From a bacterium (GTDB taxonomy: Bacteria; Orphanbacterota; Orphanbacteria; JBJXGV01), in contig JBJXGV010000001.1 in assembly GCA_046160485.1 (NCBI GenBank), forward strand, positions 1,479 through 65,478: a stretch of DNA of 64,000 nucleotides. The letters are read 5' to 3'. Shown one piece after another: positions 1 to 64,000 of this stretch (position 1 is the stretch's first letter; each line of letters starts with the position of its first letter). The notes under the pieces were generated by a model. It ran no database searches. It worked only from the letters and a program-made list of their open reading frames with translations, and was not told the DNA's origin. A program made the translations under genes and the position numbers.

Positions 1-2430
1 CGCGGGATCGTAGTCGAGATCCGCGCCGAGGAGTCCCGTACCGACCGGCTTGCCGGTACGCATGTCGCCGCCCCAGCGGTACGCGTGCCCCACGTTGAGT
101 TCGCCGAGCACCTCGCCGAGCAGATCGTTCAAGTCATCGCGCGTTGCGATGCGATCGGCAAGCGGGCCGTACTGATTCCATACGCCGGCCCAGTCGACGC
201 CGTGCATCTTCGGGTCGTAGAAGAAATCGCGCTGCAGCCGCCACGCCTCGCGCAGCATCTGCTTCCATTCTTGGCGCGGGTCGACGCGCAGCGACCAACC
301 CGAGAGTTCGACGCGCGAATCGTCGTCGTCATCCTTGTCGGGCGCCTTCGCCGCGCCGGCCTCCACGCGCGTGAACGCCTTCTCCGTCCGATAGACGAGC
401 ACCTCGCCGTCGCCCGACACAGCGTACGAGCGAACGCCCGACGCGAGCGTCGTGAGTTTCTCCTTCTTGATGTCGTAGGTCATGAGCTCGCTGCCGCCCT
501 CGTCTTCGTCGTCGTCATCGCCGCCCGACGGCGGGCGCATCCCTTCGTTCTCCGACTCGAGCCAGTGGAGCTTGCCGTCGACCGCGCGAAGCGCCGAGAG
601 ATTGCCGGGCTCGACGGGAACCTCGACGATGCGGTCGGCGATTCCCGCGAAGTCGATCTTCACGGGCTCGGCGGGCTTGTCGTCCTTCGCGCTCTTGCCG
701 GCGCGCTTTCCCTTTCCGTTGCGATCGCCATTCTTGTCGCCATCGTCTTCGTCGTCATCCTCCTCGTCGTTCGCGTCCTCGTCGGAATCGCCGAGCGCGG
801 GGAACGGCAGCTTGCCGTCGGCCCCGAGCGCGATCACGTACGGGCGCGTCGCGTTGTCGACGATGAACCGCGACTCGTAGCGATCCAGATACGGATTCGT
901 GTAACGGTCGGAGAGGATGTAGAGGAATTTCCCCTTCGCGTCCCACGACGGCGAGTACGAGTTGAACATCGCGTCGGTGATGTTGTGCACACCGCCCGTC
1001 TGGCGGTCCCAGACGCGAATCTGGCCGAAGTAGTTATCGAGCGTCGCGGTGTAAGCGAGGAAACGGCCGTCGGGCGACCAGGCGTACTCGGTAATTTCCC
1101 AGCGCGAGCTATCGACGACGGCGGTGCGCGCGGCGGCCACGTCGGTGACGAGCATCTGGAAGCGTTCGTTGCCCCAAGCCAAGCGCGTACCGTCGGGCGA
1201 CCATGCCGGCGCGAAGTGCCAGCCCGGCGCGAGCGTACCGAGTTGGCGCGGCGGCGCGCTGTTGTCGGCGGAATGCAGCAGCAACTGCTCCTCGCCGTCG
1301 ACTTCCGTCCACGCCGCGATCCACTTTCCGTCCGGCGCGAATGCCGGCGTTTTCGTGCGTGAGATGCTGCTCTCGGTGACGCGGCGGATGAGTCCCTTCT
1401 TCTTCGTGCGCGCCACGAAAACGTCGCCGCGCGTTTCGATCGCGATCCGTTCGCCGTCCTTCGAGAGCGACCAAGACCCGATGCCGCGCATCGGATCGAC
1501 GAACTTCTCGCGCGTCTGCAGGCGATCGCTCGGCAAGCGAATCGCGACCTGCTCGTTGCGCCCGCTCGCCAGGTCGTACGCCCAAACATCCATTGCGTGC
1601 TGGTAGACGATTTTTCCGCCGCCGAGTGCGGGCCAGCGCACGTCGAAATCCTCGAATGTCGTGTGGCGCTTCACGTCGCTGCCGTCGGGCTTCATCGACG
1701 CGAGGTTCGGCCGGCCCCAACGGTCGGTCACGAAGTAGATGCGGCCGTCGTCGGCCCACATCGGGAACGCGTCCTTGCCGTCGTACTGCGTCACCTCGGT
1801 GAACGCGAGCGGCTCGAGAGTGCCGACATAGATCTGCTCCGCTTCGCCGCCCTTGTAGCGCTTCCACGCATGAAACTCGAGGCCGATCATCTGATACGCG
1901 ACGCGGGCGCCGCGCGGCTCCATGCTGATCCACGCCGCCGGTTCGAGCGGAAGCATCTCCGCGAGGCTTTCGGTGGGGCGCTGCGTGAAGATGCGAAAAT
2001 CTCCGTGCGCGTGGTCGCGCCGGCTGCGGAAGATCACCTTGCCGTCGGCCGTCCAACCGAGCGCGATGTCCTGCGCGGGATGATACGTGAGCCGCTCGGG
2101 CTCGCCGCCCTCCGCCGACATCACGTAGACGTCGTCGTTGCCGTCATACTGCGCGGTGAAAGCGATCCACTTGCCGTCGGGCGAGACGCGCGCGAAACGT
2201 TCGTCGCCCTCGTGCGCGGTGAGGCGCATCGCGGTGCCGCCGCCGGCCGGCACGCGCCAGAGATCACCCTCCGACGAAAAGACGATGATGCCGCCGCCAA
2301 TCGAAGGGTAGCGATAGAAACCGGGCGCGGGAGCCGACGCGGCGTCCTGCGCGGCTGCGCGCGGGCACGCGGCGAGAACGAGGAGCGTCGCGATCAACGC
2401 GAGAGATGGAAGAGGTCGGGTCCGTCGGGT
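1..2430 (-). CDS. Tricorn protease homologue (C-terminus runs off the window start)
   Basis: Manual translation of the minus frame from the ATG at 2430 gives MTRRTRPLPSLALIATLLVLAACPRAAAQ (signal/lipobox-like). It continues FYRYPSIGGGIIVFSSEGDLWRVPAGGGTAMRLTAHEGDERFARVSPDGKWIAFTAQYDGNDDVYVMSAEGGEPERLTYHP, the typical tricorn N-terminal beta-propeller. The same frame checked at the window start (bases 1-114) reads ...ELNVGHAYRWGGD.... It is absent from the ORF track, probably because it is open-ended; I did not check every codon in between. Confidence 0.75.
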
Positions 2431-3106
2431 CATCGGGGTTCCTCTCGAGTGCGGTTTGGGTGCGGGTTCGCGAGCGCGCAGGAGTGAGCGCTCGCGCGTC
2501 AGAAAAGGGAATCCTCGCGCGCGACGGGAGATCGCGCGGGTGGTCGAAGTCGTCGAGTACAGCTGGGTCGTCGACGTCGAACTCGATGCGGTCGCGCGCG
2601 TGCGCGCGCACGACGGCGCGCGCTCCGATGTCGAGCGGCGCGGCGGCGAGTTCGCCGAAGAGCGCGCGCGAGAAGATGACGGGATGGCCGCGGCGGCCTC
2701 GATAACACGGAACGACGATCGGAGCGCGCGTGCGCGCGAACTCGGCGATGAGCGCGCCGATCGTCGCGGCGGAAACATGCGGGCAATCGACCGGCGCGAC
2801 GAGAAGCGCGTCCGCGCCGCGGCCGAGCGGGTCGGTGGCGATCGCGTCGAGACACGCGTGAATCGACGAGAGCATTCCGCGTTCGGGCGCGGGATTGACG
2901 ACGAGCGTTGCCCCGCGCGCCGCGACGATCGCCGCGACGGCGTGGGCGTCGGGACGCGTGACGACGTAGCTCGGCGATACGTCCGCGCCACTCAACGATT
3001 CGAGGATAAGATCGAGAAGCGCGCGGCCGTCGATCGTCACGAGCGCCTTCGGGGCGCCCATGCGCTTCCCTGCTCCCGCCGCGAGAACGCACGCCGCGAT
3101 CGTCAT
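2264..3106 (-). CDS. MobA/MocA-like molybdenum cofactor nucleotidyltransferase with a ~90-aa low-complexity tail
   Basis: MTIAACVLAAGAGKRMGAPKAL...LLVAPVDCPHV...GHPVIF motifs are typical of MocA/MobA. It is the last gene of the molybdoenzyme operon. The fold seems to end near DFDHPRDL, but the frame stays open to 2264 and overlaps the tricorn start. Confidence 0.7.
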   Translation of the reverse strand: MTIAACVLAAGAGKRMGAPKALVTIDGRALLDLILESLSGADVSPSYVVTRPDAHAVAAIVAARGATLVVNPAPERGMLSSIHACLDAIATDPLGRGADALLVAPVDCPHVSAATIGALIAEFARTRAPIVVPCYRGRRGHPVIFSRALFGELAAAPLDIGARAVVRAHARDRIEFDVDDPAVLDDFDHPRDLPSRARIPFSDARALTPARSRTRTQTALERNPDDPTDPTSSISRVDRDAPRSRRVPARSRAGRRVGSRARFLSLPFDWRRHHRLFVGG

Positions 3107-3113
3107 GCGGCGC

Positions 3114-4151
3114 TCATGAAACGCTCAAGAGCGAGTGGCGAACAAGCCGCTCGCGCGCGACACGCGAATCGTCGCCGCGAATCTCGCGGAGCGCATGAGC
3201 CACGAGATCGCGCGCCATTCGTTTGCGCCAGCCCAATACGAAGTCGGTGTTGTCCATCGGCTTCGCGATCTGCGCAGCGAGGCCCGCCGCCTCGCGGATC
3301 GCGTCGTCGTCGAGGCGATTGCCGGCGAGGAATTCCGACGCCGCCGGTGCGAGAAGCGGGCGCGAGGCCACCGAGCCGAGAACGATGCGCGACTCGAGTA
3401 CGACGCCGTTCTCGACGCGTGCCGCGACCGCGGCCGAAAGCACCGGGAAGTCGAACGCCCCGCGGCGCCGCAGCTTCCAATACGCGCTGCGCCAACCGGC
3501 AAGTAGCGGCGCCTTCACGTCCGCGACAATCTCGTTCGGACGCCGCGTCAGATAGTGGATGCCGTCGTTCTGGTAGAGGTCGGCAAGCGCGACGTCGCGC
3601 TCGCCCCCGCGCGACACGAGCCGCACGCGCGCGCCGAGCGCCATGAGCGCGGGCGCCCCGTCAGTCGACGACACCGCGAGGCACCGCGGGCTTCCCGTCG
3701 CGACCCAGCAAATCTCGCCGTCCTTCTTCATGCAGAAGTCGATCGCCTTGCGCCACTCGTAGTTTTGATCGTAGTAGTTGCAGCGCGTGTCGAGGCAAAG
3801 ATTGCCGCCGATCGTGCCCATGTTGCGCAGGTGGGGCGTGGCGATCTGCGCGGCGGCCTGCCAGAGCGCCGCGGTGCTGACGCGCGCGCGCGCGTCGCGA
3901 ACGATCTCGGTGAGCGTCGTGCACGCGCCGATTGCAAGCCCGCCGCCGTCGACCCAGCGAATCCCGCGAAGTTCCGCGACGCCGCGAAGCGCGATCACGG
4001 CACGCGGCGTTTGCTGGCGCCGCTTCATGTTCGGCAAGAGATCGGTGCCGCCGGCAAGAAGCGATGCGTCGGGCCCCTCGCCGTCGAGAATACGCGCCGC
4101 CTCGTCGAGCGTGCGCGGCGCGTGATACGCGAAGAGCGGCAAGCGCATCAT
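3114..4151 (-). CDS. FAD-binding subunit of a xanthine-dehydrogenase-family enzyme (4-hydroxybenzoyl-CoA reductase beta-like)
   Basis: MMRLPLFAYHAPRTLDEAARIL...LLAGGTDLLPNMK...GTIGGNL is the CO-dehydrogenase flavoprotein fold. There is an extra Cys loop, CLDTRCNYYDQNYEWRKAIDFCMKKDGEICW. The ATG at 4151 overlaps the upstream stop (ATGA). The track ORF starting at 4259 is an Arg-rich extension. Confidence 0.8.
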   Translation of the reverse strand: MMRLPLFAYHAPRTLDEAARILDGEGPDASLLAGGTDLLPNMKRRQQTPRAVIALRGVAELRGIRWVDGGGLAIGACTTLTEIVRDARARVSTAALWQAAAQIATPHLRNMGTIGGNLCLDTRCNYYDQNYEWRKAIDFCMKKDGEICWVATGSPRCLAVSSTDGAPALMALGARVRLVSRGGERDVALADLYQNDGIHYLTRRPNEIVADVKAPLLAGWRSAYWKLRRRGAFDFPVLSAAVAARVENGVVLESRIVLGSVASRPLLAPAASEFLAGNRLDDDAIREAAGLAAQIAKPMDNTDFVLGWRKRMARDLVAHALREIRGDDSRVARERLVRHSLLSVS

Positions 4152-6646
4152 GTGTGGATCACCTTCTTCTTCGGCCCCGACGCCGCGCGCGCAGGCTCGT
4201 TCGTCGCGCGCCCGTCGCCGCCTTCCCACGGCGGCGGCACGCGCAGCGCCTCGGGCCACGCGATCTCGGGAAAACGCCCCGGTCCGAACCGCGCCGCGCG
4301 CCGGGCGCGTTTCTCGTCGAGAGCCTTCATGATTTTCTCGGGCGTGATCGGCACCTCATCGATGCGCACGCCGACCGCGTCGTACACTGCGTTCGCGACC
4401 GCGGGCATGATCGGCAGGAGCGGTCCCTGCCCGACCTCCTTCGCGCCGAACGGCCCGCGCGGATCGGGGTCCTCGACGATGTCGGTGAAGACCTCGGGCA
4501 TGTCGAGCGACGTCGGACTCTTGTATTCGAGGATCGACGGGAACTTGTGCACGAGCGCGTTCGAGAGCTTCGCGGGGAGGCGGCGAAAGACCTGCTCTTC
4601 CATGAGCGCCTCGCCGAGCCCCATGTAGACGCTCCCCTCGACCTGCCCGCGCACGAGCGTGGGATTGAGCGAACGCCCGATGTCGTGCGCGATCCACACT
4701 CGCGGCACCGTGATCCATCCCGTCGACGGATCGACATCCACTTCGACGACAGCGGCGGAATAGGAATACGTCGGCGACGGACCGACGCCGCCGCCTTTGA
4801 AGCGTGCGGCCGACGCGGGCGGCGTGTACGAGCCGACCGTGCCGATCGTGCCGAAGAGCGCCTCCGCGAGACACACGGCTTCGCGAAACGTGACGCCCTT
4901 CTCGGGATCCTCGGCGTCGAAAACGCGGCGCTCGGCGAAGACGAGGCGCCCCTTCGGCACCTCGATGTGCGGCGCGACCGCGGAGGCGAGAAACTCTCGC
5001 GCGCGCTCCGCCGCCTGAATCGCCGCGTTGCCCATCATGAGCGTGACGCGGCTCGAGTACGAGCCGAGGTCGACCGGCGTCAGATCGGTGTCGCCTGTCA
5101 CCGCGCGAATGTCGAACGGGTCGATGCCGAGCACCTCGGCGATGCACGCGACGAGAACGTCGTCGGAGCCCTGGCCGATCTCGGTTGCGCCGCAGAACGC
5201 GGTGACGCCGCCGCCGCGGTCGAGCTGAAGCTGCACGCCGGAGTGCGGCATCGCGTTCCAGTAGATCGGAAGCCCCGCGCCCGACAGATACGACGAACAC
5301 GCGATGCCGACGCCGCGCCCCTCCGGCAGCCGCCGAAACTTCTCCTTCCAACCGGAGCGCGCAACGACGCGGCGCACGCACTCCGACAAGCCGATCGTTC
5401 CGATGCGCAGGTAGTTCGCCGTCACCGCGTTCGGTTTCTCGGCGATGCGAAGGCGCAACTCCGCGGGATCGATCGCGAGCTTCTCGGCGATCTTGTCGAG
5501 CTGAACCTCTTGCCCGAATCGCGGCTGCGGCGTGCCGTGCCCGCGCTTCGGCCCGCACGGCGGCTTATTCGTGAAGACGCGGCAGCCCTCGAAGTGATAA
5601 CGCGGCACGTGGTACGTCACCGTTTGCAGCGCGCCCGTGTAGAACGTGCTCGCGACGCCGTACGATCCGTACGCGCCGCCGTCGATCAACGTGCGCAGCT
5701 TCATCGCGGTGATCGAACCGTCCTTCTTCACGCCCGTTTTGATCGACATGAGCACAGGGTGCCGCCCGCGGTGGCAGTAGAAAACCTCTTCGCGCGTCAG
5801 GCAGATCTTCACGGGGCGCCCGAGCAAGAGCGCCGCCTTCGAGACGACGATCTCGTGATTGAACGGATCGCTCTTGCCGCCGAAGCCGCCGCCGTTCGGC
5901 GTGGCGATGACGCGAATGTGCGCGGCGGGCATCGAAAGCGTTTTCGCCAGAGCGCGATGCAAGTAGTGCGGCGTCTGCGTGCTCGACCAGATGCAGAGCT
6001 TGCCGTCGGGATCGACCGCCGCGACCGACGCGTGCTGCTCGATCGGTAGGTGCGTGTTCCCCTCGTAGAAGAACGTGTCGTCGAAGATCTCGTCCGCCTC
6101 CGCGAAGCCGGCCTCGACATCGCCGAACGCGAGCGCGACACGTTTGTGCACGTTGCCATCGTCGCCGTAGTCGTGAATGCGCGGCTCGGGCGTCGCGAGA
6201 CTCTCTTCGGGATCGCCGATCGTCGTGAGCAACTCGTATTCGACGTCGATGAGGTCGAGCGCTTCGAACGCGATCAGCTCGTCGCGCGCGATGATCGCCG
6301 CGACCGGATCGCCGACGAAGCGCACGCGATCGACGCAGAGCGCCGTTTCGTCCTGGCTCACGGGAAGAATGCCGTATGGAATCGGGAGGTCGCCGCCGGT
6401 GAGGACGAGATGAACACCGGCCCGCGCGAGCGCGCGCGACGCGTCGATGCGCACGATGCGCGCGTGCGGGTGCGGCGAGCGAAGCAGCTTGCAGTGGAGC
6501 ATGCGCGGGAGCGCAATGTCGTCGGCGAATCGCGTCTGCCCCGTGACCTTCGCGCGAGCGTCGACGCGGCGCCGAGGAACGCCGATGATGCGCAGCGGCC
6601 GTCCGTTGCTCTCGCCCGGGTCGCTGCCGCTCTGCGTGTCGCTCAC
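4148..6646 (-). CDS. Molybdopterin-binding large subunit, xanthine dehydrogenase/aldehyde oxidase family
   Basis: LRIIGVPRRRVDARAKVTGQTRFADDIALPRMLHCKLLRSPHPHARIV... continuing to ...GFGGKS... and ...AKEVGQGPLLPIMPAVANAV. A GTG at 6646 overlaps the small-subunit stop (GTGA). The track start at 6991 adds an Arg-rich stretch that overlaps the small subunit. Confidence 0.8.
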   Translation of the reverse strand: MSDTQSGSDPGESNGRPLRIIGVPRRRVDARAKVTGQTRFADDIALPRMLHCKLLRSPHPHARIVRIDASRALARAGVHLVLTGGDLPIPYGILPVSQDETALCVDRVRFVGDPVAAIIARDELIAFEALDLIDVEYELLTTIGDPEESLATPEPRIHDYGDDGNVHKRVALAFGDVEAGFAEADEIFDDTFFYEGNTHLPIEQHASVAAVDPDGKLCIWSSTQTPHYLHRALAKTLSMPAAHIRVIATPNGGGFGGKSDPFNHEIVVSKAALLLGRPVKICLTREEVFYCHRGRHPVLMSIKTGVKKDGSITAMKLRTLIDGGAYGSYGVASTFYTGALQTVTYHVPRYHFEGCRVFTNKPPCGPKRGHGTPQPRFGQEVQLDKIAEKLAIDPAELRLRIAEKPNAVTANYLRIGTIGLSECVRRVVARSGWKEKFRRLPEGRGVGIACSSYLSGAGLPIYWNAMPHSGVQLQLDRGGGVTAFCGATEIGQGSDDVLVACIAEVLGIDPFDIRAVTGDTDLTPVDLGSYSSRVTLMMGNAAIQAAERAREFLASAVAPHIEVPKGRLVFAERRVFDAEDPEKGVTFREAVCLAEALFGTIGTVGSYTPPASAARFKGGGVGPSPTYSYSAAVVEVDVDPSTGWITVPRVWIAHDIGRSLNPTLVRGQVEGSVYMGLGEALMEEQVFRRLPAKLSNALVHKFPSILEYKSPTSLDMPEVFTDIVEDPDPRGPFGAKEVGQGPLLPIMPAVANAVYDAVGVRIDEVPITPEKIMKALDEKRARRAARFGPGRFPEIAWPEALRVPPPWEGGDGRATNEPARAASGPKKKVIHT

Positions 6647-7152
6647 TTCTCGCCGCCTTCGCTCATGCGCACGACCGCCGCTTCCACCGCTTCGAAGATC
6701 TGCAGGTAACCGGTACAGCGGCAGAGCACGCCGGAGAGCGCTTCGCGGATCTCGTCGCGAGTCGGATGCGGATTGCCGTCGAGAAGCGCCTTCGCCGTGA
6801 CGAGAATCCCCGGCGTGCAATAACCGCACTGCGTCGCGCCGAGATCGGCGAACGTCTCCTGCAGAGGATGCAGGCGCGCGTCCGTCGCCATCCCCTCGAC
6901 GGTCAGCACCTCGCGCCCGTCGCACTCGAGGGCGAGCACGAGGCACGACAGAACCGGCTCGCCGTCGAGAAGCACCGCGCACGCGCCGCACTCGCCGAGC
7001 TCGCAGCCGTGCTTCGTTCCGGTCAGCGCGAGATCCTCTCGCAGCACCTCGAGGAGCGTCTTGTACGGCGCGAAGTTCGCTTCGACCGCTTCGCCGTTGA
7101 CGCGAAGCGCGATACGCGCGGACTTCCTCGATTCGATGGGGATTTCGTTCAC
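6643..7152 (-). CDS. (2Fe-2S)-binding small subunit (CoxS/HcrC-like)
   Basis: Both canonical 2Fe-2S motifs are present: GCELGECGACAVLLDG and CGYCTPGILV...LCRCTGY. Confidence 0.9.
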   Translation of the reverse strand: MNEIPIESRKSARIALRVNGEAVEANFAPYKTLLEVLREDLALTGTKHGCELGECGACAVLLDGEPVLSCLVLALECDGREVLTVEGMATDARLHPLQETFADLGATQCGYCTPGILVTAKALLDGNPHPTRDEIREALSGVLCRCTGYLQIFEAVEAAVVRMSEGGEK

Positions 7153-7221
7153 GATTCTCCTCGTGTCGTTACGGCCGCGCGTGGAGCGGGAGGCCGATGC
7201 TATCCGGAGTGCGGCGCGATT

Positions 7222-8583
7222 TCAATGCCGGCCCAGGGCGTCAGCGAGGGCGCGCGCGGCGACGTCGTTCCCCGTGCGGGTCCAGTGCCCGTCCTGCTCG
7301 AAGAAGAGTCGCTCGCCCGCGCGCGCGCGGAGCGCCGGGAGGAGATCGCAGTAGAGAATTCGCCGATCGCGCGCGAACTCGGCAAGGCGATCTTGAAGCG
7401 GCGTCTCCGCGACGACGCGCTCGTCGAGCCGGAATCCTGCCTGGCGAATCCACCAGTACGTCGAATCGACTTGGACCGCCGGCGGGAACGCGACGAGCGC
7501 AAAACGCGCACCCGTGCGCGCGACGTCCGCGGCGAGATCGTCGAGCGCGCGCTCCGCGGCGGGCCAGCCCACGGTCGCCTCCTCGCTCGGCATGAGCAGC
7601 AGATTCTTGCGGATCGATTCCGGATCGAGAATCGCCTCCGCGAAGTTGAAGGGGTTGATGCGGAATTCGCGGGCCTGGGCGACGAGCGACTCGGGGATCG
7701 CGGCAAGACGTGCGGCGATCGTGGCGGAGTCGATGCCCGCGGCGAGGCCGCGTGCGAAGAGCGCGCTTCGTTCGAGCGGATTCTCGATCCCCTCGGCGGC
7801 CCAACCGAGCGTGGTGCGCGGAGCGGGCGCGTCGCGATGGAGCAGGCGGCCGATTGCGGCAACGAGCGCCGACCGCGGGCGCGGCGCCGCGGCGGCGCGC
7901 GCCTCCTTCACCGCGTCGCTCAGATCGTTCCCCGCGTAGAACGCGGCGACCACGACGTCGGGGCGATAGCGGCGCACCGCGCCCTCCCAGACCCGCATGT
8001 ACGATCGCGGCCCCGTTCCCGTCACGCCGAAGTTCATCACCTCCGCGGGCGTGCCCGATTCGCCGAGGATCTGCTCGAGGCGCGAGGTCATGATCTCGGG
8101 GAACGCGACGCCGGCGCCCCAGACAAAGCTGTCGCCGATCACGGCGATACGCGTCGTGCCGCGCGGGGCGCGCGCCGCATGATTCGTATCGCGAAACCCG
8201 TCGCGGTTCGTCGCGATCTCGACGTCGTACTCCGGCGAACTCATCCGCGTCACGAGGTTCTTCGGGTAGCGCTTGAAGCGCGCGTCGCGCGCGGCCACCG
8301 CGCGCAGCCCGAACTCCGCGATCCCCAACGCGACGCCCGTGCTCATCACGAGCAGAAGGAGATTCGCGCCGAAGACCGCACGGTAGCGCCGCTCGCTCGC
8401 GCCGAAGACGACCGCGGTCGCGGCGCAGAGGAGAAGCCCGTAGAGAGCGAGGAACGTCGCGTACGCAGGCGAATAGCGGCCGAGCACACTCGCGTGAAGG
8501 CTGACACGCGACGCGAGCGGCACGGCGAGCGCGGCCAGCGCCGCGAGCGCGAGGAGCCCCGGCAACCGCGAGCGCAGCGTCAC
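7222..8583 (-). CDS. Membrane-anchored SGNH/GDSL-family hydrolase or acyltransferase, paralogue 1
   Basis: Three N-terminal hydrophobic helices, an IAVIGDSFVWGAG block-I serine motif, and a C-terminal FFEQDGHWT (D-x-H block V, AlgX/AlgJ-like). The GTG start at 8583 is preferred over the track start at 8685, which overlaps the divergent aminotransferase. Confidence 0.65.
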   Translation of the reverse strand: MTLRSRLPGLLALAALAALAVPLASRVSLHASVLGRYSPAYATFLALYGLLLCAATAVVFGASERRYRAVFGANLLLLVMSTGVALGIAEFGLRAVAARDARFKRYPKNLVTRMSSPEYDVEIATNRDGFRDTNHAARAPRGTTRIAVIGDSFVWGAGVAFPEIMTSRLEQILGESGTPAEVMNFGVTGTGPRSYMRVWEGAVRRYRPDVVVAAFYAGNDLSDAVKEARAAAAPRPRSALVAAIGRLLHRDAPAPRTTLGWAAEGIENPLERSALFARGLAAGIDSATIAARLAAIPESLVAQAREFRINPFNFAEAILDPESIRKNLLLMPSEEATVGWPAAERALDDLAADVARTGARFALVAFPPAVQVDSTYWWIRQAGFRLDERVVAETPLQDRLAEFARDRRILYCDLLPALRARAGERLFFEQDGHWTRTGNDVAARALADALGRH

Positions 8584-8663
8584 GTGCGCGCGCCGAACTG
8601 CTGGCCCGATTCTAAAATCTGCGTGCGCTTGTGCCGCCGCGCGCGCTCCCCCACAATCGCCGC

Positions 8664-9830
8664 ATGTTCTCGCGCCGCACGCCATCCGTATTCACGCCGA
8701 ATGCGCTCGCCGCACGCCTCGCCGAGGCTCGCCGCGCGGGGGCGCGCCTGATCGATCTGACGGAAACGAACCCGGCGCGCACGGGCCTGGCTCCCGAGTA
8801 CGACGAGATCGCTCCCGCGCTCGCGAATGCCGAACTCGCGCGCTACGAACCCGATCCGCGCGGCGGCGCGCGTGCGCGAGAAGCGGTCGCGCGCTACTAC
8901 GCGGGGATCGGGCAGGCGGTCGCGCCGGAGCGCATCGTGCTGACGGCGAGCACGAGCGAGGCGTACGCGCATCTCTTCCGGCTCCTCGCCGACGCGGGCG
9001 ACGAATTCCTCGCGCCCGCGCCGAGCTACCCGCTCTTCGAACCGCTCGCCGCGCTCGAAGAAACGCGCCTCGTCTCGTATCCGCTGCGCTACGAAACGCG
9101 CTGGCGTATCGACACCGACGCGGTCGGAAAGCTCGTGAACGCGAGCACGCGCGGCATCATCGTCGTCAGCCCGAACAATCCGACCGGTTCGATGACGAGC
9201 GAAGCCGAGGCGAGCGAACTCGAATCGATCGCTTGCAAGCACGACGTGCCGATCCTCTGCGACGAGGTGTTCGGCGATTTCGCCGCGGAGCCGGACGAAA
9301 GTTCGCGCCGCCGCACGTTCGTCGACGTGCGCGGCGCACTCGCGTTCGTCCTCTCGGGGCTCTCGAAGGTTGCCGGGCTGCCGCAGATCAAACTCGGGTG
9401 GATCGTCGTCGCGGGTCCGGAGGCGCAAGCGCGCGAAGCGGTCGAGCGGCTCGAGTGGATCGCCGACGCGTTTCTCTCCGTCGGCGCGCCCGCGCAGGTC
9501 GCGCTTCCGCACCTGCTCGCGAACCGGCACGCGTTTCAGACTCGCACGCGCGAGCGCGTCGCGACGAACCGCGCGCGGCTCGGCCTTGCGCTCGCCGCGC
9601 GCGCCGACATCGAGCTCTTGCGTTCGGACGGCGGTTGGGCCGCGGTGATGCGCGTGCCGCGCACACGCAGCGAGGAAGCGTGGTGCCTCGAGCTTCTCGA
9701 TCGCGGCGTCCTCGTTCATCCGGGGCACTACTACGATTTCCACGACGAGGCGTACCTGGTCGTAAGCCTCCTGCCCGAGCCGAGCGCGTTCGCGCGCGCG
9801 GTCGACGAGATCGCGGCGATCGACGCGTAG
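8664..9830 (+). CDS. PLP-dependent aminotransferase, class I/II
   Basis: VVSPNNPTGS and LSGLSKVAGLPQIKLGW (PLP lysine motif), with the overall AlaC/AspC-like layout. The ATG at 8664 (MFSRRTPS) is preferred to the GTG at 8631. Confidence 0.8.
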   Translation: MFSRRTPSVFTPNALAARLAEARRAGARLIDLTETNPARTGLAPEYDEIAPALANAELARYEPDPRGGARAREAVARYYAGIGQAVAPERIVLTASTSEAYAHLFRLLADAGDEFLAPAPSYPLFEPLAALEETRLVSYPLRYETRWRIDTDAVGKLVNASTRGIIVVSPNNPTGSMTSEAEASELESIACKHDVPILCDEVFGDFAAEPDESSRRRTFVDVRGALAFVLSGLSKVAGLPQIKLGWIVVAGPEAQAREAVERLEWIADAFLSVGAPAQVALPHLLANRHAFQTRTRERVATNRARLGLALAARADIELLRSDGGWAAVMRVPRTRSEEAWCLELLDRGVLVHPGHYYDFHDEAYLVVSLLPEPSAFARAVDEIAAIDA

Positions 9831-9895
9831 CGCGCTCGCGGGCCGGTGCGCGCTCGCGCGGCGCGAGCGCGCGGGCCCGCCCGTATTCGGATTCG

Positions 9896-11143
9896 TCACC
9901 GCGAGCGGCCGATCTGCGAGGCGACGACTTCTGCGATCGCGCGTGCGGCGATCGCATGCCCCGCCGCCGTCCAGTGCCCGTCCTGCTCGAAGTAGAGCGG
10001 CGGGGCGCTCGAGCCTCGCATCCCGGGAAGCAGATCGACGTACGGGATCCCGCGCGCGGCGGCAAATCGCGCGAGGCGATCCTGCACCGGAGACTCCGTC
10101 AGCAGACGCTCGTCGAACCGAAATCCGAGGCGCTCGAGCCACCAGTACTGGCGGCCGACCTGCGGCGCCGCGGGAATCGCGACGATCACCATGCGCGCGC
10201 CGTGCCGCTCGATGTCGCGCTCGAGGGCGGCGAGCGCTTCCTCCGTCGCGCGCCACGCCTCTTCCATCTCCGCGCCTTCGAGCAACACGTTCTCGACGAT
10301 CGACTCGGGATCGGTCACCGCCTCGGCGAGATTGAACGGATTGACGCGGTATGCGAGCGCGGCCGCGCGGATCGACTCGGGGATCGCGTGATAACGCGCG
10401 GCGACCGTCTCCGCGGAAACACCCGCGCTCGCGCCGACGCGCTCGAGCGCGGGCAGCGTCGCGGGATTCTCCTCGCCCTGCGCGGCCCACCCGAAGCCGG
10501 CCCCGCGAGGCGCGCGTTTCGCGGAGCCCCTCGCGTCGCGCAGCTCGCGAAGCGCGGCGAGAATCGCGACGCGCGGCCGCGGCTGCCTCGTCTCGCGCAG
10601 GGCGTCTGCGACATCGTTGCCCGCGTAAATCGCGACGACGACGACATCCGGCTTGTATCGCGCCGCCGCGCCGAGCAGCACGCGGCCGTAATAAACAGGC
10701 CCCGTCCATGTCACGCCGAAATTGAAGACCTCGATCGACGCGTTGCCTTCGCGCTCGCGCAGAATCGATTCGAGCTGCGCTGTGTAAATTTCACCGGCTT
10801 CGACGCCGGAGCCCCACGTGAAGCTGTCTCCGATTACAGCGACGCGCACGGCGCCCGCGGGCTTCTGCGCAGCGTGATCGCGGTCGCGAAACCCCTGCGC
10901 GTTGATCGCGATCTCGACGTCGTACTCCGGTGTCGTCATGCGCGACACCGTGCTTGGCGGATAACTGCGGTAGCGGCGCGCGTACGTCCCGCGCAGCACG
11001 ATTTCCGCGGCGGCGACGATGATCGCCGACGTGACGACGAGAAGCAGTGCGCTCGCAATCCACGCGGCGCGCCCGGCATCGTGCGTTCCGCGCGCGCGCG
11101 CGGAGGAACGCCTCCATCGCGTCGATCGATCCGTCTTGCTCAT
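9896..11143 (-). CDS. Membrane-anchored SGNH/GDSL-family protein, paralogue 2
   Basis: VAVIGDSFTWGSG, NPFNLAEAVTDPESI and YFEQDGHWT are colinear with paralogues 1 and 3. It has a single N-terminal TM helix. Confidence 0.65.
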   Translation of the reverse strand: MSKTDRSTRWRRSSARARGTHDAGRAAWIASALLLVVTSAIIVAAAEIVLRGTYARRYRSYPPSTVSRMTTPEYDVEIAINAQGFRDRDHAAQKPAGAVRVAVIGDSFTWGSGVEAGEIYTAQLESILREREGNASIEVFNFGVTWTGPVYYGRVLLGAAARYKPDVVVVAIYAGNDVADALRETRQPRPRVAILAALRELRDARGSAKRAPRGAGFGWAAQGEENPATLPALERVGASAGVSAETVAARYHAIPESIRAAALAYRVNPFNLAEAVTDPESIVENVLLEGAEMEEAWRATEEALAALERDIERHGARMVIVAIPAAPQVGRQYWWLERLGFRFDERLLTESPVQDRLARFAAARGIPYVDLLPGMRGSSAPPLYFEQDGHWTAAGHAIAARAIAEVVASQIGRSR

Positions 11144-11180
11144 TCGCGCCTCAACACGTCATGCCGTCTCGCATCGGGCG

Positions 11181-12491
11181 TTACCGGCCCGCGGAGCGCG
11201 ACGCGCCGGCGACGCCGCCCGCCCGAAGCGCCGCCGCGATGAGATGCGCCGCGACCTCATGTCCGCGCGCATTCCAGTGTCCGTCCTGCTCGAAGTAGAG
11301 CGGCGCGCCCGAGTCGCCGCCCGCGCTTCGAAGGGTCGGGAGAAGATCGACGAGTGCCACGCCTTCACGCGCGGCGAACTTCGCGAGGCGATCCTGGAAC
11401 GGCGCGCGCACGAGGATCCGCCGGTCGAGCACGAGCCCCAGATGCGTCGCCCACCAGTATCGCTCGCTCACCTGCACGCCGGCGGGAATGCCGACGAGCA
11501 CCATCGTCGCGCCCGTGCGCGCGATCTCGTCGTGCAGCGCACCGAGCGCGTCTTCCGTTGCGCGCCATCCGCGCTCCATCGTGTCGCCCTCGAGCAAGAG
11601 GTTCTCGATCATCGCTTCCGGATCGAGAACGGCCTCGGCGAGATTGAACGGATTCGAGCGAAACGCGAGCGCATCGGCGACGAGCGGCTCGGGAATCGCG
11701 GCGAGGCGCGCACGCACCTCGGTCTCCGAAACGCCGCGCTCGCGTGCGGCGCGCAGAAGCGCGTCGAGGCTCGCGGGATTCTCGCCGCCGAACGCGTTCC
11801 AGCCGCCCGAGGCCGCGCCATCGCCGGCGCCGGCGCCCGCACCCGCGCCCGCGCCGCGCACGGGGCGCCACCGCGCGACCGCTTCGCCTGCGAGCGCCGC
11901 GAGCGCGAATCGCGGCGGCGTCTCGGACGCCTCGCGCAACGCATCGCTCGCGTCGTTGCCCGCGTACACACAAACGAGCACCACATCGGGATCGTACGCG
12001 GACGCGAATCGCCGCCAAACGCGAGCCGCGTGCAGCGGTCCGGTTCCCGACACCCCGAAGTTGAGCACTTCGATTCGCGGCTCATCGTCACTTGCGGCGG
12101 CGGCGGCGATCGAGTCGCGTCGGGCGATCGCCGCCGCCAAGCGCGACGTAAAGATCGACTCGAACGCGACGCCCGATCCGACGACGAAGCTGTCGCCGAG
12201 CACCGCGAGGCGCACCGTACCGGCGGGCTTGGCGCGCTCGTGCTCCGCGTCGCGAAACCCATCGCGATTCGTCTTCATCTCGACGTCGTACTCCGAGGTT
12301 GCCGTGCGCGTCACGACGCTTCGCGGGAACGTGCGGACGCGGTCGCGCGTGATCACGCGTGCCGCCCACTCGCACGCGAGGAGCGCAACCGCGGTGCACG
12401 CGAGCGCGAGGAGGATGTTGCCGTTCGCGATCGCGCGATAACGCCGCTCGCTTCCGGCGATCGCCGCGAGGAGCGCCGCGTACCCCAGCAC
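11181..12491 (-). CDS. Membrane-anchored SGNH/GDSL-family protein, paralogue 3 (true start probably upstream of 12491)
   Basis: LAVLGDSFVVGSG, NPFNLAEAVLDPEAM and YFEQDGHWN. The frame stays open up to the stop at 12675-12677. Upstream of the GTG at 12491 it encodes GIVLAAAGLALGALLFSHESARPALLGRYSLAYASLLTLF, which aligns with the N-terminus of paralogue 1. Confidence 0.6.
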   Translation of the reverse strand: MLGYAALLAAIAGSERRYRAIANGNILLALACTAVALLACEWAARVITRDRVRTFPRSVVTRTATSEYDVEMKTNRDGFRDAEHERAKPAGTVRLAVLGDSFVVGSGVAFESIFTSRLAAAIARRDSIAAAAASDDEPRIEVLNFGVSGTGPLHAARVWRRFASAYDPDVVLVCVYAGNDASDALREASETPPRFALAALAGEAVARWRPVRGAGAGAGAGAGDGAASGGWNAFGGENPASLDALLRAARERGVSETEVRARLAAIPEPLVADALAFRSNPFNLAEAVLDPEAMIENLLLEGDTMERGWRATEDALGALHDEIARTGATMVLVGIPAGVQVSERYWWATHLGLVLDRRILVRAPFQDRLAKFAAREGVALVDLLPTLRSAGGDSGAPLYFEQDGHWNARGHEVAAHLIAAALRAGGVAGASRSAGR

Positions 12492-12645
12492 GAAGAGCGT
12501 AAGAAGGCTCGCATACGCGAGCGAGTAGCGTCCGAGCAGCGCGGGGCGCGCGCTTTCATGCGAGAAGAGGAGGGCGCCGAGAGCGAGACCCGCCGCGGCG
12601 AGAACGATTCCCGCGGGACGACGGCGCCACGGACCGAACGTCTGA

Positions 12646-13752
12646 CTAAACAGCCTCGGGGAGCGAATCGAGCGTCACGCCTCCCTCGGGCCCCAGATTG
12701 CGGATCATCGCGGCGAGTTCCGCGCGGTAGCCGTGGTAGAGCCGCTCGAGCGCGTCGTCGTCGTCGACGGCGGCTTCGGCGCGCTGCACGATTTCCGCGA
12801 GTTCGCCGCGCGACACCTTCGGGTTTTCCGCCGACTCGGGGCTCGCGATGCGCGTCAGCGTGCGAAGCGCCAGGTGCAGCGCCCAGAGGCAGAAAAGGCG
12901 CGCGCCGCGATGCGCGGAGGGAATCCACAACACGTAACGCTCCGCCTCGTCGAGATGCCCGAGAACGCGCGTTAGGAGCGCCTTAAGCCCCCCCGGCGAG
13001 AGCCGCCATTCGCCATCCTCTTCGTCGAGCGTCGCGGGCGGCAAGAACGCGACGCCGCGCTCGAGATCGCGCCGGTAGTCCTTCAACACGTTCGTCATCT
13101 GGAGCGCGAGACCGAAGCGGTGCCCCCGCGTGATCAGTTCATCCGACGGCGGCCGCGAATCGCCTGTGAAAACGGGATGGAAGAGCCGCGTCAGAAGGCC
13201 GCCGACCGTTGCAGCCGCGTAGTGGCAGTAGTTTTCGAGCTGGTCGAGGTCGTCGCAGACTCGGCGCGGCTGGGAAGGGCTTCCGTTTGGCGTTGCGGCG
13301 CCACCCGCCACGGCGTCCTCGGTCGCCTTCACGCCCGCGTAGGTCGCCATCCCGTCGATCATCTCGTCGACGCAGTTCTGGATCGCGCGCCGCGTGCGCG
13401 CGGGGAGCGTGCGGAACGACTGGAGCACGAGCGGCAAGTGCGAGACGAGCCGCTCGTAACCCTCGTGCGCCACGCCGGGCCACAAGTCGCGGAACTCGCG
13501 CCAAGGAACCGGATCGACCGGATTGCGCAGAAGGCGCTTCAGCAGCCGGAAGAGTCGCGTCCGCGTGCGCGAATCGAGCGTCTCGTGATCCTCGATCGTG
13601 TCGGCGACGCGGCAGATCAGATACGCGACGCAAACCTCGTCGCGCAGGCGCGCCGGAAGCTGCGGAATCGTCAGCGCGAACGTGCGCGAGACGCTCGGCA
13701 GAATTGCGTGGCAGAACGGCAACGGCGCCAGCGATGAACGCGTCTCGTTCAC
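12646..13752 (-). CDS. Squalene synthase (farnesyl-diphosphate farnesyltransferase, squalene/phytoene synthase family)
   Basis: SRTFALTIPQLP, the Asp-rich motif RVADTIEDH and a second motif GLALQMTNVLKDYRRDL. The GTG start at 13752 is chosen because the track start at 13890 abuts the tRNA, and its first 46 codons span a terminator and a promoter-like region. Confidence 0.7.
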   Translation of the reverse strand: MNETRSSLAPLPFCHAILPSVSRTFALTIPQLPARLRDEVCVAYLICRVADTIEDHETLDSRTRTRLFRLLKRLLRNPVDPVPWREFRDLWPGVAHEGYERLVSHLPLVLQSFRTLPARTRRAIQNCVDEMIDGMATYAGVKATEDAVAGGAATPNGSPSQPRRVCDDLDQLENYCHYAAATVGGLLTRLFHPVFTGDSRPPSDELITRGHRFGLALQMTNVLKDYRRDLERGVAFLPPATLDEEDGEWRLSPGGLKALLTRVLGHLDEAERYVLWIPSAHRGARLFCLWALHLALRTLTRIASPESAENPKVSRGELAEIVQRAEAAVDDDDALERLYHGYRAELAAMIRNLGPEGGVTLDSLPEAV

Positions 13753-13809
13753 CGGCCGCGGCCTCGCGATCGGCCGGAGGAACGGGAGGTTCGATTGAAC
13801 ATGGGGGGA

Positions 13810-13838
13810 ATTGTCAAAGAGGCCACTCCCGGCGTCAA
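13810..13838 (-). promoter_or_regulatory. Candidate sigma-70 promoter for the squalene synthase gene
   Basis: The minus strand reads TTGACG (13838-13833), a 17-nt spacer, then GACAAT (13815-13810), about 60 nt upstream of the GTG at 13752. Confidence 0.3.
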
Positions 13839-13875
13839 GAAGCAAAACCCCCAGCGCCGCGATCGACGCTGAGGG
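13837..13875 (-). terminator. Rho-independent terminator downstream of tRNA-Leu
   Basis: The minus strand reads CCCUCAGCG-ucgaucgcgg-CGCUGGGGG (9-bp stem including one G-U pair), followed by UUUUGCUUCUU. Confidence 0.6.
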
Positions 13876-13889
13876 CCACGGAACGAACA

Positions 13890-13974
13890 TGGTGCCGGGG
13901 GCGGGATTTGAACCCGCATGCCTTGCGGCGCCACCCCCTCAAGATGGTGTGTCTGCCAGTTTCACCACCCCGGC
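13890..13974 (-). tRNA. tRNA-Leu (anticodon GAG), type II with long variable arm, CCA encoded
   Basis: Folded by hand from GCCGGGGUGGUGAAACUGGCAGACACACCAUCUUGAGGGGGUGGCGCCGCAAGGCAUGCGGGUUCAAAUCCCGCCCCCGGCACCA. The acceptor arm is GCCGGGG/CCCCGGC, the anticodon stem CCAUC/GGUGG, the loop UUGAGGG and the T arm GCGGG-UUCAAAU-CCCGC. It closely resembles E. coli leuU. Confidence 0.92.
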
Positions 13975-13989
13975 AATTGCTAGAAACTC

Positions 13990-14466
13990 TCAGTTCCCGC
14001 CCGGCGGAACGATCGCCGCACTCGGCGGCTCCGTGGACTGCGCGGGAGTCGAACCGTCTCCCGACGCGGGCGGCGTGCCTGCGGGCGCCTCCGAGCCTGC
14101 CGGTAGATCCGACATCGGCATCACGCCCTGCGTCGGCTGCGAACCTTCATCGCCCGAGCCCGGAGGCGCGGTCGGCGTGAAAGGCGCGGCCACGCCCTCT
14201 TCCTGTGCCTGCTTCGCGAGTGCGGACCTGCGGGTGTTGTTGCTGCCGAGGAGCGTCATCGTAAGCGACGTCACCATGAAGAGAATCGCGAGCACCGTCG
14301 TGGCGCGCGACAAGAACGTCGCCGCCCCGCGGCCACCGAAAACCGCCTGAGTCCCGCCTCCGCCAAATGCCCCCGCGAGCCCTCCGCCCTTACCCGACTG
14401 AAGCAGAACGCTGACGACGAGAAACGCGCAGACGAGAACGTGTATGACACCGATAAACGCGTACAT
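13990..14466 (-). CDS. secG: Preprotein translocase subunit SecG with a Pro/Gly/Ala-rich C-terminal extension
   Basis: MYAFIGVIHVLVCAFLVVSVLLQSGKGGGLAGAFGGGG...FLSRATTVLAILFM is the canonical SecG two-helix core. The extra ~80 aa are low complexity. Confidence 0.85.
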   Translation of the reverse strand: MYAFIGVIHVLVCAFLVVSVLLQSGKGGGLAGAFGGGGTQAVFGGRGAATFLSRATTVLAILFMVTSLTMTLLGSNNTRRSALAKQAQEEGVAAPFTPTAPPGSGDEGSQPTQGVMPMSDLPAGSEAPAGTPPASGDGSTPAQSTEPPSAAIVPPGGN

Positions 14467-14508
14467 GCCTATCGAACCCCTTCCATGACTTCCGCGCGTG
14501 CCCGGCCG

Positions 14509-15267
14509 CTAAAGCCCGGCGCGCACGATCTTGAGAAAGCCTTCCGGCTCGAGGCTCGCTCCGCCAACCAGAGCGCCGTCGATGTCGGATTGCGCCAACA
14601 ACTCCTCGATAGTATCCGGCTTCACGCTTCCGCCATACTGAATTCTCACGACATCGCTAACGCCGTCGCCGAATTTCTGCTTGATCACTTGCCGGATGTG
14701 TTTGTGCACCGCGTTCGCGTCGTAGGGCGTCGCGTTGCGGCCCGTTCCGATCGCCCACACCGGTTCGTACGCGACCACGATTTTGCGCGTCTCGTCGGCC
14801 GTGCGGCCGTTGAGCGCGTCGAGCACCTGGCGCTCGACGATGTCGTTCGTCGCGCCGATCTCGCGCTCGGACTGCGTTTCGCCGACGCAGAGAATCGGCG
14901 TGAGCCCCGCACCGAGTGCCGCGGCGAGCTTCCGGCGCGTCGTCTCGTTCGTCTCGCCGAAGTGCTGCCGCCGCTCCGAGTGGCCGACGAGAACGAACGT
15001 CGCGCCCGCGTCCGCGATCATCTGCGGCGAAACCTCGCCCGTCCATGCGCCGGAGGCCTCCCAGAAGAGGTCCTGCGCGCCGAGCCGGAGCTGTCCGCCG
15101 TCGACCGTAGCGCGCACAGCCTCGAGCGCCGTGAAGGGAGGAATGAGCACCACGTCGGCGGCAAGAGGGGCCTCGCCGAGGCCCTCGCGCACCGCGGCGG
15201 CGAGTGTTGCGGCCTCCGCGCGCGTCTTGAACATCTTCCAGTTTCCGGCGATGACGGGTCGTCTCAT
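14509..15267 (-). CDS. tpiA: Triosephosphate isomerase
   Basis: VIAGNWKMF, LVGHSERR, AYEPVWAIGTG and IQYGGSV. Confidence 0.95.
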   Translation of the reverse strand: MRRPVIAGNWKMFKTRAEAATLAAAVREGLGEAPLAADVVLIPPFTALEAVRATVDGGQLRLGAQDLFWEASGAWTGEVSPQMIADAGATFVLVGHSERRQHFGETNETTRRKLAAALGAGLTPILCVGETQSEREIGATNDIVERQVLDALNGRTADETRKIVVAYEPVWAIGTGRNATPYDANAVHKHIRQVIKQKFGDGVSDVVRIQYGGSVKPDTIEELLAQSDIDGALVGGASLEPEGFLKIVRAGL

Positions 15268-15358
15268 AGGCCGCGCATTCTAGCAGAGGGGCCGATGGCC
15301 GACAACCGTGCGTCCGGCGCGGCCGCCGTGCGGATCGGACGCACTCTCGCAGCGCGTG

Positions 15359-16549
15359 TCACGAAGCGTCATCGAGCGCGGCGACACCCGGAAGCGTCTT
15401 CCCTTCGAGGAACTCGAGCGTCGCGCCGCCGCCGGTCGAAACGTGCGTCACCTTGTCGCCGAGCTTCAGTTCGGCGATCGCGCGCGCCGAGTCGCCCCCG
15501 CCGACGATCGTCGTCGCGCCGCGCGCCGTCGCCGACGCGAGCGCCTCGGCGATCCCGCGCGTCCCGCGCGCGAACGACGGCATCTCGAAAACGCCCATCG
15601 GTCCATTCCAGAGAATGGTGCGAGCGCCCGCGGTCGCAGCGTCGAAGCTTCGAATCGTTTGCGGACCAATGTCGAGGAAACGCATCTGCCGGGGAATCGC
15701 GTTGGCGAGAACGACGCGGCTCGGAGCCTCGTTGTCGACCTCCTCGGCGACGAGCCCGTCGACCGGCAGGAGGATCTTCTCGCTCCCCGCGCCGTCGAGG
15801 ATCGCCTTCGCGACGGCGACGCGGTCTTCCTCGAGCAGCGAGTTTCCGATCTCCCAGCCCTTCGCGCGGAAGAACGTGCACGCCATGCCGCCGCCGATGA
15901 GGAGCCGGTCGACGCGCGGCAAGAGGCTCGTGATGACGTCGATCTTTCCCGAGATTTTCGCGCCGCCGATGATCGCGACGAAGGGATGCTCGGGGCGATG
16001 CATCGCGCCGCCGAGGATGTCGAGTTCCTTCTCCATGAGAAGACCCGCGACGCGCTCCCGCACGAACGGGGCGATGCCCGCGGTCGACGCGTGCGCGCGG
16101 TGCGCCGTGCCGAACGCGTCGTTGACCCAGATCTCGCCGAGCGCCGCGAGCGCGCGCGCGAACGTGGCGTCGTTCGCCTCTTCTTCCGGATGGAAACGGA
16201 GGTTCTCGAGCAACACGACGCTGCCCGCCTCGGCGTCGCGCACCGCGGCCTCGGCTTTCGGCCCGGCGCACTCGTCGCAGAACACGACCTTCGCGCTCAG
16301 AAGCGACCGAAGATGCCGCGCGACCGGCGCGAGCGTCATCGAAGGATTCGGCTTCCCCTTCGGCCGGCCCAGATGAGACATCAAAACGACCTTCGCGCGC
16401 CGCTCGAGCGCGTAGCGAATCGTCGGGAGCGTTTCGCGAATGCGCGTATCGTCGGCGACGTCGCTCCCCTCGATCGGTACGTTGAAATCGACGCGCACGA
16501 GCAGCGTCTTGTCATCGACCGCGATATTCCGAATCGTCTTTTTCGTCAT
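15359..16549 (-). CDS. pgk: Phosphoglycerate kinase
   Basis: MTKKTIRNIAVDDKTLLVRVDFNVP, SHLGRPKG and GGGDS...STGGGATLEFLEG. The internal ATG at 16549 is chosen; the track extension to 16720 overlaps gap. Confidence 0.93.
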   Translation of the reverse strand: MTKKTIRNIAVDDKTLLVRVDFNVPIEGSDVADDTRIRETLPTIRYALERRAKVVLMSHLGRPKGKPNPSMTLAPVARHLRSLLSAKVVFCDECAGPKAEAAVRDAEAGSVVLLENLRFHPEEEANDATFARALAALGEIWVNDAFGTAHRAHASTAGIAPFVRERVAGLLMEKELDILGGAMHRPEHPFVAIIGGAKISGKIDVITSLLPRVDRLLIGGGMACTFFRAKGWEIGNSLLEEDRVAVAKAILDGAGSEKILLPVDGLVAEEVDNEAPSRVVLANAIPRQMRFLDIGPQTIRSFDAATAGARTILWNGPMGVFEMPSFARGTRGIAEALASATARGATTIVGGGDSARAIAELKLGDKVTHVSTGGGATLEFLEGKTLPGVAALDDAS

Positions 16550-16565
16550 GAAATCCTCAAGCGTT

Positions 16566-16586
16566 GGGGCGGCGCATGGCCGCCCC
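16566..16586 (-). other. GC-rich intercistronic hairpin between gap and pgk
   Basis: GGGGCGGC-gcaug-GCCGCCCC (8-bp stem), 60-80 nt after the gap stop, with no U-tract. Confidence 0.4.
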
Positions 16587-16647
16587 TCGTCGTGGAGAAA
16601 ATGTGCGGGCGCAAGTGTCGGCGCGCGCGGCCTGCCGCGGTATCGAG

Positions 16648-17730
<1,083 letters not shown>

Positions 17731-17863
17731 TTAGGGGGCGCACCGAGGGAGCGTCAAGGCGAGAAAGCCGCACGACAGCCGCCCGCGCGGCGCTGAAAGG
17801 CAGCGTTTTGAACGCGGGAGCGAGAACGAGTTTCGGGGGCCTTACCGGGGCGCCGAAACGCGC

Positions 17864-18841
17864 CTAAGACGAGGTGAGCGCGCCCTGTGGCGGCGCGAGC
17901 GGAACGCGCAGGCGGAAATCGGCGCCGCGTTCGCCGTTCGGCGGCGCGAGCAGGAGCGTGCCGCCGTGCAGCGCGGCGATTTGCCGGGCGACCGCCAGCC
18001 CCGCGCCGCGACGGCTATCGCGCGTCGTAAAGCCGGTATCGAAGACGCGCTCGTGAAGCGCCGCGGGCACGCCGGGCCCTTCGTCGCGCACCCCGACCTC
18101 GATCGCGTTCGCTTCGACCAGGTGGGCCGTCGTGATCCAGACGCGCCCGCCTTCGCCGCGGCGCCGCCCCATCGCGTCGGCCGCGTTCGCGAAGAGATTC
18201 ACGAGAAGCTGCTGCATCTGCCCGACGTCGACCGCGGCGGAAGGAAGCCCCTCCTCGAAGTGCGGAACGAACTGAATGTTTTCGAAGCGCGGCAGCGACG
18301 AAGCGAACTCGACGGTGGCGCGCACGACGGCGTTGACGTCGCGCGGCACCAGGCGCGCGCGTTCGCGCGACAGGTCGACGAGTTCGACGATGTTTTCCTG
18401 AGCGCGCTCCACCTCGGCGCGAATGACCTGGATGCTCGCCGGAAGGCGAGCGACCTCGCCGCCCTGCGCCGCGAGGTCGAGGATCTGGCAGCGCGCATTG
18501 ACGATCGTCAGCGAATTCTTGATGTCGGCGCCGATCTCGGCGGCGCGTTTCCCGAGAGACGCCCAACGCTCGCTCTGCGCGAGCTGCGCCTCGATGTCGC
18601 GCGCGCGCTCCTCCGCGATCCGGCAGCGGCCCTCGGCCGCGTCCGTCGTCGCGCGTATCTCATCGACCCGCTGGCCGATCTCGATTAAGCGCTCGGAGAT
18701 CTCCGTCGAAATTCGCGCGAGGTTCTCCCAGACGGCGGCCGTGAGTGATTCCGCGTCGCTGTGAGGACGCTCGGCAAGGGATGCAATATCGCCGGCGATT
18801 TTTCGAAGTTCGTCGAGTTCGTTCTCGAGTGCGCTCTGCAC
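17864..18841 (-). CDS. Soluble histidine-kinase-like protein (coiled coil, degenerate DHp, HATPase_c), H-box His replaced
   Basis: The N box QQLLVNLFANAADAM, the G1 box VRDEGPGVP and the G2 box GAGLAVARQIAALHGG are present. The H-box position reads ERWASLGKRAAEIGADIKNSL, compared with the usual ...AAGIAHEINNPL. There is no TM segment. It starts at a GTG with AGGAG 8 nt upstream. Confidence 0.7.
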   Translation of the reverse strand: MQSALENELDELRKIAGDIASLAERPHSDAESLTAAVWENLARISTEISERLIEIGQRVDEIRATTDAAEGRCRIAEERARDIEAQLAQSERWASLGKRAAEIGADIKNSLTIVNARCQILDLAAQGGEVARLPASIQVIRAEVERAQENIVELVDLSRERARLVPRDVNAVVRATVEFASSLPRFENIQFVPHFEEGLPSAAVDVGQMQQLLVNLFANAADAMGRRRGEGGRVWITTAHLVEANAIEVGVRDEGPGVPAALHERVFDTGFTTRDSRRGAGLAVARQIAALHGGTLLLAPPNGERGADFRLRVPLAPPQGALTSS

Positions 18842-18849
18842 CGATGGTT

Positions 18850-18887
18850 CTCCTAGGCTCCGCGGTACGCGGTGCGGCTCCTAGGAG
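18850..18887 (-). promoter_or_regulatory. Stem-loop that can sequester the Shine-Dalgarno of the kinase-like gene
   Basis: The mRNA reads 5'-CUCCUAGG-(22 nt containing the inner CCGCG-uac-CGCGG hairpin)-CCUAGGAG-aaccaucg-GUG. The 3' arm contains the only AGGAG upstream of the start codon. Confidence 0.4.
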
Positions 18888-18931
18888 TATCGGCTCCGAG
18901 AGGGATGAAACTTGAGCCGCCGGAAAGCAAG

Positions 18932-18960
18932 ACGGCGCGCGCCGTTGTGGCGCGCGCCGT
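18932..18960 (-). terminator. Strong GC hairpin downstream of rnc (possible terminator or processing site)
   Basis: ACGGCGCGCGCC-guugu-GGCGCGCGCCGU is a perfect 12-bp stem, about 40 nt after the rnc stop. Only a weak U-rich tail (GUCUUGCUUUCC) follows. Confidence 0.4.
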
Positions 18961-19001
18961 TCGAATCGAGCCGCCGCGCGTCCGGCGCGGCGCATCGTCC
19001 C

Positions 19002-20087
19002 CTAGTTGGCCTGGTGCGCGTGACTCTCGCGCCGCGGCCGGTGAGAGCCCCGGCGATGGTCGCGATCATCCGTGTCGGCCGCGTGATGCCGCCCTGTCTC
19101 ACGCTCCACCTCGTCGCCGCCGTGGCCGCTCGCGGCTCCATGTCCCCGGGACGATTCGTGATGAGAACCGTGCGAGCCGTTCGACGCGTGAGAAGCGCCC
19201 GGCTTGCGCGAGGCACGCTCGCCGCCCTCGCGAGAAGCGCGCTCCCCTGCATGCCGGTGCGAGCGTTCCGCTCCCGCGCTGCCGCCCGCCGCAGTCGCCA
19301 CCGGCGCCGGCTTCCCGCCGCCAGCCGCCAGCCGCTCGAGCGCCGACTTCGCGGCCGACTGCTCCGCCTCTTTCTTGCTCGTTCCGGTGCCGCGCCCATA
19401 CACACGCCCCGCGATCGAAACGTCGATCACGAACTGCTTCTCGTGATCCGGCCCGCGCTCCGACTGAATCCGGTAGACGGGGTGCACCTTGCGCGAGCCC
19501 TGCACGAGCTCTTGCAGCAGGCTCTTGTAGTTCGTGTGTTCCTCGGCGCCGGTTATTTCGTGCAGGCCGACGAGGATCTCGCGGCGGATGAACTCGCGCG
19601 CCGCCTCGAGCCCGCGATCGATGTAGACCGCGCCGATCACCGCCTCCATCGCGTCGGCGATAATCGAGCTGCGCTTCCGCCCGCCCGACTCGACCTCGCC
19701 CGACGACAGGAGCAGAAACTTGCCGAGCCCGATCTCCTGCGCCTTCTTCGCGAGTACCTGGCGCGACACGACGAGCGATTTGATCTTCGTCAGGTCGCCC
19801 TCGTCGCGATCGGGATAGCGGTTGTAGAGGTAGTCGTTCACCACGAGCCCGAGCACCGAGTCGCCGAGGAATTCCATGCGCTCGTTCGACGTGTGTTTGT
19901 CGACGGCCTTGCCGTGAACGTACGACCTGTGCATGAGGGACTGATTGAGGATGTCGAGGTTCTTGAAACGAACCCCAATGGTTTTCTGAAGCTCGAGGAG
20001 AATCTTGCGCCGTTCGGGGGGTATTTCGGTCTTTCCCTTGTCGGACTTCTTTGTGAGTGATGAGATCAGTTTATGAATAGGTGTCAT
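19002..20087 (-). CDS. rnc: Ribonuclease III with a ~125-aa His/Arg/Gly/Ser-rich C-terminal tail
   Basis: The signature [16 protein letters not shown], a dsRBD ([11 protein letters not shown]...[21 protein letters not shown]), then the tail ...[20 protein letters not shown]...[13 protein letters not shown]...[18 protein letters not shown]. The ATG at 20087 overlaps the fabF stop (ATGA). Confidence 0.9.
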
Positions 20088-21340
20088 GATGAGTTGTATT
20101 CTTTCATGAGGAGAGCGACGTTGTGCCCGCCGAACCCGAGCGAATTCGAGAGCGCCGCCCGGACTCGCATCTTGCGAGCCACGTTCGGCACATAGTCGAG
20201 ATCGCAATCCGGATCAGCCGTTTCGTAGTTGATCGTCGGCGGAACAACGTTCTCCTTGATGGCGAGGGCGCAGACGACGCACTCGATTCCCCCGGCAGCG
20301 CCGAGGAGATGTCCAGTCATCGACTTGGTCGAGCTGATCGCGAGCTTCCCCGCATGGGTTCCGAAAACAGATTTGATGGCCAAGGTCTCGAACTTGTCGT
20401 TGAGAGGCGTCGACGTGCCGTGCGCGTTGATGTACGAGACATCCGAGGGCGCCAGTGACGCGTCCTCGAGCGCAAGCGTCATCGCGCGTGCGGCCCCCTC
20501 GCCTTCCGGCGCGGGTTGCGTGATGTGAAACGCATCCGCCGTCGAGCCGTACCCTGCCAACTCACAATAGATAGTCGCGCCGCGTTGCAGCGCGTGTTCC
20601 AGGCTTTCGAGGACGACAAGACCAGCCCCTTCTCCCATCACGAATCCATCACGCGCGGCGTCGAACGGCCGGCTTGCGCGCTCGGGTTCCGCGTTGCGTT
20701 CCGAAAGCGCACGCATGGACGCAAAACCCGCCACGGCCATCGGCGTGATGGTCGCTTCCGATCCTCCGGTGACCATGACCTCGCAGTCGCCGCGCGCGAC
20801 CGCGCGAAACGCCTCGCCGATCGCATGCGCACCCGACGCGCACGCCGAAACCGAGGCGAAGTTGGGCCCTTTGGCCCCCAGCGCCATCGAGATTCGGCCG
20901 CTTGCCATGTTGAGGATCATCATTGGAATGAAGAATGGGCTGACGCGCGATGGGCCCTTCTCGATCAGCACGCTGTGCTGCTTCTCGAAGGTATCAATGC
21001 CGCCGATGCCAGACCCGACGTAGACGCCGACACGATTCACGTCCATGCCGCTCAGGTCCAGTCCCGCATCTTTGACCGCCATCGTCGCGGCCGCGATTCC
21101 GAATTGCACGAAGCGATCGGTCTTGCGGATCTCCTTCGCATCGAGATAGGGCGAGACGTCGAAGCCCCGCACCTCTCCCGCGATTCGGGCACCGTAGCCC
21201 GACGCGTCGAACTGCGTAATCGGTCCGATTCCGGAACGCCCCTCGATCAGGCTCCCCCAGAATGACCGGTGATCGTTCCCGCACGGGGATAGAACTCCCA
21301 GGCCGGTGACCACGACGCGTCTTTTTCCGTCTGTCGTCAT
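20084..21340 (-). CDS. fabF: 3-oxoacyl-ACP synthase II
   Basis: [22 protein letters not shown] (active-site Cys), INAHGTSTP and NSLGFGGHN. The ATG at 21340 has AGGAAG upstream. Confidence 0.95.
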
Positions 21341-21361
21341 TCTCTTCCTCAGCCGCAAGCG

Positions 21362-21601
21362 CTACGCGGCGGGAACGTGCTTGTTCATGTAGTCGATCGC
21401 GTCCTGCACCGTTGCGATCTTCTCGGCATCCTCATCCGGGATTTTCACCGAGAACTCGTCTTCGAGAGCCATCACGAGTTCGACCGTATCGAGCGAGTCG
21501 GCGCCAAGATCGTCGATGAACGACGCTGCCGGCGTGAGTTGCTCGGGATTCACTGCGAGTTGCTTCATGATGATTTCTTTGACTCGGTTATCGTGCGACA
21601 T
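21362..21601 (-). CDS. acpP: Acyl carrier protein
   Basis: The [20 protein letters not shown] phosphopantetheine attachment motif. Confidence 0.97.
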
Positions 21602-21689
21602 GTTTGGGAATCACCTCCTTGGAGATTTCGGTTGCGTCTTACGTTTCACGTTGCGTCGATCGAAAAAAATCTAGGCGCGGAATGCGCGC

Positions 21690-22439
21690 TCAGATCATCA
21701 CCATCCCGCCGTCGACGTTGAGAACCTGGCCGGTGATGTACGCCGCCGGATCGGACGCGAGGAACAGCGCCACATCGGCGACATCATCCGGTGTTCCGAA
21801 CCGGCCTAGCGGGATGTCGTGCAAGAGTTTGTCGCGAACCTCGGCGGAGAGACCCTGGGTCATCGCGGTTTCGATGAACCCGGGTGCGATCGCATTGACC
21901 GTGATGCCCCGCGGCGCCAGTTCCTTCGCCAGCGACTTCGTGAAGGCGATGAGCCCCCCCTTCGAAGCGGCGTAGTTGGCTTGCCCGGCGTTCCCGATCT
22001 GACCTATCACCGAGGTAATGTTGACGATACGGCCCCTCTTCTGGCGGATCATCTGGCGGGCCGCCCCCTTCGCAAAGTGGAAGGCGCCCGTGAGGTTAAC
22101 GGCGAGGACCTCGTTCCAATCCGCCTCGTCCATTCTAATGAGGAGCTTGTCTCGCGTAACCCCTGCGTTGTTCACCAGGATATCGAGCGCACCGAATCTT
22201 TCAATGATTTTCTCGACTGTCTTGGCGGACTCGGCGGCGTCTTCGACCGCGCAGCGGAACGGCAGCGCGCCGCGGCCCAGTGCCCGGACAGCGAGCGCAA
22301 CCTCTTCGAGCGCAGCCTCATCGCGGCCGACGAGCGCCAATTCGGCCCCCGCTTCGGCGAGGTGAAGAGCGATGGCCCGCCCGATGTTGCGGCTAGCGCC
22401 CGTGACGACGGCGATGCGGCCTGTCAGGTCTGTCTTCAC
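21690..22439 (-). CDS. fabG: 3-oxoacyl-ACP reductase
   Basis: The SDR motifs VVTGASRNIGRAIA, NNAG and YAASKGG. The GTG at 22439 overlaps the fabD stop (GTGA). The track ORF extending to 23006 is an out-of-context extension. Confidence 0.93.
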   Translation of the reverse strand: MKTDLTGRIAVVTGASRNIGRAIALHLAEAGAELALVGRDEAALEEVALAVRALGRGALPFRCAVEDAAESAKTVEKIIERFGALDILVNNAGVTRDKLLIRMDEADWNEVLAVNLTGAFHFAKGAARQMIRQKRGRIVNITSVIGQIGNAGQANYAASKGGLIAFTKSLAKELAPRGITVNAIAPGFIETAMTQGLSAEVRDKLLHDIPLGRFGTPDDVADVALFLASDPAAYITGQVLNVDGGMVMI

Positions 22440-23383
22440 GCCGGCGCACCTGCTTCGAGCAGCTTCTTGACGGCCGGCAGGTCGTCGGGTGTGTCGAGGT
22501 TTGCGCTCGGGAAGCGGCCCGCGATCTTCTTGAGCAAGCCGCGCAGCACCGTCCCGGGACCGACCTCGACGACCTGCGTGACGCCTTCCTCGATCATCCG
22601 CCGCATCGACGCCTCCCAAAGCACCGAACTCATAAGCTGCGACTTCGACGAATGGCGGAGGAGTTCGGCGGCCTCGATCGGCTCGGCCGCGACGTTGACG
22701 ATCACGGGGATGCGCGCGTCGGCGTAGCGGGCCCGATCGAGCGCGGTCGCCAGCCCCGCGTTGGCGGCCTTCATGAGCGGCGAGTGAAACGCGCCGGAAA
22801 CCGGCAGGCGCAGCGCGCGCTTCGCGCCGCGTTCCGTCGCCATCGCCATGGCGCGCTCCGTCGCGGCGACCTCGCCGGCGATGACGACCTGCCCCGGCGC
22901 GTTGAGATTCGCGGGAACGACGACCCCCTCGGCCTCGATCTCTCGGCAGATCTGCGCGACCTCGGGCTCTTCGAGGCCGATGATCGCCGCCATCGCGCCC
23001 GGCCACTCTTCGCCCGCGCGATACATGAGATCGGCGCGAACCTTCACGAGCTCGAACGCGGTGCGCGCGTCGAGCACGCCCGCGGCGACGAGCGCGGAGA
23101 ACTCGCCGAGACTATGGCCCGCGACGAGATGCGGCGCGATCCCCTCGTCGGCGAGAAACGCGAGCGCCGCGAGCGAGTGCGCAAGAATGGCCGGCTGCGT
23201 GTACCGCGTTTCGCGCAGCCGCGCCTCGGGCCCCTCGAAGCAGAGCGCGGAAAGCGGCAGCCCCATCACGTCGTCGGCGAGCGCAAAGATGTCGCGCGCT
23301 TTACCGGACGCCTCCGCGAGCGAGCGTCCCATCCCGACGTACTGCGAACCTTGACCCGGAAACACGAACCCGATTTTGCTCAT
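22436..23383 (-). CDS. fabD: Malonyl-CoA:ACP transacylase
   Basis: MSKIGFVFPGQGSQYVGMG, VAGHSLGEFSALV and VSGAFHSPLM. Confidence 0.93.
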   Translation of the reverse strand: MSKIGFVFPGQGSQYVGMGRSLAEASGKARDIFALADDVMGLPLSALCFEGPEARLRETRYTQPAILAHSLAALAFLADEGIAPHLVAGHSLGEFSALVAAGVLDARTAFELVKVRADLMYRAGEEWPGAMAAIIGLEEPEVAQICREIEAEGVVVPANLNAPGQVVIAGEVAATERAMAMATERGAKRALRLPVSGAFHSPLMKAANAGLATALDRARYADARIPVIVNVAAEPIEAAELLRHSSKSQLMSSVLWEASMRRMIEEGVTQVVEVGPGTVLRGLLKKIAGRFPSANLDTPDDLPAVKKLLEAGAPA

Positions 23384-23486
23384 GCCCGATCTCCCCGCGC
23401 CCGACTTCGGCGCCCGGTCGTTCCACGACACCATCGTTGCCTCCCCCTCACCACACCGCCCTCGACCGTGTCTTGCGTTTCGTGTG

Positions 23487-24494
23487 TCACCAGCGAAGTA
23501 CCGCAGCGCCCCATGTGAATCCGCCGCCGAAGACGACGATCTCCACGAGATCGCCCTGCTTGAGGCGCCCGTTGCGCCGCGCCTCGTCGAGCGCGATCGG
23601 AACCGACGCCGCGCTCGTGTTGCCATACTGATCGATATTGATAAAGACCTTCGACATCGGAACGCCGATGCGATCGGCGACCGCCTCGATGATGCGGAGG
23701 TTGGCTTGATGCGGCACCAACAGATCGAGTTCCTCGCCGGTCACTCCCGCGCGATCGAGCGCGGCAAGCGACGCAGCCCCCATCTCCTTGACGGCATACT
23801 TGAAGACGCTGTTGCCCGCCATCTTGATGTAGTGGAGCCGTTGGTCGAGAACTTCCTGCGAGATCGGCGCGCGCGATCCGCCGCCGGGCATGTTGAGCCA
23901 GTTCGACAACGTGCCGTCGGAACCGAGGAGCACGGAGAGAATGCCACGTCCCTCGGGCACGACTCCGACGACCGCGGCGCCAGCGCCATCGCCGAAGAGA
24001 ACGCATGTGTTGCGGTCGGTCCAGTCGGTGATCTTCGAGAGCGTTTCGGCGCCGATGACGAGGACCTTTTCGTACGTGCCGCCGCCGACGAGCGAGTTGG
24101 CGAGCGAGAGGCTGTAGACGAACCCGGAGCACGCAGCCGACACATCGAAGCCGCACGCGTTCTTCAGTCCCAGCGCGCTCTGCACAAGACACGCCGTCGC
24201 GGGAAAGAGCATGTCCGGCGTCGCGGTCGCGAGGATGATGAGGTCAACCTCTTCGGCGGCGACGCCGGCGTCGGCGAGTGCGCGCCGCCCCGCCTCCGCG
24301 GCGAGATCGGAGGTCGCCGTGTTCGCGTCGGCGATATGGCGCGACTTGATTCCGGTTCGCGACATGATCCACTCGTCGCTCGTATCGACCATCTCGGCAA
24401 GTTCGGCGTTCGTGAGTACGCGTTCGGGCGCGTACGATCCCGTTCCGAGGATGCCGACGGGCCTGGCATGCCCGCGGGCTTTGGAATCTTTCAA
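23487..24494 (-). CDS. fabH: 3-oxoacyl-ACP synthase III
   Basis: GTGSYAPERVLTN, DEWIMSRTGI, AACSGF, HQANLRI and GGGFTWG. The TTG at 24494 overlaps the plsX stop (TTGA). Confidence 0.9.
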   Translation of the reverse strand: MKDSKARGHARPVGILGTGSYAPERVLTNAELAEMVDTSDEWIMSRTGIKSRHIADANTATSDLAAEAGRRALADAGVAAEEVDLIILATATPDMLFPATACLVQSALGLKNACGFDVSAACSGFVYSLSLANSLVGGGTYEKVLVIGAETLSKITDWTDRNTCVLFGDGAGAAVVGVVPEGRGILSVLLGSDGTLSNWLNMPGGGSRAPISQEVLDQRLHYIKMAGNSVFKYAVKEMGAASLAALDRAGVTGEELDLLVPHQANLRIIEAVADRIGVPMSKVFINIDQYGNTSAASVPIALDEARRNGRLKQGDLVEIVVFGGGFTWGAAVLRW

Positions 24495-25504
24495 CGGACC
24501 TCGCTTTCGTCGAGCGCGATACGCCGGTCGATCTCGTCGTTGAGCTTGTAGCTCACGAACTGACTCGCCGTACGAATGGCGCTCTGAATCGCCTTCGACG
24601 ATGACGAACCGTGGCAGATGATGCAAACGCCGTTGACACCCAAGAGCGGGGCGCCGCCGTACGCTTCGTAGCTCATCGTCTTCGAAAACTCTTTGAACGC
24701 CGGCTTAAGCAGTGCGGCGCCGACCCACGCCATCGGGTCGCGCTCGACCGTGGACTTCATGGTGGACTTCACGAAACCAAGAACGCTCTCCATGAATTTC
24801 AGGAGGATATTGCCGACGAACCCGTCGCACACGACGACATCGACGTCGCCGCGAAAGATCCCTCGCCCCTCGACGTTGCCGACGAAGTTGAGAGTCGAAC
24901 GCTTGAAGAGTTGGTGCGCCTCCTGCGCGACGTCGTTCCCCTTCGATTCTTCCTCGCCGATGTTGAGCAGGCCGACACGCGGGTTCTCGCGCTTGAGGAT
25001 GTGGCGCGCGTAGACCATTCCCATCTCGCCGAACTCGAGCAGATGAATCGGCTTCACGTTGGCGTTCGCGCCGACGTCGAGCAGCACGCAGCCTCCTGCG
25101 GCCGTCGGGAGAAACGTTGCGATCGCGGGGCGGCGCACGTGACTTAAGCGCCCGAGCGTTAGAAGCGCTCCCGAAACGACGGCGCCTGTGTTCCCGGTCG
25201 AGATGAACGCCTGCGCGCGGCCTTGCTTCTGAAGATCGAGGCCGACCGCGATCGACGATGTCGGCTTGCGGCGCAACACGCCCGCGCCGCTCTCGGACAT
25301 CGACACGGCATCCTCGGCGTGGATCAACTCGATCGGAAGACGCGTGGCGTCGTGGGCGCGGAGTTCGCGCTCCAAATCGATCTGCCGTCCGACGAGAACG
25401 ACCTCGACGCCTTCCTTGTGTCCGTTCCGGAGGGCCCCAACCACGCCTTCGACGATGACGCCCGGGCCGCGATCTCCGCCCATGGCGTCCACCGCGATGC
25501 GCAC
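24491..25504 (-). CDS. plsX: Phosphate acyltransferase PlsX
   Basis: MRIAVDAMGGDRGP, NTGA and VVCDGFVGNILLK. Confidence 0.93.
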   Translation of the reverse strand: MRIAVDAMGGDRGPGVIVEGVVGALRNGHKEGVEVVLVGRQIDLERELRAHDATRLPIELIHAEDAVSMSESGAGVLRRKPTSSIAVGLDLQKQGRAQAFISTGNTGAVVSGALLTLGRLSHVRRPAIATFLPTAAGGCVLLDVGANANVKPIHLLEFGEMGMVYARHILKRENPRVGLLNIGEEESKGNDVAQEAHQLFKRSTLNFVGNVEGRGIFRGDVDVVVCDGFVGNILLKFMESVLGFVKSTMKSTVERDPMAWVGAALLKPAFKEFSKTMSYEAYGGAPLLGVNGVCIICHGSSSSKAIQSAIRTASQFVSYKLNDEIDRRIALDESEVR

Positions 25505-25538
25505 TACCGCAACCCCCTCAAACCGCCCGGCGCGGGAA

Positions 25539-25784
25539 TTACTTCTCCTTCACCAAAAGGACTCGGCGCGCGGGTTTTACGGTCTTGCGCGTCGTCCCGG
25601 CGCCTCCGGCATCCGCTTCGATCTTCGAGCGCGTGCCGTAGTAGCCGCAGTGCGGGCAGATGCGATGCGGCTGCTTCGACTGGCTGCAGTGCGGGCACTT
25701 CGAACGCGCCGGGTTCGTGAGCTTCCAGTGCGTGCGGCGCTTCCGGCCGCGCGCCTTCGATATTTTTCGTTTTGGGAGACCCAT
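25539..25784 (-). CDS. rpmF: 50S ribosomal protein L32 (with ~20-aa C-terminal extension)
   Basis: MGLPKRKISKARGRKRRTHWKL...CPHCSQSKQPHRICPHCGYY. Confidence 0.9.
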   Translation of the reverse strand: MGLPKRKISKARGRKRRTHWKLTNPARSKCPHCSQSKQPHRICPHCGYYGTRSKIEADAGGAGTTRKTVKPARRVLLVKEK

Positions 25785-25835
25785 CGGTTCCCTCCTCTCA
25801 TTATCGTGTCGCGCTCGAGTGCACTCGGGCGACGT

Positions 25836-26360
25836 TTACTGGCTTCTCTTTTCACCGAGCCCGCCAAGTGCTCGCCAGCGCGGATCCGATTGGGTGGCAC
25901 ACTGGCACGCCGCGTCGTTCCGGTTGACGCCGCAGACCGGGCATATCCCCTTGCAGTCGTCGCGGCAAAGCGACTTCATCGGAAGCTCGAGCATCACGCG
26001 CTGGCGAATAACCGGCGCCAGATCCACACGTGTCGCGCGCCGTCCTACGAAATGAACCTCGTCGTCGTCGGGATCCGTGTCCGAGAACTCCACGTCGCCG
26101 AGATGATAGATCTCTCGCAGATCGACCTGAACATCGTCCGAGAAGTCGCTGAGGCAGCGATCGCAGATCCGTCGCGCCACCACATCGACTTCGCCGGAAA
26201 CGACGATCGTCGGGCCGTCACGGGTCACCCGAAGGGCAAAGCGAACCGGATCCGTGACCGCGACGACCTGTTCTGGGAAACCGAATGAGGAGGCGTCCTC
26301 CTCGCCTTCCAGGAGATGCGCGCCGGGCTCGCACCCGGCGATATCCAGGTACAGAGACAT
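25836..26360 (-). CDS. YceD/DUF177 family protein
   Basis: CDRCL...CRDDCKGICPVCGVNRN Cys pairs, and the conserved position upstream of rpmF-plsX. Confidence 0.85.
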   Translation of the reverse strand: MSLYLDIAGCEPGAHLLEGEEDASSFGFPEQVVAVTDPVRFALRVTRDGPTIVVSGEVDVVARRICDRCLSDFSDDVQVDLREIYHLGDVEFSDTDPDDDEVHFVGRRATRVDLAPVIRQRVMLELPMKSLCRDDCKGICPVCGVNRNDAACQCATQSDPRWRALGGLGEKRSQ

Positions 26361-26580
26361 GCGCTGCTTCCTCCCCTGATCTTTCAGAGAACCCGATGAA
26401 GGAATCTCTTACGTAAGCGGCTCAATCTAGCAGAGCGCTATTTGGTCTGTCAAACGATCTGTCCGAGCGCAACAGCGCGCGGGCGGCGAGCTTGGGCGCG
26501 AGAAAGGGATCGACACCGCGGCAACCGGCAAATCATTATGAGCGAATTCGTTTGGCCATTGTGCGGAGAGGCGTCGCGAC

Positions 26581-27858
26581 GTGATCCTCTACATCAAGCT
26601 TGCGGTCTTGGTCGGAGTCTTTCTTGGCGCGCTGCGTCTTAAGGTCGGCCTCGGAACCATCCTCCTCGTTTGCACGGGCCTTGTCGGCCTTCTGTTTCCG
26701 GTCCGGCCCGCCGAGTTTCTGAGCGCGGTGTTCGGCGCGGTGCTCGACCGTCCAACGGTCGAACTCGTCGCGATCGTTTTCATCACGGTGATGTTGGGGG
26801 GCCTCATGCGCGAGTCGGGCGCGCTGCGCGAGATGACGGGCTCGCTGCGCGAGATGATTCCGGATTACCGGCTCGTCGTCGCGATTCCGCCCGCGCTTAT
26901 CGGCCTGCTTCCGATGCCGGCCGGCGCGCTCGTCTCGGCGCCCTTGGTCGATGAGGCCGCCGGAGGCCGCCCAATCTCCGCCGAGGCGCGCACCTTTCTC
27001 AACTATTGGTTTCGCCATCTCTGGGAATACGTGTGGCCGCTCTACCCCGGCCTATTGATCGGCGCGGCGGTTCTTCAGGTACCGGTTCGGCGGATCGCAA
27101 TCGCTCAGTACCCGTTGACGATCGTTGCACTCGCAATCGGCCTCTGGTTCTTGTACCGGCGCCTGCCGCGCGACGCCGGCGCGACTTACGCTCGCCACGC
27201 CGGCGCGGGCGCGCGCCGCTTCGCGCGAAGCGTGTGGCCGCTCGGGGCGATCTTCGCTGGCGTTTTTCTCCTGCGCCTCTCGATTCTCGCCGCGCTGGCC
27301 GGGACCACGCTTGTTCTCCTAATCACCCTGGCCGCCTCGCGGCGCCACTCGGTCAAAGCGCTCGCAAAGCTTGCGGTCGATAACATCTCGCCCGACACAG
27401 TGCTTCTGCTGTTATCGGTGATGATGTTCAAGACGGCGCTCTCGGTCTGCGGCGCGCTCGAGGAGATTCCGCGCGCCTTCGCGGCCTCGGGGATCCCGCC
27501 GCTCGTGCCGCTTTTCGTCGCGCCGTTTCTCGTCGGCCTTCTGACCGGCGTCAACCAAGCTTACGTCGCGATCACGTTCCCGATTCTTGCGCCGCTCATG
27601 CACGCGGGCGGCGCGGCTGGCGCTAACGGGGCGGCCGGCGCGCCCGCGCTCCCGGCGGAGATGCTCGACATGTCGCTCGTCATGTTCGCGTACGTCTCGG
27701 GCTTTCTCGGGATCCTGCTCTCGCCGACCCACCTCTGTCTGGTGCTAACGCGCGAGTACTTTCGCGCGGAGTTTCGCGGCGTCTACCGGCTTCTCATCCC
27801 GCCGGTTCTCTGCCTCCTCGCCACCGCGCTTCTTCTCGTCGCGCTGCGCGGCCGCTAG
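26581..27858 (+). CDS. Polytopic membrane protein, DUF401/AF0261-like putative transporter
   Basis: About 10-12 hydrophobic segments. The NYWFRHLWEYVWPLYPG motif is one I associate with the DUF401 family; this comes from memory and is not verified. Confidence 0.5.
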   Translation: MILYIKLAVLVGVFLGALRLKVGLGTILLVCTGLVGLLFPVRPAEFLSAVFGAVLDRPTVELVAIVFITVMLGGLMRESGALREMTGSLREMIPDYRLVVAIPPALIGLLPMPAGALVSAPLVDEAAGGRPISAEARTFLNYWFRHLWEYVWPLYPGLLIGAAVLQVPVRRIAIAQYPLTIVALAIGLWFLYRRLPRDAGATYARHAGAGARRFARSVWPLGAIFAGVFLLRLSILAALAGTTLVLLITLAASRRHSVKALAKLAVDNISPDTVLLLLSVMMFKTALSVCGALEEIPRAFAASGIPPLVPLFVAPFLVGLLTGVNQAYVAITFPILAPLMHAGGAAGANGAAGAPALPAEMLDMSLVMFAYVSGFLGILLSPTHLCLVLTREYFRAEFRGVYRLLIPPVLCLLATALLLVALRGR

Positions 27859-27957
27859 AGACTTCCCATGCGACGTGCTACCATTCGCCGGCTCGCAGGC
27901 GACGCGCATCCCCCCCGTCCAATCCAATCGCGCGGCGCCTCTCGTATTCACCACAAC

Positions 27958-28569
27958 ATGGTGGGACATGCCTTGAAGCTTCCGAGCGAAGCTGCCGAAC
28001 ACGATATCGGGGAATCGCGCCTCGCGTTTCTCGTCAGCGCGATCGCCGCCGGAAGCGAGTCGTCGCTGGCCGAGTTGTACGACGCGACGAGCCGGATGGT
28101 CCTGGGTCTTGCCGCGCGAATACTTCGCGACCCGGAGTCAGCGGAGGAGGTCACGCTCGACGTGTATATGCAAGTGTGGAGGCAATCGGCCACCTATTCG
28201 CCGGCGCGCGGCAAGCCGAGCGCGTGGCTCCTGACGATCGCACGGAGCCGCGCGATCGACCGTCTGCGCTCGAACCAGACCCGGCGCACTCGCGAGGAAC
28301 CGCTCGTCGCCGGGTTCGACGCGATCGCGCTGGATGATGATCCGGCGCTTACCAGCGCGCGTAACGACGAGCGACGGCGCGTCCTGACCGCGATCGGCAC
28401 GCTTCCCGCCGAACAGCGCCGCGCGATCGAGCTGGCGTTTTTTCCCGGCTTATCGCATTCGGAAATCGCGGAACGGCTCGGCGAGCCGCTAGGCACGGTC
28501 AAAACGCGGATTCGCGCGGGCATGATGAAACTGCGCGAAGTACTCAAACCCCTCGAGGAATGGGCGTGA
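27958..28569 (+). CDS. ECF (sigma-70 family) RNA polymerase sigma factor
   Basis: Region 2 reads DPESAEEVTLDVYMQVWR...AWLLTIARSRAIDRLR and region 4 reads LPAEQRRAIELAFFPGLSHSEIAERLGEPLGTVKTRI. The start could also be at 27868. Confidence 0.85.
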   Translation: MVGHALKLPSEAAEHDIGESRLAFLVSAIAAGSESSLAELYDATSRMVLGLAARILRDPESAEEVTLDVYMQVWRQSATYSPARGKPSAWLLTIARSRAIDRLRSNQTRRTREEPLVAGFDAIALDDDPALTSARNDERRRVLTAIGTLPAEQRRAIELAFFPGLSHSEIAERLGEPLGTVKTRIRAGMMKLREVLKPLEEWA

Positions 28570-29279
28570 GCGACGACAGGTTCGGTGCCGGATCGGCGGG
28601 CGACGCAAGCGCTTCGGGGCATACGCACGACGAGGTGCTCGAAACCGCGGCGCTCTACGCGCTCGGCGCCATCCCGAGCGACGAGGCGCGCGCATTCGAG
28701 GCGCACTTGCGCGGCGGATGCCCCGACTGCGCGGCAGCCGTGCGGTCGTTCCTCGACATCACCGCGAGCCTCGAGAAGGCCGTCGCGAGTCCCGCGCTCG
28801 AGCCGAGCCCTGCGCTGCGCGACGAACTCCTGCGCCGCGCCGCCCAGGAGAAGTCGGATCCGACCGCGCGCGCCGGCGCGCCGGCCGAGCGCCCCGCGGA
28901 GGAAACGCAGGTCTGGAAACGCTGGCAGGAGTCCGGAGGCTCGTTTATGGCACCGGGGTTGTTCACGCTCCGCGCCGCCGAAGGAAATTGGCAGGACACC
29001 GCGGTGCCGGGTGTTTCCGTGAAACCGCTCTTCGTCGACAAAGAGCGCGACTACGTCACGATGCTCGTCCGCATGGCGCCGGGCTCTTCGTATCCTCGCC
29101 ACACGCATGCGGGCGCCGAGGAGTGCTTCGTCCTCGAGGGTAATCTGCGCGTCGCCGGCCGCGTCCTGCAGCCCGGCGACTACCAGCGCGCCGACGCCGC
29201 GTCGGACCACGGTGAGCAGTCCACCGACGACGGATGTCTCTTGCTCATCGTTTCGTCCCAGCACGACGAACTCTTCTAG
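28560..29279 (+). CDS. ChrR-type anti-sigma factor (ZAS motif plus C-terminal cupin), cytoplasmic
   Basis: HDEVLETAALYALG...HLRGGCPDCAAAV is the H-x3-C-x2-C zinc motif. The C-terminal cupin reads SYPRHTHAGAEECFVLEGNL. There is no TM helix. It overlaps the sigma gene by 10 nt. Confidence 0.75.
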   Translation: MGVSDDRFGAGSAGDASASGHTHDEVLETAALYALGAIPSDEARAFEAHLRGGCPDCAAAVRSFLDITASLEKAVASPALEPSPALRDELLRRAAQEKSDPTARAGAPAERPAEETQVWKRWQESGGSFMAPGLFTLRAAEGNWQDTAVPGVSVKPLFVDKERDYVTMLVRMAPGSSYPRHTHAGAEECFVLEGNLRVAGRVLQPGDYQRADAASDHGEQSTDDGCLLLIVSSQHDELF

Positions 29280-29330
29280 TAGGCGCGCCCCAGAGCGCGG
29301 TGCTACACTGCGCCACCGGAGGGAGGATTC

Positions 29331-29819
29331 ATGATCTCAGACAAGGTTCAGAAGTCGCTTAACGGTCAGATCAACATGGAGCTCTACTCGTCGTACCTCT
29401 ACCTTTCGATGGCGTCGCACTTCCAGGCCGGGAATCTCAACGGTTTCTCGAATTGGATGAAGGCGCAGGCGAAGGAAGAGCTTCTTCACGCGATGAAGCT
29501 TTACGAGTACCTGCTCGAGCGCGGCGGCAACGTGGCGCTGGCGCGCGTCGATGCGCCCCCCGCTTCGTGGGCGACTCCGCTCGCGGCGTTCGAGGATTCG
29601 TACCGGCACGAGTGCGAGAACACGAAACTCATCAACGACCTGATGGGCCTTGCGATCGCGGAGCACGATCACGCGACCGCGATCTTTTTGCAGTGGTTCG
29701 TCACGGAGCAAGTCGAGGAGGAATCCTCCGCGAGCCAGATCGTCGAGAAGCTGCGCATGGCGGGCGGTACGCCGCCTGGGCTCCTCTTGCTCGACCGCGA
29801 ACTTTCGCAGCGCATGTAG
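29331..29819 (+). CDS. Ferritin (non-haem, Ftn-type)
   Basis: LNGQINMELYSSYLYLSMASHF, EELLHAMKLYEYL and QWFVTEQVEEE are the ferroxidase-centre residues. Confidence 0.9.
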   Translation: MISDKVQKSLNGQINMELYSSYLYLSMASHFQAGNLNGFSNWMKAQAKEELLHAMKLYEYLLERGGNVALARVDAPPASWATPLAAFEDSYRHECENTKLINDLMGLAIAEHDHATAIFLQWFVTEQVEEESSASQIVEKLRMAGGTPPGLLLLDRELSQRM

Positions 29820-29870
29820 TCTGCGCGCGCGATTTCTTTCCGCGAACGCGAAACGATTGAAGACGTCCGC

Positions 29871-30881
29871 ATGAGCGCCGCCGGTGAGCCAGTCCTCGTC
29901 ACCGGCGGCGCCGGCTTTGTAGGGAGCCACGTCGTCGACGCGCTCGTCGATTCCGGCGTGCGCGTCCGCGCCCTCGTGCGCCCATCGACAAATAGGAGAT
30001 TCCTCGACGCGCAACGCGTCGAACTCCGTGACGGCGACATCACCGACGGAAGCGACGCGGGACACGAACGCCTCGTTCGCGCGCTGGAGGGCTGCTCGAC
30101 GCTCTATCACGTTGCGGGCGTCGTGACGTCGGCGCGGAAGGAAAACTATCAGCGCGTCAACGTCGAGGGCGCGTCGCGCATCGCGCGCGCGGCGGCGGAT
30201 GCGGGCGTGCGGCGCGTCATTCTCGTGTCATCGCAAGCCGCGGCGGGGCCGAGCGGCTCCTCGGCGCCCCGCACCGAGCGCGATGCCGAGGAACCGATGA
30301 CGGCGTACGGGCGAAGCAAGCTCGACGGCGAACACGCCGTCCGCGCCGTCGCGAACGAACGCGGCCTCCAGATCGTGATCGTGCGGCCGCCCGCGGTGTA
30401 CGGGCCTCGCGACCGCGCATTCGTCGGACTCTTCAAGCTCATCCGCCTCGGAATCGTGCCGCTGCACGGCGCCGCTCACTCGCAGCGAATCAGCATCGTC
30501 CACGCCGCCGACCTCGCGCACGGCATCGTACTCGCGGCGACGCGCGCGCCCTCGGGCGCGACCTACTTCTTGACGGATGGCGCGCAGCACACGGCGATCG
30601 AACTCGCGCAGGCCATCGCGCGCGCCCTCGGGAAGAAACCCGCGTTTCTCACGATCCCGCTGCCCGTCCTCAGCGCCCTCGCGTTCGCCGCGGAGATCGG
30701 CGAACGCGTGACCGGCCGCGCGGCGACCGTGACGCGCGAACGTCTGCGCCAGTGGACCGTGCCGTACTGGACGATCTCCGATGCCCGTGCGCGCGCCGAA
30801 ATCGGCTACGCGCCTTCGCGCGATCTCGTGGCGGGAATGGCGGAGACGGCCGCGTGGTACCGGAGCGCGGGCTGGCTCTAG
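29871..30881 (+). CDS. NAD-dependent epimerase/dehydratase (extended SDR, HpnA/dihydroflavonol-reductase-like)
   Basis: VLVTGGAGFVGSHVV Rossmann motif and YGRSKLDGE (Y-x3-K). Confidence 0.75.
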   Translation: MSAAGEPVLVTGGAGFVGSHVVDALVDSGVRVRALVRPSTNRRFLDAQRVELRDGDITDGSDAGHERLVRALEGCSTLYHVAGVVTSARKENYQRVNVEGASRIARAAADAGVRRVILVSSQAAAGPSGSSAPRTERDAEEPMTAYGRSKLDGEHAVRAVANERGLQIVIVRPPAVYGPRDRAFVGLFKLIRLGIVPLHGAAHSQRISIVHAADLAHGIVLAATRAPSGATYFLTDGAQHTAIELAQAIARALGKKPAFLTIPLPVLSALAFAAEIGERVTGRAATVTRERLRQWTVPYWTISDARARAEIGYAPSRDLVAGMAETAAWYRSAGWL

Positions 30882-30899
30882 CGCGAACGGCGTTCGCGC
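30881..30899. terminator. Hairpin between convergent genes (epimerase / thioesterase)
   Basis: GCGCGAAC-ggc-GTTCGCGC is an 8-bp stem that overlaps the epimerase stop and lies 2 nt from the thioesterase stop. There is no U-tract. Confidence 0.35.
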
Positions 30900-30900
30900 G

Positions 30901-31419
30901 CTACTCGAGGTCCTGCTTCAGCAACTTGGCGCGGCGCGCAAGGCGATGCTTGCGCCGCTCGACCGCTTCGCGGTGGCGACGCCTCTCCTCCGCCGTCTCG
31001 AGTACGAGAGGCGGGACCTCGCTCGGCTTCCCGTTCTCATCGATCGCGACGAACGTGAGGTAGGCCGTGCTCGTGTGCCGCCGCTCCCCCGTCAGGATGT
31101 TCTCGGAGAGAACCTTCACGCCCACTTCCATCGACGAACGCGACACGTAGTTCACGCTCGAGCGCAGAATGATGAGCTGCCCGACTTTGATCGGCGAGAG
31201 AAAGTGGAGTTCGTCCATCGACGCGGTCACGACGTGCCGCCGCGAGTGCCGGTGCGCCGCGATCGCGCCCGCCATATCGATGAGATGCATGACGCGTCCG
31301 CCCAAAACCTTCCCGAGCGGATTCGTGTCGTTCGGGAGAACGACTTCGACCATTTCGGCGGCCGACTCGCTGACTCGTTTTCCGGGCCGGCTGCTCGCCG
31401 CTGGCTTCGCTTTCGTCAT
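30901..31419 (-). CDS. Acyl-CoA thioesterase (hot-dog fold, YciA/BFIT-like)
   Basis: VLPNDTNPLGKVLGGRVMHLIDMAGAIAA...ASMDELHFLSPIKVGQ. Confidence 0.8.
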   Translation of the reverse strand: MTKAKPAASSRPGKRVSESAAEMVEVVLPNDTNPLGKVLGGRVMHLIDMAGAIAAHRHSRRHVVTASMDELHFLSPIKVGQLIILRSSVNYVSRSSMEVGVKVLSENILTGERRHTSTAYLTFVAIDENGKPSEVPPLVLETAEERRRHREAVERRKHRLARRAKLLKQDLE

Positions 31420-31512
31420 ACGCGCCCTCCTTGCGGAAGGCGAGATTCTAGCATCGAGTTCGGCTCTGTCAATCGACGCGAACGCGCGGCATCTTCCGCG
31501 CGCGCCCGCCGC

Positions 31513-32445
31513 CTACGCGGCGAACGTGCTGAGAAACGCGGTCGTCTGCGTGCGCGTCGTTTCGAGGATCGCGGCGATGCGCGCCTCGTCCGTCAGCCCG
31601 AGCTCGTGGAAAGCCGGATCGAGCGTGAAGTCGCACTCCTTCGGGCGGCGATCGAATCCGAGGTGCTCCGCGACCTTGTCGCCGCAGTAAACGATGAGCG
31701 TCAGCGTGTGGTGCTCGCGCGAGCGCGCCGGGTGATGATGATTGCGAATCACCTCGATCGCGTTCGGCGCTAGCTTCCAGCGGTTCCCGACGTAACCGCC
31801 GACCATCTCGTGGAAGTCGTCGACGAGCACTTCTACCGAGTCGAGCCCGATCTCTTGCCCGGCCAGGTGCGTCTCCTCGATTTCAATGATCGAGTTGAGC
31901 AGCACGGGGCAGCCGATGTCGTGGAGCAAGCCGCAGAGAAACGCGCTCTCCTTTTCGACCTTGAGCGTCTCGGCGATCGTCGAGCACGCGATGGCGGTGG
32001 CGACGGAGTGCGTCCAATTGCATTCCATCATCTCGGCGTAACGCTTCGCCTTGAAGACGCGCTGGTGGAGCGAAAGGCTGAACGTGAGGTCTCGCAGCGT
32101 GCGAAGCCCAAGCAGCGTAACGGCGCTCTTCAGCGACGTGATTCGCTGGCGTCCGACGTGAAACGCCGAGTTCACGAGCCCGAGCACCTTGCCCGCGAGG
32201 AATTGATCGGCGCGAATGAGCTTTTCGATTTGTTCCATCCCGGCGGACGGATCGTTCGAGACCTGCAGCACCTTCGTCGCGACGGTCGGGAGCGCCGGCA
32301 CCACGAGTTCTTGCGCGTTTAGGCGCCGCTCCACGTCCCGCTTGATCTCGGCGAGCAATTCCTCGGCGACGCCGTGAGCACTTCCGCCCACGTCGTAGGT
32401 TTCGTTGTTTTTCGGAGGCGTGTACTTCTTTTCGACGGTCTTCAT
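31513..32445 (-). CDS. HDOD domain signalling protein
   Basis: LPTVATKVLQVSNDP...IEKLIRADQFLAGKVLGLVNSAFH...LKSAVTLLGL...GLLHDIG. Confidence 0.8.
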   Translation of the reverse strand: MKTVEKKYTPPKNNETYDVGGSAHGVAEELLAEIKRDVERRLNAQELVVPALPTVATKVLQVSNDPSAGMEQIEKLIRADQFLAGKVLGLVNSAFHVGRQRITSLKSAVTLLGLRTLRDLTFSLSLHQRVFKAKRYAEMMECNWTHSVATAIACSTIAETLKVEKESAFLCGLLHDIGCPVLLNSIIEIEETHLAGQEIGLDSVEVLVDDFHEMVGGYVGNRWKLAPNAIEVIRNHHHPARSREHHTLTLIVYCGDKVAEHLGFDRRPKECDFTLDPAFHELGLTDEARIAAILETTRTQTTAFLSTFAA

Positions 32446-32540
32446 CCGCGGGGTTGCTCCTATGGATGCGAGTTGCCAAAGCGCCGGACCTGAGCTGTCT
32501 CGCCTAACTTCTAGAGTGTCGGCAAATCCTGCGGAAAGGT

Positions 32541-33302
32541 TTAGCTCGGACGGCGAGGCGGAGGTGTCGCGGCGCGGTGTTTGATCTGGGCGGCGATCGT
32601 GTGGAAGAGGTTGACCTCGCGCTCCTTGAGAAACGAGCGCAGGAGCAGGTTCCGAAGCGAGAGGCGCACGCGCTTCCCGACGTTCGCCGGAAATGCGAGC
32701 GAGTCGATCGCCTCGTCGAGGCTCGCGAACATCCGCTCGAGGCTCTCGGAGCGCGCAAGCGACGCGGCGGCGGCCGGGGTCGGCGCGCCGGGAATGACGC
32801 GACCTCGGGGGCGCGGCAAATTCTCAGCGGTCTGGGCGCGCCGCCACACGTACGCGAAAACCATGACGCACTGCGCGAGATTGAGCGACGGCTGGTGGAC
32901 CGCGAGCGGGACACGCGAGACGTGGTGGCACATCTCGAGCTGCTCGTTCGTCAGCCCCGTGCGTTCATTGCCGAAGACAAGCGCGACCGGCGCCGTCGCC
33001 GAGATGCTGAGGGCGAGTGCTACCGCCTCCTCCGGGTCGAGGAACCGCAGATCGCGGTGGCGGCGGCGCGTCGTCGTACCGATGACGAGCGCGCAATCCG
33101 CGACGGCAGCAGCGAGGTTCGGAAAGACCTTCGCGGCGTGAAGAAGCCGCTGGGACGAGTGGGCCATGCCGTGCGCGACCTCCGTCAGCCACGGCTCCGT
33201 CGGCGCGACGAGCACAAGATCCGAGAGACCCATCGTCTTCATCGCTCGCGCGACGGACCCGATGTTGCCGGGCTCCTGAGGTTCGCAGAGAACGATGCGC
33301 AT
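32541..33302 (-). CDS. SpoU/TrmH-family RNA 2'-O-methyltransferase (TrmJ-like)
   Basis: MRIVLCEPQEPGNIGSVARAMKTMG...LVFGNERTGL...PSLNLAQCVMVFAY. The internal ATG at 33302 is chosen. Confidence 0.75.
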   Translation of the reverse strand: MRIVLCEPQEPGNIGSVARAMKTMGLSDLVLVAPTEPWLTEVAHGMAHSSQRLLHAAKVFPNLAAAVADCALVIGTTTRRRHRDLRFLDPEEAVALALSISATAPVALVFGNERTGLTNEQLEMCHHVSRVPLAVHQPSLNLAQCVMVFAYVWRRAQTAENLPRPRGRVIPGAPTPAAAASLARSESLERMFASLDEAIDSLAFPANVGKRVRLSLRNLLLRSFLKEREVNLFHTIAAQIKHRAATPPPRRPS

Positions 33303-33327
33303 GATGTGGCGTCCGGCGCGGCCGGAG

Positions 33328-33771
33328 CTAGCGGGCCGTGTCGAGGGCGCGAGCGCTCTCGACGAGGCGCGCGACCGCGTCCTCCGCGAGGACGGAGCAG
33401 TGCAGTTTGTCGGGCGCAAGCCCGCCCATCGCGTCGGCGACCGTGGCATTGCGAAGCGCGAGTGCCTCGTCGAGCGTACGGCCGGAGAGAAGTTCGGTGA
33501 GCACGCTCGATGCCGCGATCGCCGCAACGCATCCGAGAGTGTGAAAGCCCGCGGCCTCGATACGTCCCGCGCGAACGCGCGCGTAGAGCCGCATCGTATC
33601 GCCGTCGTCGGGATGCCCGACGGTCACCTCCACGTTGCCGCCCTCGACGGGGCCGACGTTGCGCGGGTTCCGGAAGTGGTCGAGCGTCGTTTCGCTATAG
33701 CGCGAGAAGGCGCGCGCGGCGCGTGGCGCGTCCTCGTCGTCTTCGTTCTTGTTTCCGCTCTCGTGGCGCAT
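33328..33771 (-). CDS. IscU/NifU N-terminal-domain-like protein with the first cluster Cys replaced
   Basis: YSETTLDHFRNPRNVG, GCVAAIAASS and LHCSVLAEDA match IscU. The GxPxCGD position reads GHPDDGD. The ATG at 33771 is chosen. Confidence 0.65.
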   Translation of the reverse strand: MRHESGNKNEDDEDAPRAARAFSRYSETTLDHFRNPRNVGPVEGGNVEVTVGHPDDGDTMRLYARVRAGRIEAAGFHTLGCVAAIAASSVLTELLSGRTLDEALALRNATVADAMGGLAPDKLHCSVLAEDAVARLVESARALDTAR

Positions 33772-33905
33772 GATCGGCGAGAGTATCGGCGAGCGCGCCC
33801 GATTGCGCAAGCAACGCACGCGCGCATTCGCGGCGCAAACGAGGATCGTGTTGAGAGACGCGCCCCACTCCCCTAGCATGGACGCTCTTCGGAGGGCTCG
33901 CGACG

Positions 33906-35162
33906 GTGGCAGCGGAAAAGACGCGTTACGGAACGCTCGCGGGGATCGTGCTCGTCTCCGCGGTGCTGCGGCTTTTCTATCTGATCGTCGCGCCGGACAG
34001 CGTGGCGTTCGAGAACGGGCTCGCCGGCTCGGACGACGAGAAGTCGCACATGAACTACGTGCTCGCGCTCGAAATGGGAAACGCTGTGCCCGTGCAGACG
34101 GACTCACCGAAATCCCCCGGCGCGTTCGAGCGAAACGCCTTCGAGTACTACCAGCCGCCGCTCTCGTATTGGCTCGGCGCGCGCGTGCTCGAGGCCAGCG
34201 GCGCCCATCTCTTCGCGTTGCAGGTGCGTTGGGTGCGCCTGCTCAGCGTCGCCCTCGGGATCGTTCAAGTCATCCTCTGCTGGCCAATCGTGCGCCGCGT
34301 TTTTCGCGATCGCGCCGACGCCGAGGCGGCATTCGCGATCGCGGCGCTTCTCGGCGCGCACGTGAAGGCGACCACGTTCGTCAGCAACGACGCGCTGGCG
34401 TTTCTGCTCTTTACGCTCGCGATCCTCGTCGTGATTTGGCGCGAGGAGCGTCCGGCATCGGTCGGGCTCGATGTTGCGCTCGGAGCGGTCATCGCGGCGG
34501 CGTGGCTAACGAAAAGTTCAGCGAGCGTGCTCGTCGCGTTCGTTGCTGTCGCGGAGGTCGTGCGCGCCCGCGCGCGGCGCGACGGACGCGGCGCCTTGGG
34601 TGCCGGGCTCGCGATTCTCGCGGGGACGCTCATCGCGGCGCCGTGGTATGCGCGCAACCTGCGTGTGTACGGCGAACTCTTCGCGATCTCGGTGAGCCAC
34701 GGGCCGAAGTTCGACTACCCCGTGACCGCGGAGTACCTCGTGGGGCGGCTACTCCATCTTCCATACGAGATGTTCTTCGCGTGGTACGTCGAGCATCCGA
34801 GTCCGCTCTTTGCGCTCCTGACGAAACTCGAATACGTCTACCTCGCGGCGGCGATCGTTCTCTTCGCGGTCGGGGCGAAGCGGCGTGACGACGCGCCGCT
34901 CGCGACGCCGGCCGGCCGGCTCGTGTTCTTGCTCTTCGCACTCAACACGCTCGCGCATGCCGCCTATTCCGCAACGTACGGATACTTCGGCCCGCGGCAG
35001 ATCCTCGGCGCAGTGAGCGCGTGGGCGGTGCTGCTCGCGCTGCCGGCAATCGCGGCAAGCCGCGCCGCGCGCGGTCGTATCCCGCCGCTCGCGATCGCGG
35101 CCGCGCTCGTACTCCCGAAGCACATCGAGTGCCTGATTCGATTCGTCGCCGGCGCGCGGTAG
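33906..35162 (+). CDS. GT-C fold membrane glycosyltransferase (GT39/ArnT/PMT_2-like)
   Basis: About 10 TM segments and a first-loop acidic motif SDDEKSHMNY, with the general PMT_2 layout. Confidence 0.5.
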   Translation: MAAEKTRYGTLAGIVLVSAVLRLFYLIVAPDSVAFENGLAGSDDEKSHMNYVLALEMGNAVPVQTDSPKSPGAFERNAFEYYQPPLSYWLGARVLEASGAHLFALQVRWVRLLSVALGIVQVILCWPIVRRVFRDRADAEAAFAIAALLGAHVKATTFVSNDALAFLLFTLAILVVIWREERPASVGLDVALGAVIAAAWLTKSSASVLVAFVAVAEVVRARARRDGRGALGAGLAILAGTLIAAPWYARNLRVYGELFAISVSHGPKFDYPVTAEYLVGRLLHLPYEMFFAWYVEHPSPLFALLTKLEYVYLAAAIVLFAVGAKRRDDAPLATPAGRLVFLLFALNTLAHAAYSATYGYFGPRQILGAVSAWAVLLALPAIAASRAARGRIPPLAIAAALVLPKHIECLIRFVAGAR

Positions 35163-35215
35163 CACGGGCGGATCGGTGACGCGCCGGCGTGGCATCGCCG
35201 TGTCGAGCCGATCGA

Positions 35216-36262
35216 TCAGCCGCGGCCGAGGTGGCGAATCACGACGAGCGCGCGGGCGACTCGCGTCGCGTGGAGCGTCTCCCAATACGGCGCGAGCTCG
35301 CCGCCGAACGCGCGTTTGAAGCGCGCGATCGTCGGCGTATTTGCGCCCATAAAGTCAAATACTACATTGGCTTCAGACGCATCTCTCAGGATCTTCCAGA
35401 GCATGAGAGAGAAGCCTCCCTCCGCCATGTGCTCTGGCGCCGTCCCCGCGATCCAGGCGTAGCTGGCGTGCGCGTCGGCGATCTGAATCTGGAACGCGTG
35501 GTCCGCGCCATCGGCCCCGCGGACGACGTACGCGCGCGCGATTCCTTCGCGAAGCAAGCGGTCCGCGAGCGTCGAAAGCACCGATTCGGGAACCGGCGGC
35601 GGTGTGCGATGCCGGCGATACGACGCGGCGTACGCGGAGATCAGTTCCGAAGTTTTCTCGACGCGCTGCACGACGAGTCCCGCCTCTTCGGCGCGACGGA
35701 TCTTCTTGCGCGCGTTGTGCTCGAACGACGCGAGCATCTCCTCGGATTCGCGCGGCGCGATGCGGTACGTATAGCGCGGCGTCACGCGCCAGCCGGCCCA
35801 CTGGAAGGGGCGCGTGTCGGCAAGTCCCGGCGCGTGCGTGAATCGCGCGAACGCGAACCGCTCGCGCACTCCGGCGACGAGCGCTTCGAGAATCTGCTCC
35901 GTCTCCGAGATCGACCGCCCCGAGCGTTCGTACTCGGGCAGATCGAGCAGAACCCCCGCGTACCCCGCGACGACAGGGGGATTCGTCATGGCTAACCCGG
36001 CGAAGTGACGCTCGTAGGTCGGTACTCCGCCAACAAGTACGCCGTTACGGAAAACGCCGAGGATGCGACCGCGCCGGCCGAACGCGTCGGCGAGCGCGTT
36101 CGTCCAACGTGTGCTCTGAAACACCGTCGCGTGCGGCGCGCGATCGACGAGCGCGTCCCACGCGGCGATCTGGTCCGCGCCGAGAAACTCCGTCTCAAGC
36201 CGGGTCGCCACGATGACCTCCGTCGTGCCGCGCGAGGAGTTCCGAGCACGCCGCGAAAACAC
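35216..36262 (-). CDS. FemAB/CelD-like GNAT-fold transferase
   Basis: The length and the motifs ATVFQSTRW...FEHNARKKIRRAEEAGL...FDFMGAN resemble the Acetyltransf_6/FemAB family. The start is uncertain: a GTG at 36211 would reduce the overlap with the upstream GT9 gene. Confidence 0.5.
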   Translation of the reverse strand: MFSRRARNSSRGTTEVIVATRLETEFLGADQIAAWDALVDRAPHATVFQSTRWTNALADAFGRRGRILGVFRNGVLVGGVPTYERHFAGLAMTNPPVVAGYAGVLLDLPEYERSGRSISETEQILEALVAGVRERFAFARFTHAPGLADTRPFQWAGWRVTPRYTYRIAPRESEEMLASFEHNARKKIRRAEEAGLVVQRVEKTSELISAYAASYRRHRTPPPVPESVLSTLADRLLREGIARAYVVRGADGADHAFQIQIADAHASYAWIAGTAPEHMAEGGFSLMLWKILRDASEANVVFDFMGANTPTIARFKRAFGGELAPYWETLHATRVARALVVIRHLGRG

Positions 36263-37292
36263 GTTCGACGGGTAACTCCGTCATGCAGGCATGCCACGCG
36301 CATCGGGTGAAGTTGCAGAACGAACACGGCACGGCGTGATGAATCGCGACGTGGCGCGATGGATCGTAGGCGTGCCACTCCGCGGGGTTCGTCGGGCCGA
36401 AGAGCGTGACCGACGGCGTCGTGAGCGCCGCGGCGATGTGCGAGATTCCCGAGTCGGTTCCCGCGACGAGCCGCGCTAGGGCGACGAGCGCGGCGGCGGT
36501 GCCCAGATCGCCGTCGGGCGCGAGCGAAACCCGTTCGTGCCGCGCGCCGGCGATAACGGCCTCCGCGACGACGCGCTCGCCGGGTCCCCAGAGTACGAGC
36601 ACATCGGCGGCGGCATCGCGCGCAAGCATACCGGCGAGCCGCGCGTAATTAGCGGACGGCCACGCCTTCGTCGCCCACTTCGCCGCCGGATTCACGAGCA
36701 CGAGCGGACGGCTCGCGCCCACGCCGCGCTCCGCGAGCAGGGCGCGCACGCGCTCGCGCGCGTGGGCCGGGACGCGCAACACGAGCGACTCGTCCGAGAC
36801 GCGCACACCGAGCGGCTCGATCATCGCGGCGTTCACGCGCACCGCGCTCCGCATGATCGCCTTGCCGTCCGCGTCGGCGACGAATCGCGGAACGCGGCGT
36901 GTGTACGCGTACCGCCGGCCGCGCGTGTCGTAGCCGACGCGCACCTTCGCGCCCGACGCGAAAACGACGAGCGCGCTCCGCGGCCCGCCGTGCAGATCGA
37001 TCGCCCAGTCGAATCGCCGCGCCCGCAGCTTCGCGAAAAATTGCGCGCGCATCGCCCCGCGCCGCAGGAACGGCAGCGCCGGATCTTCGAACGCATCGAT
37101 CACGAGGGCCTCGTTCACGTGCGGATTCTCCACGACGAGCGGCGTCATATTGCGCCGCACGGCGAAACTGATCCACGCCGATGGGAAGCGTTCGCGCAAC
37201 GCACGCGCCACCGGGGTTGCCAACAACACATCGCCCGCCGCGCGCGGTCGCACGAGGAGAATGTTTCGCGGCTCATCGAGGGAGGGATGCAT
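36195..37292 (-). CDS. Glycosyltransferase family 9 (heptosyltransferase-like)
   Basis: ILLVRPRAAGDVLLATPVARALRERFP...GTDSGISHIAAALTTPSVTLFGPTNP. Confidence 0.8.
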   Translation of the reverse strand: MHPSLDEPRNILLVRPRAAGDVLLATPVARALRERFPSAWISFAVRRNMTPLVVENPHVNEALVIDAFEDPALPFLRRGAMRAQFFAKLRARRFDWAIDLHGGPRSALVVFASGAKVRVGYDTRGRRYAYTRRVPRFVADADGKAIMRSAVRVNAAMIEPLGVRVSDESLVLRVPAHARERVRALLAERGVGASRPLVLVNPAAKWATKAWPSANYARLAGMLARDAAADVLVLWGPGERVVAEAVIAGARHERVSLAPDGDLGTAAALVALARLVAGTDSGISHIAAALTTPSVTLFGPTNPAEWHAYDPSRHVAIHHAVPCSFCNFTRCAWHACMTELPVERVFAACSELLARHDGGHRGDPA

Positions 37293-37375
37293 TTTCGCGG
37301 CGGGATGTTAGCACCGGCCCGAGGCGCCGCATAGCGATCGCGGCCGGGAAAGCGCCCACGGCCGCGATCGCCCCT

Positions 37376-38314
37376 CTAGCGAACTCGAGGGCTCGTCTGC
37401 GCGACCGCTACGGTGTCGACAGCGCAGCCCACGCCGCCTGCGCCGATCTGCCCGCAGTCGCCGGCATTCGCCGCCGCGCAGGGCGAACCGGAAGAGATCG
37501 AGAACGTGGCGCGCTCGCAGAAGAGAGGGTCGGCGTGAAAATCGGAGGCGCCCGGCGCGCACTCCGTGGAGTAGTCGGTGCCGTTCGCGAAAAACGCGTT
37601 GCACGAAAGAACCGGCGAGACGATGAAGCACGCGATTCCGAAGTTCGTGCTCTCGACGATCACGTTGCGTTCGATGCGCGGCTCCGTGAAGACTGTTCGT
37701 ATCCCGCAGTCGTTCGCGCCGACGATCGTGTTGCGAGTAATGAGCGGCGCTGCGCCGTTGGCGACGTCGACGCCGAAGATACCGGGTTCGACGATGACGT
37801 TCCGCTCGACGATGCTGTTCGCATCCTGGCCGCTGCAGTAGACGCCGAAACGCGAGACGCTATCGATGGCGCAATCGACGAGGCGCGAGCCCGCGGCGAG
37901 AAGTCGCACGCCGTCGTTCAACGAGCCGGCAAGCCGCAACCCGCGAACCGTGATGCCGAGCACGCCGGAGGGGACGACGATTCCTTGGCCGCGCTGCGCC
38001 ATCGTAAAGCGCAGCACGGGCCGCGCCGCGCCGCCGACGACCGCCTCGCTTTCCGGGCGCCCCATGAGCGTCACGCCGGTGTGTCCCGCGTCGAAAACGA
38101 GGCTGCTGTCGATCATGTACTCGCCGGGCGCGACGAGAACCGTGTCGCCCGGCACCGCCATGTCGAGCGCCGCATGGAGTGTCATCGCGTCGCCCGGAAA
38201 ATTGACGATCGCGGTTTCCTCCGGTGCTCCGGGCGAATCGTCGCCGCAGCCCGTCGCGAACGTCAGCGCGCAGAGAACGAGCACCGCGCCGCGGAGGTGC
38301 TTCCGGAGCGCCAT
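37376..38314 (-). CDS. Lipoprotein with right-handed parallel beta-helix repeats (NosD/CASH-like)
   Basis: MALRKHLRGAVLVLCALTFATGCGDD lipobox, and the repeated motifs SIVERNVIVE, LITRNTIVG and RIERNVIVE. The ATG at 38314 overlaps the upstream stop by 1 nt. Confidence 0.65.
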   Translation of the reverse strand: MALRKHLRGAVLVLCALTFATGCGDDSPGAPEETAIVNFPGDAMTLHAALDMAVPGDTVLVAPGEYMIDSSLVFDAGHTGVTLMGRPESEAVVGGAARPVLRFTMAQRGQGIVVPSGVLGITVRGLRLAGSLNDGVRLLAAGSRLVDCAIDSVSRFGVYCSGQDANSIVERNVIVEPGIFGVDVANGAAPLITRNTIVGANDCGIRTVFTEPRIERNVIVESTNFGIACFIVSPVLSCNAFFANGTDYSTECAPGASDFHADPLFCERATFSISSGSPCAAANAGDCGQIGAGGVGCAVDTVAVAQTSPRVR

Positions 38315-38763
38315 CACGACGGAAATTGCGCCGGCCGGAGCCCGATATCGACGATCGAACACGCGAGAATGGGGCGCAGCCCGAGCGCTTCCGCCGCGCG
38401 AATCACCTCGTCGCTCTCCGCTCCCGGGTTGAGATAGAACTCCGCCGGACGCGCCGCGGCGATGTCGGGAAGAAGCGAGAGCAATCGTTGCGGGGGAAGG
38501 TAGACGGAGATCCTGTCTAGCGGGCGCGGGACGTCGCGAATCGACGCGAAGGCGGGAAGCCCCTCGATCGACGTCGCGGTAGGATGAATCGGGAAGACGT
38601 CGTAGCCCGCGGCGAGATGCGCGCGCACCGACTTGTTTCCGAATTTGGAACGGTCGCTCGACGCGCCGAGAATGGCGACACGCGGCTTCTGTTCGTCGGC
38701 CACCGGATCCTCCGTAGCGCGCGATCGCCCGCGACAACTCGCGGGCACGACGCGCACGGGCAT
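38314..38763 (-). CDS. CoA-binding domain protein (YccU-like)
   Basis: RVAILGASSDRSKFGNKSVRAHLAAGYDVFPIHP...VYLPP...FYLNPGAES. The start may be the GTG at 38703. Confidence 0.75.
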   Translation of the reverse strand: MPVRVVPASCRGRSRATEDPVADEQKPRVAILGASSDRSKFGNKSVRAHLAAGYDVFPIHPTATSIEGLPAFASIRDVPRPLDRISVYLPPQRLLSLLPDIAAARPAEFYLNPGAESDEVIRAAEALGLRPILACSIVDIGLRPAQFPS

Positions 38764-38819
38764 CCTAGCAGAAGGCTTCGCGCCTCGCCACGATCGGGCG
38801 CGTACGCGAGCGCTCTCGA

Positions 38820-39602
38820 TTAGTCGGCCGCCTCGGAGAAGCCGACGAAGAACCCGTAGTCGCCGTCGTTCCGGAAAACCGCCTCCGTCGAGAGATTGAA
38901 GTACGGGCCGACGCGATAATCGAAACCGGCGAGCGCGTACGGCGAAATCGACGAGCCGAACTCCTCGCGTTCATCCGCGACGATGCTCGGCGTTATGCCG
39001 GAGAGATCGGTCTGCACGCGATGCACGTTTCCCTCGACGCCGCGCATCGCGAGGCCGAAGTACGGTGCGAACAGCCGCGTGCTGAAGACAATCGCAGCGG
39101 TCGCCTGAAGTTCGCGCCACGAGTAGTCGGTCTCGAATCGTTCACGCAACACGGCGCTCGGGAAAACCAGGTCCATCTCACCGACGCCGCTCGAGAGCAG
39201 CATCAGTCCTTCGGCGGCGACGACGAGGCGCGGTGCGTTGGGGCCCGACGAAAACCTCATCGGCTCCATGCGCACGCCGCCGCCCCACGCGAAGCGCGGA
39301 TTCGTATTCAGCGCGACGCGGTTGCCCGCGATCTCGCCGATCACGTCGATATCGGCCGCGCCGGCGCGAAACGTCAGGTTCATTCGCGGCGCGAGCCTGT
39401 ACGTCGCCTTCGCCAGATAGCGATCCGACTCCGCGGCGTCGTTTCCGATCGGCGTCACGACGTGTTCCGTCTCGACGCCGATGACGAATCCGCCCTGGCT
39501 CGGCAGGCTCACGGGATTTCCGAAGGAGGCCGCCTCGGCTCCGCCGGCCACGCAGAGCGCCGCCATGATGGCCAGTGCGAACTGTTGGGTGGCTGTCTTC
39601 AT
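38820..39602 (-). CDS. Small outer-membrane beta-barrel protein (~260 aa), family unknown
   Basis: MKTATQQFALAIMAALCVAGGAEA signal peptide, alternating hydrophobic strands (ATYRLAPRMNLTFRAG, AWGGGVRMEP, VVAAEGLMLL, YALAGFDYRV) and an aromatic-rich C-terminal strand DYGFFVGF. Confidence 0.6.
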   Translation of the reverse strand: MKTATQQFALAIMAALCVAGGAEAASFGNPVSLPSQGGFVIGVETEHVVTPIGNDAAESDRYLAKATYRLAPRMNLTFRAGAADIDVIGEIAGNRVALNTNPRFAWGGGVRMEPMRFSSGPNAPRLVVAAEGLMLLSSGVGEMDLVFPSAVLRERFETDYSWRELQATAAIVFSTRLFAPYFGLAMRGVEGNVHRVQTDLSGITPSIVADEREEFGSSISPYALAGFDYRVGPYFNLSTEAVFRNDGDYGFFVGFSEAAD

Positions 39603-39624
39603 GATGGTCGTCCGCCTCCGTTTC

Positions 39625-42600
39625 TTAATCGATCGTTCCGCTGTAGATGAACGAAGCGTTCCCGTTTGCACTGTTCGTAACCGTGATCTTGATGAAGCAG
39701 TTGACCGGCGGCGCTGTGTCGCCCGGCGAACCGTCGTACGCGGTGACCGCGTAGTACGTCGCGCCCTGCGACTGCGTGTCGGGAAGCTGAACCGACGTGT
39801 CGCCGACGAACGTCGACGCGCCCGAGAATTCGAAGTTGATGAACGTCAGCTCGACGAGCGGATTGCCGCAGTCGTCGCCAACGTAGAAGATGATCGGCAC
39901 GGAGCCGCCATCCGGCACCGCGAACGTCGATGTTGCCGGATAGAGGACATCGATCTGCGTCGAGCCCGACATGAGAACCCGCGCCTCGGCTTCAATTGTT
40001 TGGTTGTACTCGTCCACGGTCCGCGCGGTCACGTAGGCGTAGCCGGTGTCCGCGCACGTCGGCGACGGCGCCGCCGTATAGAGCGTCGCGACCGCCTGGC
40101 CGACCGCATTCGTGATCGCCGATCCGGTAATGCCCCCTCGGTTCGTCGAGAACGAAACGACGGTTCCCGGCGGTACAGGATTCGAGTACTTGTCGAAGAT
40201 GAACGCCGTGATCCGGTCTTCGAGGCCGTAGCGCACGCGGCCCGCGATGTTGGCCTTCTGCATCGCCAGCGAGAAGTGCGCTTGATCCGGCGGCCCGCCG
40301 CTGACGACAACGGACGCAACCTCCGACGCAATCAGCGGGCTCGATCCGACCACCGCCGCACGCACCTTTGCGACGCCCGCGACGGTGCCGCTGTTGACGC
40401 TCGTGCGAGCGAGTCCGAGCGCGTCCGTCGTCACCGTAACCGGCGAGAGGTACGCGCCGCCGCCCGGCGACGACGTGAACTCGAAGAAGACTTCCACCGC
40501 GTTGTCTTGATTGACCGGCTGCCCGGTCGCGTCACGCACCTCGAACACGAGTTCCGAACTCGAATTCTGTCCGGTCCCCGTCACGCCGATCGAGGTGTAG
40601 GCGACAGATTCCAGCGCGATGCTCGCCGCCGGTCCGGGCTCCGATCCGCTCGTGAAGTTCTTGCACATCGTGACCGTGCCTCCCGACGTCTCCGCGGAGA
40701 GCCAGAAGTTCGGGAAGTCGTCGAGAATCGCGTACGGCGCTTTCAAACACGTGACCGCGACACCGTGCGCGATGCTCTGCGTACCGGGGCAGTCGGCGAG
40801 ATTGTGCGTGAACGCAAGACCGTCGATCGCGACGTCGGGCAATGGCTCGCCCGAGCCGCAACTATCGGCGGAGACCGCGAAGAAGACGGCCGTCGAGTCT
40901 TCAACCGTGTTGGAGTAACGGTCGACGACGGTCGCCGTCACGATGAAGCTGAAGAGCGCGCCGGAAAGCGGCGCGGAGACTTGCGAAATGTTGAGGCTGA
41001 TCGAGTCGGGCGGGCCCGCGCCGATGACGACGCGCGAGTTCGCCGAGAGAAGCGGCGGAACGCTCGCGGTCACCTCGATCGTTCCCGAGAGCACGCCGCT
41101 CGACAGAGCGATGCGCGCGGCGCCATCTTCGACGGGCACGCTGACGGGGCCGCCGCCGTTCGACGGCGCGCCGAGATACTCGCCGCCGCCAGGGCCTTCC
41201 GTAATCGTGAACACCACGTTGAATCCCGACTGGATCAGATCGCCGCGCTCGTTGAAGAGTTCCGCGGAGAGCGTCGTCGTTTCCGAGCCGCCCGTTTGCG
41301 CGACCTGAATCTTCGGCGACGCCGTGCGAATCAGAATCGACGATGGAATCTGCTCCGCGAGCGAAGTCATCGAGACTTCGATCGTGTCCCGCAGCGAACC
41401 GAAGGCCGCGATCACGACGGCCGTATCAGGCTCGGCGGACGAGGTCAGCATCGCGACCGCCTTCCCGTCGTCGCCCGTTTCGAGCACGCCCGTGATGACG
41501 CCCGCCGAAGTGGAGAACGAGACCTCTTTGCCGGCGACCGGATTGTTCGACGAGTTCAGCAAGATCGCGGTCACGGCCGTCTGGCTCGAGCCGTCGGATG
41601 GGATCGTGGTTGGGCTCGCGCCGAGGATGCGGAGCGTCAGCGGCGTGAACGCCGCGGCCACCGTGTCCGAGAGCGCGCCGAAAACAGTTCCAGTCACCGT
41701 CGCGCTCCCCGGCTCGACGCCCGCGAAGAGCGTCGCCACCGAGTAACCCGTCGCGTCGGTCGAGTCGGTACTCGAGATCGAACCGAGCGTCGTGCCGTAC
41801 GCCACGATCACCTGCGGCACGGTCACCTGGCTCGTCGTCTCCTTCACGAGCGTGCGCACGAAGGTCGAATCTTCGCCGTCCGCAACGAGGCTCGCTTCGT
41901 CGATCGTCATCTCCACGGAGATGCCGCGGAACGTCGCGAACGCGTCGCCGATGTCGATGAAGTCGCCCGCGACTTCCGAATTCGCGATCTTCGCCGTGAC
42001 GAGCGCTTCGACGTCGATGCGGCTTGCGATGCTTCGCAGCGTCGCCTCCGCCTTGCCGTTGTTCTGTGTAAACGCGGTCGGCGTGATGAAGCCCGCCGTC
42101 GATTCGAAGAAGACCGGAACGCCGATCCGCGGCTGGCCGAACTCGTCGAGCACCTGCGCCGTCATCGTCGTCGTCGACGCGCCGTCCGCGATCAGGCTCG
42201 AGACGCCGGCGATCAGTTCGCCCTGCCCGACCTGAATGACGACCTCTTTCTGGAATGAGCCGAGCGACGCGGTGATGCGCGCGGTTCCTTCAGTCGTACC
42301 GCTCACGAATGTCGTTCGCGCGAAACCCTGCGCGTCGGTCACCGCCATCGTATCGACCGAGCCGATATCGGTGCGGAAGACGACAGGAATGCCCGAGACC
42401 GGAGCGCCGTTCTCATCGATGATGAAGACCGTGACCATCGCTTCTTGGTCGCCCGCGTTGACGCGCTTCGGACTCGCCGTCAGCGAACCGATGAAGTTGA
42501 TCGGCACATCGCTCGGATTGAACGGATTGACGTTGCCCTTGTCGCTGCAGCCTGCCCACACGACGACTCCCGCTAGAAGCGAGACCGTCGCGGCGAGCGC

Positions 42601-42645
42601 GACCCAACGCGGAAAACCGTTTCGCGAACGAGCGGCTTGACTCAT
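39625..42645 (-). CDS. Large lipoprotein with about nine bacterial Ig-like (Big_1/invasin-type) repeats
   Basis: MSQAARSRNGFPRWVALAATVSLLAGVVVWAGCSDKG lipobox. The repeats have the pattern ...ADG.s...vtA.v.D..GnPv.g..V.F.t..G.i......Td..G.A...l.s, for example VTVFIIDENGAPVSGIPVVFRTDIGSV...VTDAQGFARTTF. Confidence 0.75.
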   Translation of the reverse strand: MSQAARSRNGFPRWVALAATVSLLAGVVVWAGCSDKGNVNPFNPSDVPINFIGSLTASPKRVNAGDQEAMVTVFIIDENGAPVSGIPVVFRTDIGSVDTMAVTDAQGFARTTFVSGTTEGTARITASLGSFQKEVVIQVGQGELIAGVSSLIADGASTTTMTAQVLDEFGQPRIGVPVFFESTAGFITPTAFTQNNGKAEATLRSIASRIDVEALVTAKIANSEVAGDFIDIGDAFATFRGISVEMTIDEASLVADGEDSTFVRTLVKETTSQVTVPQVIVAYGTTLGSISSTDSTDATGYSVATLFAGVEPGSATVTGTVFGALSDTVAAAFTPLTLRILGASPTTIPSDGSSQTAVTAILLNSSNNPVAGKEVSFSTSAGVITGVLETGDDGKAVAMLTSSAEPDTAVVIAAFGSLRDTIEVSMTSLAEQIPSSILIRTASPKIQVAQTGGSETTTLSAELFNERGDLIQSGFNVVFTITEGPGGGEYLGAPSNGGGPVSVPVEDGAARIALSSGVLSGTIEVTASVPPLLSANSRVVIGAGPPDSISLNISQVSAPLSGALFSFIVTATVVDRYSNTVEDSTAVFFAVSADSCGSGEPLPDVAIDGLAFTHNLADCPGTQSIAHGVAVTCLKAPYAILDDFPNFWLSAETSGGTVTMCKNFTSGSEPGPAASIALESVAYTSIGVTGTGQNSSSELVFEVRDATGQPVNQDNAVEVFFEFTSSPGGGAYLSPVTVTTDALGLARTSVNSGTVAGVAKVRAAVVGSSPLIASEVASVVVSGGPPDQAHFSLAMQKANIAGRVRYGLEDRITAFIFDKYSNPVPPGTVVSFSTNRGGITGSAITNAVGQAVATLYTAAPSPTCADTGYAYVTARTVDEYNQTIEAEARVLMSGSTQIDVLYPATSTFAVPDGGSVPIIFYVGDDCGNPLVELTFINFEFSGASTFVGDTSVQLPDTQSQGATYYAVTAYDGSPGDTAPPVNCFIKITVTNSANGNASFIYSGTID

Positions 42646-42692
42646 GTCATTCCCTTCCCGACTCATCGATCGAACCCTCATCGCCGCCCTCC

Positions 42693-44021
42693 CTATCTCG
42701 GCTCGCCAAGCGTCGCGGGAACGTCGTTCATTCCGACATCCATCCCCTCGACGATCTTCGGCGTCACGAAGATGAGAAGCTCGCGGCTCTCATGCGTCCG
42801 GTTGCTCGACTTAAAAAAGTTTCCCAAGAGAGGAATGTCGCGAAGCAGCGGCACACCGTCCTCGCGGCTTGCTTCGTTCGATCGGATGAGTCCACCGATC
42901 ACGGCCGTTTCGCCATCGTCCACGAGAACACGCGTCGAGGCCTCGCTCGTAACGATGATGATTCCGCCCTGCACCGTCGCCTGCGACGAGAGGTCGCTCA
43001 CTTCGGGCTTCAGATCGAGCGTGATCCGGTTGTTCGAGTTGATATGCGGCGTCACAGTCATCTGGATTCCGATCGTCGTCAGCTGCGTGATCGGGTTGCC
43101 CGCCGCGTCCGACACGATCAGCGGAATCTTCTTGCCGACGAGGATCCGCGCTTCCTGGTTGTCGAGGGTCGTGATCTTCGGATTCGAGATGATGTTGGCC
43201 TTGTTCTGACGCGCGAGTGCTTGCAGCGTCACGTCGAGGTTTCCGTTCGGGCCCATCGTCCCGAGATGGAACTCGCCGATCGGAGCCGACAGCGGCGCAT
43301 CGATCGTGACATCGCCGACCGCATCGATATCGTTCCGATTGAGACCGTTTGCCGTCCAGTTGACGCCGAGTTCGCGAGAGACCGTCGCGTCCACGTCCAC
43401 GAGGCGCGCCGTGATCTCCACCTGCTTCGTCTGCAAGTCGAGCGTCGCGAGCATCCCTTCGATGCCGCTGAGCACCGACGAGATGTCGCGGATCACGAGC
43501 GAGTTCGTGCTCGGATCGACTTCGATCTGTCCGCGGTTGGTCAGGCCCGACTTGAGCGCCTTCGACAACTCCGCCGCCTTCGCGTAGTTCAGGCGGAAGA
43601 TGCGCGTCTGGAGCGGAAGCAAATCCTCTTTCTTGCGCGCCGACGCCTCGCGTTCGAGCGATTCGGTCTGAAGATTCTTCACCGTCGTGACGCGAATCAC
43701 GTCACCGGTCGGCGACATCTCCCAGCCGTACCCGTTCGCCGAGAGAATGATATCGAGCGCGTCGCCCCACACGACATCCTTCAGGCGCACCGTCACGTCG
43801 CCCTTCACTTCGGGGCCCGCGACGATGTTGCGTCCGCCGTAGTCCGCGAGGCTGCGCAGCACCGAACGAATATCCGCGGATTGGACGTCGATCGAAATCT
43901 TGTCCCCCGCGAGCGTGATCTTCCCTTCCGTGGTCGAAAGCCCCCCTTGGCCCCAACCAGCGGCCGGCGCGAGCGCGATGAGCGCGGTCGCTAGAAGGAC
44001 CTTGAAATTCAGCCGGTCCAT
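42693..44021 (-). CDS. pilQ: Type IV pilus secretin PilQ
   Basis: Signal peptide, N0/N1 region (SADIRSVLRSLADYGGRNIV) and secretin core PKITTLDNQEARILVG...GETAVIGGL...VPLLRDIPLLGNFFK...ELLIFVTPKIV. Confidence 0.9.
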   Translation of the reverse strand: MDRLNFKVLLATALIALAPAAGWGQGGLSTTEGKITLAGDKISIDVQSADIRSVLRSLADYGGRNIVAGPEVKGDVTVRLKDVVWGDALDIILSANGYGWEMSPTGDVIRVTTVKNLQTESLEREASARKKEDLLPLQTRIFRLNYAKAAELSKALKSGLTNRGQIEVDPSTNSLVIRDISSVLSGIEGMLATLDLQTKQVEITARLVDVDATVSRELGVNWTANGLNRNDIDAVGDVTIDAPLSAPIGEFHLGTMGPNGNLDVTLQALARQNKANIISNPKITTLDNQEARILVGKKIPLIVSDAAGNPITQLTTIGIQMTVTPHINSNNRITLDLKPEVSDLSSQATVQGGIIIVTSEASTRVLVDDGETAVIGGLIRSNEASREDGVPLLRDIPLLGNFFKSSNRTHESRELLIFVTPKIVEGMDVGMNDVPATLGEPR

Positions 44022-44023
44022 GG

Positions 44024-45040
44024 TCAGTTCCCCTCCATGCGAGTGGGCTCGAGACGGAGCGTGAGCCGTTTGAACTCCCCGTGAATAACTTGGTCGATGA
44101 CGATGGCGTCTCTTGAGATCGACGACACACGCCCATACATGACTCGGTCGCCCTCGCGGACGACGTAGCCGCGGCGCTCGCGATCTTCGACGAGCGCGCA
44201 GATTCCGTTTGAGCCCCAGATGATTCCGACGAAGCGCATTCCGTCCGGGTCGATGATCGTGCCCGCGGCGCTACTCTGATCCGTGACCGTGACAAGCGCG
44301 AGAAACGGGTCGCGGCCATCGAACGCCGTATATCCTGGCCCCATCTCGCGGAGAATCGATTCGTCTTCGAATTCGAATGGGTCTGAGCTCTCCCAATCTT
44401 CGTCGCCATCTTCCGCGTAATCGTTCGCCGCATCGGCAGCGCCGAAGGCGTCCTCTTCCCGCGGCGTGCCCGCATCGTCCGCGCTCGGTGTCGTGCTCGG
44501 CATCGCACTCGGCGGCGCGAACTCTTCGCCCGTCGCCGGTGAGTCGTCGCGCTCGAGCGTGACGTTGTCGTCGCTCGAGGCCATCGCGACCTGCATCTCC
44601 TCCGATGCCTCCGATGTCGCGGGCTCGGTCTGCGCGCTGATCTCGGCGCCGGTGACGATCTCTGGAGGCGCCTGGCCTTCGCGCGCCGCAAGCGCCACGC
44701 TGCCGCCGTTCGCGTTGTTCGCCGCCTCGGTCGCCGCGTTGATCACGCTCATCGCCATTCCTGCTCCGGATGGGGCCATCGCGTCGTTGTCGGTGTCGCC
44801 GGCACTGCGCGCTTTCGCCGCCGCCAGCCGCGCCGAACGCTCCGCGCCGGCGTCCGCGGGCTGCGCGGTCTCCACCGAGTCGGAACGATTCGGGTACGCG
44901 ATAAAGCCGATGACGCCGTCGATTGCCTTCTGACCCGCCATGCCGAGCGAACTTCCCAAGAGCGACCCCGAACCGAGAAAAGCGACGGCCAAGAGCGCAA
45001 GCGTCGCCATGCAGGCGATCACCACCGTTTTACTCTTCAT
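44024..45040 (-). CDS. pilP: PilP-like pilus assembly protein with a long acidic low-complexity linker
   Basis: N-terminal anchor MKSKTVVIACMATLALLAVAF, C-terminal beta domain DPFLALV...MRFVGIIWGSNGICALVEDRERRGYVVREGDRV...GRVSSISRDAIVI, and its position between pilO and pilQ. Confidence 0.7.
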   Translation of the reverse strand: MKSKTVVIACMATLALLAVAFLGSGSLLGSSLGMAGQKAIDGVIGFIAYPNRSDSVETAQPADAGAERSARLAAAKARSAGDTDNDAMAPSGAGMAMSVINAATEAANNANGGSVALAAREGQAPPEIVTGAEISAQTEPATSEASEEMQVAMASSDDNVTLERDDSPATGEEFAPPSAMPSTTPSADDAGTPREEDAFGAADAANDYAEDGDEDWESSDPFEFEDESILREMGPGYTAFDGRDPFLALVTVTDQSSAAGTIIDPDGMRFVGIIWGSNGICALVEDRERRGYVVREGDRVMYGRVSSISRDAIVIDQVIHGEFKRLTLRLEPTRMEGN

Positions 45041-45761
45041 GCGGAGTACTCCTGCGAGCCTGGCTCTCGGCCGGCGCGCCCGACTTCGCGGCGGCTGCCT
45101 TGAGCTTGGCGCCTGTGTCGCCTTGGGCCTCGATCGCATCGACGTGATCCGATCCGAGCGAATAGGCCGTGATCGTCATCGCGCCGAGCACCGTCGTGGC
45201 GCTCTGCGTATCGCGATCGTCCCGGGAGTTGTTTTGGTCGACCGCGGCAAGATCGAGATTCGTGACGTTGACGATGCGCGTCATCCCCGCGAGCTCCGCG
45301 AGGAACGTACCGACGCTGTGGAATCCGCCCTCGATTTTCACCGCGACCGGATGCTCCGTGTAGAACGTGTTCGGCACCGGCTCGGTCGGCTCGAAGAGCG
45401 TGAAGACGATCCCCGCCTGCTGGCCGGCCACCGTCACCTTGCGCAGAAGGCTCGCCATCTCTTTTTGCGGCGGAAGAAGGTTCGTCGCGGCGCTCCACTT
45501 CACGTGAAGCTCCTCCATCTCCTGCTCGAGCCGCGGCAAGTTCGCCGCCGTCCGCTTCGCCTGCTCGACCTCCGCCGTCAGCTTCGCGACCTTCGCGCGC
45601 ATCTCCGCGATCTGCGCGGCACGCGGCGGGTAGAAGAACGGCAGAAAGTTCGTGAAGAAATAGAAGAAGGTCACCACGAGAAGCGCGGCGGAAATGATGA
45701 GCCCGCGCTGCAAGTTCGTGCTTGAGAGATCCAGCTTCGGAAGCCGCAATGTCATCTGCAT
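45030..45761 (-). CDS. pilO: Type IV pilus assembly protein PilO
   Basis: Single TM, a coiled coil (QIAEMRAKVAKLTAEVEQAKR...LPRLEQEMEEL), LLPPQKEMASLLRKV...VKIEGGFHSVGTFLAELAGMTRIVNV. Confidence 0.8.
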   Translation of the reverse strand: MQMTLRLPKLDLSSTNLQRGLIISAALLVVTFFYFFTNFLPFFYPPRAAQIAEMRAKVAKLTAEVEQAKRTAANLPRLEQEMEELHVKWSAATNLLPPQKEMASLLRKVTVAGQQAGIVFTLFEPTEPVPNTFYTEHPVAVKIEGGFHSVGTFLAELAGMTRIVNVTNLDLAAVDQNNSRDDRDTQSATTVLGAMTITAYSLGSDHVDAIEAQGDTGAKLKAAAAKSGAPAESQARRSTPHEE

Positions 45762-45775
45762 CGTCGTGTGTGTCC

Positions 45776-46375
45776 TTAGTATTGCGTCGCGTCGGGAGGA
45801 ATCGCCGCTGCGGTCGAGTCGACGGCCGCCTTCGTGAGAACCGCCGTCATTCGGAACTCGACGACGTCTCGTTCGCCGACCTCACCCTTCTTCGACACGC
45901 TCAGGTCAACGTTCTCGTAGAGATCGGAGCTTTCGAGCTTCGCCATGAAATCGGAGAGCGTCAGGTTCGAGAAGGTCCGTCCTTGGATCTCCGCGCTGGC
46001 GCCTTCGGATTCGACGAACTTCGTCAGCCACGCGTAGCGCGGCATGTTCGAGTTGAGATCTTCGAGGAGCCGCACGCGGAAGCTGCGCTCGACATCGAGA
46101 TCGGCGATGACGGCGATCTTCGCCTCGAGGTCGCGGCGTTCCTTCGCGATCTCGTTCACGCGCTGAATGAGCGGCTTGTACTTCGCGGCGAGCGTCTCGA
46201 GCGTTGCGGCTTCTTCCTGAATCGCGTTGAGCGAGTGGCTCTGCAGCGCGTGAGCGGAGAAGATCATGAACGCCGCGCAACCGATCGCGGCAACACCGGC
46301 GATCATCCAAATGCGATCTTTGGAGTCGTCTTGGCTTACGCGATCTTCGAGAGGAAGTAGGTTTATCCGAATCAC
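45776..46375 (-). CDS. pilN: Type IV pilus assembly protein PilN
   Basis: MIRINLLP is the conserved PilM-binding N-terminus, followed by a TM and a coiled coil. Confidence 0.85.
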   Translation of the reverse strand: MIRINLLPLEDRVSQDDSKDRIWMIAGVAAIGCAAFMIFSAHALQSHSLNAIQEEAATLETLAAKYKPLIQRVNEIAKERRDLEAKIAVIADLDVERSFRVRLLEDLNSNMPRYAWLTKFVESEGASAEIQGRTFSNLTLSDFMAKLESSDLYENVDLSVSKKGEVGERDVVEFRMTAVLTKAAVDSTAAAIPPDATQY

Positions 46376-46379
46376 GGGA

Positions 46380-47441
46380 TCACCTCGTCCGCAGTGCCAG
46401 GCCGACGGCGACCGTCAGCTGGGGCGCGAGCAGTTCGAGATCCTCTCCGGTGAACAGCCCGTCGGCGTAGGCGACGCGCGCGAGACAGTTGCCCACCTCG
46501 ACGGAAACCGCGTGCCGTTCGGCGAGCGCCGAAAGAAGACCAGGGATACGAGAGCTTCCGCCGGCGAGCACGATGCGATCGATCTTCTCCGCTTCGCCGG
46601 AAGACTTCAGGAACGAGACGGAACGTTCGACGCCGACCGCGAGGTCTTCGCAGATCGTCGCGACGATTTCGGCGAGTTCGGTCGAGTTTTCGGCGCCTTC
46701 CGCGGTGAGCGTCGCGAGCGCTTGCTCGCGATTGACGCTCAAGCGTTTCTGGATCTGCTCGGTGAACGTATTGCCGGCGATCCAGATGTCGCGCGTGAAG
46801 AGAGGAATGCCGTCGCGCACGATGTTGAGGTTCGTTACCGACGCGCCCACGTTCATGAGGAGGACCGTCTCGCCCTCTTGAGGCGTCGTGTTCGCTTCGT
46901 ACGCGTTCTGCACGGCGAACGCGTCGACGTCGACGATCCGCGGCATGAAGCCGGCGTCCTGAAGAAGCGCGACATGCGCGTCTACCATTTCGCGCTTCGC
47001 CGCGACGAGGAGAACTTCCATCTTGTCGGGCGACTTCGCATCGGTATCGCGAAGCACCTGATAGTCGAGATAGACGTCGTCGATTCCGAACGGGATATGA
47101 TGTTCGGCTTCGAGGTAAATCGCCTCGCTCGCTTCGTTCGGCGGCAGGCGATCGACGAGGATCTTCTTCACGATGACGGCGCGCCCCGAAACAGCGGTTG
47201 CCACATCCGTTCCCGCGATGCCTTTCGACTCCATGAGATCGCGAATCGTGTCGACGACGACCTCACGGTCCATCACCTCGCCATCGACGATCGCGTCGGT
47301 CAGAAGCTTCGCGATGCCGTAGTTCGTGAGGACGTGTTTGCCGCCGCGTTTCGTGATCTCAGCGACTTTCACCGAGTGGGAACCGATGTCGACTCCGATG
47401 GCAGTGCCGCCACCTTTGCCGAACAACCCGCCAAGCTTCAT
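46380..47441 (-). CDS. pilM: Type IV pilus assembly ATPase-fold protein PilM
   Basis: AIGVDIGSHSVKVAEI... is actin-like, with ...LAGGSSRIPGL. The ATG at 47441 has AAGGAG upstream. Confidence 0.88.
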   Translation of the reverse strand: MKLGGLFGKGGGTAIGVDIGSHSVKVAEITKRGGKHVLTNYGIAKLLTDAIVDGEVMDREVVVDTIRDLMESKGIAGTDVATAVSGRAVIVKKILVDRLPPNEASEAIYLEAEHHIPFGIDDVYLDYQVLRDTDAKSPDKMEVLLVAAKREMVDAHVALLQDAGFMPRIVDVDAFAVQNAYEANTTPQEGETVLLMNVGASVTNLNIVRDGIPLFTRDIWIAGNTFTEQIQKRLSVNREQALATLTAEGAENSTELAEIVATICEDLAVGVERSVSFLKSSGEAEKIDRIVLAGGSSRIPGLLSALAERHAVSVEVGNCLARVAYADGLFTGEDLELLAPQLTVAVGLALRTR

Positions 47442-47575
47442 AGAGGCTCCTTCCACACGAGAGGGTCTGCCGATCAGGCCCCACCCGACCTGTATCGACA
47501 GACCCTTCGATGAGCTTGAGCACGATTCTGGAGGGCTTCCGGCCTAAGCGCCGCGCGGTCGCCTCCCGCTGGCGG

Positions 47576-56657: not shown

Positions 56658-57739
56658 TACGAATCGCTCACGATACCGGCGAAGAGCGGCGGCACGTAGA
56701 GCCCGACGCCACCCGTGCTCGGCGTGTAGAGAAGCGAGAATCCCTCGGGGAGCACGATCTGCGTCATGAAGCCCTGCGTTGTGAGGCTATCGAGCGACGC
56801 GGGGTACGCGCCGCGCTCCTGGCGATACTGCAAGACGGTCTTCCGAACGGTTGCAACCGTCTGCGAGACGCGCTCGGCCGTCTTGAAAACCGACAGCGCG
56901 CGCCCGCTCTTCGGATCGATGACGTAGCCGCGCCCGAATGGATCCGGGGGAAGCGCACGGAGGAACCCCGACGCGACGAGGTCGTGTGGAGAACGCGGGC
57001 TCGCGCCGCGCGCCGCGCGATACGCGTCGGCGGCGCTCTGAACATGGCGAAGGGCCTCCTCGAGATCGATGTCGTCGAGCGCGTACTGCGCGATCTCGTG
57101 CGTGACGGGGTTCGTGCTCGTCGCTTGGATCTCGCGCCACATCTCGCGCGCATTGCCCTCGCTTCCGCCGCGCCGGTACGCGAACGCCGCGAAGCGTTCA
57201 ACCTGCTCGCCCGCGCCCGGGAGCGCGGCGGCCCGGCGGAAGTACGCGGCGGCGAGCAGATCGCGACGGACGAGGTAGTTCACGAATCCGATGTCGAACG
57301 GAATTTCCCACCGGCTGGGGTTCGCGTGAAATCCGCGCTTCAATAGGTCAATCCCGCCGTCAGCGTCGAGAGCGTCCGTTGCGAGAACGAGTCCTCCGAA
57401 TCGAAACGCCTCGACGAAGAGTGGGTTCAGCGCCGTGATGACGTCGAAGATGTGCTTCGCCCAGAGGTACTGGCGGTCCGTCTGGCGGTGCATCCCGTAG
57501 TACTGGATCGCGCGAAGCCAGAGATAGTCGGCGATGATCTCCGATTGGCCGCCGGACACTTCGTCGAGAAACGCGCCCGACGGGAAGTAGACCATCTCCT
57601 GCTGCAAGAAACTGTCGGGGCGCGCGCGCTCGATCGCCGGGTCGAGAATGAACGACAGAACTCCCGCAAGCGCGAAGACCGCCGTGACCACGAGAGGCGC
57701 GGCGAGTTTTCGCCGGGTGAAATCGGCAAACGCGCTCAC
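56657..57739 (-). CDS. Hypothetical membrane-anchored helical-repeat (TPR-like) protein
   Basis: An N-terminal TM (LAAPLVVTAVFALAGVLSFIL) followed by an alpha-helical repeat-like sequence. I recognise no family. Its stop overlaps the kinase ATG by 1 nt (TAATG). Confidence 0.45.
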   Translation of the reverse strand: MSAFADFTRRKLAAPLVVTAVFALAGVLSFILDPAIERARPDSFLQQEMVYFPSGAFLDEVSGGQSEIIADYLWLRAIQYYGMHRQTDRQYLWAKHIFDVITALNPLFVEAFRFGGLVLATDALDADGGIDLLKRGFHANPSRWEIPFDIGFVNYLVRRDLLAAAYFRRAAALPGAGEQVERFAAFAYRRGGSEGNAREMWREIQATSTNPVTHEIAQYALDDIDLEEALRHVQSAADAYRAARGASPRSPHDLVASGFLRALPPDPFGRGYVIDPKSGRALSVFKTAERVSQTVATVRKTVLQYRQERGAYPASLDSLTTQGFMTQIVLPEGFSLLYTPSTGGVGLYVPPLFAGIVSDS

Positions 57740-57745
57740 GGCGGC

Positions 57746-58513
57746 CTACTTGAACTCGCGTCTCTCGAAGAGAAATCCCGAGAGAAACACGATGAGCGCC
57801 GAATAACCCGCGGCGTAGAGGAGCGCCATCAGCACGAACGTCGCCGAGACGCCGTTCGCATAGACGAGTTCGCCCTTGATGTTGAAGTTTTCGAGGTTCG
57901 GGAGCACGTAGGAGATCGCCGCCGTCACGAAGCGGCCGGCCGGCCCGCAGAACCGCTCGCCGAAGATGCGTAGGTCGGAGAGGAGATGGCCCGCGAAGAA
58001 GAGAAAGATCGTCACGCAGAACGCGAGGATCGGCGTGGAGACCGTCGTGAGGAGAAGCGCGACCGCCGTGATGACCGCCGCTTGCAAGAAAGACATCCCG
58101 ACCGAAACGAAGAGCCTGGGATCGACGTGACCGAGCGTCGCCGCGAGAATCGCCGCGAACGCGACTGCCATGATCGCGCAGTTGACGGCATTCATCAGCA
58201 AGAGGCCGAGGTATTTGCCGACGAGATAGTCGCGCCGCCGGATCGGCCGCGCCAGAAGAGTGTAGATCGTGCGCCGCTCGATCTCGTCGTGCACCAGAAG
58301 CGTCGACATGAGGAGCGAGAGGACGACGCTGAAGATATCGATGAACGAGAGCCCGATGTCGCAGACGAGCGTCTCCTTCTGGCCGGAGGCGAGTGGAATC
58401 GCCGCGATCGGCGCGAAGAAGATGAGGAGCGCGAACCCGACCGAGACGAAGAAGACGCGGCGCCGAACGGTTTCGCGGTACGTCGTCGCGGCGATGCAGA
58501 AGATTCGGTTCAC
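57746..58513 (-). CDS. ABC-2 type transporter permease
   Basis: Six hydrophobic segments and the typical N-terminus AATTYRETVRRRVFF...IERRTIYTLLARPIRRRDYLVGKYLG. The GTG overlaps the ATPase stop (GTGA). Confidence 0.75.
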   Translation of the reverse strand: MNRIFCIAATTYRETVRRRVFFVSVGFALLIFFAPIAAIPLASGQKETLVCDIGLSFIDIFSVVLSLLMSTLLVHDEIERRTIYTLLARPIRRRDYLVGKYLGLLLMNAVNCAIMAVAFAAILAATLGHVDPRLFVSVGMSFLQAAVITAVALLLTTVSTPILAFCVTIFLFFAGHLLSDLRIFGERFCGPAGRFVTAAISYVLPNLENFNIKGELVYANGVSATFVLMALLYAAGYSALIVFLSGFLFERREFK

Positions 58514-59466
58514 TCCGATTTCCCCCCGCCGGAGCCGCCGCCGACCTCACGCAGGAACGTGTCTTCAAGCGTTTCGCGACGGCGCACGATCGACTCGAGC
58601 GTCCCGCCGGTTTCGCGAATCGTGAACAACACCATGTCGACGTACTCCTCGCTATCGAGTGAGAGCCGCACCCGGGTTCCCGCCTTGCGCACATCCTTCA
58701 CCTGCGGCAGATGCGGCAAGACCTTCGTGTCGATGCCGCTGACCTCAAGCTCGAGTTGCTCGCCGCGATACTCGAGGATTTCGTCGAGCGGGCCGACGCG
58801 GCGGAGCTTCCCGTCGACGATGATCGCGACGCGGTCGCACATCGCCTCCACGTCTTGAAGAATGTGCGACGAGAGAAAAATGGTTTTGCCGGCCGCGCGA
58901 AGCCCGAGAATCAACTCGCGAATCTCGCGGCGTCCAACGGGGTCGAGTCCGGACATCGGCTCGTCGAAAATGAGCAGGCTCGGGTCGCCGATGATCGCCT
59001 GCGCGATCCCGGCGCGCTGAACCATTCCCTTCGAGAACTTGCGGAGGAGTCCGCCGGCCGCTTCGCGCAGGCCGACCAGTTCGAGCGTCTTCTCGACTTC
59101 GATCGAGAGCTTCTTCCCCGACAGGCCCGCCATTCCGCCGAAGAACGTCAGCATCTCGCGTGCGGTGAGGTGCCCGAAGAAATACGGGTTCTCGGGAAGG
59201 AATCCGACGCCCTCGCGTGCGCGGTGGTCGCGCGCACCGCGCCCGCGGAGAAGGACTCGTCCGCGCGTCGGCTTCGTAAGCCCGATGAGGAGCTTCATCG
59301 TCGTCGTCTTTCCCGCGCCGTTGGGGCCGAGGTAGCCGAACACCTCGCCCGGCTGCACCGTGAGCGAAACGCCCGACAAGGCCGTCTTCGGCCGGCGAAG
59401 GAAATCCGATCGGTATTCCTTCCAAACATTCTCGAGTTGAATCACGTTCACGATATCGGCAGGCAA
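58510..59466 (-). CDS. ABC transporter ATP-binding protein
   Basis: Walker [10 protein letters not shown], the signature FSKGMVQR (LSGG-like), Walker [13 protein letters not shown] and the H-loop SSHIL. Confidence 0.9.
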
Positions 59467-59501
59467 TGCCGATCTATTGAGCGGCGGCGCTTACGCTTCC
59501 A

Positions 59502-59530
59502 TTGAACGCCCCCAGGCCCCGTGATATATT
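59502..59530 (+). promoter_or_regulatory. Candidate sigma-70 promoter for korAB
   Basis: TTGAAC (59502-59507), a 17-nt spacer, then TATATT (59525-59530), about 75 nt upstream of the korA ATG. Confidence 0.35.
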
Positions 59531-59604
59531 GGCCACGATTTTTGGCGCCCAACCCGTACCGACTCGAACCCGCTTCGGAATCTGAAGAAGGGAACTCATA
59601 AGGC

Positions 59605-61473
59605 ATGTCCACAACCGAAAGAAAATCGTCGTCGCCCGAACGGCGCATCGAGAAGCTCGATCACGTTGTCATCCGCTTCGCGGGCGATTCGGGTGACGGT
59701 ATGCAGGTCACCGGAAATCAGTTCTCGTCGACGTCGGCCGCGGTCGGCAACGACATCGCGACATTCCCCGACTTCCCCGCCGAGATTCGCGCTCCAGCCG
59801 GTACTCTTCCCGGCGTCTCCGGATTCCAGATTAACTTCGCGTCGTCGGATATTTTCACGCCGGGCGACGCGCCCGATGTTCTCGTCGCGATGAACCCCGC
59901 GGCGCTCAAGGTGAACCTCGGCGATCTGAAGCGCGGCGGCATCATCATCGCGAACCGTGACGCGTTCGAGAAGAAAGACCTCGACAAGGCCGGCTACGCG
60001 TCCAACCCGCTCGATGATGGCGCGCTCGAAGGTTACCGGCTCTTCCAGGTCGATCTCTCGCGTCTAACGAAGGTCGCGCTCGAGTCGACGGGCCTCACGT
60101 CGCGCGAAGTGGAGCGCTGCAAGAACTTTTTCGCGCTCGGCCTGACGTACTGGCTCTATGGCCGCCCGCTCGATCATTCCATTCGCTACATCGAGGCCTA
60201 CTTCGCGAAGAAGCCGCAGTACGTCGAGGCGAACGTGCTCGCGCTCAAGGCGGGTTACACGTACGGCGAGGCCACCGAAGTTTTCCAGACGACGTACGAG
60301 GTACCGCCGGCGAAGCTCGTGCCCGGGAAGTACCGCAACATCGCGGGGAACTCGGCGCTCACGCTCGGCGCGATCACGGCGGCGAATCACGCGGGCGTGA
60401 AGCTCTTCCTCGGTTCCTATCCGATCACACCGGCGTCCGACATCCTTCACGAGATGTCGAAGTACCTCAACTACGGCGTCATCACGTTTCAGGCGGAAGA
60501 TGAAATCGCGGCTGTTGCGTCGGCGATCGGCGCGTCGTTCGGCGGATCGCTCGGCATGACGACGACGAGCGGGCCCGGCGTCGCGCTCAAGACCGAGGCG
60601 ATCGGTCTGGCGACGATGGTCGAACTGCCGCTCTTGATCGCGAACATTCAGCGCGGCGGACCGAGTACGGGACTGCCGACGAAAACGGAGCAGGCCGATC
60701 TCTTCCAAGCGCTCTTCGGCCGCAACTCCGAGGCGCCGATTCCCGTCATCGCGGCACAGAGCCCGAGCGACTGCTTTCTCGCAGCGTACGAGGCCGCGCG
60801 CATCGCGCTCAAGTACATGACGCCCGTCTTCATTCTGTCGGACGGCTACCTCGCGAACGGCTCCGAGCCGTGGCTGTTGCCCGATCTGTCGAAACTCCCG
60901 AAGATGGTCACGCGCTTCCGGACCGACCCGAACGGCTTTCAGCCGTACGATCGTGATCCGGCGACGTACGCGCGGCCGTGGGCCGTGCCGGGCACGCCGG
61001 GGATGCAGCACCGAATCGGCGGTCTCGAAAAGGAAGACGGCAGCGGCAACGTCAACTACGACCCGCTCAATCACGAGAAGATGGTCCGGCTCCGCGCGCA
61101 AAAGGTCGCGTCGGTCGTGCAGGATGTTCCCGACGTCGAGGTGATGGGCGCGCAGTCCGGCGACCTCCTCCTCGTCGGATGGGGCTCGACGTACGGCTCG
61201 ATCACCGGGGCGCTGCGCCGGCTCCGTGCGGAAGATCGCTCCGTCGGCCACGTCCACCTGCGCTGGCTCAACCCGCTGCCGAAGAACCTCGGCGACGTGT
61301 TGAAGCGCTTCAAGCGCATCATCGTGCCGGAGATGAACCTCGGCCAACTGACGTTCGTTCTCCGCGGACGCTTCCTTGTCGACGCGCTCTGCCTCTCGAA
61401 GGTGCAGGGTCGTCCGTTCACGGAGATTGAAATCATCGAAAAGGCCCACGAAGTTCTGGGAGAGATGAAATGA
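59605..61473 (+). CDS. korA: 2-oxoglutarate/2-oxoacid:ferredoxin oxidoreductase, alpha subunit (fused gamma-alpha type)
   Basis: VIRFAGDSGDGMQVTGNQF...FPDFPAEIRAPAGTLPGVSGFQINF...GSYPITPASDILH...VFILSDGYL. Confidence 0.88.
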   Translation: MSTTERKSSSPERRIEKLDHVVIRFAGDSGDGMQVTGNQFSSTSAAVGNDIATFPDFPAEIRAPAGTLPGVSGFQINFASSDIFTPGDAPDVLVAMNPAALKVNLGDLKRGGIIIANRDAFEKKDLDKAGYASNPLDDGALEGYRLFQVDLSRLTKVALESTGLTSREVERCKNFFALGLTYWLYGRPLDHSIRYIEAYFAKKPQYVEANVLALKAGYTYGEATEVFQTTYEVPPAKLVPGKYRNIAGNSALTLGAITAANHAGVKLFLGSYPITPASDILHEMSKYLNYGVITFQAEDEIAAVASAIGASFGGSLGMTTTSGPGVALKTEAIGLATMVELPLLIANIQRGGPSTGLPTKTEQADLFQALFGRNSEAPIPVIAAQSPSDCFLAAYEAARIALKYMTPVFILSDGYLANGSEPWLLPDLSKLPKMVTRFRTDPNGFQPYDRDPATYARPWAVPGTPGMQHRIGGLEKEDGSGNVNYDPLNHEKMVRLRAQKVASVVQDVPDVEVMGAQSGDLLLVGWGSTYGSITGALRRLRAEDRSVGHVHLRWLNPLPKNLGDVLKRFKRIIVPEMNLGQLTFVLRGRFLVDALCLSKVQGRPFTEIEIIEKAHEVLGEMK

Positions 61474-62513
61474 GCGCGACCGCCCGACCGACGGGAGAGA
61501 CCCTTCCCGAAGCCAAACTGACGAAGAAGGATTTCGTCACCGATCAAGAGGTGCGCTGGTGCCCCGGGTGCGGCGACTACGCGATCCTCAACGCGGTGCA
61601 GCAAGTTTTCCCGGAGCTCGGGATTCCGCGGGAGAAGATGGTCGTCGTGTCGGGAATCGGGTGCTCGAGCCGCTTCCCGTACTACATGAATACGTACGGC
61701 TTCCACTCGATCCACGGACGCGCTCCGGCGGTTGCGACCGGCCTGAAGATCGCCCGCCCCGAGCTATCGGTGTGGGTCGTCACGGGCGACGGCGACGCGC
61801 TCGCCATCGGCGGCAACCACATCATTCACCTGCTCCGGCGCAACGTCGGCGTGAAGGTGCTGATGTTCAACAACCGGATCTACGGCCTGACGAAGGGGCA
61901 ATACTCCCCCACGTCCGAAATCGGGAAGAAGACGAAGTCGACGCCGCATGGCTCGGTCGACCGTCCGTTCAATCCGATCTCGCTCGCGATCGGCATGGAG
62001 GCCACGTTCGTGGCCCGCTCGATCGACGTCGACGTGGCGCACATGAAGTCGATCATCCGGCGCGCAGCGGCGCACGAGGGCACGGCTTTCGTCGAGATCT
62101 ACCAGAACTGCAACATTTTTAACGACGGCGCCTTCGAGGATGTCGCCAACAAAGAGAACCGCCCTGACAATGCGGTGTACATGGAACACGGCAAGCCGCT
62201 CATCTACGGGAAAAATCGCGATAAGGGATTGCGGCTTAACGGATTCAAACTCGAACCCACTCAGATCGGCGGGAGCGTGACCGAACAAGACCTCTACGTG
62301 CACGACGAGCACGGCTCCGCTGCGATGGCGTTTTCCCTTTCGAGGCTCGCGGGTCCTCCCAACGGTCCGGTCCCGCTCGGAATCTTCCGCGAGACCCGTA
62401 CGACGACGTTCGAAGAGGCAGTGCATCACCAAGTGGACGATGTCACGACCCAGAAGGGGAAGGGCAGTCTCGAGAAGTTGCTCAACTCCGGCGAAACTTG
62501 GGTCGTATCGTAG
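61470..62513 (+). CDS. korB: 2-oxoglutarate/2-oxoacid:ferredoxin oxidoreductase, beta subunit (TPP-binding)
   Basis: VRWCPGCGDYAIL...VSGIGCSSRFPYY...HGRAPAVATG...GDGDALAIGGNH...NNRIYGLTKGQ. It overlaps korA by 4 nt. Confidence 0.9.
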   Translation: MSATARPTGETLPEAKLTKKDFVTDQEVRWCPGCGDYAILNAVQQVFPELGIPREKMVVVSGIGCSSRFPYYMNTYGFHSIHGRAPAVATGLKIARPELSVWVVTGDGDALAIGGNHIIHLLRRNVGVKVLMFNNRIYGLTKGQYSPTSEIGKKTKSTPHGSVDRPFNPISLAIGMEATFVARSIDVDVAHMKSIIRRAAAHEGTAFVEIYQNCNIFNDGAFEDVANKENRPDNAVYMEHGKPLIYGKNRDKGLRLNGFKLEPTQIGGSVTEQDLYVHDEHGSAAMAFSLSRLAGPPNGPVPLGIFRETRTTTFEEAVHHQVDDVTTQKGKGSLEKLLNSGETWVVS

Positions 62514-62554
62514 CTGACCCCTAACACCCAACCCATGGAGGCGAAGAACCTCCG

Positions 62555-63313
62555 ATGAAAGGGGATTTAAGAATGACGAATCAGAAGAAGGCACTCGCGG
62601 GGCTCATGGCGTTCGCCGTTATTGCGGTCGGCGTGGTCGCGTACAACTCGACCGCGTTCGGCGGCAAGGATTGCGGCGCGAGCGCGACGAAGGCATCCGC
62701 CTCAGAGTGCACGGCCGGCAAGGCCGAGACGACTTCGGCGAGCGGCGAGAAGGCCGGTTGCTGCGCCTCGAAGGGTGTCTCGCAGGCCTCCGCGACGACC
62801 AATGCGACCGTCGTTCCTGTGGGCGCGGGCGCGTCGTGCGGCATGAAGAGCGAAGGCGCGTCGCAGGCCGGCAAGAGCTGCTCGATGGGCGCAAGCCAGG
62901 CGAGCGCGGGCGCGTGCTCCAAGGAAATGGCCGAGTGCGGCGGCTGCGACCTCTACAAGTCGTACTGGCAGTCGCTCGAGAAGGCCGGCTTCGAGATGAA
63001 GACGGTCGCCAACGGCATCGAGATCAAGCTCACGTCCGATGATCCCGCCGTCCTCGCGGAGCTCGTGAAGTACTCGAACGCGAAGGTCGCGATGTACAAG
63101 GGTCTCAAGGCCGGCGAGGCGCTCAAGGGTTGCTCGTTCTGCCAGGAGAAGGCGACGCTCATGAAGGACGCTTCGTTCGCGGTCGTCTCCGACGCGCACA
63201 GCGTCAAGACGGTCGTCACCTCCGCGACGCCGACGACGGTCGAAGGCCTCCACAAGATCGCGGCGACGCAGCAGCCCGCGACGGATGTCTCTTCCGCGAA
63301 GGTCGAAGGCTAA
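62555..63313 (+). CDS. Cys-rich secreted or membrane-anchored protein of unknown function
   Basis: N-terminal anchor KKALAGLMAFAVIAVGVVAY. A ~100-aa Ala/Ser/Gly-rich segment follows, with about 11 Cys (GKDCGAS, SECTAG, GCCASKG, ASCGMK, KSCSMG, GACSKEMAECGGCD). The C-terminal part is structured and carries CSFC. The start may be the ATG at 62573. Confidence 0.5.
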   Translation: MKGDLRMTNQKKALAGLMAFAVIAVGVVAYNSTAFGGKDCGASATKASASECTAGKAETTSASGEKAGCCASKGVSQASATTNATVVPVGAGASCGMKSEGASQAGKSCSMGASQASAGACSKEMAECGGCDLYKSYWQSLEKAGFEMKTVANGIEIKLTSDDPAVLAELVKYSNAKVAMYKGLKAGEALKGCSFCQEKATLMKDASFAVVSDAHSVKTVVTSATPTTVEGLHKIAATQQPATDVSSAKVEG

Positions 63314-63337
63314 GCAGTACTTCAGTCCGGAAACAAC

Positions 63338-63371
63338 GCGCGCGCCGCAGCAATGCGGCGCGCGTTTTTTT
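63338..63371. terminator. Bidirectional rho-independent terminator between convergent genes
   Basis: GCGCGCGCCGCA-gcaa-UGCGGCGCGCG followed by UUUUUUU on the plus strand. The A-rich stretch upstream gives a partial U-tract on the minus strand. Confidence 0.75.
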
Positions 63372-64000
63372 ATGCGCGCACCGCCACCGGCTTCAAGGCG
63401 CGGACGAACGCGCTCATGAATTTGCCGTCGGCTTGCGCGATCGCGTCGTCGTCAGCGATGCCGGCGGTCGCGAGGAACGCGCGCGCGTCCTCGGCGCGGT
63501 AGATGCGCGTCGGCTCGATCGTGATGTCGGCGAAGCCGGCGTCAGCGAGGAGCCGGCGATACTCGTCCTCTTCGAGCGCGCCCGCGACGCAGCCGATCCA
63601 CAGCTCCACGTTCTTGCGAACCTCCGGCGGCACCTCGCCGCGCACGACCACGTCCGAGACCGCGAGGCGGCCGCCAGGCTTGAGCACGCGAAACGCCTCC
63701 GCTAGAACGCGCCCCTTGTCGGTCGAAAGATTGATCACGCAGTTCGAGATGATGACGTCGACCGCCGACTCGGGAAGCGGGATCGCCTCGATCTCGCCTT
63801 TGAGGAACTCGACGTTCGTGACGGCGGCCTTCCGCGCGTTCTCGCGCGCGAGCGAGAGCATCTCGTCGGTCATATCGAGTCCGTACGCCTTGCCCGTGGC
63901 GCCGACGCGTTTCGCCGACAGAAGCACGTCGATGCCGCCGCCGGAACCGAGGTCGAGCACGATCTCGCCGGGCGCGAGGGTGGCGAGCGCGGTCGGGTTG
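63370..64000 (-). CDS. arsM: Arsenite S-adenosylmethionine methyltransferase (N-terminus runs off the window end)
   Basis: VLDLGSGGGIDVLLSA SAM motif I, VDVIISNCVINL, RVLKPGGRLAVSD and LWIGCVAGAL with the conserved Cys. The frame stays open to the window end (...LATLAPGEIV). Confidence 0.85.
   Translation of the reverse strand, partial: NPTALATLAPGEIVLDLGSGGGIDVLLSAKRVGATGKAYGLDMTDEMLSLARENARKAAVTNVEFLKGEIEAIPLPESAVDVIISNCVINLSTDKGRVLAEAFRVLKPGGRLAVSDVVVRGEVPPEVRKNVELWIGCVAGALEEDEYRRLLADAGFADITIEPTRIYRAEDARAFLATAGIADDDAIAQADGKFMSAFVRALKPVAVRA

What the first reader, a model, noticed from the sequence alone, without database searches (positions are those of the whole stretch)
38820..42645. 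Ig-repeat (Big_1) lipoprotein and a separate small beta-barrel directly downstream of pilQ: a possible split, lipoprotein-type relative of inverse autotransporters
A ~1000-aa protein with a lipobox (VWAGC) and about nine invasin/intimin-type Ig repeats begins about 47 nt after pilQ. It is followed 22 nt later by a ~260-aa signal-peptide-bearing beta-barrel-like protein. In intimin/invasin, a ~250-aa barrel and the Big_1 passenger are one polypeptide. Here the two parts are separate genes and the passenger is lipidated. This suggests either a two-gene surface-display device or an accessory adhesin exported in coordination with the pilus secretin. The idea rests entirely on gene order and domain content.
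Basis: inference. Interest (0 to 1): 0.62.

Follow-up and report, generated by a model that had tools for sequence, protein, structure and literature searches.

The report
Ig-rod lipoprotein and barrel behind pilQ
In an uncultured Eisenbacteria genome the type IV pilus operon ends with two extra genes, a lipid-anchored rod of nine Ig-like domains and a small outer-membrane barrel from an unnamed family; the two travel together across several candidate phyla and probably build a surface fibre next to the pilus, though no sequence or fold search here relates the barrel to intimin/invasin.

Summary
On the minus strand, pilMNOPQ is followed by a 1006/1018-aa lipoprotein and, 22 nt later behind a GGAGG, by a 260-aa protein. 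The lipoprotein has a conserved lipobox, an 18-aa tether and nine Big_1/Invasin_D3 Ig domains. The 260-aa protein has a signal peptide and folds as a 10-12-stranded beta-barrel (pLDDT 87-90).

The barrel has no Pfam or NCBIfam family. Only 42 clusters match it among 1.84 billion representative proteins.

The Ig-barrel pair is conserved. All checked class relatives and 12 genomes outside the class have the Ig gene directly upstream of the barrel, mostly right after pilQ. Ig-linked barrels fall on one side of a single tree branch.

The Ig rod varies from 6 to at least 39 domains, but its N-terminal base is conserved wherever the barrel is present. Orthologous 6-Ig lipoproteins in Zixibacteria and Ignavibacteria sit after pilQ in genomes with no barrel.

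No homology to the inverse-autotransporter barrel was detected (PF11924 absent; no PDB sequence or top-50 fold match).

Best reading (about 45%): a pilus-operon surface-fibre module that works like a split type Ve or SprB/SprF pair but is not a member of either. Main rival: export through PilQ, as for the T2SS substrate InvL. I found no description in the papers searched.

The parts
42693..44021 (-). pilQ: short type IVa pilus secretin (442 aa; N0, one Secretin_N and Secretin domains; no AMIN domain detected)
   Evidence: TIGR02515 333 bits against cut-off 284. PF00263 E 1.1e-48, PF03958 and PF21305.
42646..42692 (-). pilQ-lipoprotein junction with two candidate starts: ATG 42681 behind GGAGGG, and ATG 42645 behind GAAGGGA
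   Evidence: Sequence read. L005 gene call of 1018 aa. No terminator-like site anywhere in 37300-44100.
42550..42645 (-). Signal peptide of the Ig lipoprotein, residues 1-32 in 1006-aa numbering, ending in the lipobox V-W-A-G before Cys33
   Evidence: Translation. Lipobox-type Cys conserved in all full-length partner genes read.
42493..42549 (-). Lipidated Cys33 plus N-terminal tether CSDKGNVNPFNPSDVPINF, carrying the motif C-x-[DEK]-[DEK]-G-x-[LIV]-N-P
   Evidence: The motif is present in 13 of 17 barrel-linked partners and in 0 of 8 barrel-less ones. This includes the contrast inside the orthologous 6-Ig group.
39640..42492 (-). Nine tandem Ig-like (Big_1/Invasin_D3) domains, residues 52-1002, with no separate tip domain
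   Evidence: Pfam. jackhmmer domain map.
39625..42645 (-). Whole Ig-repeat lipoprotein gene (1006 aa; 1018 aa if it starts at 42681)
39603..39624 (-). 22-nt spacer with GGAGG Shine-Dalgarno for the barrel gene, consistent with operon coupling
39531..39602 (-). Signal peptide of the barrel protein (residues 1-24, AEA|AS)
   Evidence: Translation. Helix 2-17 followed by a low-pLDDT segment 17-25 in the model.
38820..39530 (-). Mature small outer-membrane beta-barrel with a conserved N-terminal G-N-P motif, 11 DSSP strands and a Y-x-W-R-E motif; belongs to an unnamed family. Range includes the stop codon.
   Evidence: AF2 models. Foldseek. Alignment A2. Representative search.

Best explanation
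The two genes form a conserved accessory module of the type IVa pilus operon.

The Ig protein is processed as a lipoprotein (inferred from the conserved lipobox). It forms a flexible rod of nine Ig domains that projects from the outer membrane as a surface fibre or adhesin (inferred). Its membrane-proximal base is the lipidated Cys, an 18-residue tether with a G-x-[LIV]-N-P motif, and Ig domains 1-2. This base is the part conserved wherever the barrel gene is present (shown).

The 260-aa protein is inserted into the outer membrane as a 10-12-stranded barrel (fold predicted with high confidence). It most likely binds that base and helps pass or hold the tether across the outer membrane, so the rod ends up outside next to the pilus exit (inferred).

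Both genes are co-transcribed with pilMNOPQ and translated in step. No terminator-like site was found, and the spacers are 11-47 nt and 22 nt with Shine-Dalgarno sites (shown at sequence level).

Functionally this resembles a split inverse autotransporter (type Ve, or the proposed two-partner ZirT/ZirS form) or a SprB/SprF-type adhesin plus cognate barrel. The barrel shows no detectable similarity to those families. It is a specialised branch of a broader family of roughly 250-aa outer-membrane barrels.
For: 1. Conserved adjacency. Seven class relatives were examined in 18-kb loci (26-31% barrel identity). All show pilMNOPQ, an Ig lipoprotein of about 1100 aa, the barrel, then aroK.
2. Outside the class, the Ig gene is directly upstream of the barrel in G161, G315, G327, G174, G074, G226, G164, G318, G189, G020, G345 and G237. 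Five of these sit directly behind pilMNOPQ. In G226 the pair lies inside the operon, between pilM/pilO-like genes and a 773-aa secretin.
3. Short metagenome contigs of distant members also end the upstream gene in an Ig domain.
4. In a maximum-likelihood tree of 41 barrels, the 26 Ig-linked ones lie on one side of a branch (94/88 support) together with only 2 unlinked rows. The label needs 3 changes, against 12.4 in shuffles (0 of 500 shuffles as low).
5. The Ig rod varies from 6 to at least 39 domains while the barrel stays about 250 aa. This fits an extracellular fibre and does not fit a fixed periplasmic part.
6. The N-terminal 260 aa is the region conserved across phyla among barrel-linked proteins (52-131 bits, 87 or more in nine of thirteen full-length partners; the two N-truncated ORFs give 36-51), against 23-40 bits for barrel-less ones. 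The C-terminal end is conserved only in three closer relatives.
7. The tether motif is found in 13 of 17 barrel-linked and 0 of 8 barrel-less proteins. Within one orthologous 6-Ig group (35-39% identity over about 700 aa), the barrel-linked members have it and the barrel-less members do not.
8. The barrel fold is confident in two independent models. The best structural neighbours are FapF (a 12-stranded polypeptide transporter), omptins and the autotransporter beta-domains EspP, AIDA-I, NalP and Hbp.
9. The family is small and unnamed: 42 clusters in 1.84e9 representatives, with no Pfam or NCBIfam hit for the window protein.
Against: 1. No physical interaction was tested.
2. Orthologous Ig lipoproteins exist after pilQ in genomes with no barrel homologue (0 of 17 genomes at E<=1e-5). 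The barrel is therefore not needed for the family as a whole.
3. One lineage (P0009, loci L001-L004, 9 contigs read) has pilQ-barrel-aroC with no Ig gene between them. Its 69%-identical sister P0010 still has the Ig gene. The barrel may thus have a role of its own with PilQ.
4. Fold matches are generic (TM 0.40-0.49). The tether window is not more conserved than the rest of the protein within the class.
5. The motif-barrel correlation rests on few independent lineages.
6. Surface exposure and lipidation are inferred only.
Confidence: 0.45

Rival explanations
1. The pilus machine itself exports the Ig lipoprotein. It would be a built-in cargo that passes through, or beside, the PilQ secretin, as the type II secretion system does for the invasin-like lipoprotein InvL and for PulA. 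The barrel would be only an accessory dock that receives or holds the lipid-anchored base.
For: 1. The Ig-lipoprotein gene follows pilQ in most loci, including lineages that lack the barrel entirely: Zixibacteria and Ignavibacteria loci L106, L110, L111, L115, L116, L118 and L131.
2. A precedent exists. InvL is a lipoprotein with intimin/invasin-like structure and no barrel domain, and it needs the T2SS for surface localisation and secretion (PMC9245377 abstract).
3. T4aP and T2SS machines are homologous (established knowledge).
4. PilQ here is a short secretin without a detected AMIN domain.
Against: 1. The Ig-barrel pair also occurs with no secretin gene within about 10 kb (G164 and G318, next to lpxB).
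2. Export of a lipoprotein by a T4aP machine has no experimental precedent that I know of.
3. The genome holds two further secretins and eight T2SSE-family ATPases, so a separate T2SS could serve instead.
4. This reading leaves unexplained the tight, near-monophyletic coupling of the barrel subfamily to the conserved N-terminal base.
Confidence: 0.2
2. There is no mechanical coupling. The barrel is a general small outer-membrane protein (porin-like, or a PilQ-associated structural protein), and the Ig lipoprotein is an independent adhesin. They share an operon with the pilus genes only because all three are surface-colonisation functions expressed together.
For: 1. 10 of 39 family members hit the generic PF13505 OMP_b-brl model.
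2. Weaker family members occur alone or in tandem arrays, unlinked to Ig genes.
3. The barrel persists without the Ig gene in the P0009 lineage.
4. One fold neighbour, 9nh1_A, is a small porin that sits in the Legionella Dot/Icm machine in situ (TM 0.48).
Against: 1. The Ig-linked barrels lie on one side of a single tree branch, with only two losses of the link.
2. Adjacency with spacing of about 20 nt is kept at 26-30% identity and across candidate phyla.
3. The barrel is missing from every genome examined in which the Ig protein lacks the tether motif.
Confidence: 0.2
3. The Ig lipoprotein is a periplasmic structural part of the pilus machine. It would be a strut or ring under the outer membrane that replaces the missing AMIN domains of the short PilQ. 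The barrel would be its outer-membrane foot.
For: 1. PilQ here has no AMIN domain detected by Pfam.
2. Both genes are embedded in pilus assembly operons, once between pilO-like and secretin genes.
Against: 1. The number of Ig domains ranges from 6 to at least 39 among partners of the same barrel subfamily. At the usual 3-4 nm per Ig domain, that range of lengths is incompatible with a fixed periplasmic width.
2. Some genomes with an equally short PilQ (L076, L078) have neither gene.
Confidence: 0.07

Closest known systems
Inverse autotransporters (type Ve secretion: intimin, invasin, FdeC), including the proposed two-partner form ZirT/ZirS/ZirU (PMC4943183)
   Same: A roughly 250-residue outer-membrane barrel of about 12 strands is paired with a rod of Big_1/invasin-type Ig domains. 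In the ZirT-type systems the Big-domain proteins are separate, co-encoded polypeptides. The passenger length is variable.
   Different: The barrel shows no sequence similarity to IAT_beta (PF11924), and intimin or invasin barrels are not among the top 50 fold matches. The gene order is passenger then barrel. The passenger is an N-terminally lipidated protein whose conserved end is N-terminal. No LysM domain was detected by Pfam. The module is embedded in a type IV pilus operon.
InvL of Acinetobacter baumannii, and other T2SS-dependent surface lipoproteins such as PulA (PMC9245377)
   Same: A lipoprotein with invasin-like Ig domains and no barrel domain of its own, functionally tied to a secretin-based machine. 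In the window that tie is genetic linkage to pilQ.
   Different: InvL depends on a T2SS, not a T4aP operon, and the abstract read here names no partner barrel. Here a dedicated barrel gene follows, and export through PilQ is untested.
SprB/SprF and other adhesin plus PorP/SprF-type barrel pairs of the Bacteroidota type IX secretion system (from established knowledge, not tested by structure here)
   Same: A very long repetitive surface adhesin gene is followed directly by a small cognate outer-membrane barrel gene. The window's lineage belongs to the same FCB superphylum.
   Different: The barrel has no PorP/SprF Pfam match. The Ig protein shows no T9SS C-terminal domain in the Pfam scan and is a lipoprotein.
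Generic small outer-membrane barrels (OMP_b-brl PF13505, OmpX/OmpW/omptin-like, Legionella major OMP)
   Same: Size and fold class. 10 of 39 family members reach PF13505, and omptins are among the best fold matches by rmsd (7-10 A).
   Different: The window protein itself matches no Pfam or NCBIfam model at E<=1 apart from a chance signal-peptide hit. The Ig-linked subfamily falls on one side of a single branch and has a fixed gene partner.

Membership tests
Inverse autotransporter (type Ve) | Beta-barrel domain of the IAT_beta/invasin_beta family (PF11924) | tested here: not met
   No PF11924 hit at E<=1. 0 of 10 class genomes match PF11924 while the E. coli control rings. No intimin or invasin chain in the PDB profile search at E<=10 or in the Foldseek top 50 of two models.
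Inverse autotransporter (type Ve) | Barrel and Ig passenger in one polypeptide, with the passenger C-terminal to the barrel | tested here: not met
   They are two genes, with the Ig gene upstream of the barrel gene and 22 nt apart. No fused form was found among the homologues; the long hits P0016 and P0022 are spurious repeats.
Inverse autotransporter (type Ve) | Passenger built of Big/IgSF domains | tested here: met
   Big_1 E 2.6e-46 and Invasin_D3 E 5.5e-49. Nine domains mapped.
Inverse autotransporter (type Ve) | A linker of the passenger occupies the barrel lumen | not testable with these tools
   No complex prediction was possible and no model coordinates were available.
Two-partner inverse autotransporter (ZirT/ZirS type) | An IAT_beta barrel protein co-encoded with separate Big-domain substrate proteins | tested here: not met
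   A co-encoded Big-domain protein is present, but the barrel is not IAT_beta. The concept is taken from PMC4943183.
T2SS-type secretin-dependent surface lipoprotein (InvL/PulA kind) | Lipobox lipoprotein with no own translocator domain | tested here: met
   Conserved lipobox Cys. The protein is Ig domains only.
T2SS-type secretin-dependent surface lipoprotein (InvL/PulA kind) | Surface localisation depends on the secretin machine | not testable with these tools
   Only genetic linkage to pilQ is shown.
OMP_b-brl superfamily (PF13505 / outer-membrane beta-barrel clan) | Match to the Pfam model above the gathering score | tested here: inconclusive
   The window protein has no hit at E<=1. 10 of 39 family members hit at E<=0.1, best 9.2e-09. 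The predicted fold is a barrel.
Type IV pilus pilotin (PilF/PilW/Tgl) | Small TPR-repeat outer-membrane lipoprotein | tested here: not met
   No TPR match. The lipoprotein is about 1000 aa of Ig domains.
Slam/type XI and PorP/SprF barrels | DUF560 (PF04575) or PorP_SprF (PF11751) barrel domain | tested here: not met
   Neither family appears in the Pfam or NCBIfam scans of the 260-aa protein at E<=1, nor among the 39 family members at E<=0.1.

The most novel reading that the evidence does not exclude
The barrel subfamily and the conserved lipidated base of the Ig rod form a previously undescribed route for putting a lipoprotein fibre on the cell surface, coupled to the type IV pilus. Both AlphaFold models give an odd count of 11 strands. 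Both proteins also carry a G-x-x-N-P-type motif at their mature N-termini. It is therefore not excluded that the lipoprotein tether completes the barrel or threads it, either by donating a strand or by displacing the barrel's own N-terminal segment. That would make this a true 'split' display device positioned at the pilus exit site.
Probability: 0.1. Interest if true: 0.85.

Novelty: new variant of a known kind. Interest (0 to 1): 0.55.

Why it matters
How diderm bacteria place lipoproteins and long adhesins on their surface is known for only a few routes: type V, Slam, T2SS substrates, and the Bacteroidota lipoprotein export signal, whose machinery is unidentified.

This is a compact two-gene module with a barrel family that no database names. 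It recurs in several uncultured phyla and is wired into the pilus operon. If the barrel proves to be the partner of the lipidated base, the result would be a new, minimal surface-display pair. It would also be the first accessory outer-membrane component known to me for type IV pilus loci in these lineages.

The contrast between barrel-linked and barrel-less orthologues gives a natural experiment for the export route.

The module was also met in other genomes of this scan, so this window is one more instance and not a unique discovery.

Tried and rejected
1. Homology to inverse autotransporters was rejected.
2. A fused Ig-barrel 'Rosetta stone' was not found. The long hits P0016 and P0022 are repeat artefacts. 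The 1223-aa frame in G321 is a stop-to-stop frame in 76% GC DNA with only a partial match.
3. The search for related loci with the barrel alignment failed because it has no conserved stretch. I used a PilQ alignment instead.
4. A profile search of the 5.8-billion-protein collection added almost nothing.
5. The 560-600-aa genes after the barrel-less Ig genes are AMP-binding enzymes, not hidden barrels.
6. Searching the P0009 metagenome record for a displaced Ig gene was not possible because the record is not held.
8. The idea that the tether is the best-conserved segment within the class was not borne out (0.41 against a mean of 0.40). It holds only as a cross-phylum contrast.
9. The 925-aa plus-strand ORF 39481-42258 is read as an antisense shadow of the Ig gene in 65% GC DNA: its translation is Arg-rich low-complexity sequence, and it was not searched.
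10. Three literature searches found no description of the module.


Full report
**What is there**

The region is 62-67% GC, and all real genes of the finding lie on the minus strand. The order is:
- pilM 46380-47456, pilN 45776-46375, pilO 45030-45761, a PilP-like gene 44024-45139, and pilQ 42693-44021
- a large ORF ending at 39625
- a 260-aa ORF at 38820-39602

PilQ passes the PilQ-specific NCBIfam model (TIGR02515, 333 bits, cut-off 284). It is a short secretin with N0, one Secretin_N and the Secretin domain.

The large protein matches Big_1 (E 2.6e-46) and Invasin_D3 (E 5.5e-49). An iterated profile built from one repeat maps nine Ig-like domains covering residues 52-1002 of 1006. The only thing ahead of them is a signal peptide, the lipobox VVWAG-C and an 18-residue tether.

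Its start is ambiguous. An ATG at 42681 sits 5 nt behind GGAGGG and only 11 nt after the pilQ stop. The public gene call on a 94%-identical contig uses the equivalent start.

The barrel gene follows after 22 nt that contain GGAGG. No terminator-like site occurs anywhere between 37300 and 44100.

**The small protein**

It matches no Pfam or NCBIfam family at E<=1, except a chance hit on its signal peptide. An exhaustive HMMER search of 1.84 billion representative proteins found only 42 clusters at E<=1e-3. Apart from two repeat artefacts and a few fragments (126-219 aa), these are 240-295 aa long.

Ten of 39 aligned members reach the generic OMP_b-brl model PF13505. A profile search of PDB sequences gives only weak, partial hits to a major outer-membrane porin, VDAC and OmpX.

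AlphaFold2 with this alignment gives a confident barrel (pLDDT 86.7, pTM 0.79). A second model of a 28%-identical homologue from locus L083 gives the same architecture (pLDDT 90.2).

DSSP gives 11 strands in the window model. The homologue's model gives 10 elements, one of which (194-222) I read as two strands joined by a tight turn, which also makes 11. An extended N-terminal segment carries a conserved G-N-P motif. I could not inspect coordinates, so the true strand number (10, 11 or 12) and the state of the lumen stay open.

Foldseek against the PDB returns FapF, the omptins Pla and OmpT, and the autotransporter beta-domains EspP, AIDA-I, NalP, Hbp and BrkA. TM-scores are 0.40-0.49. The 14-16-stranded porins score much lower. 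This is a generic small-barrel signal. Intimin and invasin barrels are not in the top 50 of either search.

**Organism and conservation**

PilQ relatives fetched from genome collections name the lineage as Candidatus Eisenbacteria.

Eight of the nine other genomes of the class have a barrel homologue at 27-31% identity in the single-protein search. The ninth has only a fragment at a contig end. In the seven examined with 18-kb flanks, the order is pilMNOPQ, an Ig lipoprotein of about 1100 aa with a conserved lipobox, the barrel, then aroK-rsmD-coaD.

A profile search of 401 genomes found strong barrel hits in other, unnamed families classed only as 'same domain'. In 12 of these the gene directly upstream is an Ig-repeat protein of about 700 to over 3,977 aa. 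The 12 are G161, G315, G327, G174, G074, G226, G164, G318, G189, G020, G345 and G237.
- Five sit directly behind pilMNOPQ.
- In G226 the pair lies between pilM/pilO-like genes and a 773-aa secretin.
- In G164 and G318 the pair stands alone next to lpxB.
- In G345 the pair follows two sigma-54 response regulators.

Two short metagenome contigs of distant members also show an Ig domain at the end of the upstream gene.

Weaker family members (profile E 1e-17 to 1e-33) are not next to Ig genes, and some form tandem arrays.

In a maximum-likelihood tree of 41 barrels, the 26 Ig-linked ones fall on one side of a branch (94/88 support) with only two unlinked rows. The label needs three changes, against 12.4 in shuffles (0 of 500 shuffles as low). 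The partnership therefore looks like a single origin with rare losses.

**The Ig partner**

Its domain number ranges from 6 to at least 39 among partners of this barrel subfamily.

Across phyla, the N-terminal 260 residues are what stay similar to the window protein in barrel-linked genes (52-131 bits, 87 or more in nine of thirteen full-length partners; the two N-truncated ORFs give 36-51). The C-terminal 230 residues are conserved only in three closer relatives (L074, L075 and L063).

Directly after the lipidated Cys, 13 of 17 barrel-linked proteins carry C-x-[DEK]-[DEK]-G-x-[LIV]-N-P. None of 8 barrel-less ones does.

**Findings that complicate the picture**

Among 80 PilQ loci from named genomes, nine Zixibacteria, GN15 or Ignavibacteria loci have a 6-Ig lipoprotein directly after pilQ. 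These are L106, L110, L111, L112, L114, L115, L116, L118 and L131. No barrel follows in any of the loci long enough to show the next gene. L112 and L114 end inside the Ig gene, and L131 ends about 350 bp after it. The next genes are an AMP-binding enzyme, UPF0047 or IF-2B.

The barrel profile finds nothing in 17 such genomes, which include Eisenbacteria-like genomes that lack both genes.

These 6-Ig proteins are full-length orthologues of the barrel-linked 6-Ig proteins of G164 and G318 (35-39% identity over about 700 aa). Yet only the barrel-linked ones have the tether motif. So the barrel is dispensable in part of the family, and its presence tracks the N-terminal motif.

Conversely, the P0009 lineage (41% identical barrel; 9 contigs read, 4 loci shown) has pilQ-barrel-aroC with no Ig gene. 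Its 69%-identical sister P0010 is still preceded by an orthologue of the window's Ig protein (59% identity over the last 228 residues). That loss is recent.

**Interpretation**

The variable rod length argues for an extracellular fibre and against a periplasmic strut.

Three observations argue that barrel and lipoprotein base act together at the outer membrane:
- the conserved base and motif
- the tight spacing of about 20 nt
- the near-monophyly of the Ig-linked barrels

I take this as the best explanation (0.45). It works like a split type Ve device, like the proposed two-partner ZirT/ZirS systems (PMC4943183), or like SprB/SprF pairs.

Membership in the inverse-autotransporter family fails on its defining barrel domain and on its single-chain architecture.

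The persistent link of the Ig lipoprotein to pilQ, even without the barrel, keeps a second reading alive (0.2). In it, the pilus machine exports the lipoprotein, as the T2SS does for the barrel-less invasin-like lipoprotein InvL (PMC9245377). The genome holds three secretins and eight T2SSE-family ATPases, including an adjacent PilB/PilT-like pair on contig 12. The window's operon therefore has candidate motor ATPases elsewhere in the genome, and a separate T2SS is also possible.

Pure co-expression without physical coupling is given 0.2, and a periplasmic structural role 0.07.

**Novelty**

Three full-text searches found no description of this module.

Earlier notes of this scan describe the same pair, or the barrel-less Ig lipoprotein, in other genomes. 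I had reached the pair conservation independently before reading them. They supplied the InvL comparison, which I then checked in the paper.

The logic of a barrel plus an Ig rod for surface display is known. The barrel family, the lipidated passenger and the pilus-operon embedding are not. I rate it a new variant of a known kind, with interest 0.55.

**Limits**

- No complex prediction could be made.
- No model coordinates were available.
- All organisms involved are uncultured.

Noticed in passing
window 42646-42692: The Ig-lipoprotein gene may start at ATG 42681, which has GGAGGG 5 nt upstream and lies 11 nt after the pilQ stop, and not at 42645. That gives 1018 aa and a longer n-region of the signal peptide.
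   Followed up: partly
L001:8659-10777 (also L002-L004) versus L171: One close lineage has pilQ-barrel-aroC with the Ig gene missing. Its 69%-identical sister barrel (P0010) is still preceded by an Ig-gene orthologue. This is a recent loss of the Ig gene with the barrel kept intact.
   Followed up: yes
L055 (G226:C7) 1200-11424: The Ig (1425 aa) and barrel pair sits inside a pilus operon. The order is a PilM-like 576-aa protein, a PilO-like 189-aa protein, Ig, barrel, a 152-aa unknown, then a 773-aa secretin with STN and FecR_C-like N-terminal parts.
   Followed up: partly
L020 (G006:C26) about 9303: The Ig-lipoprotein orthologue matches in two different frames that join at about 9303. This is either a frameshift or pseudogene, or an assembly error.
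   Followed up: no
G000 contigs C8, C9, C12 (loci L160-L170): The genome has three secretin genes and eight T2SSE-family ATPases. Contig 12 has an adjacent long/short ATPase pair (PilB/PilT-like). Contig 9 has a secretin next to a short ATPase. Contig 8 has a secretin about 8 kb from a long ATPase (possibly a T2SS).
   Followed up: no
L157/L067 (G319), L158 (G165), L159 (G392): Small genomes (1.0-1.4 Mb, 42-47% GC) carry two or three copies, some in tandem, of more distant members of the roughly 250-aa barrel family with no Ig partner. They may be major outer-membrane proteins of those lineages.
   Followed up: no
Foldseek hit 9nh1_A, model mae97770a359d: One fold neighbour (TM 0.48, rmsd 8.1) is 'porin I' seen in situ in the Legionella Dot/Icm machine. 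Two family members also hit the Legionella_OMP Pfam model weakly. This hints that small barrels can dock onto secretion-machine outer-membrane complexes.
   Followed up: no
window 38314-38703 and 37376-38313: Downstream of the barrel lie a small gene, which another first-stage note calls a CoA-binding protein (not tested here), and a parallel beta-helix lipoprotein (lipobox FATGC). In class relatives aroK-rsmD-coaD follow instead, so the conserved block ends with the barrel.
   Followed up: partly
window 39481-42258 (+): The 925-aa ORF on the plus strand is read as an antisense shadow of the Ig gene in high-GC DNA, not a gene. This rests on its Arg-rich low-complexity translation only; it was not searched.
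   Followed up: partly
L147 (Nitrospirae MAG) 11322-15472: pilQ is followed by a 189-aa unknown protein, an 853-aa Ig-repeat lipoprotein and a HEAT-repeat protein. This is another variant of the 'Ig lipoprotein after pilQ' theme, without the barrel.
   Followed up: no
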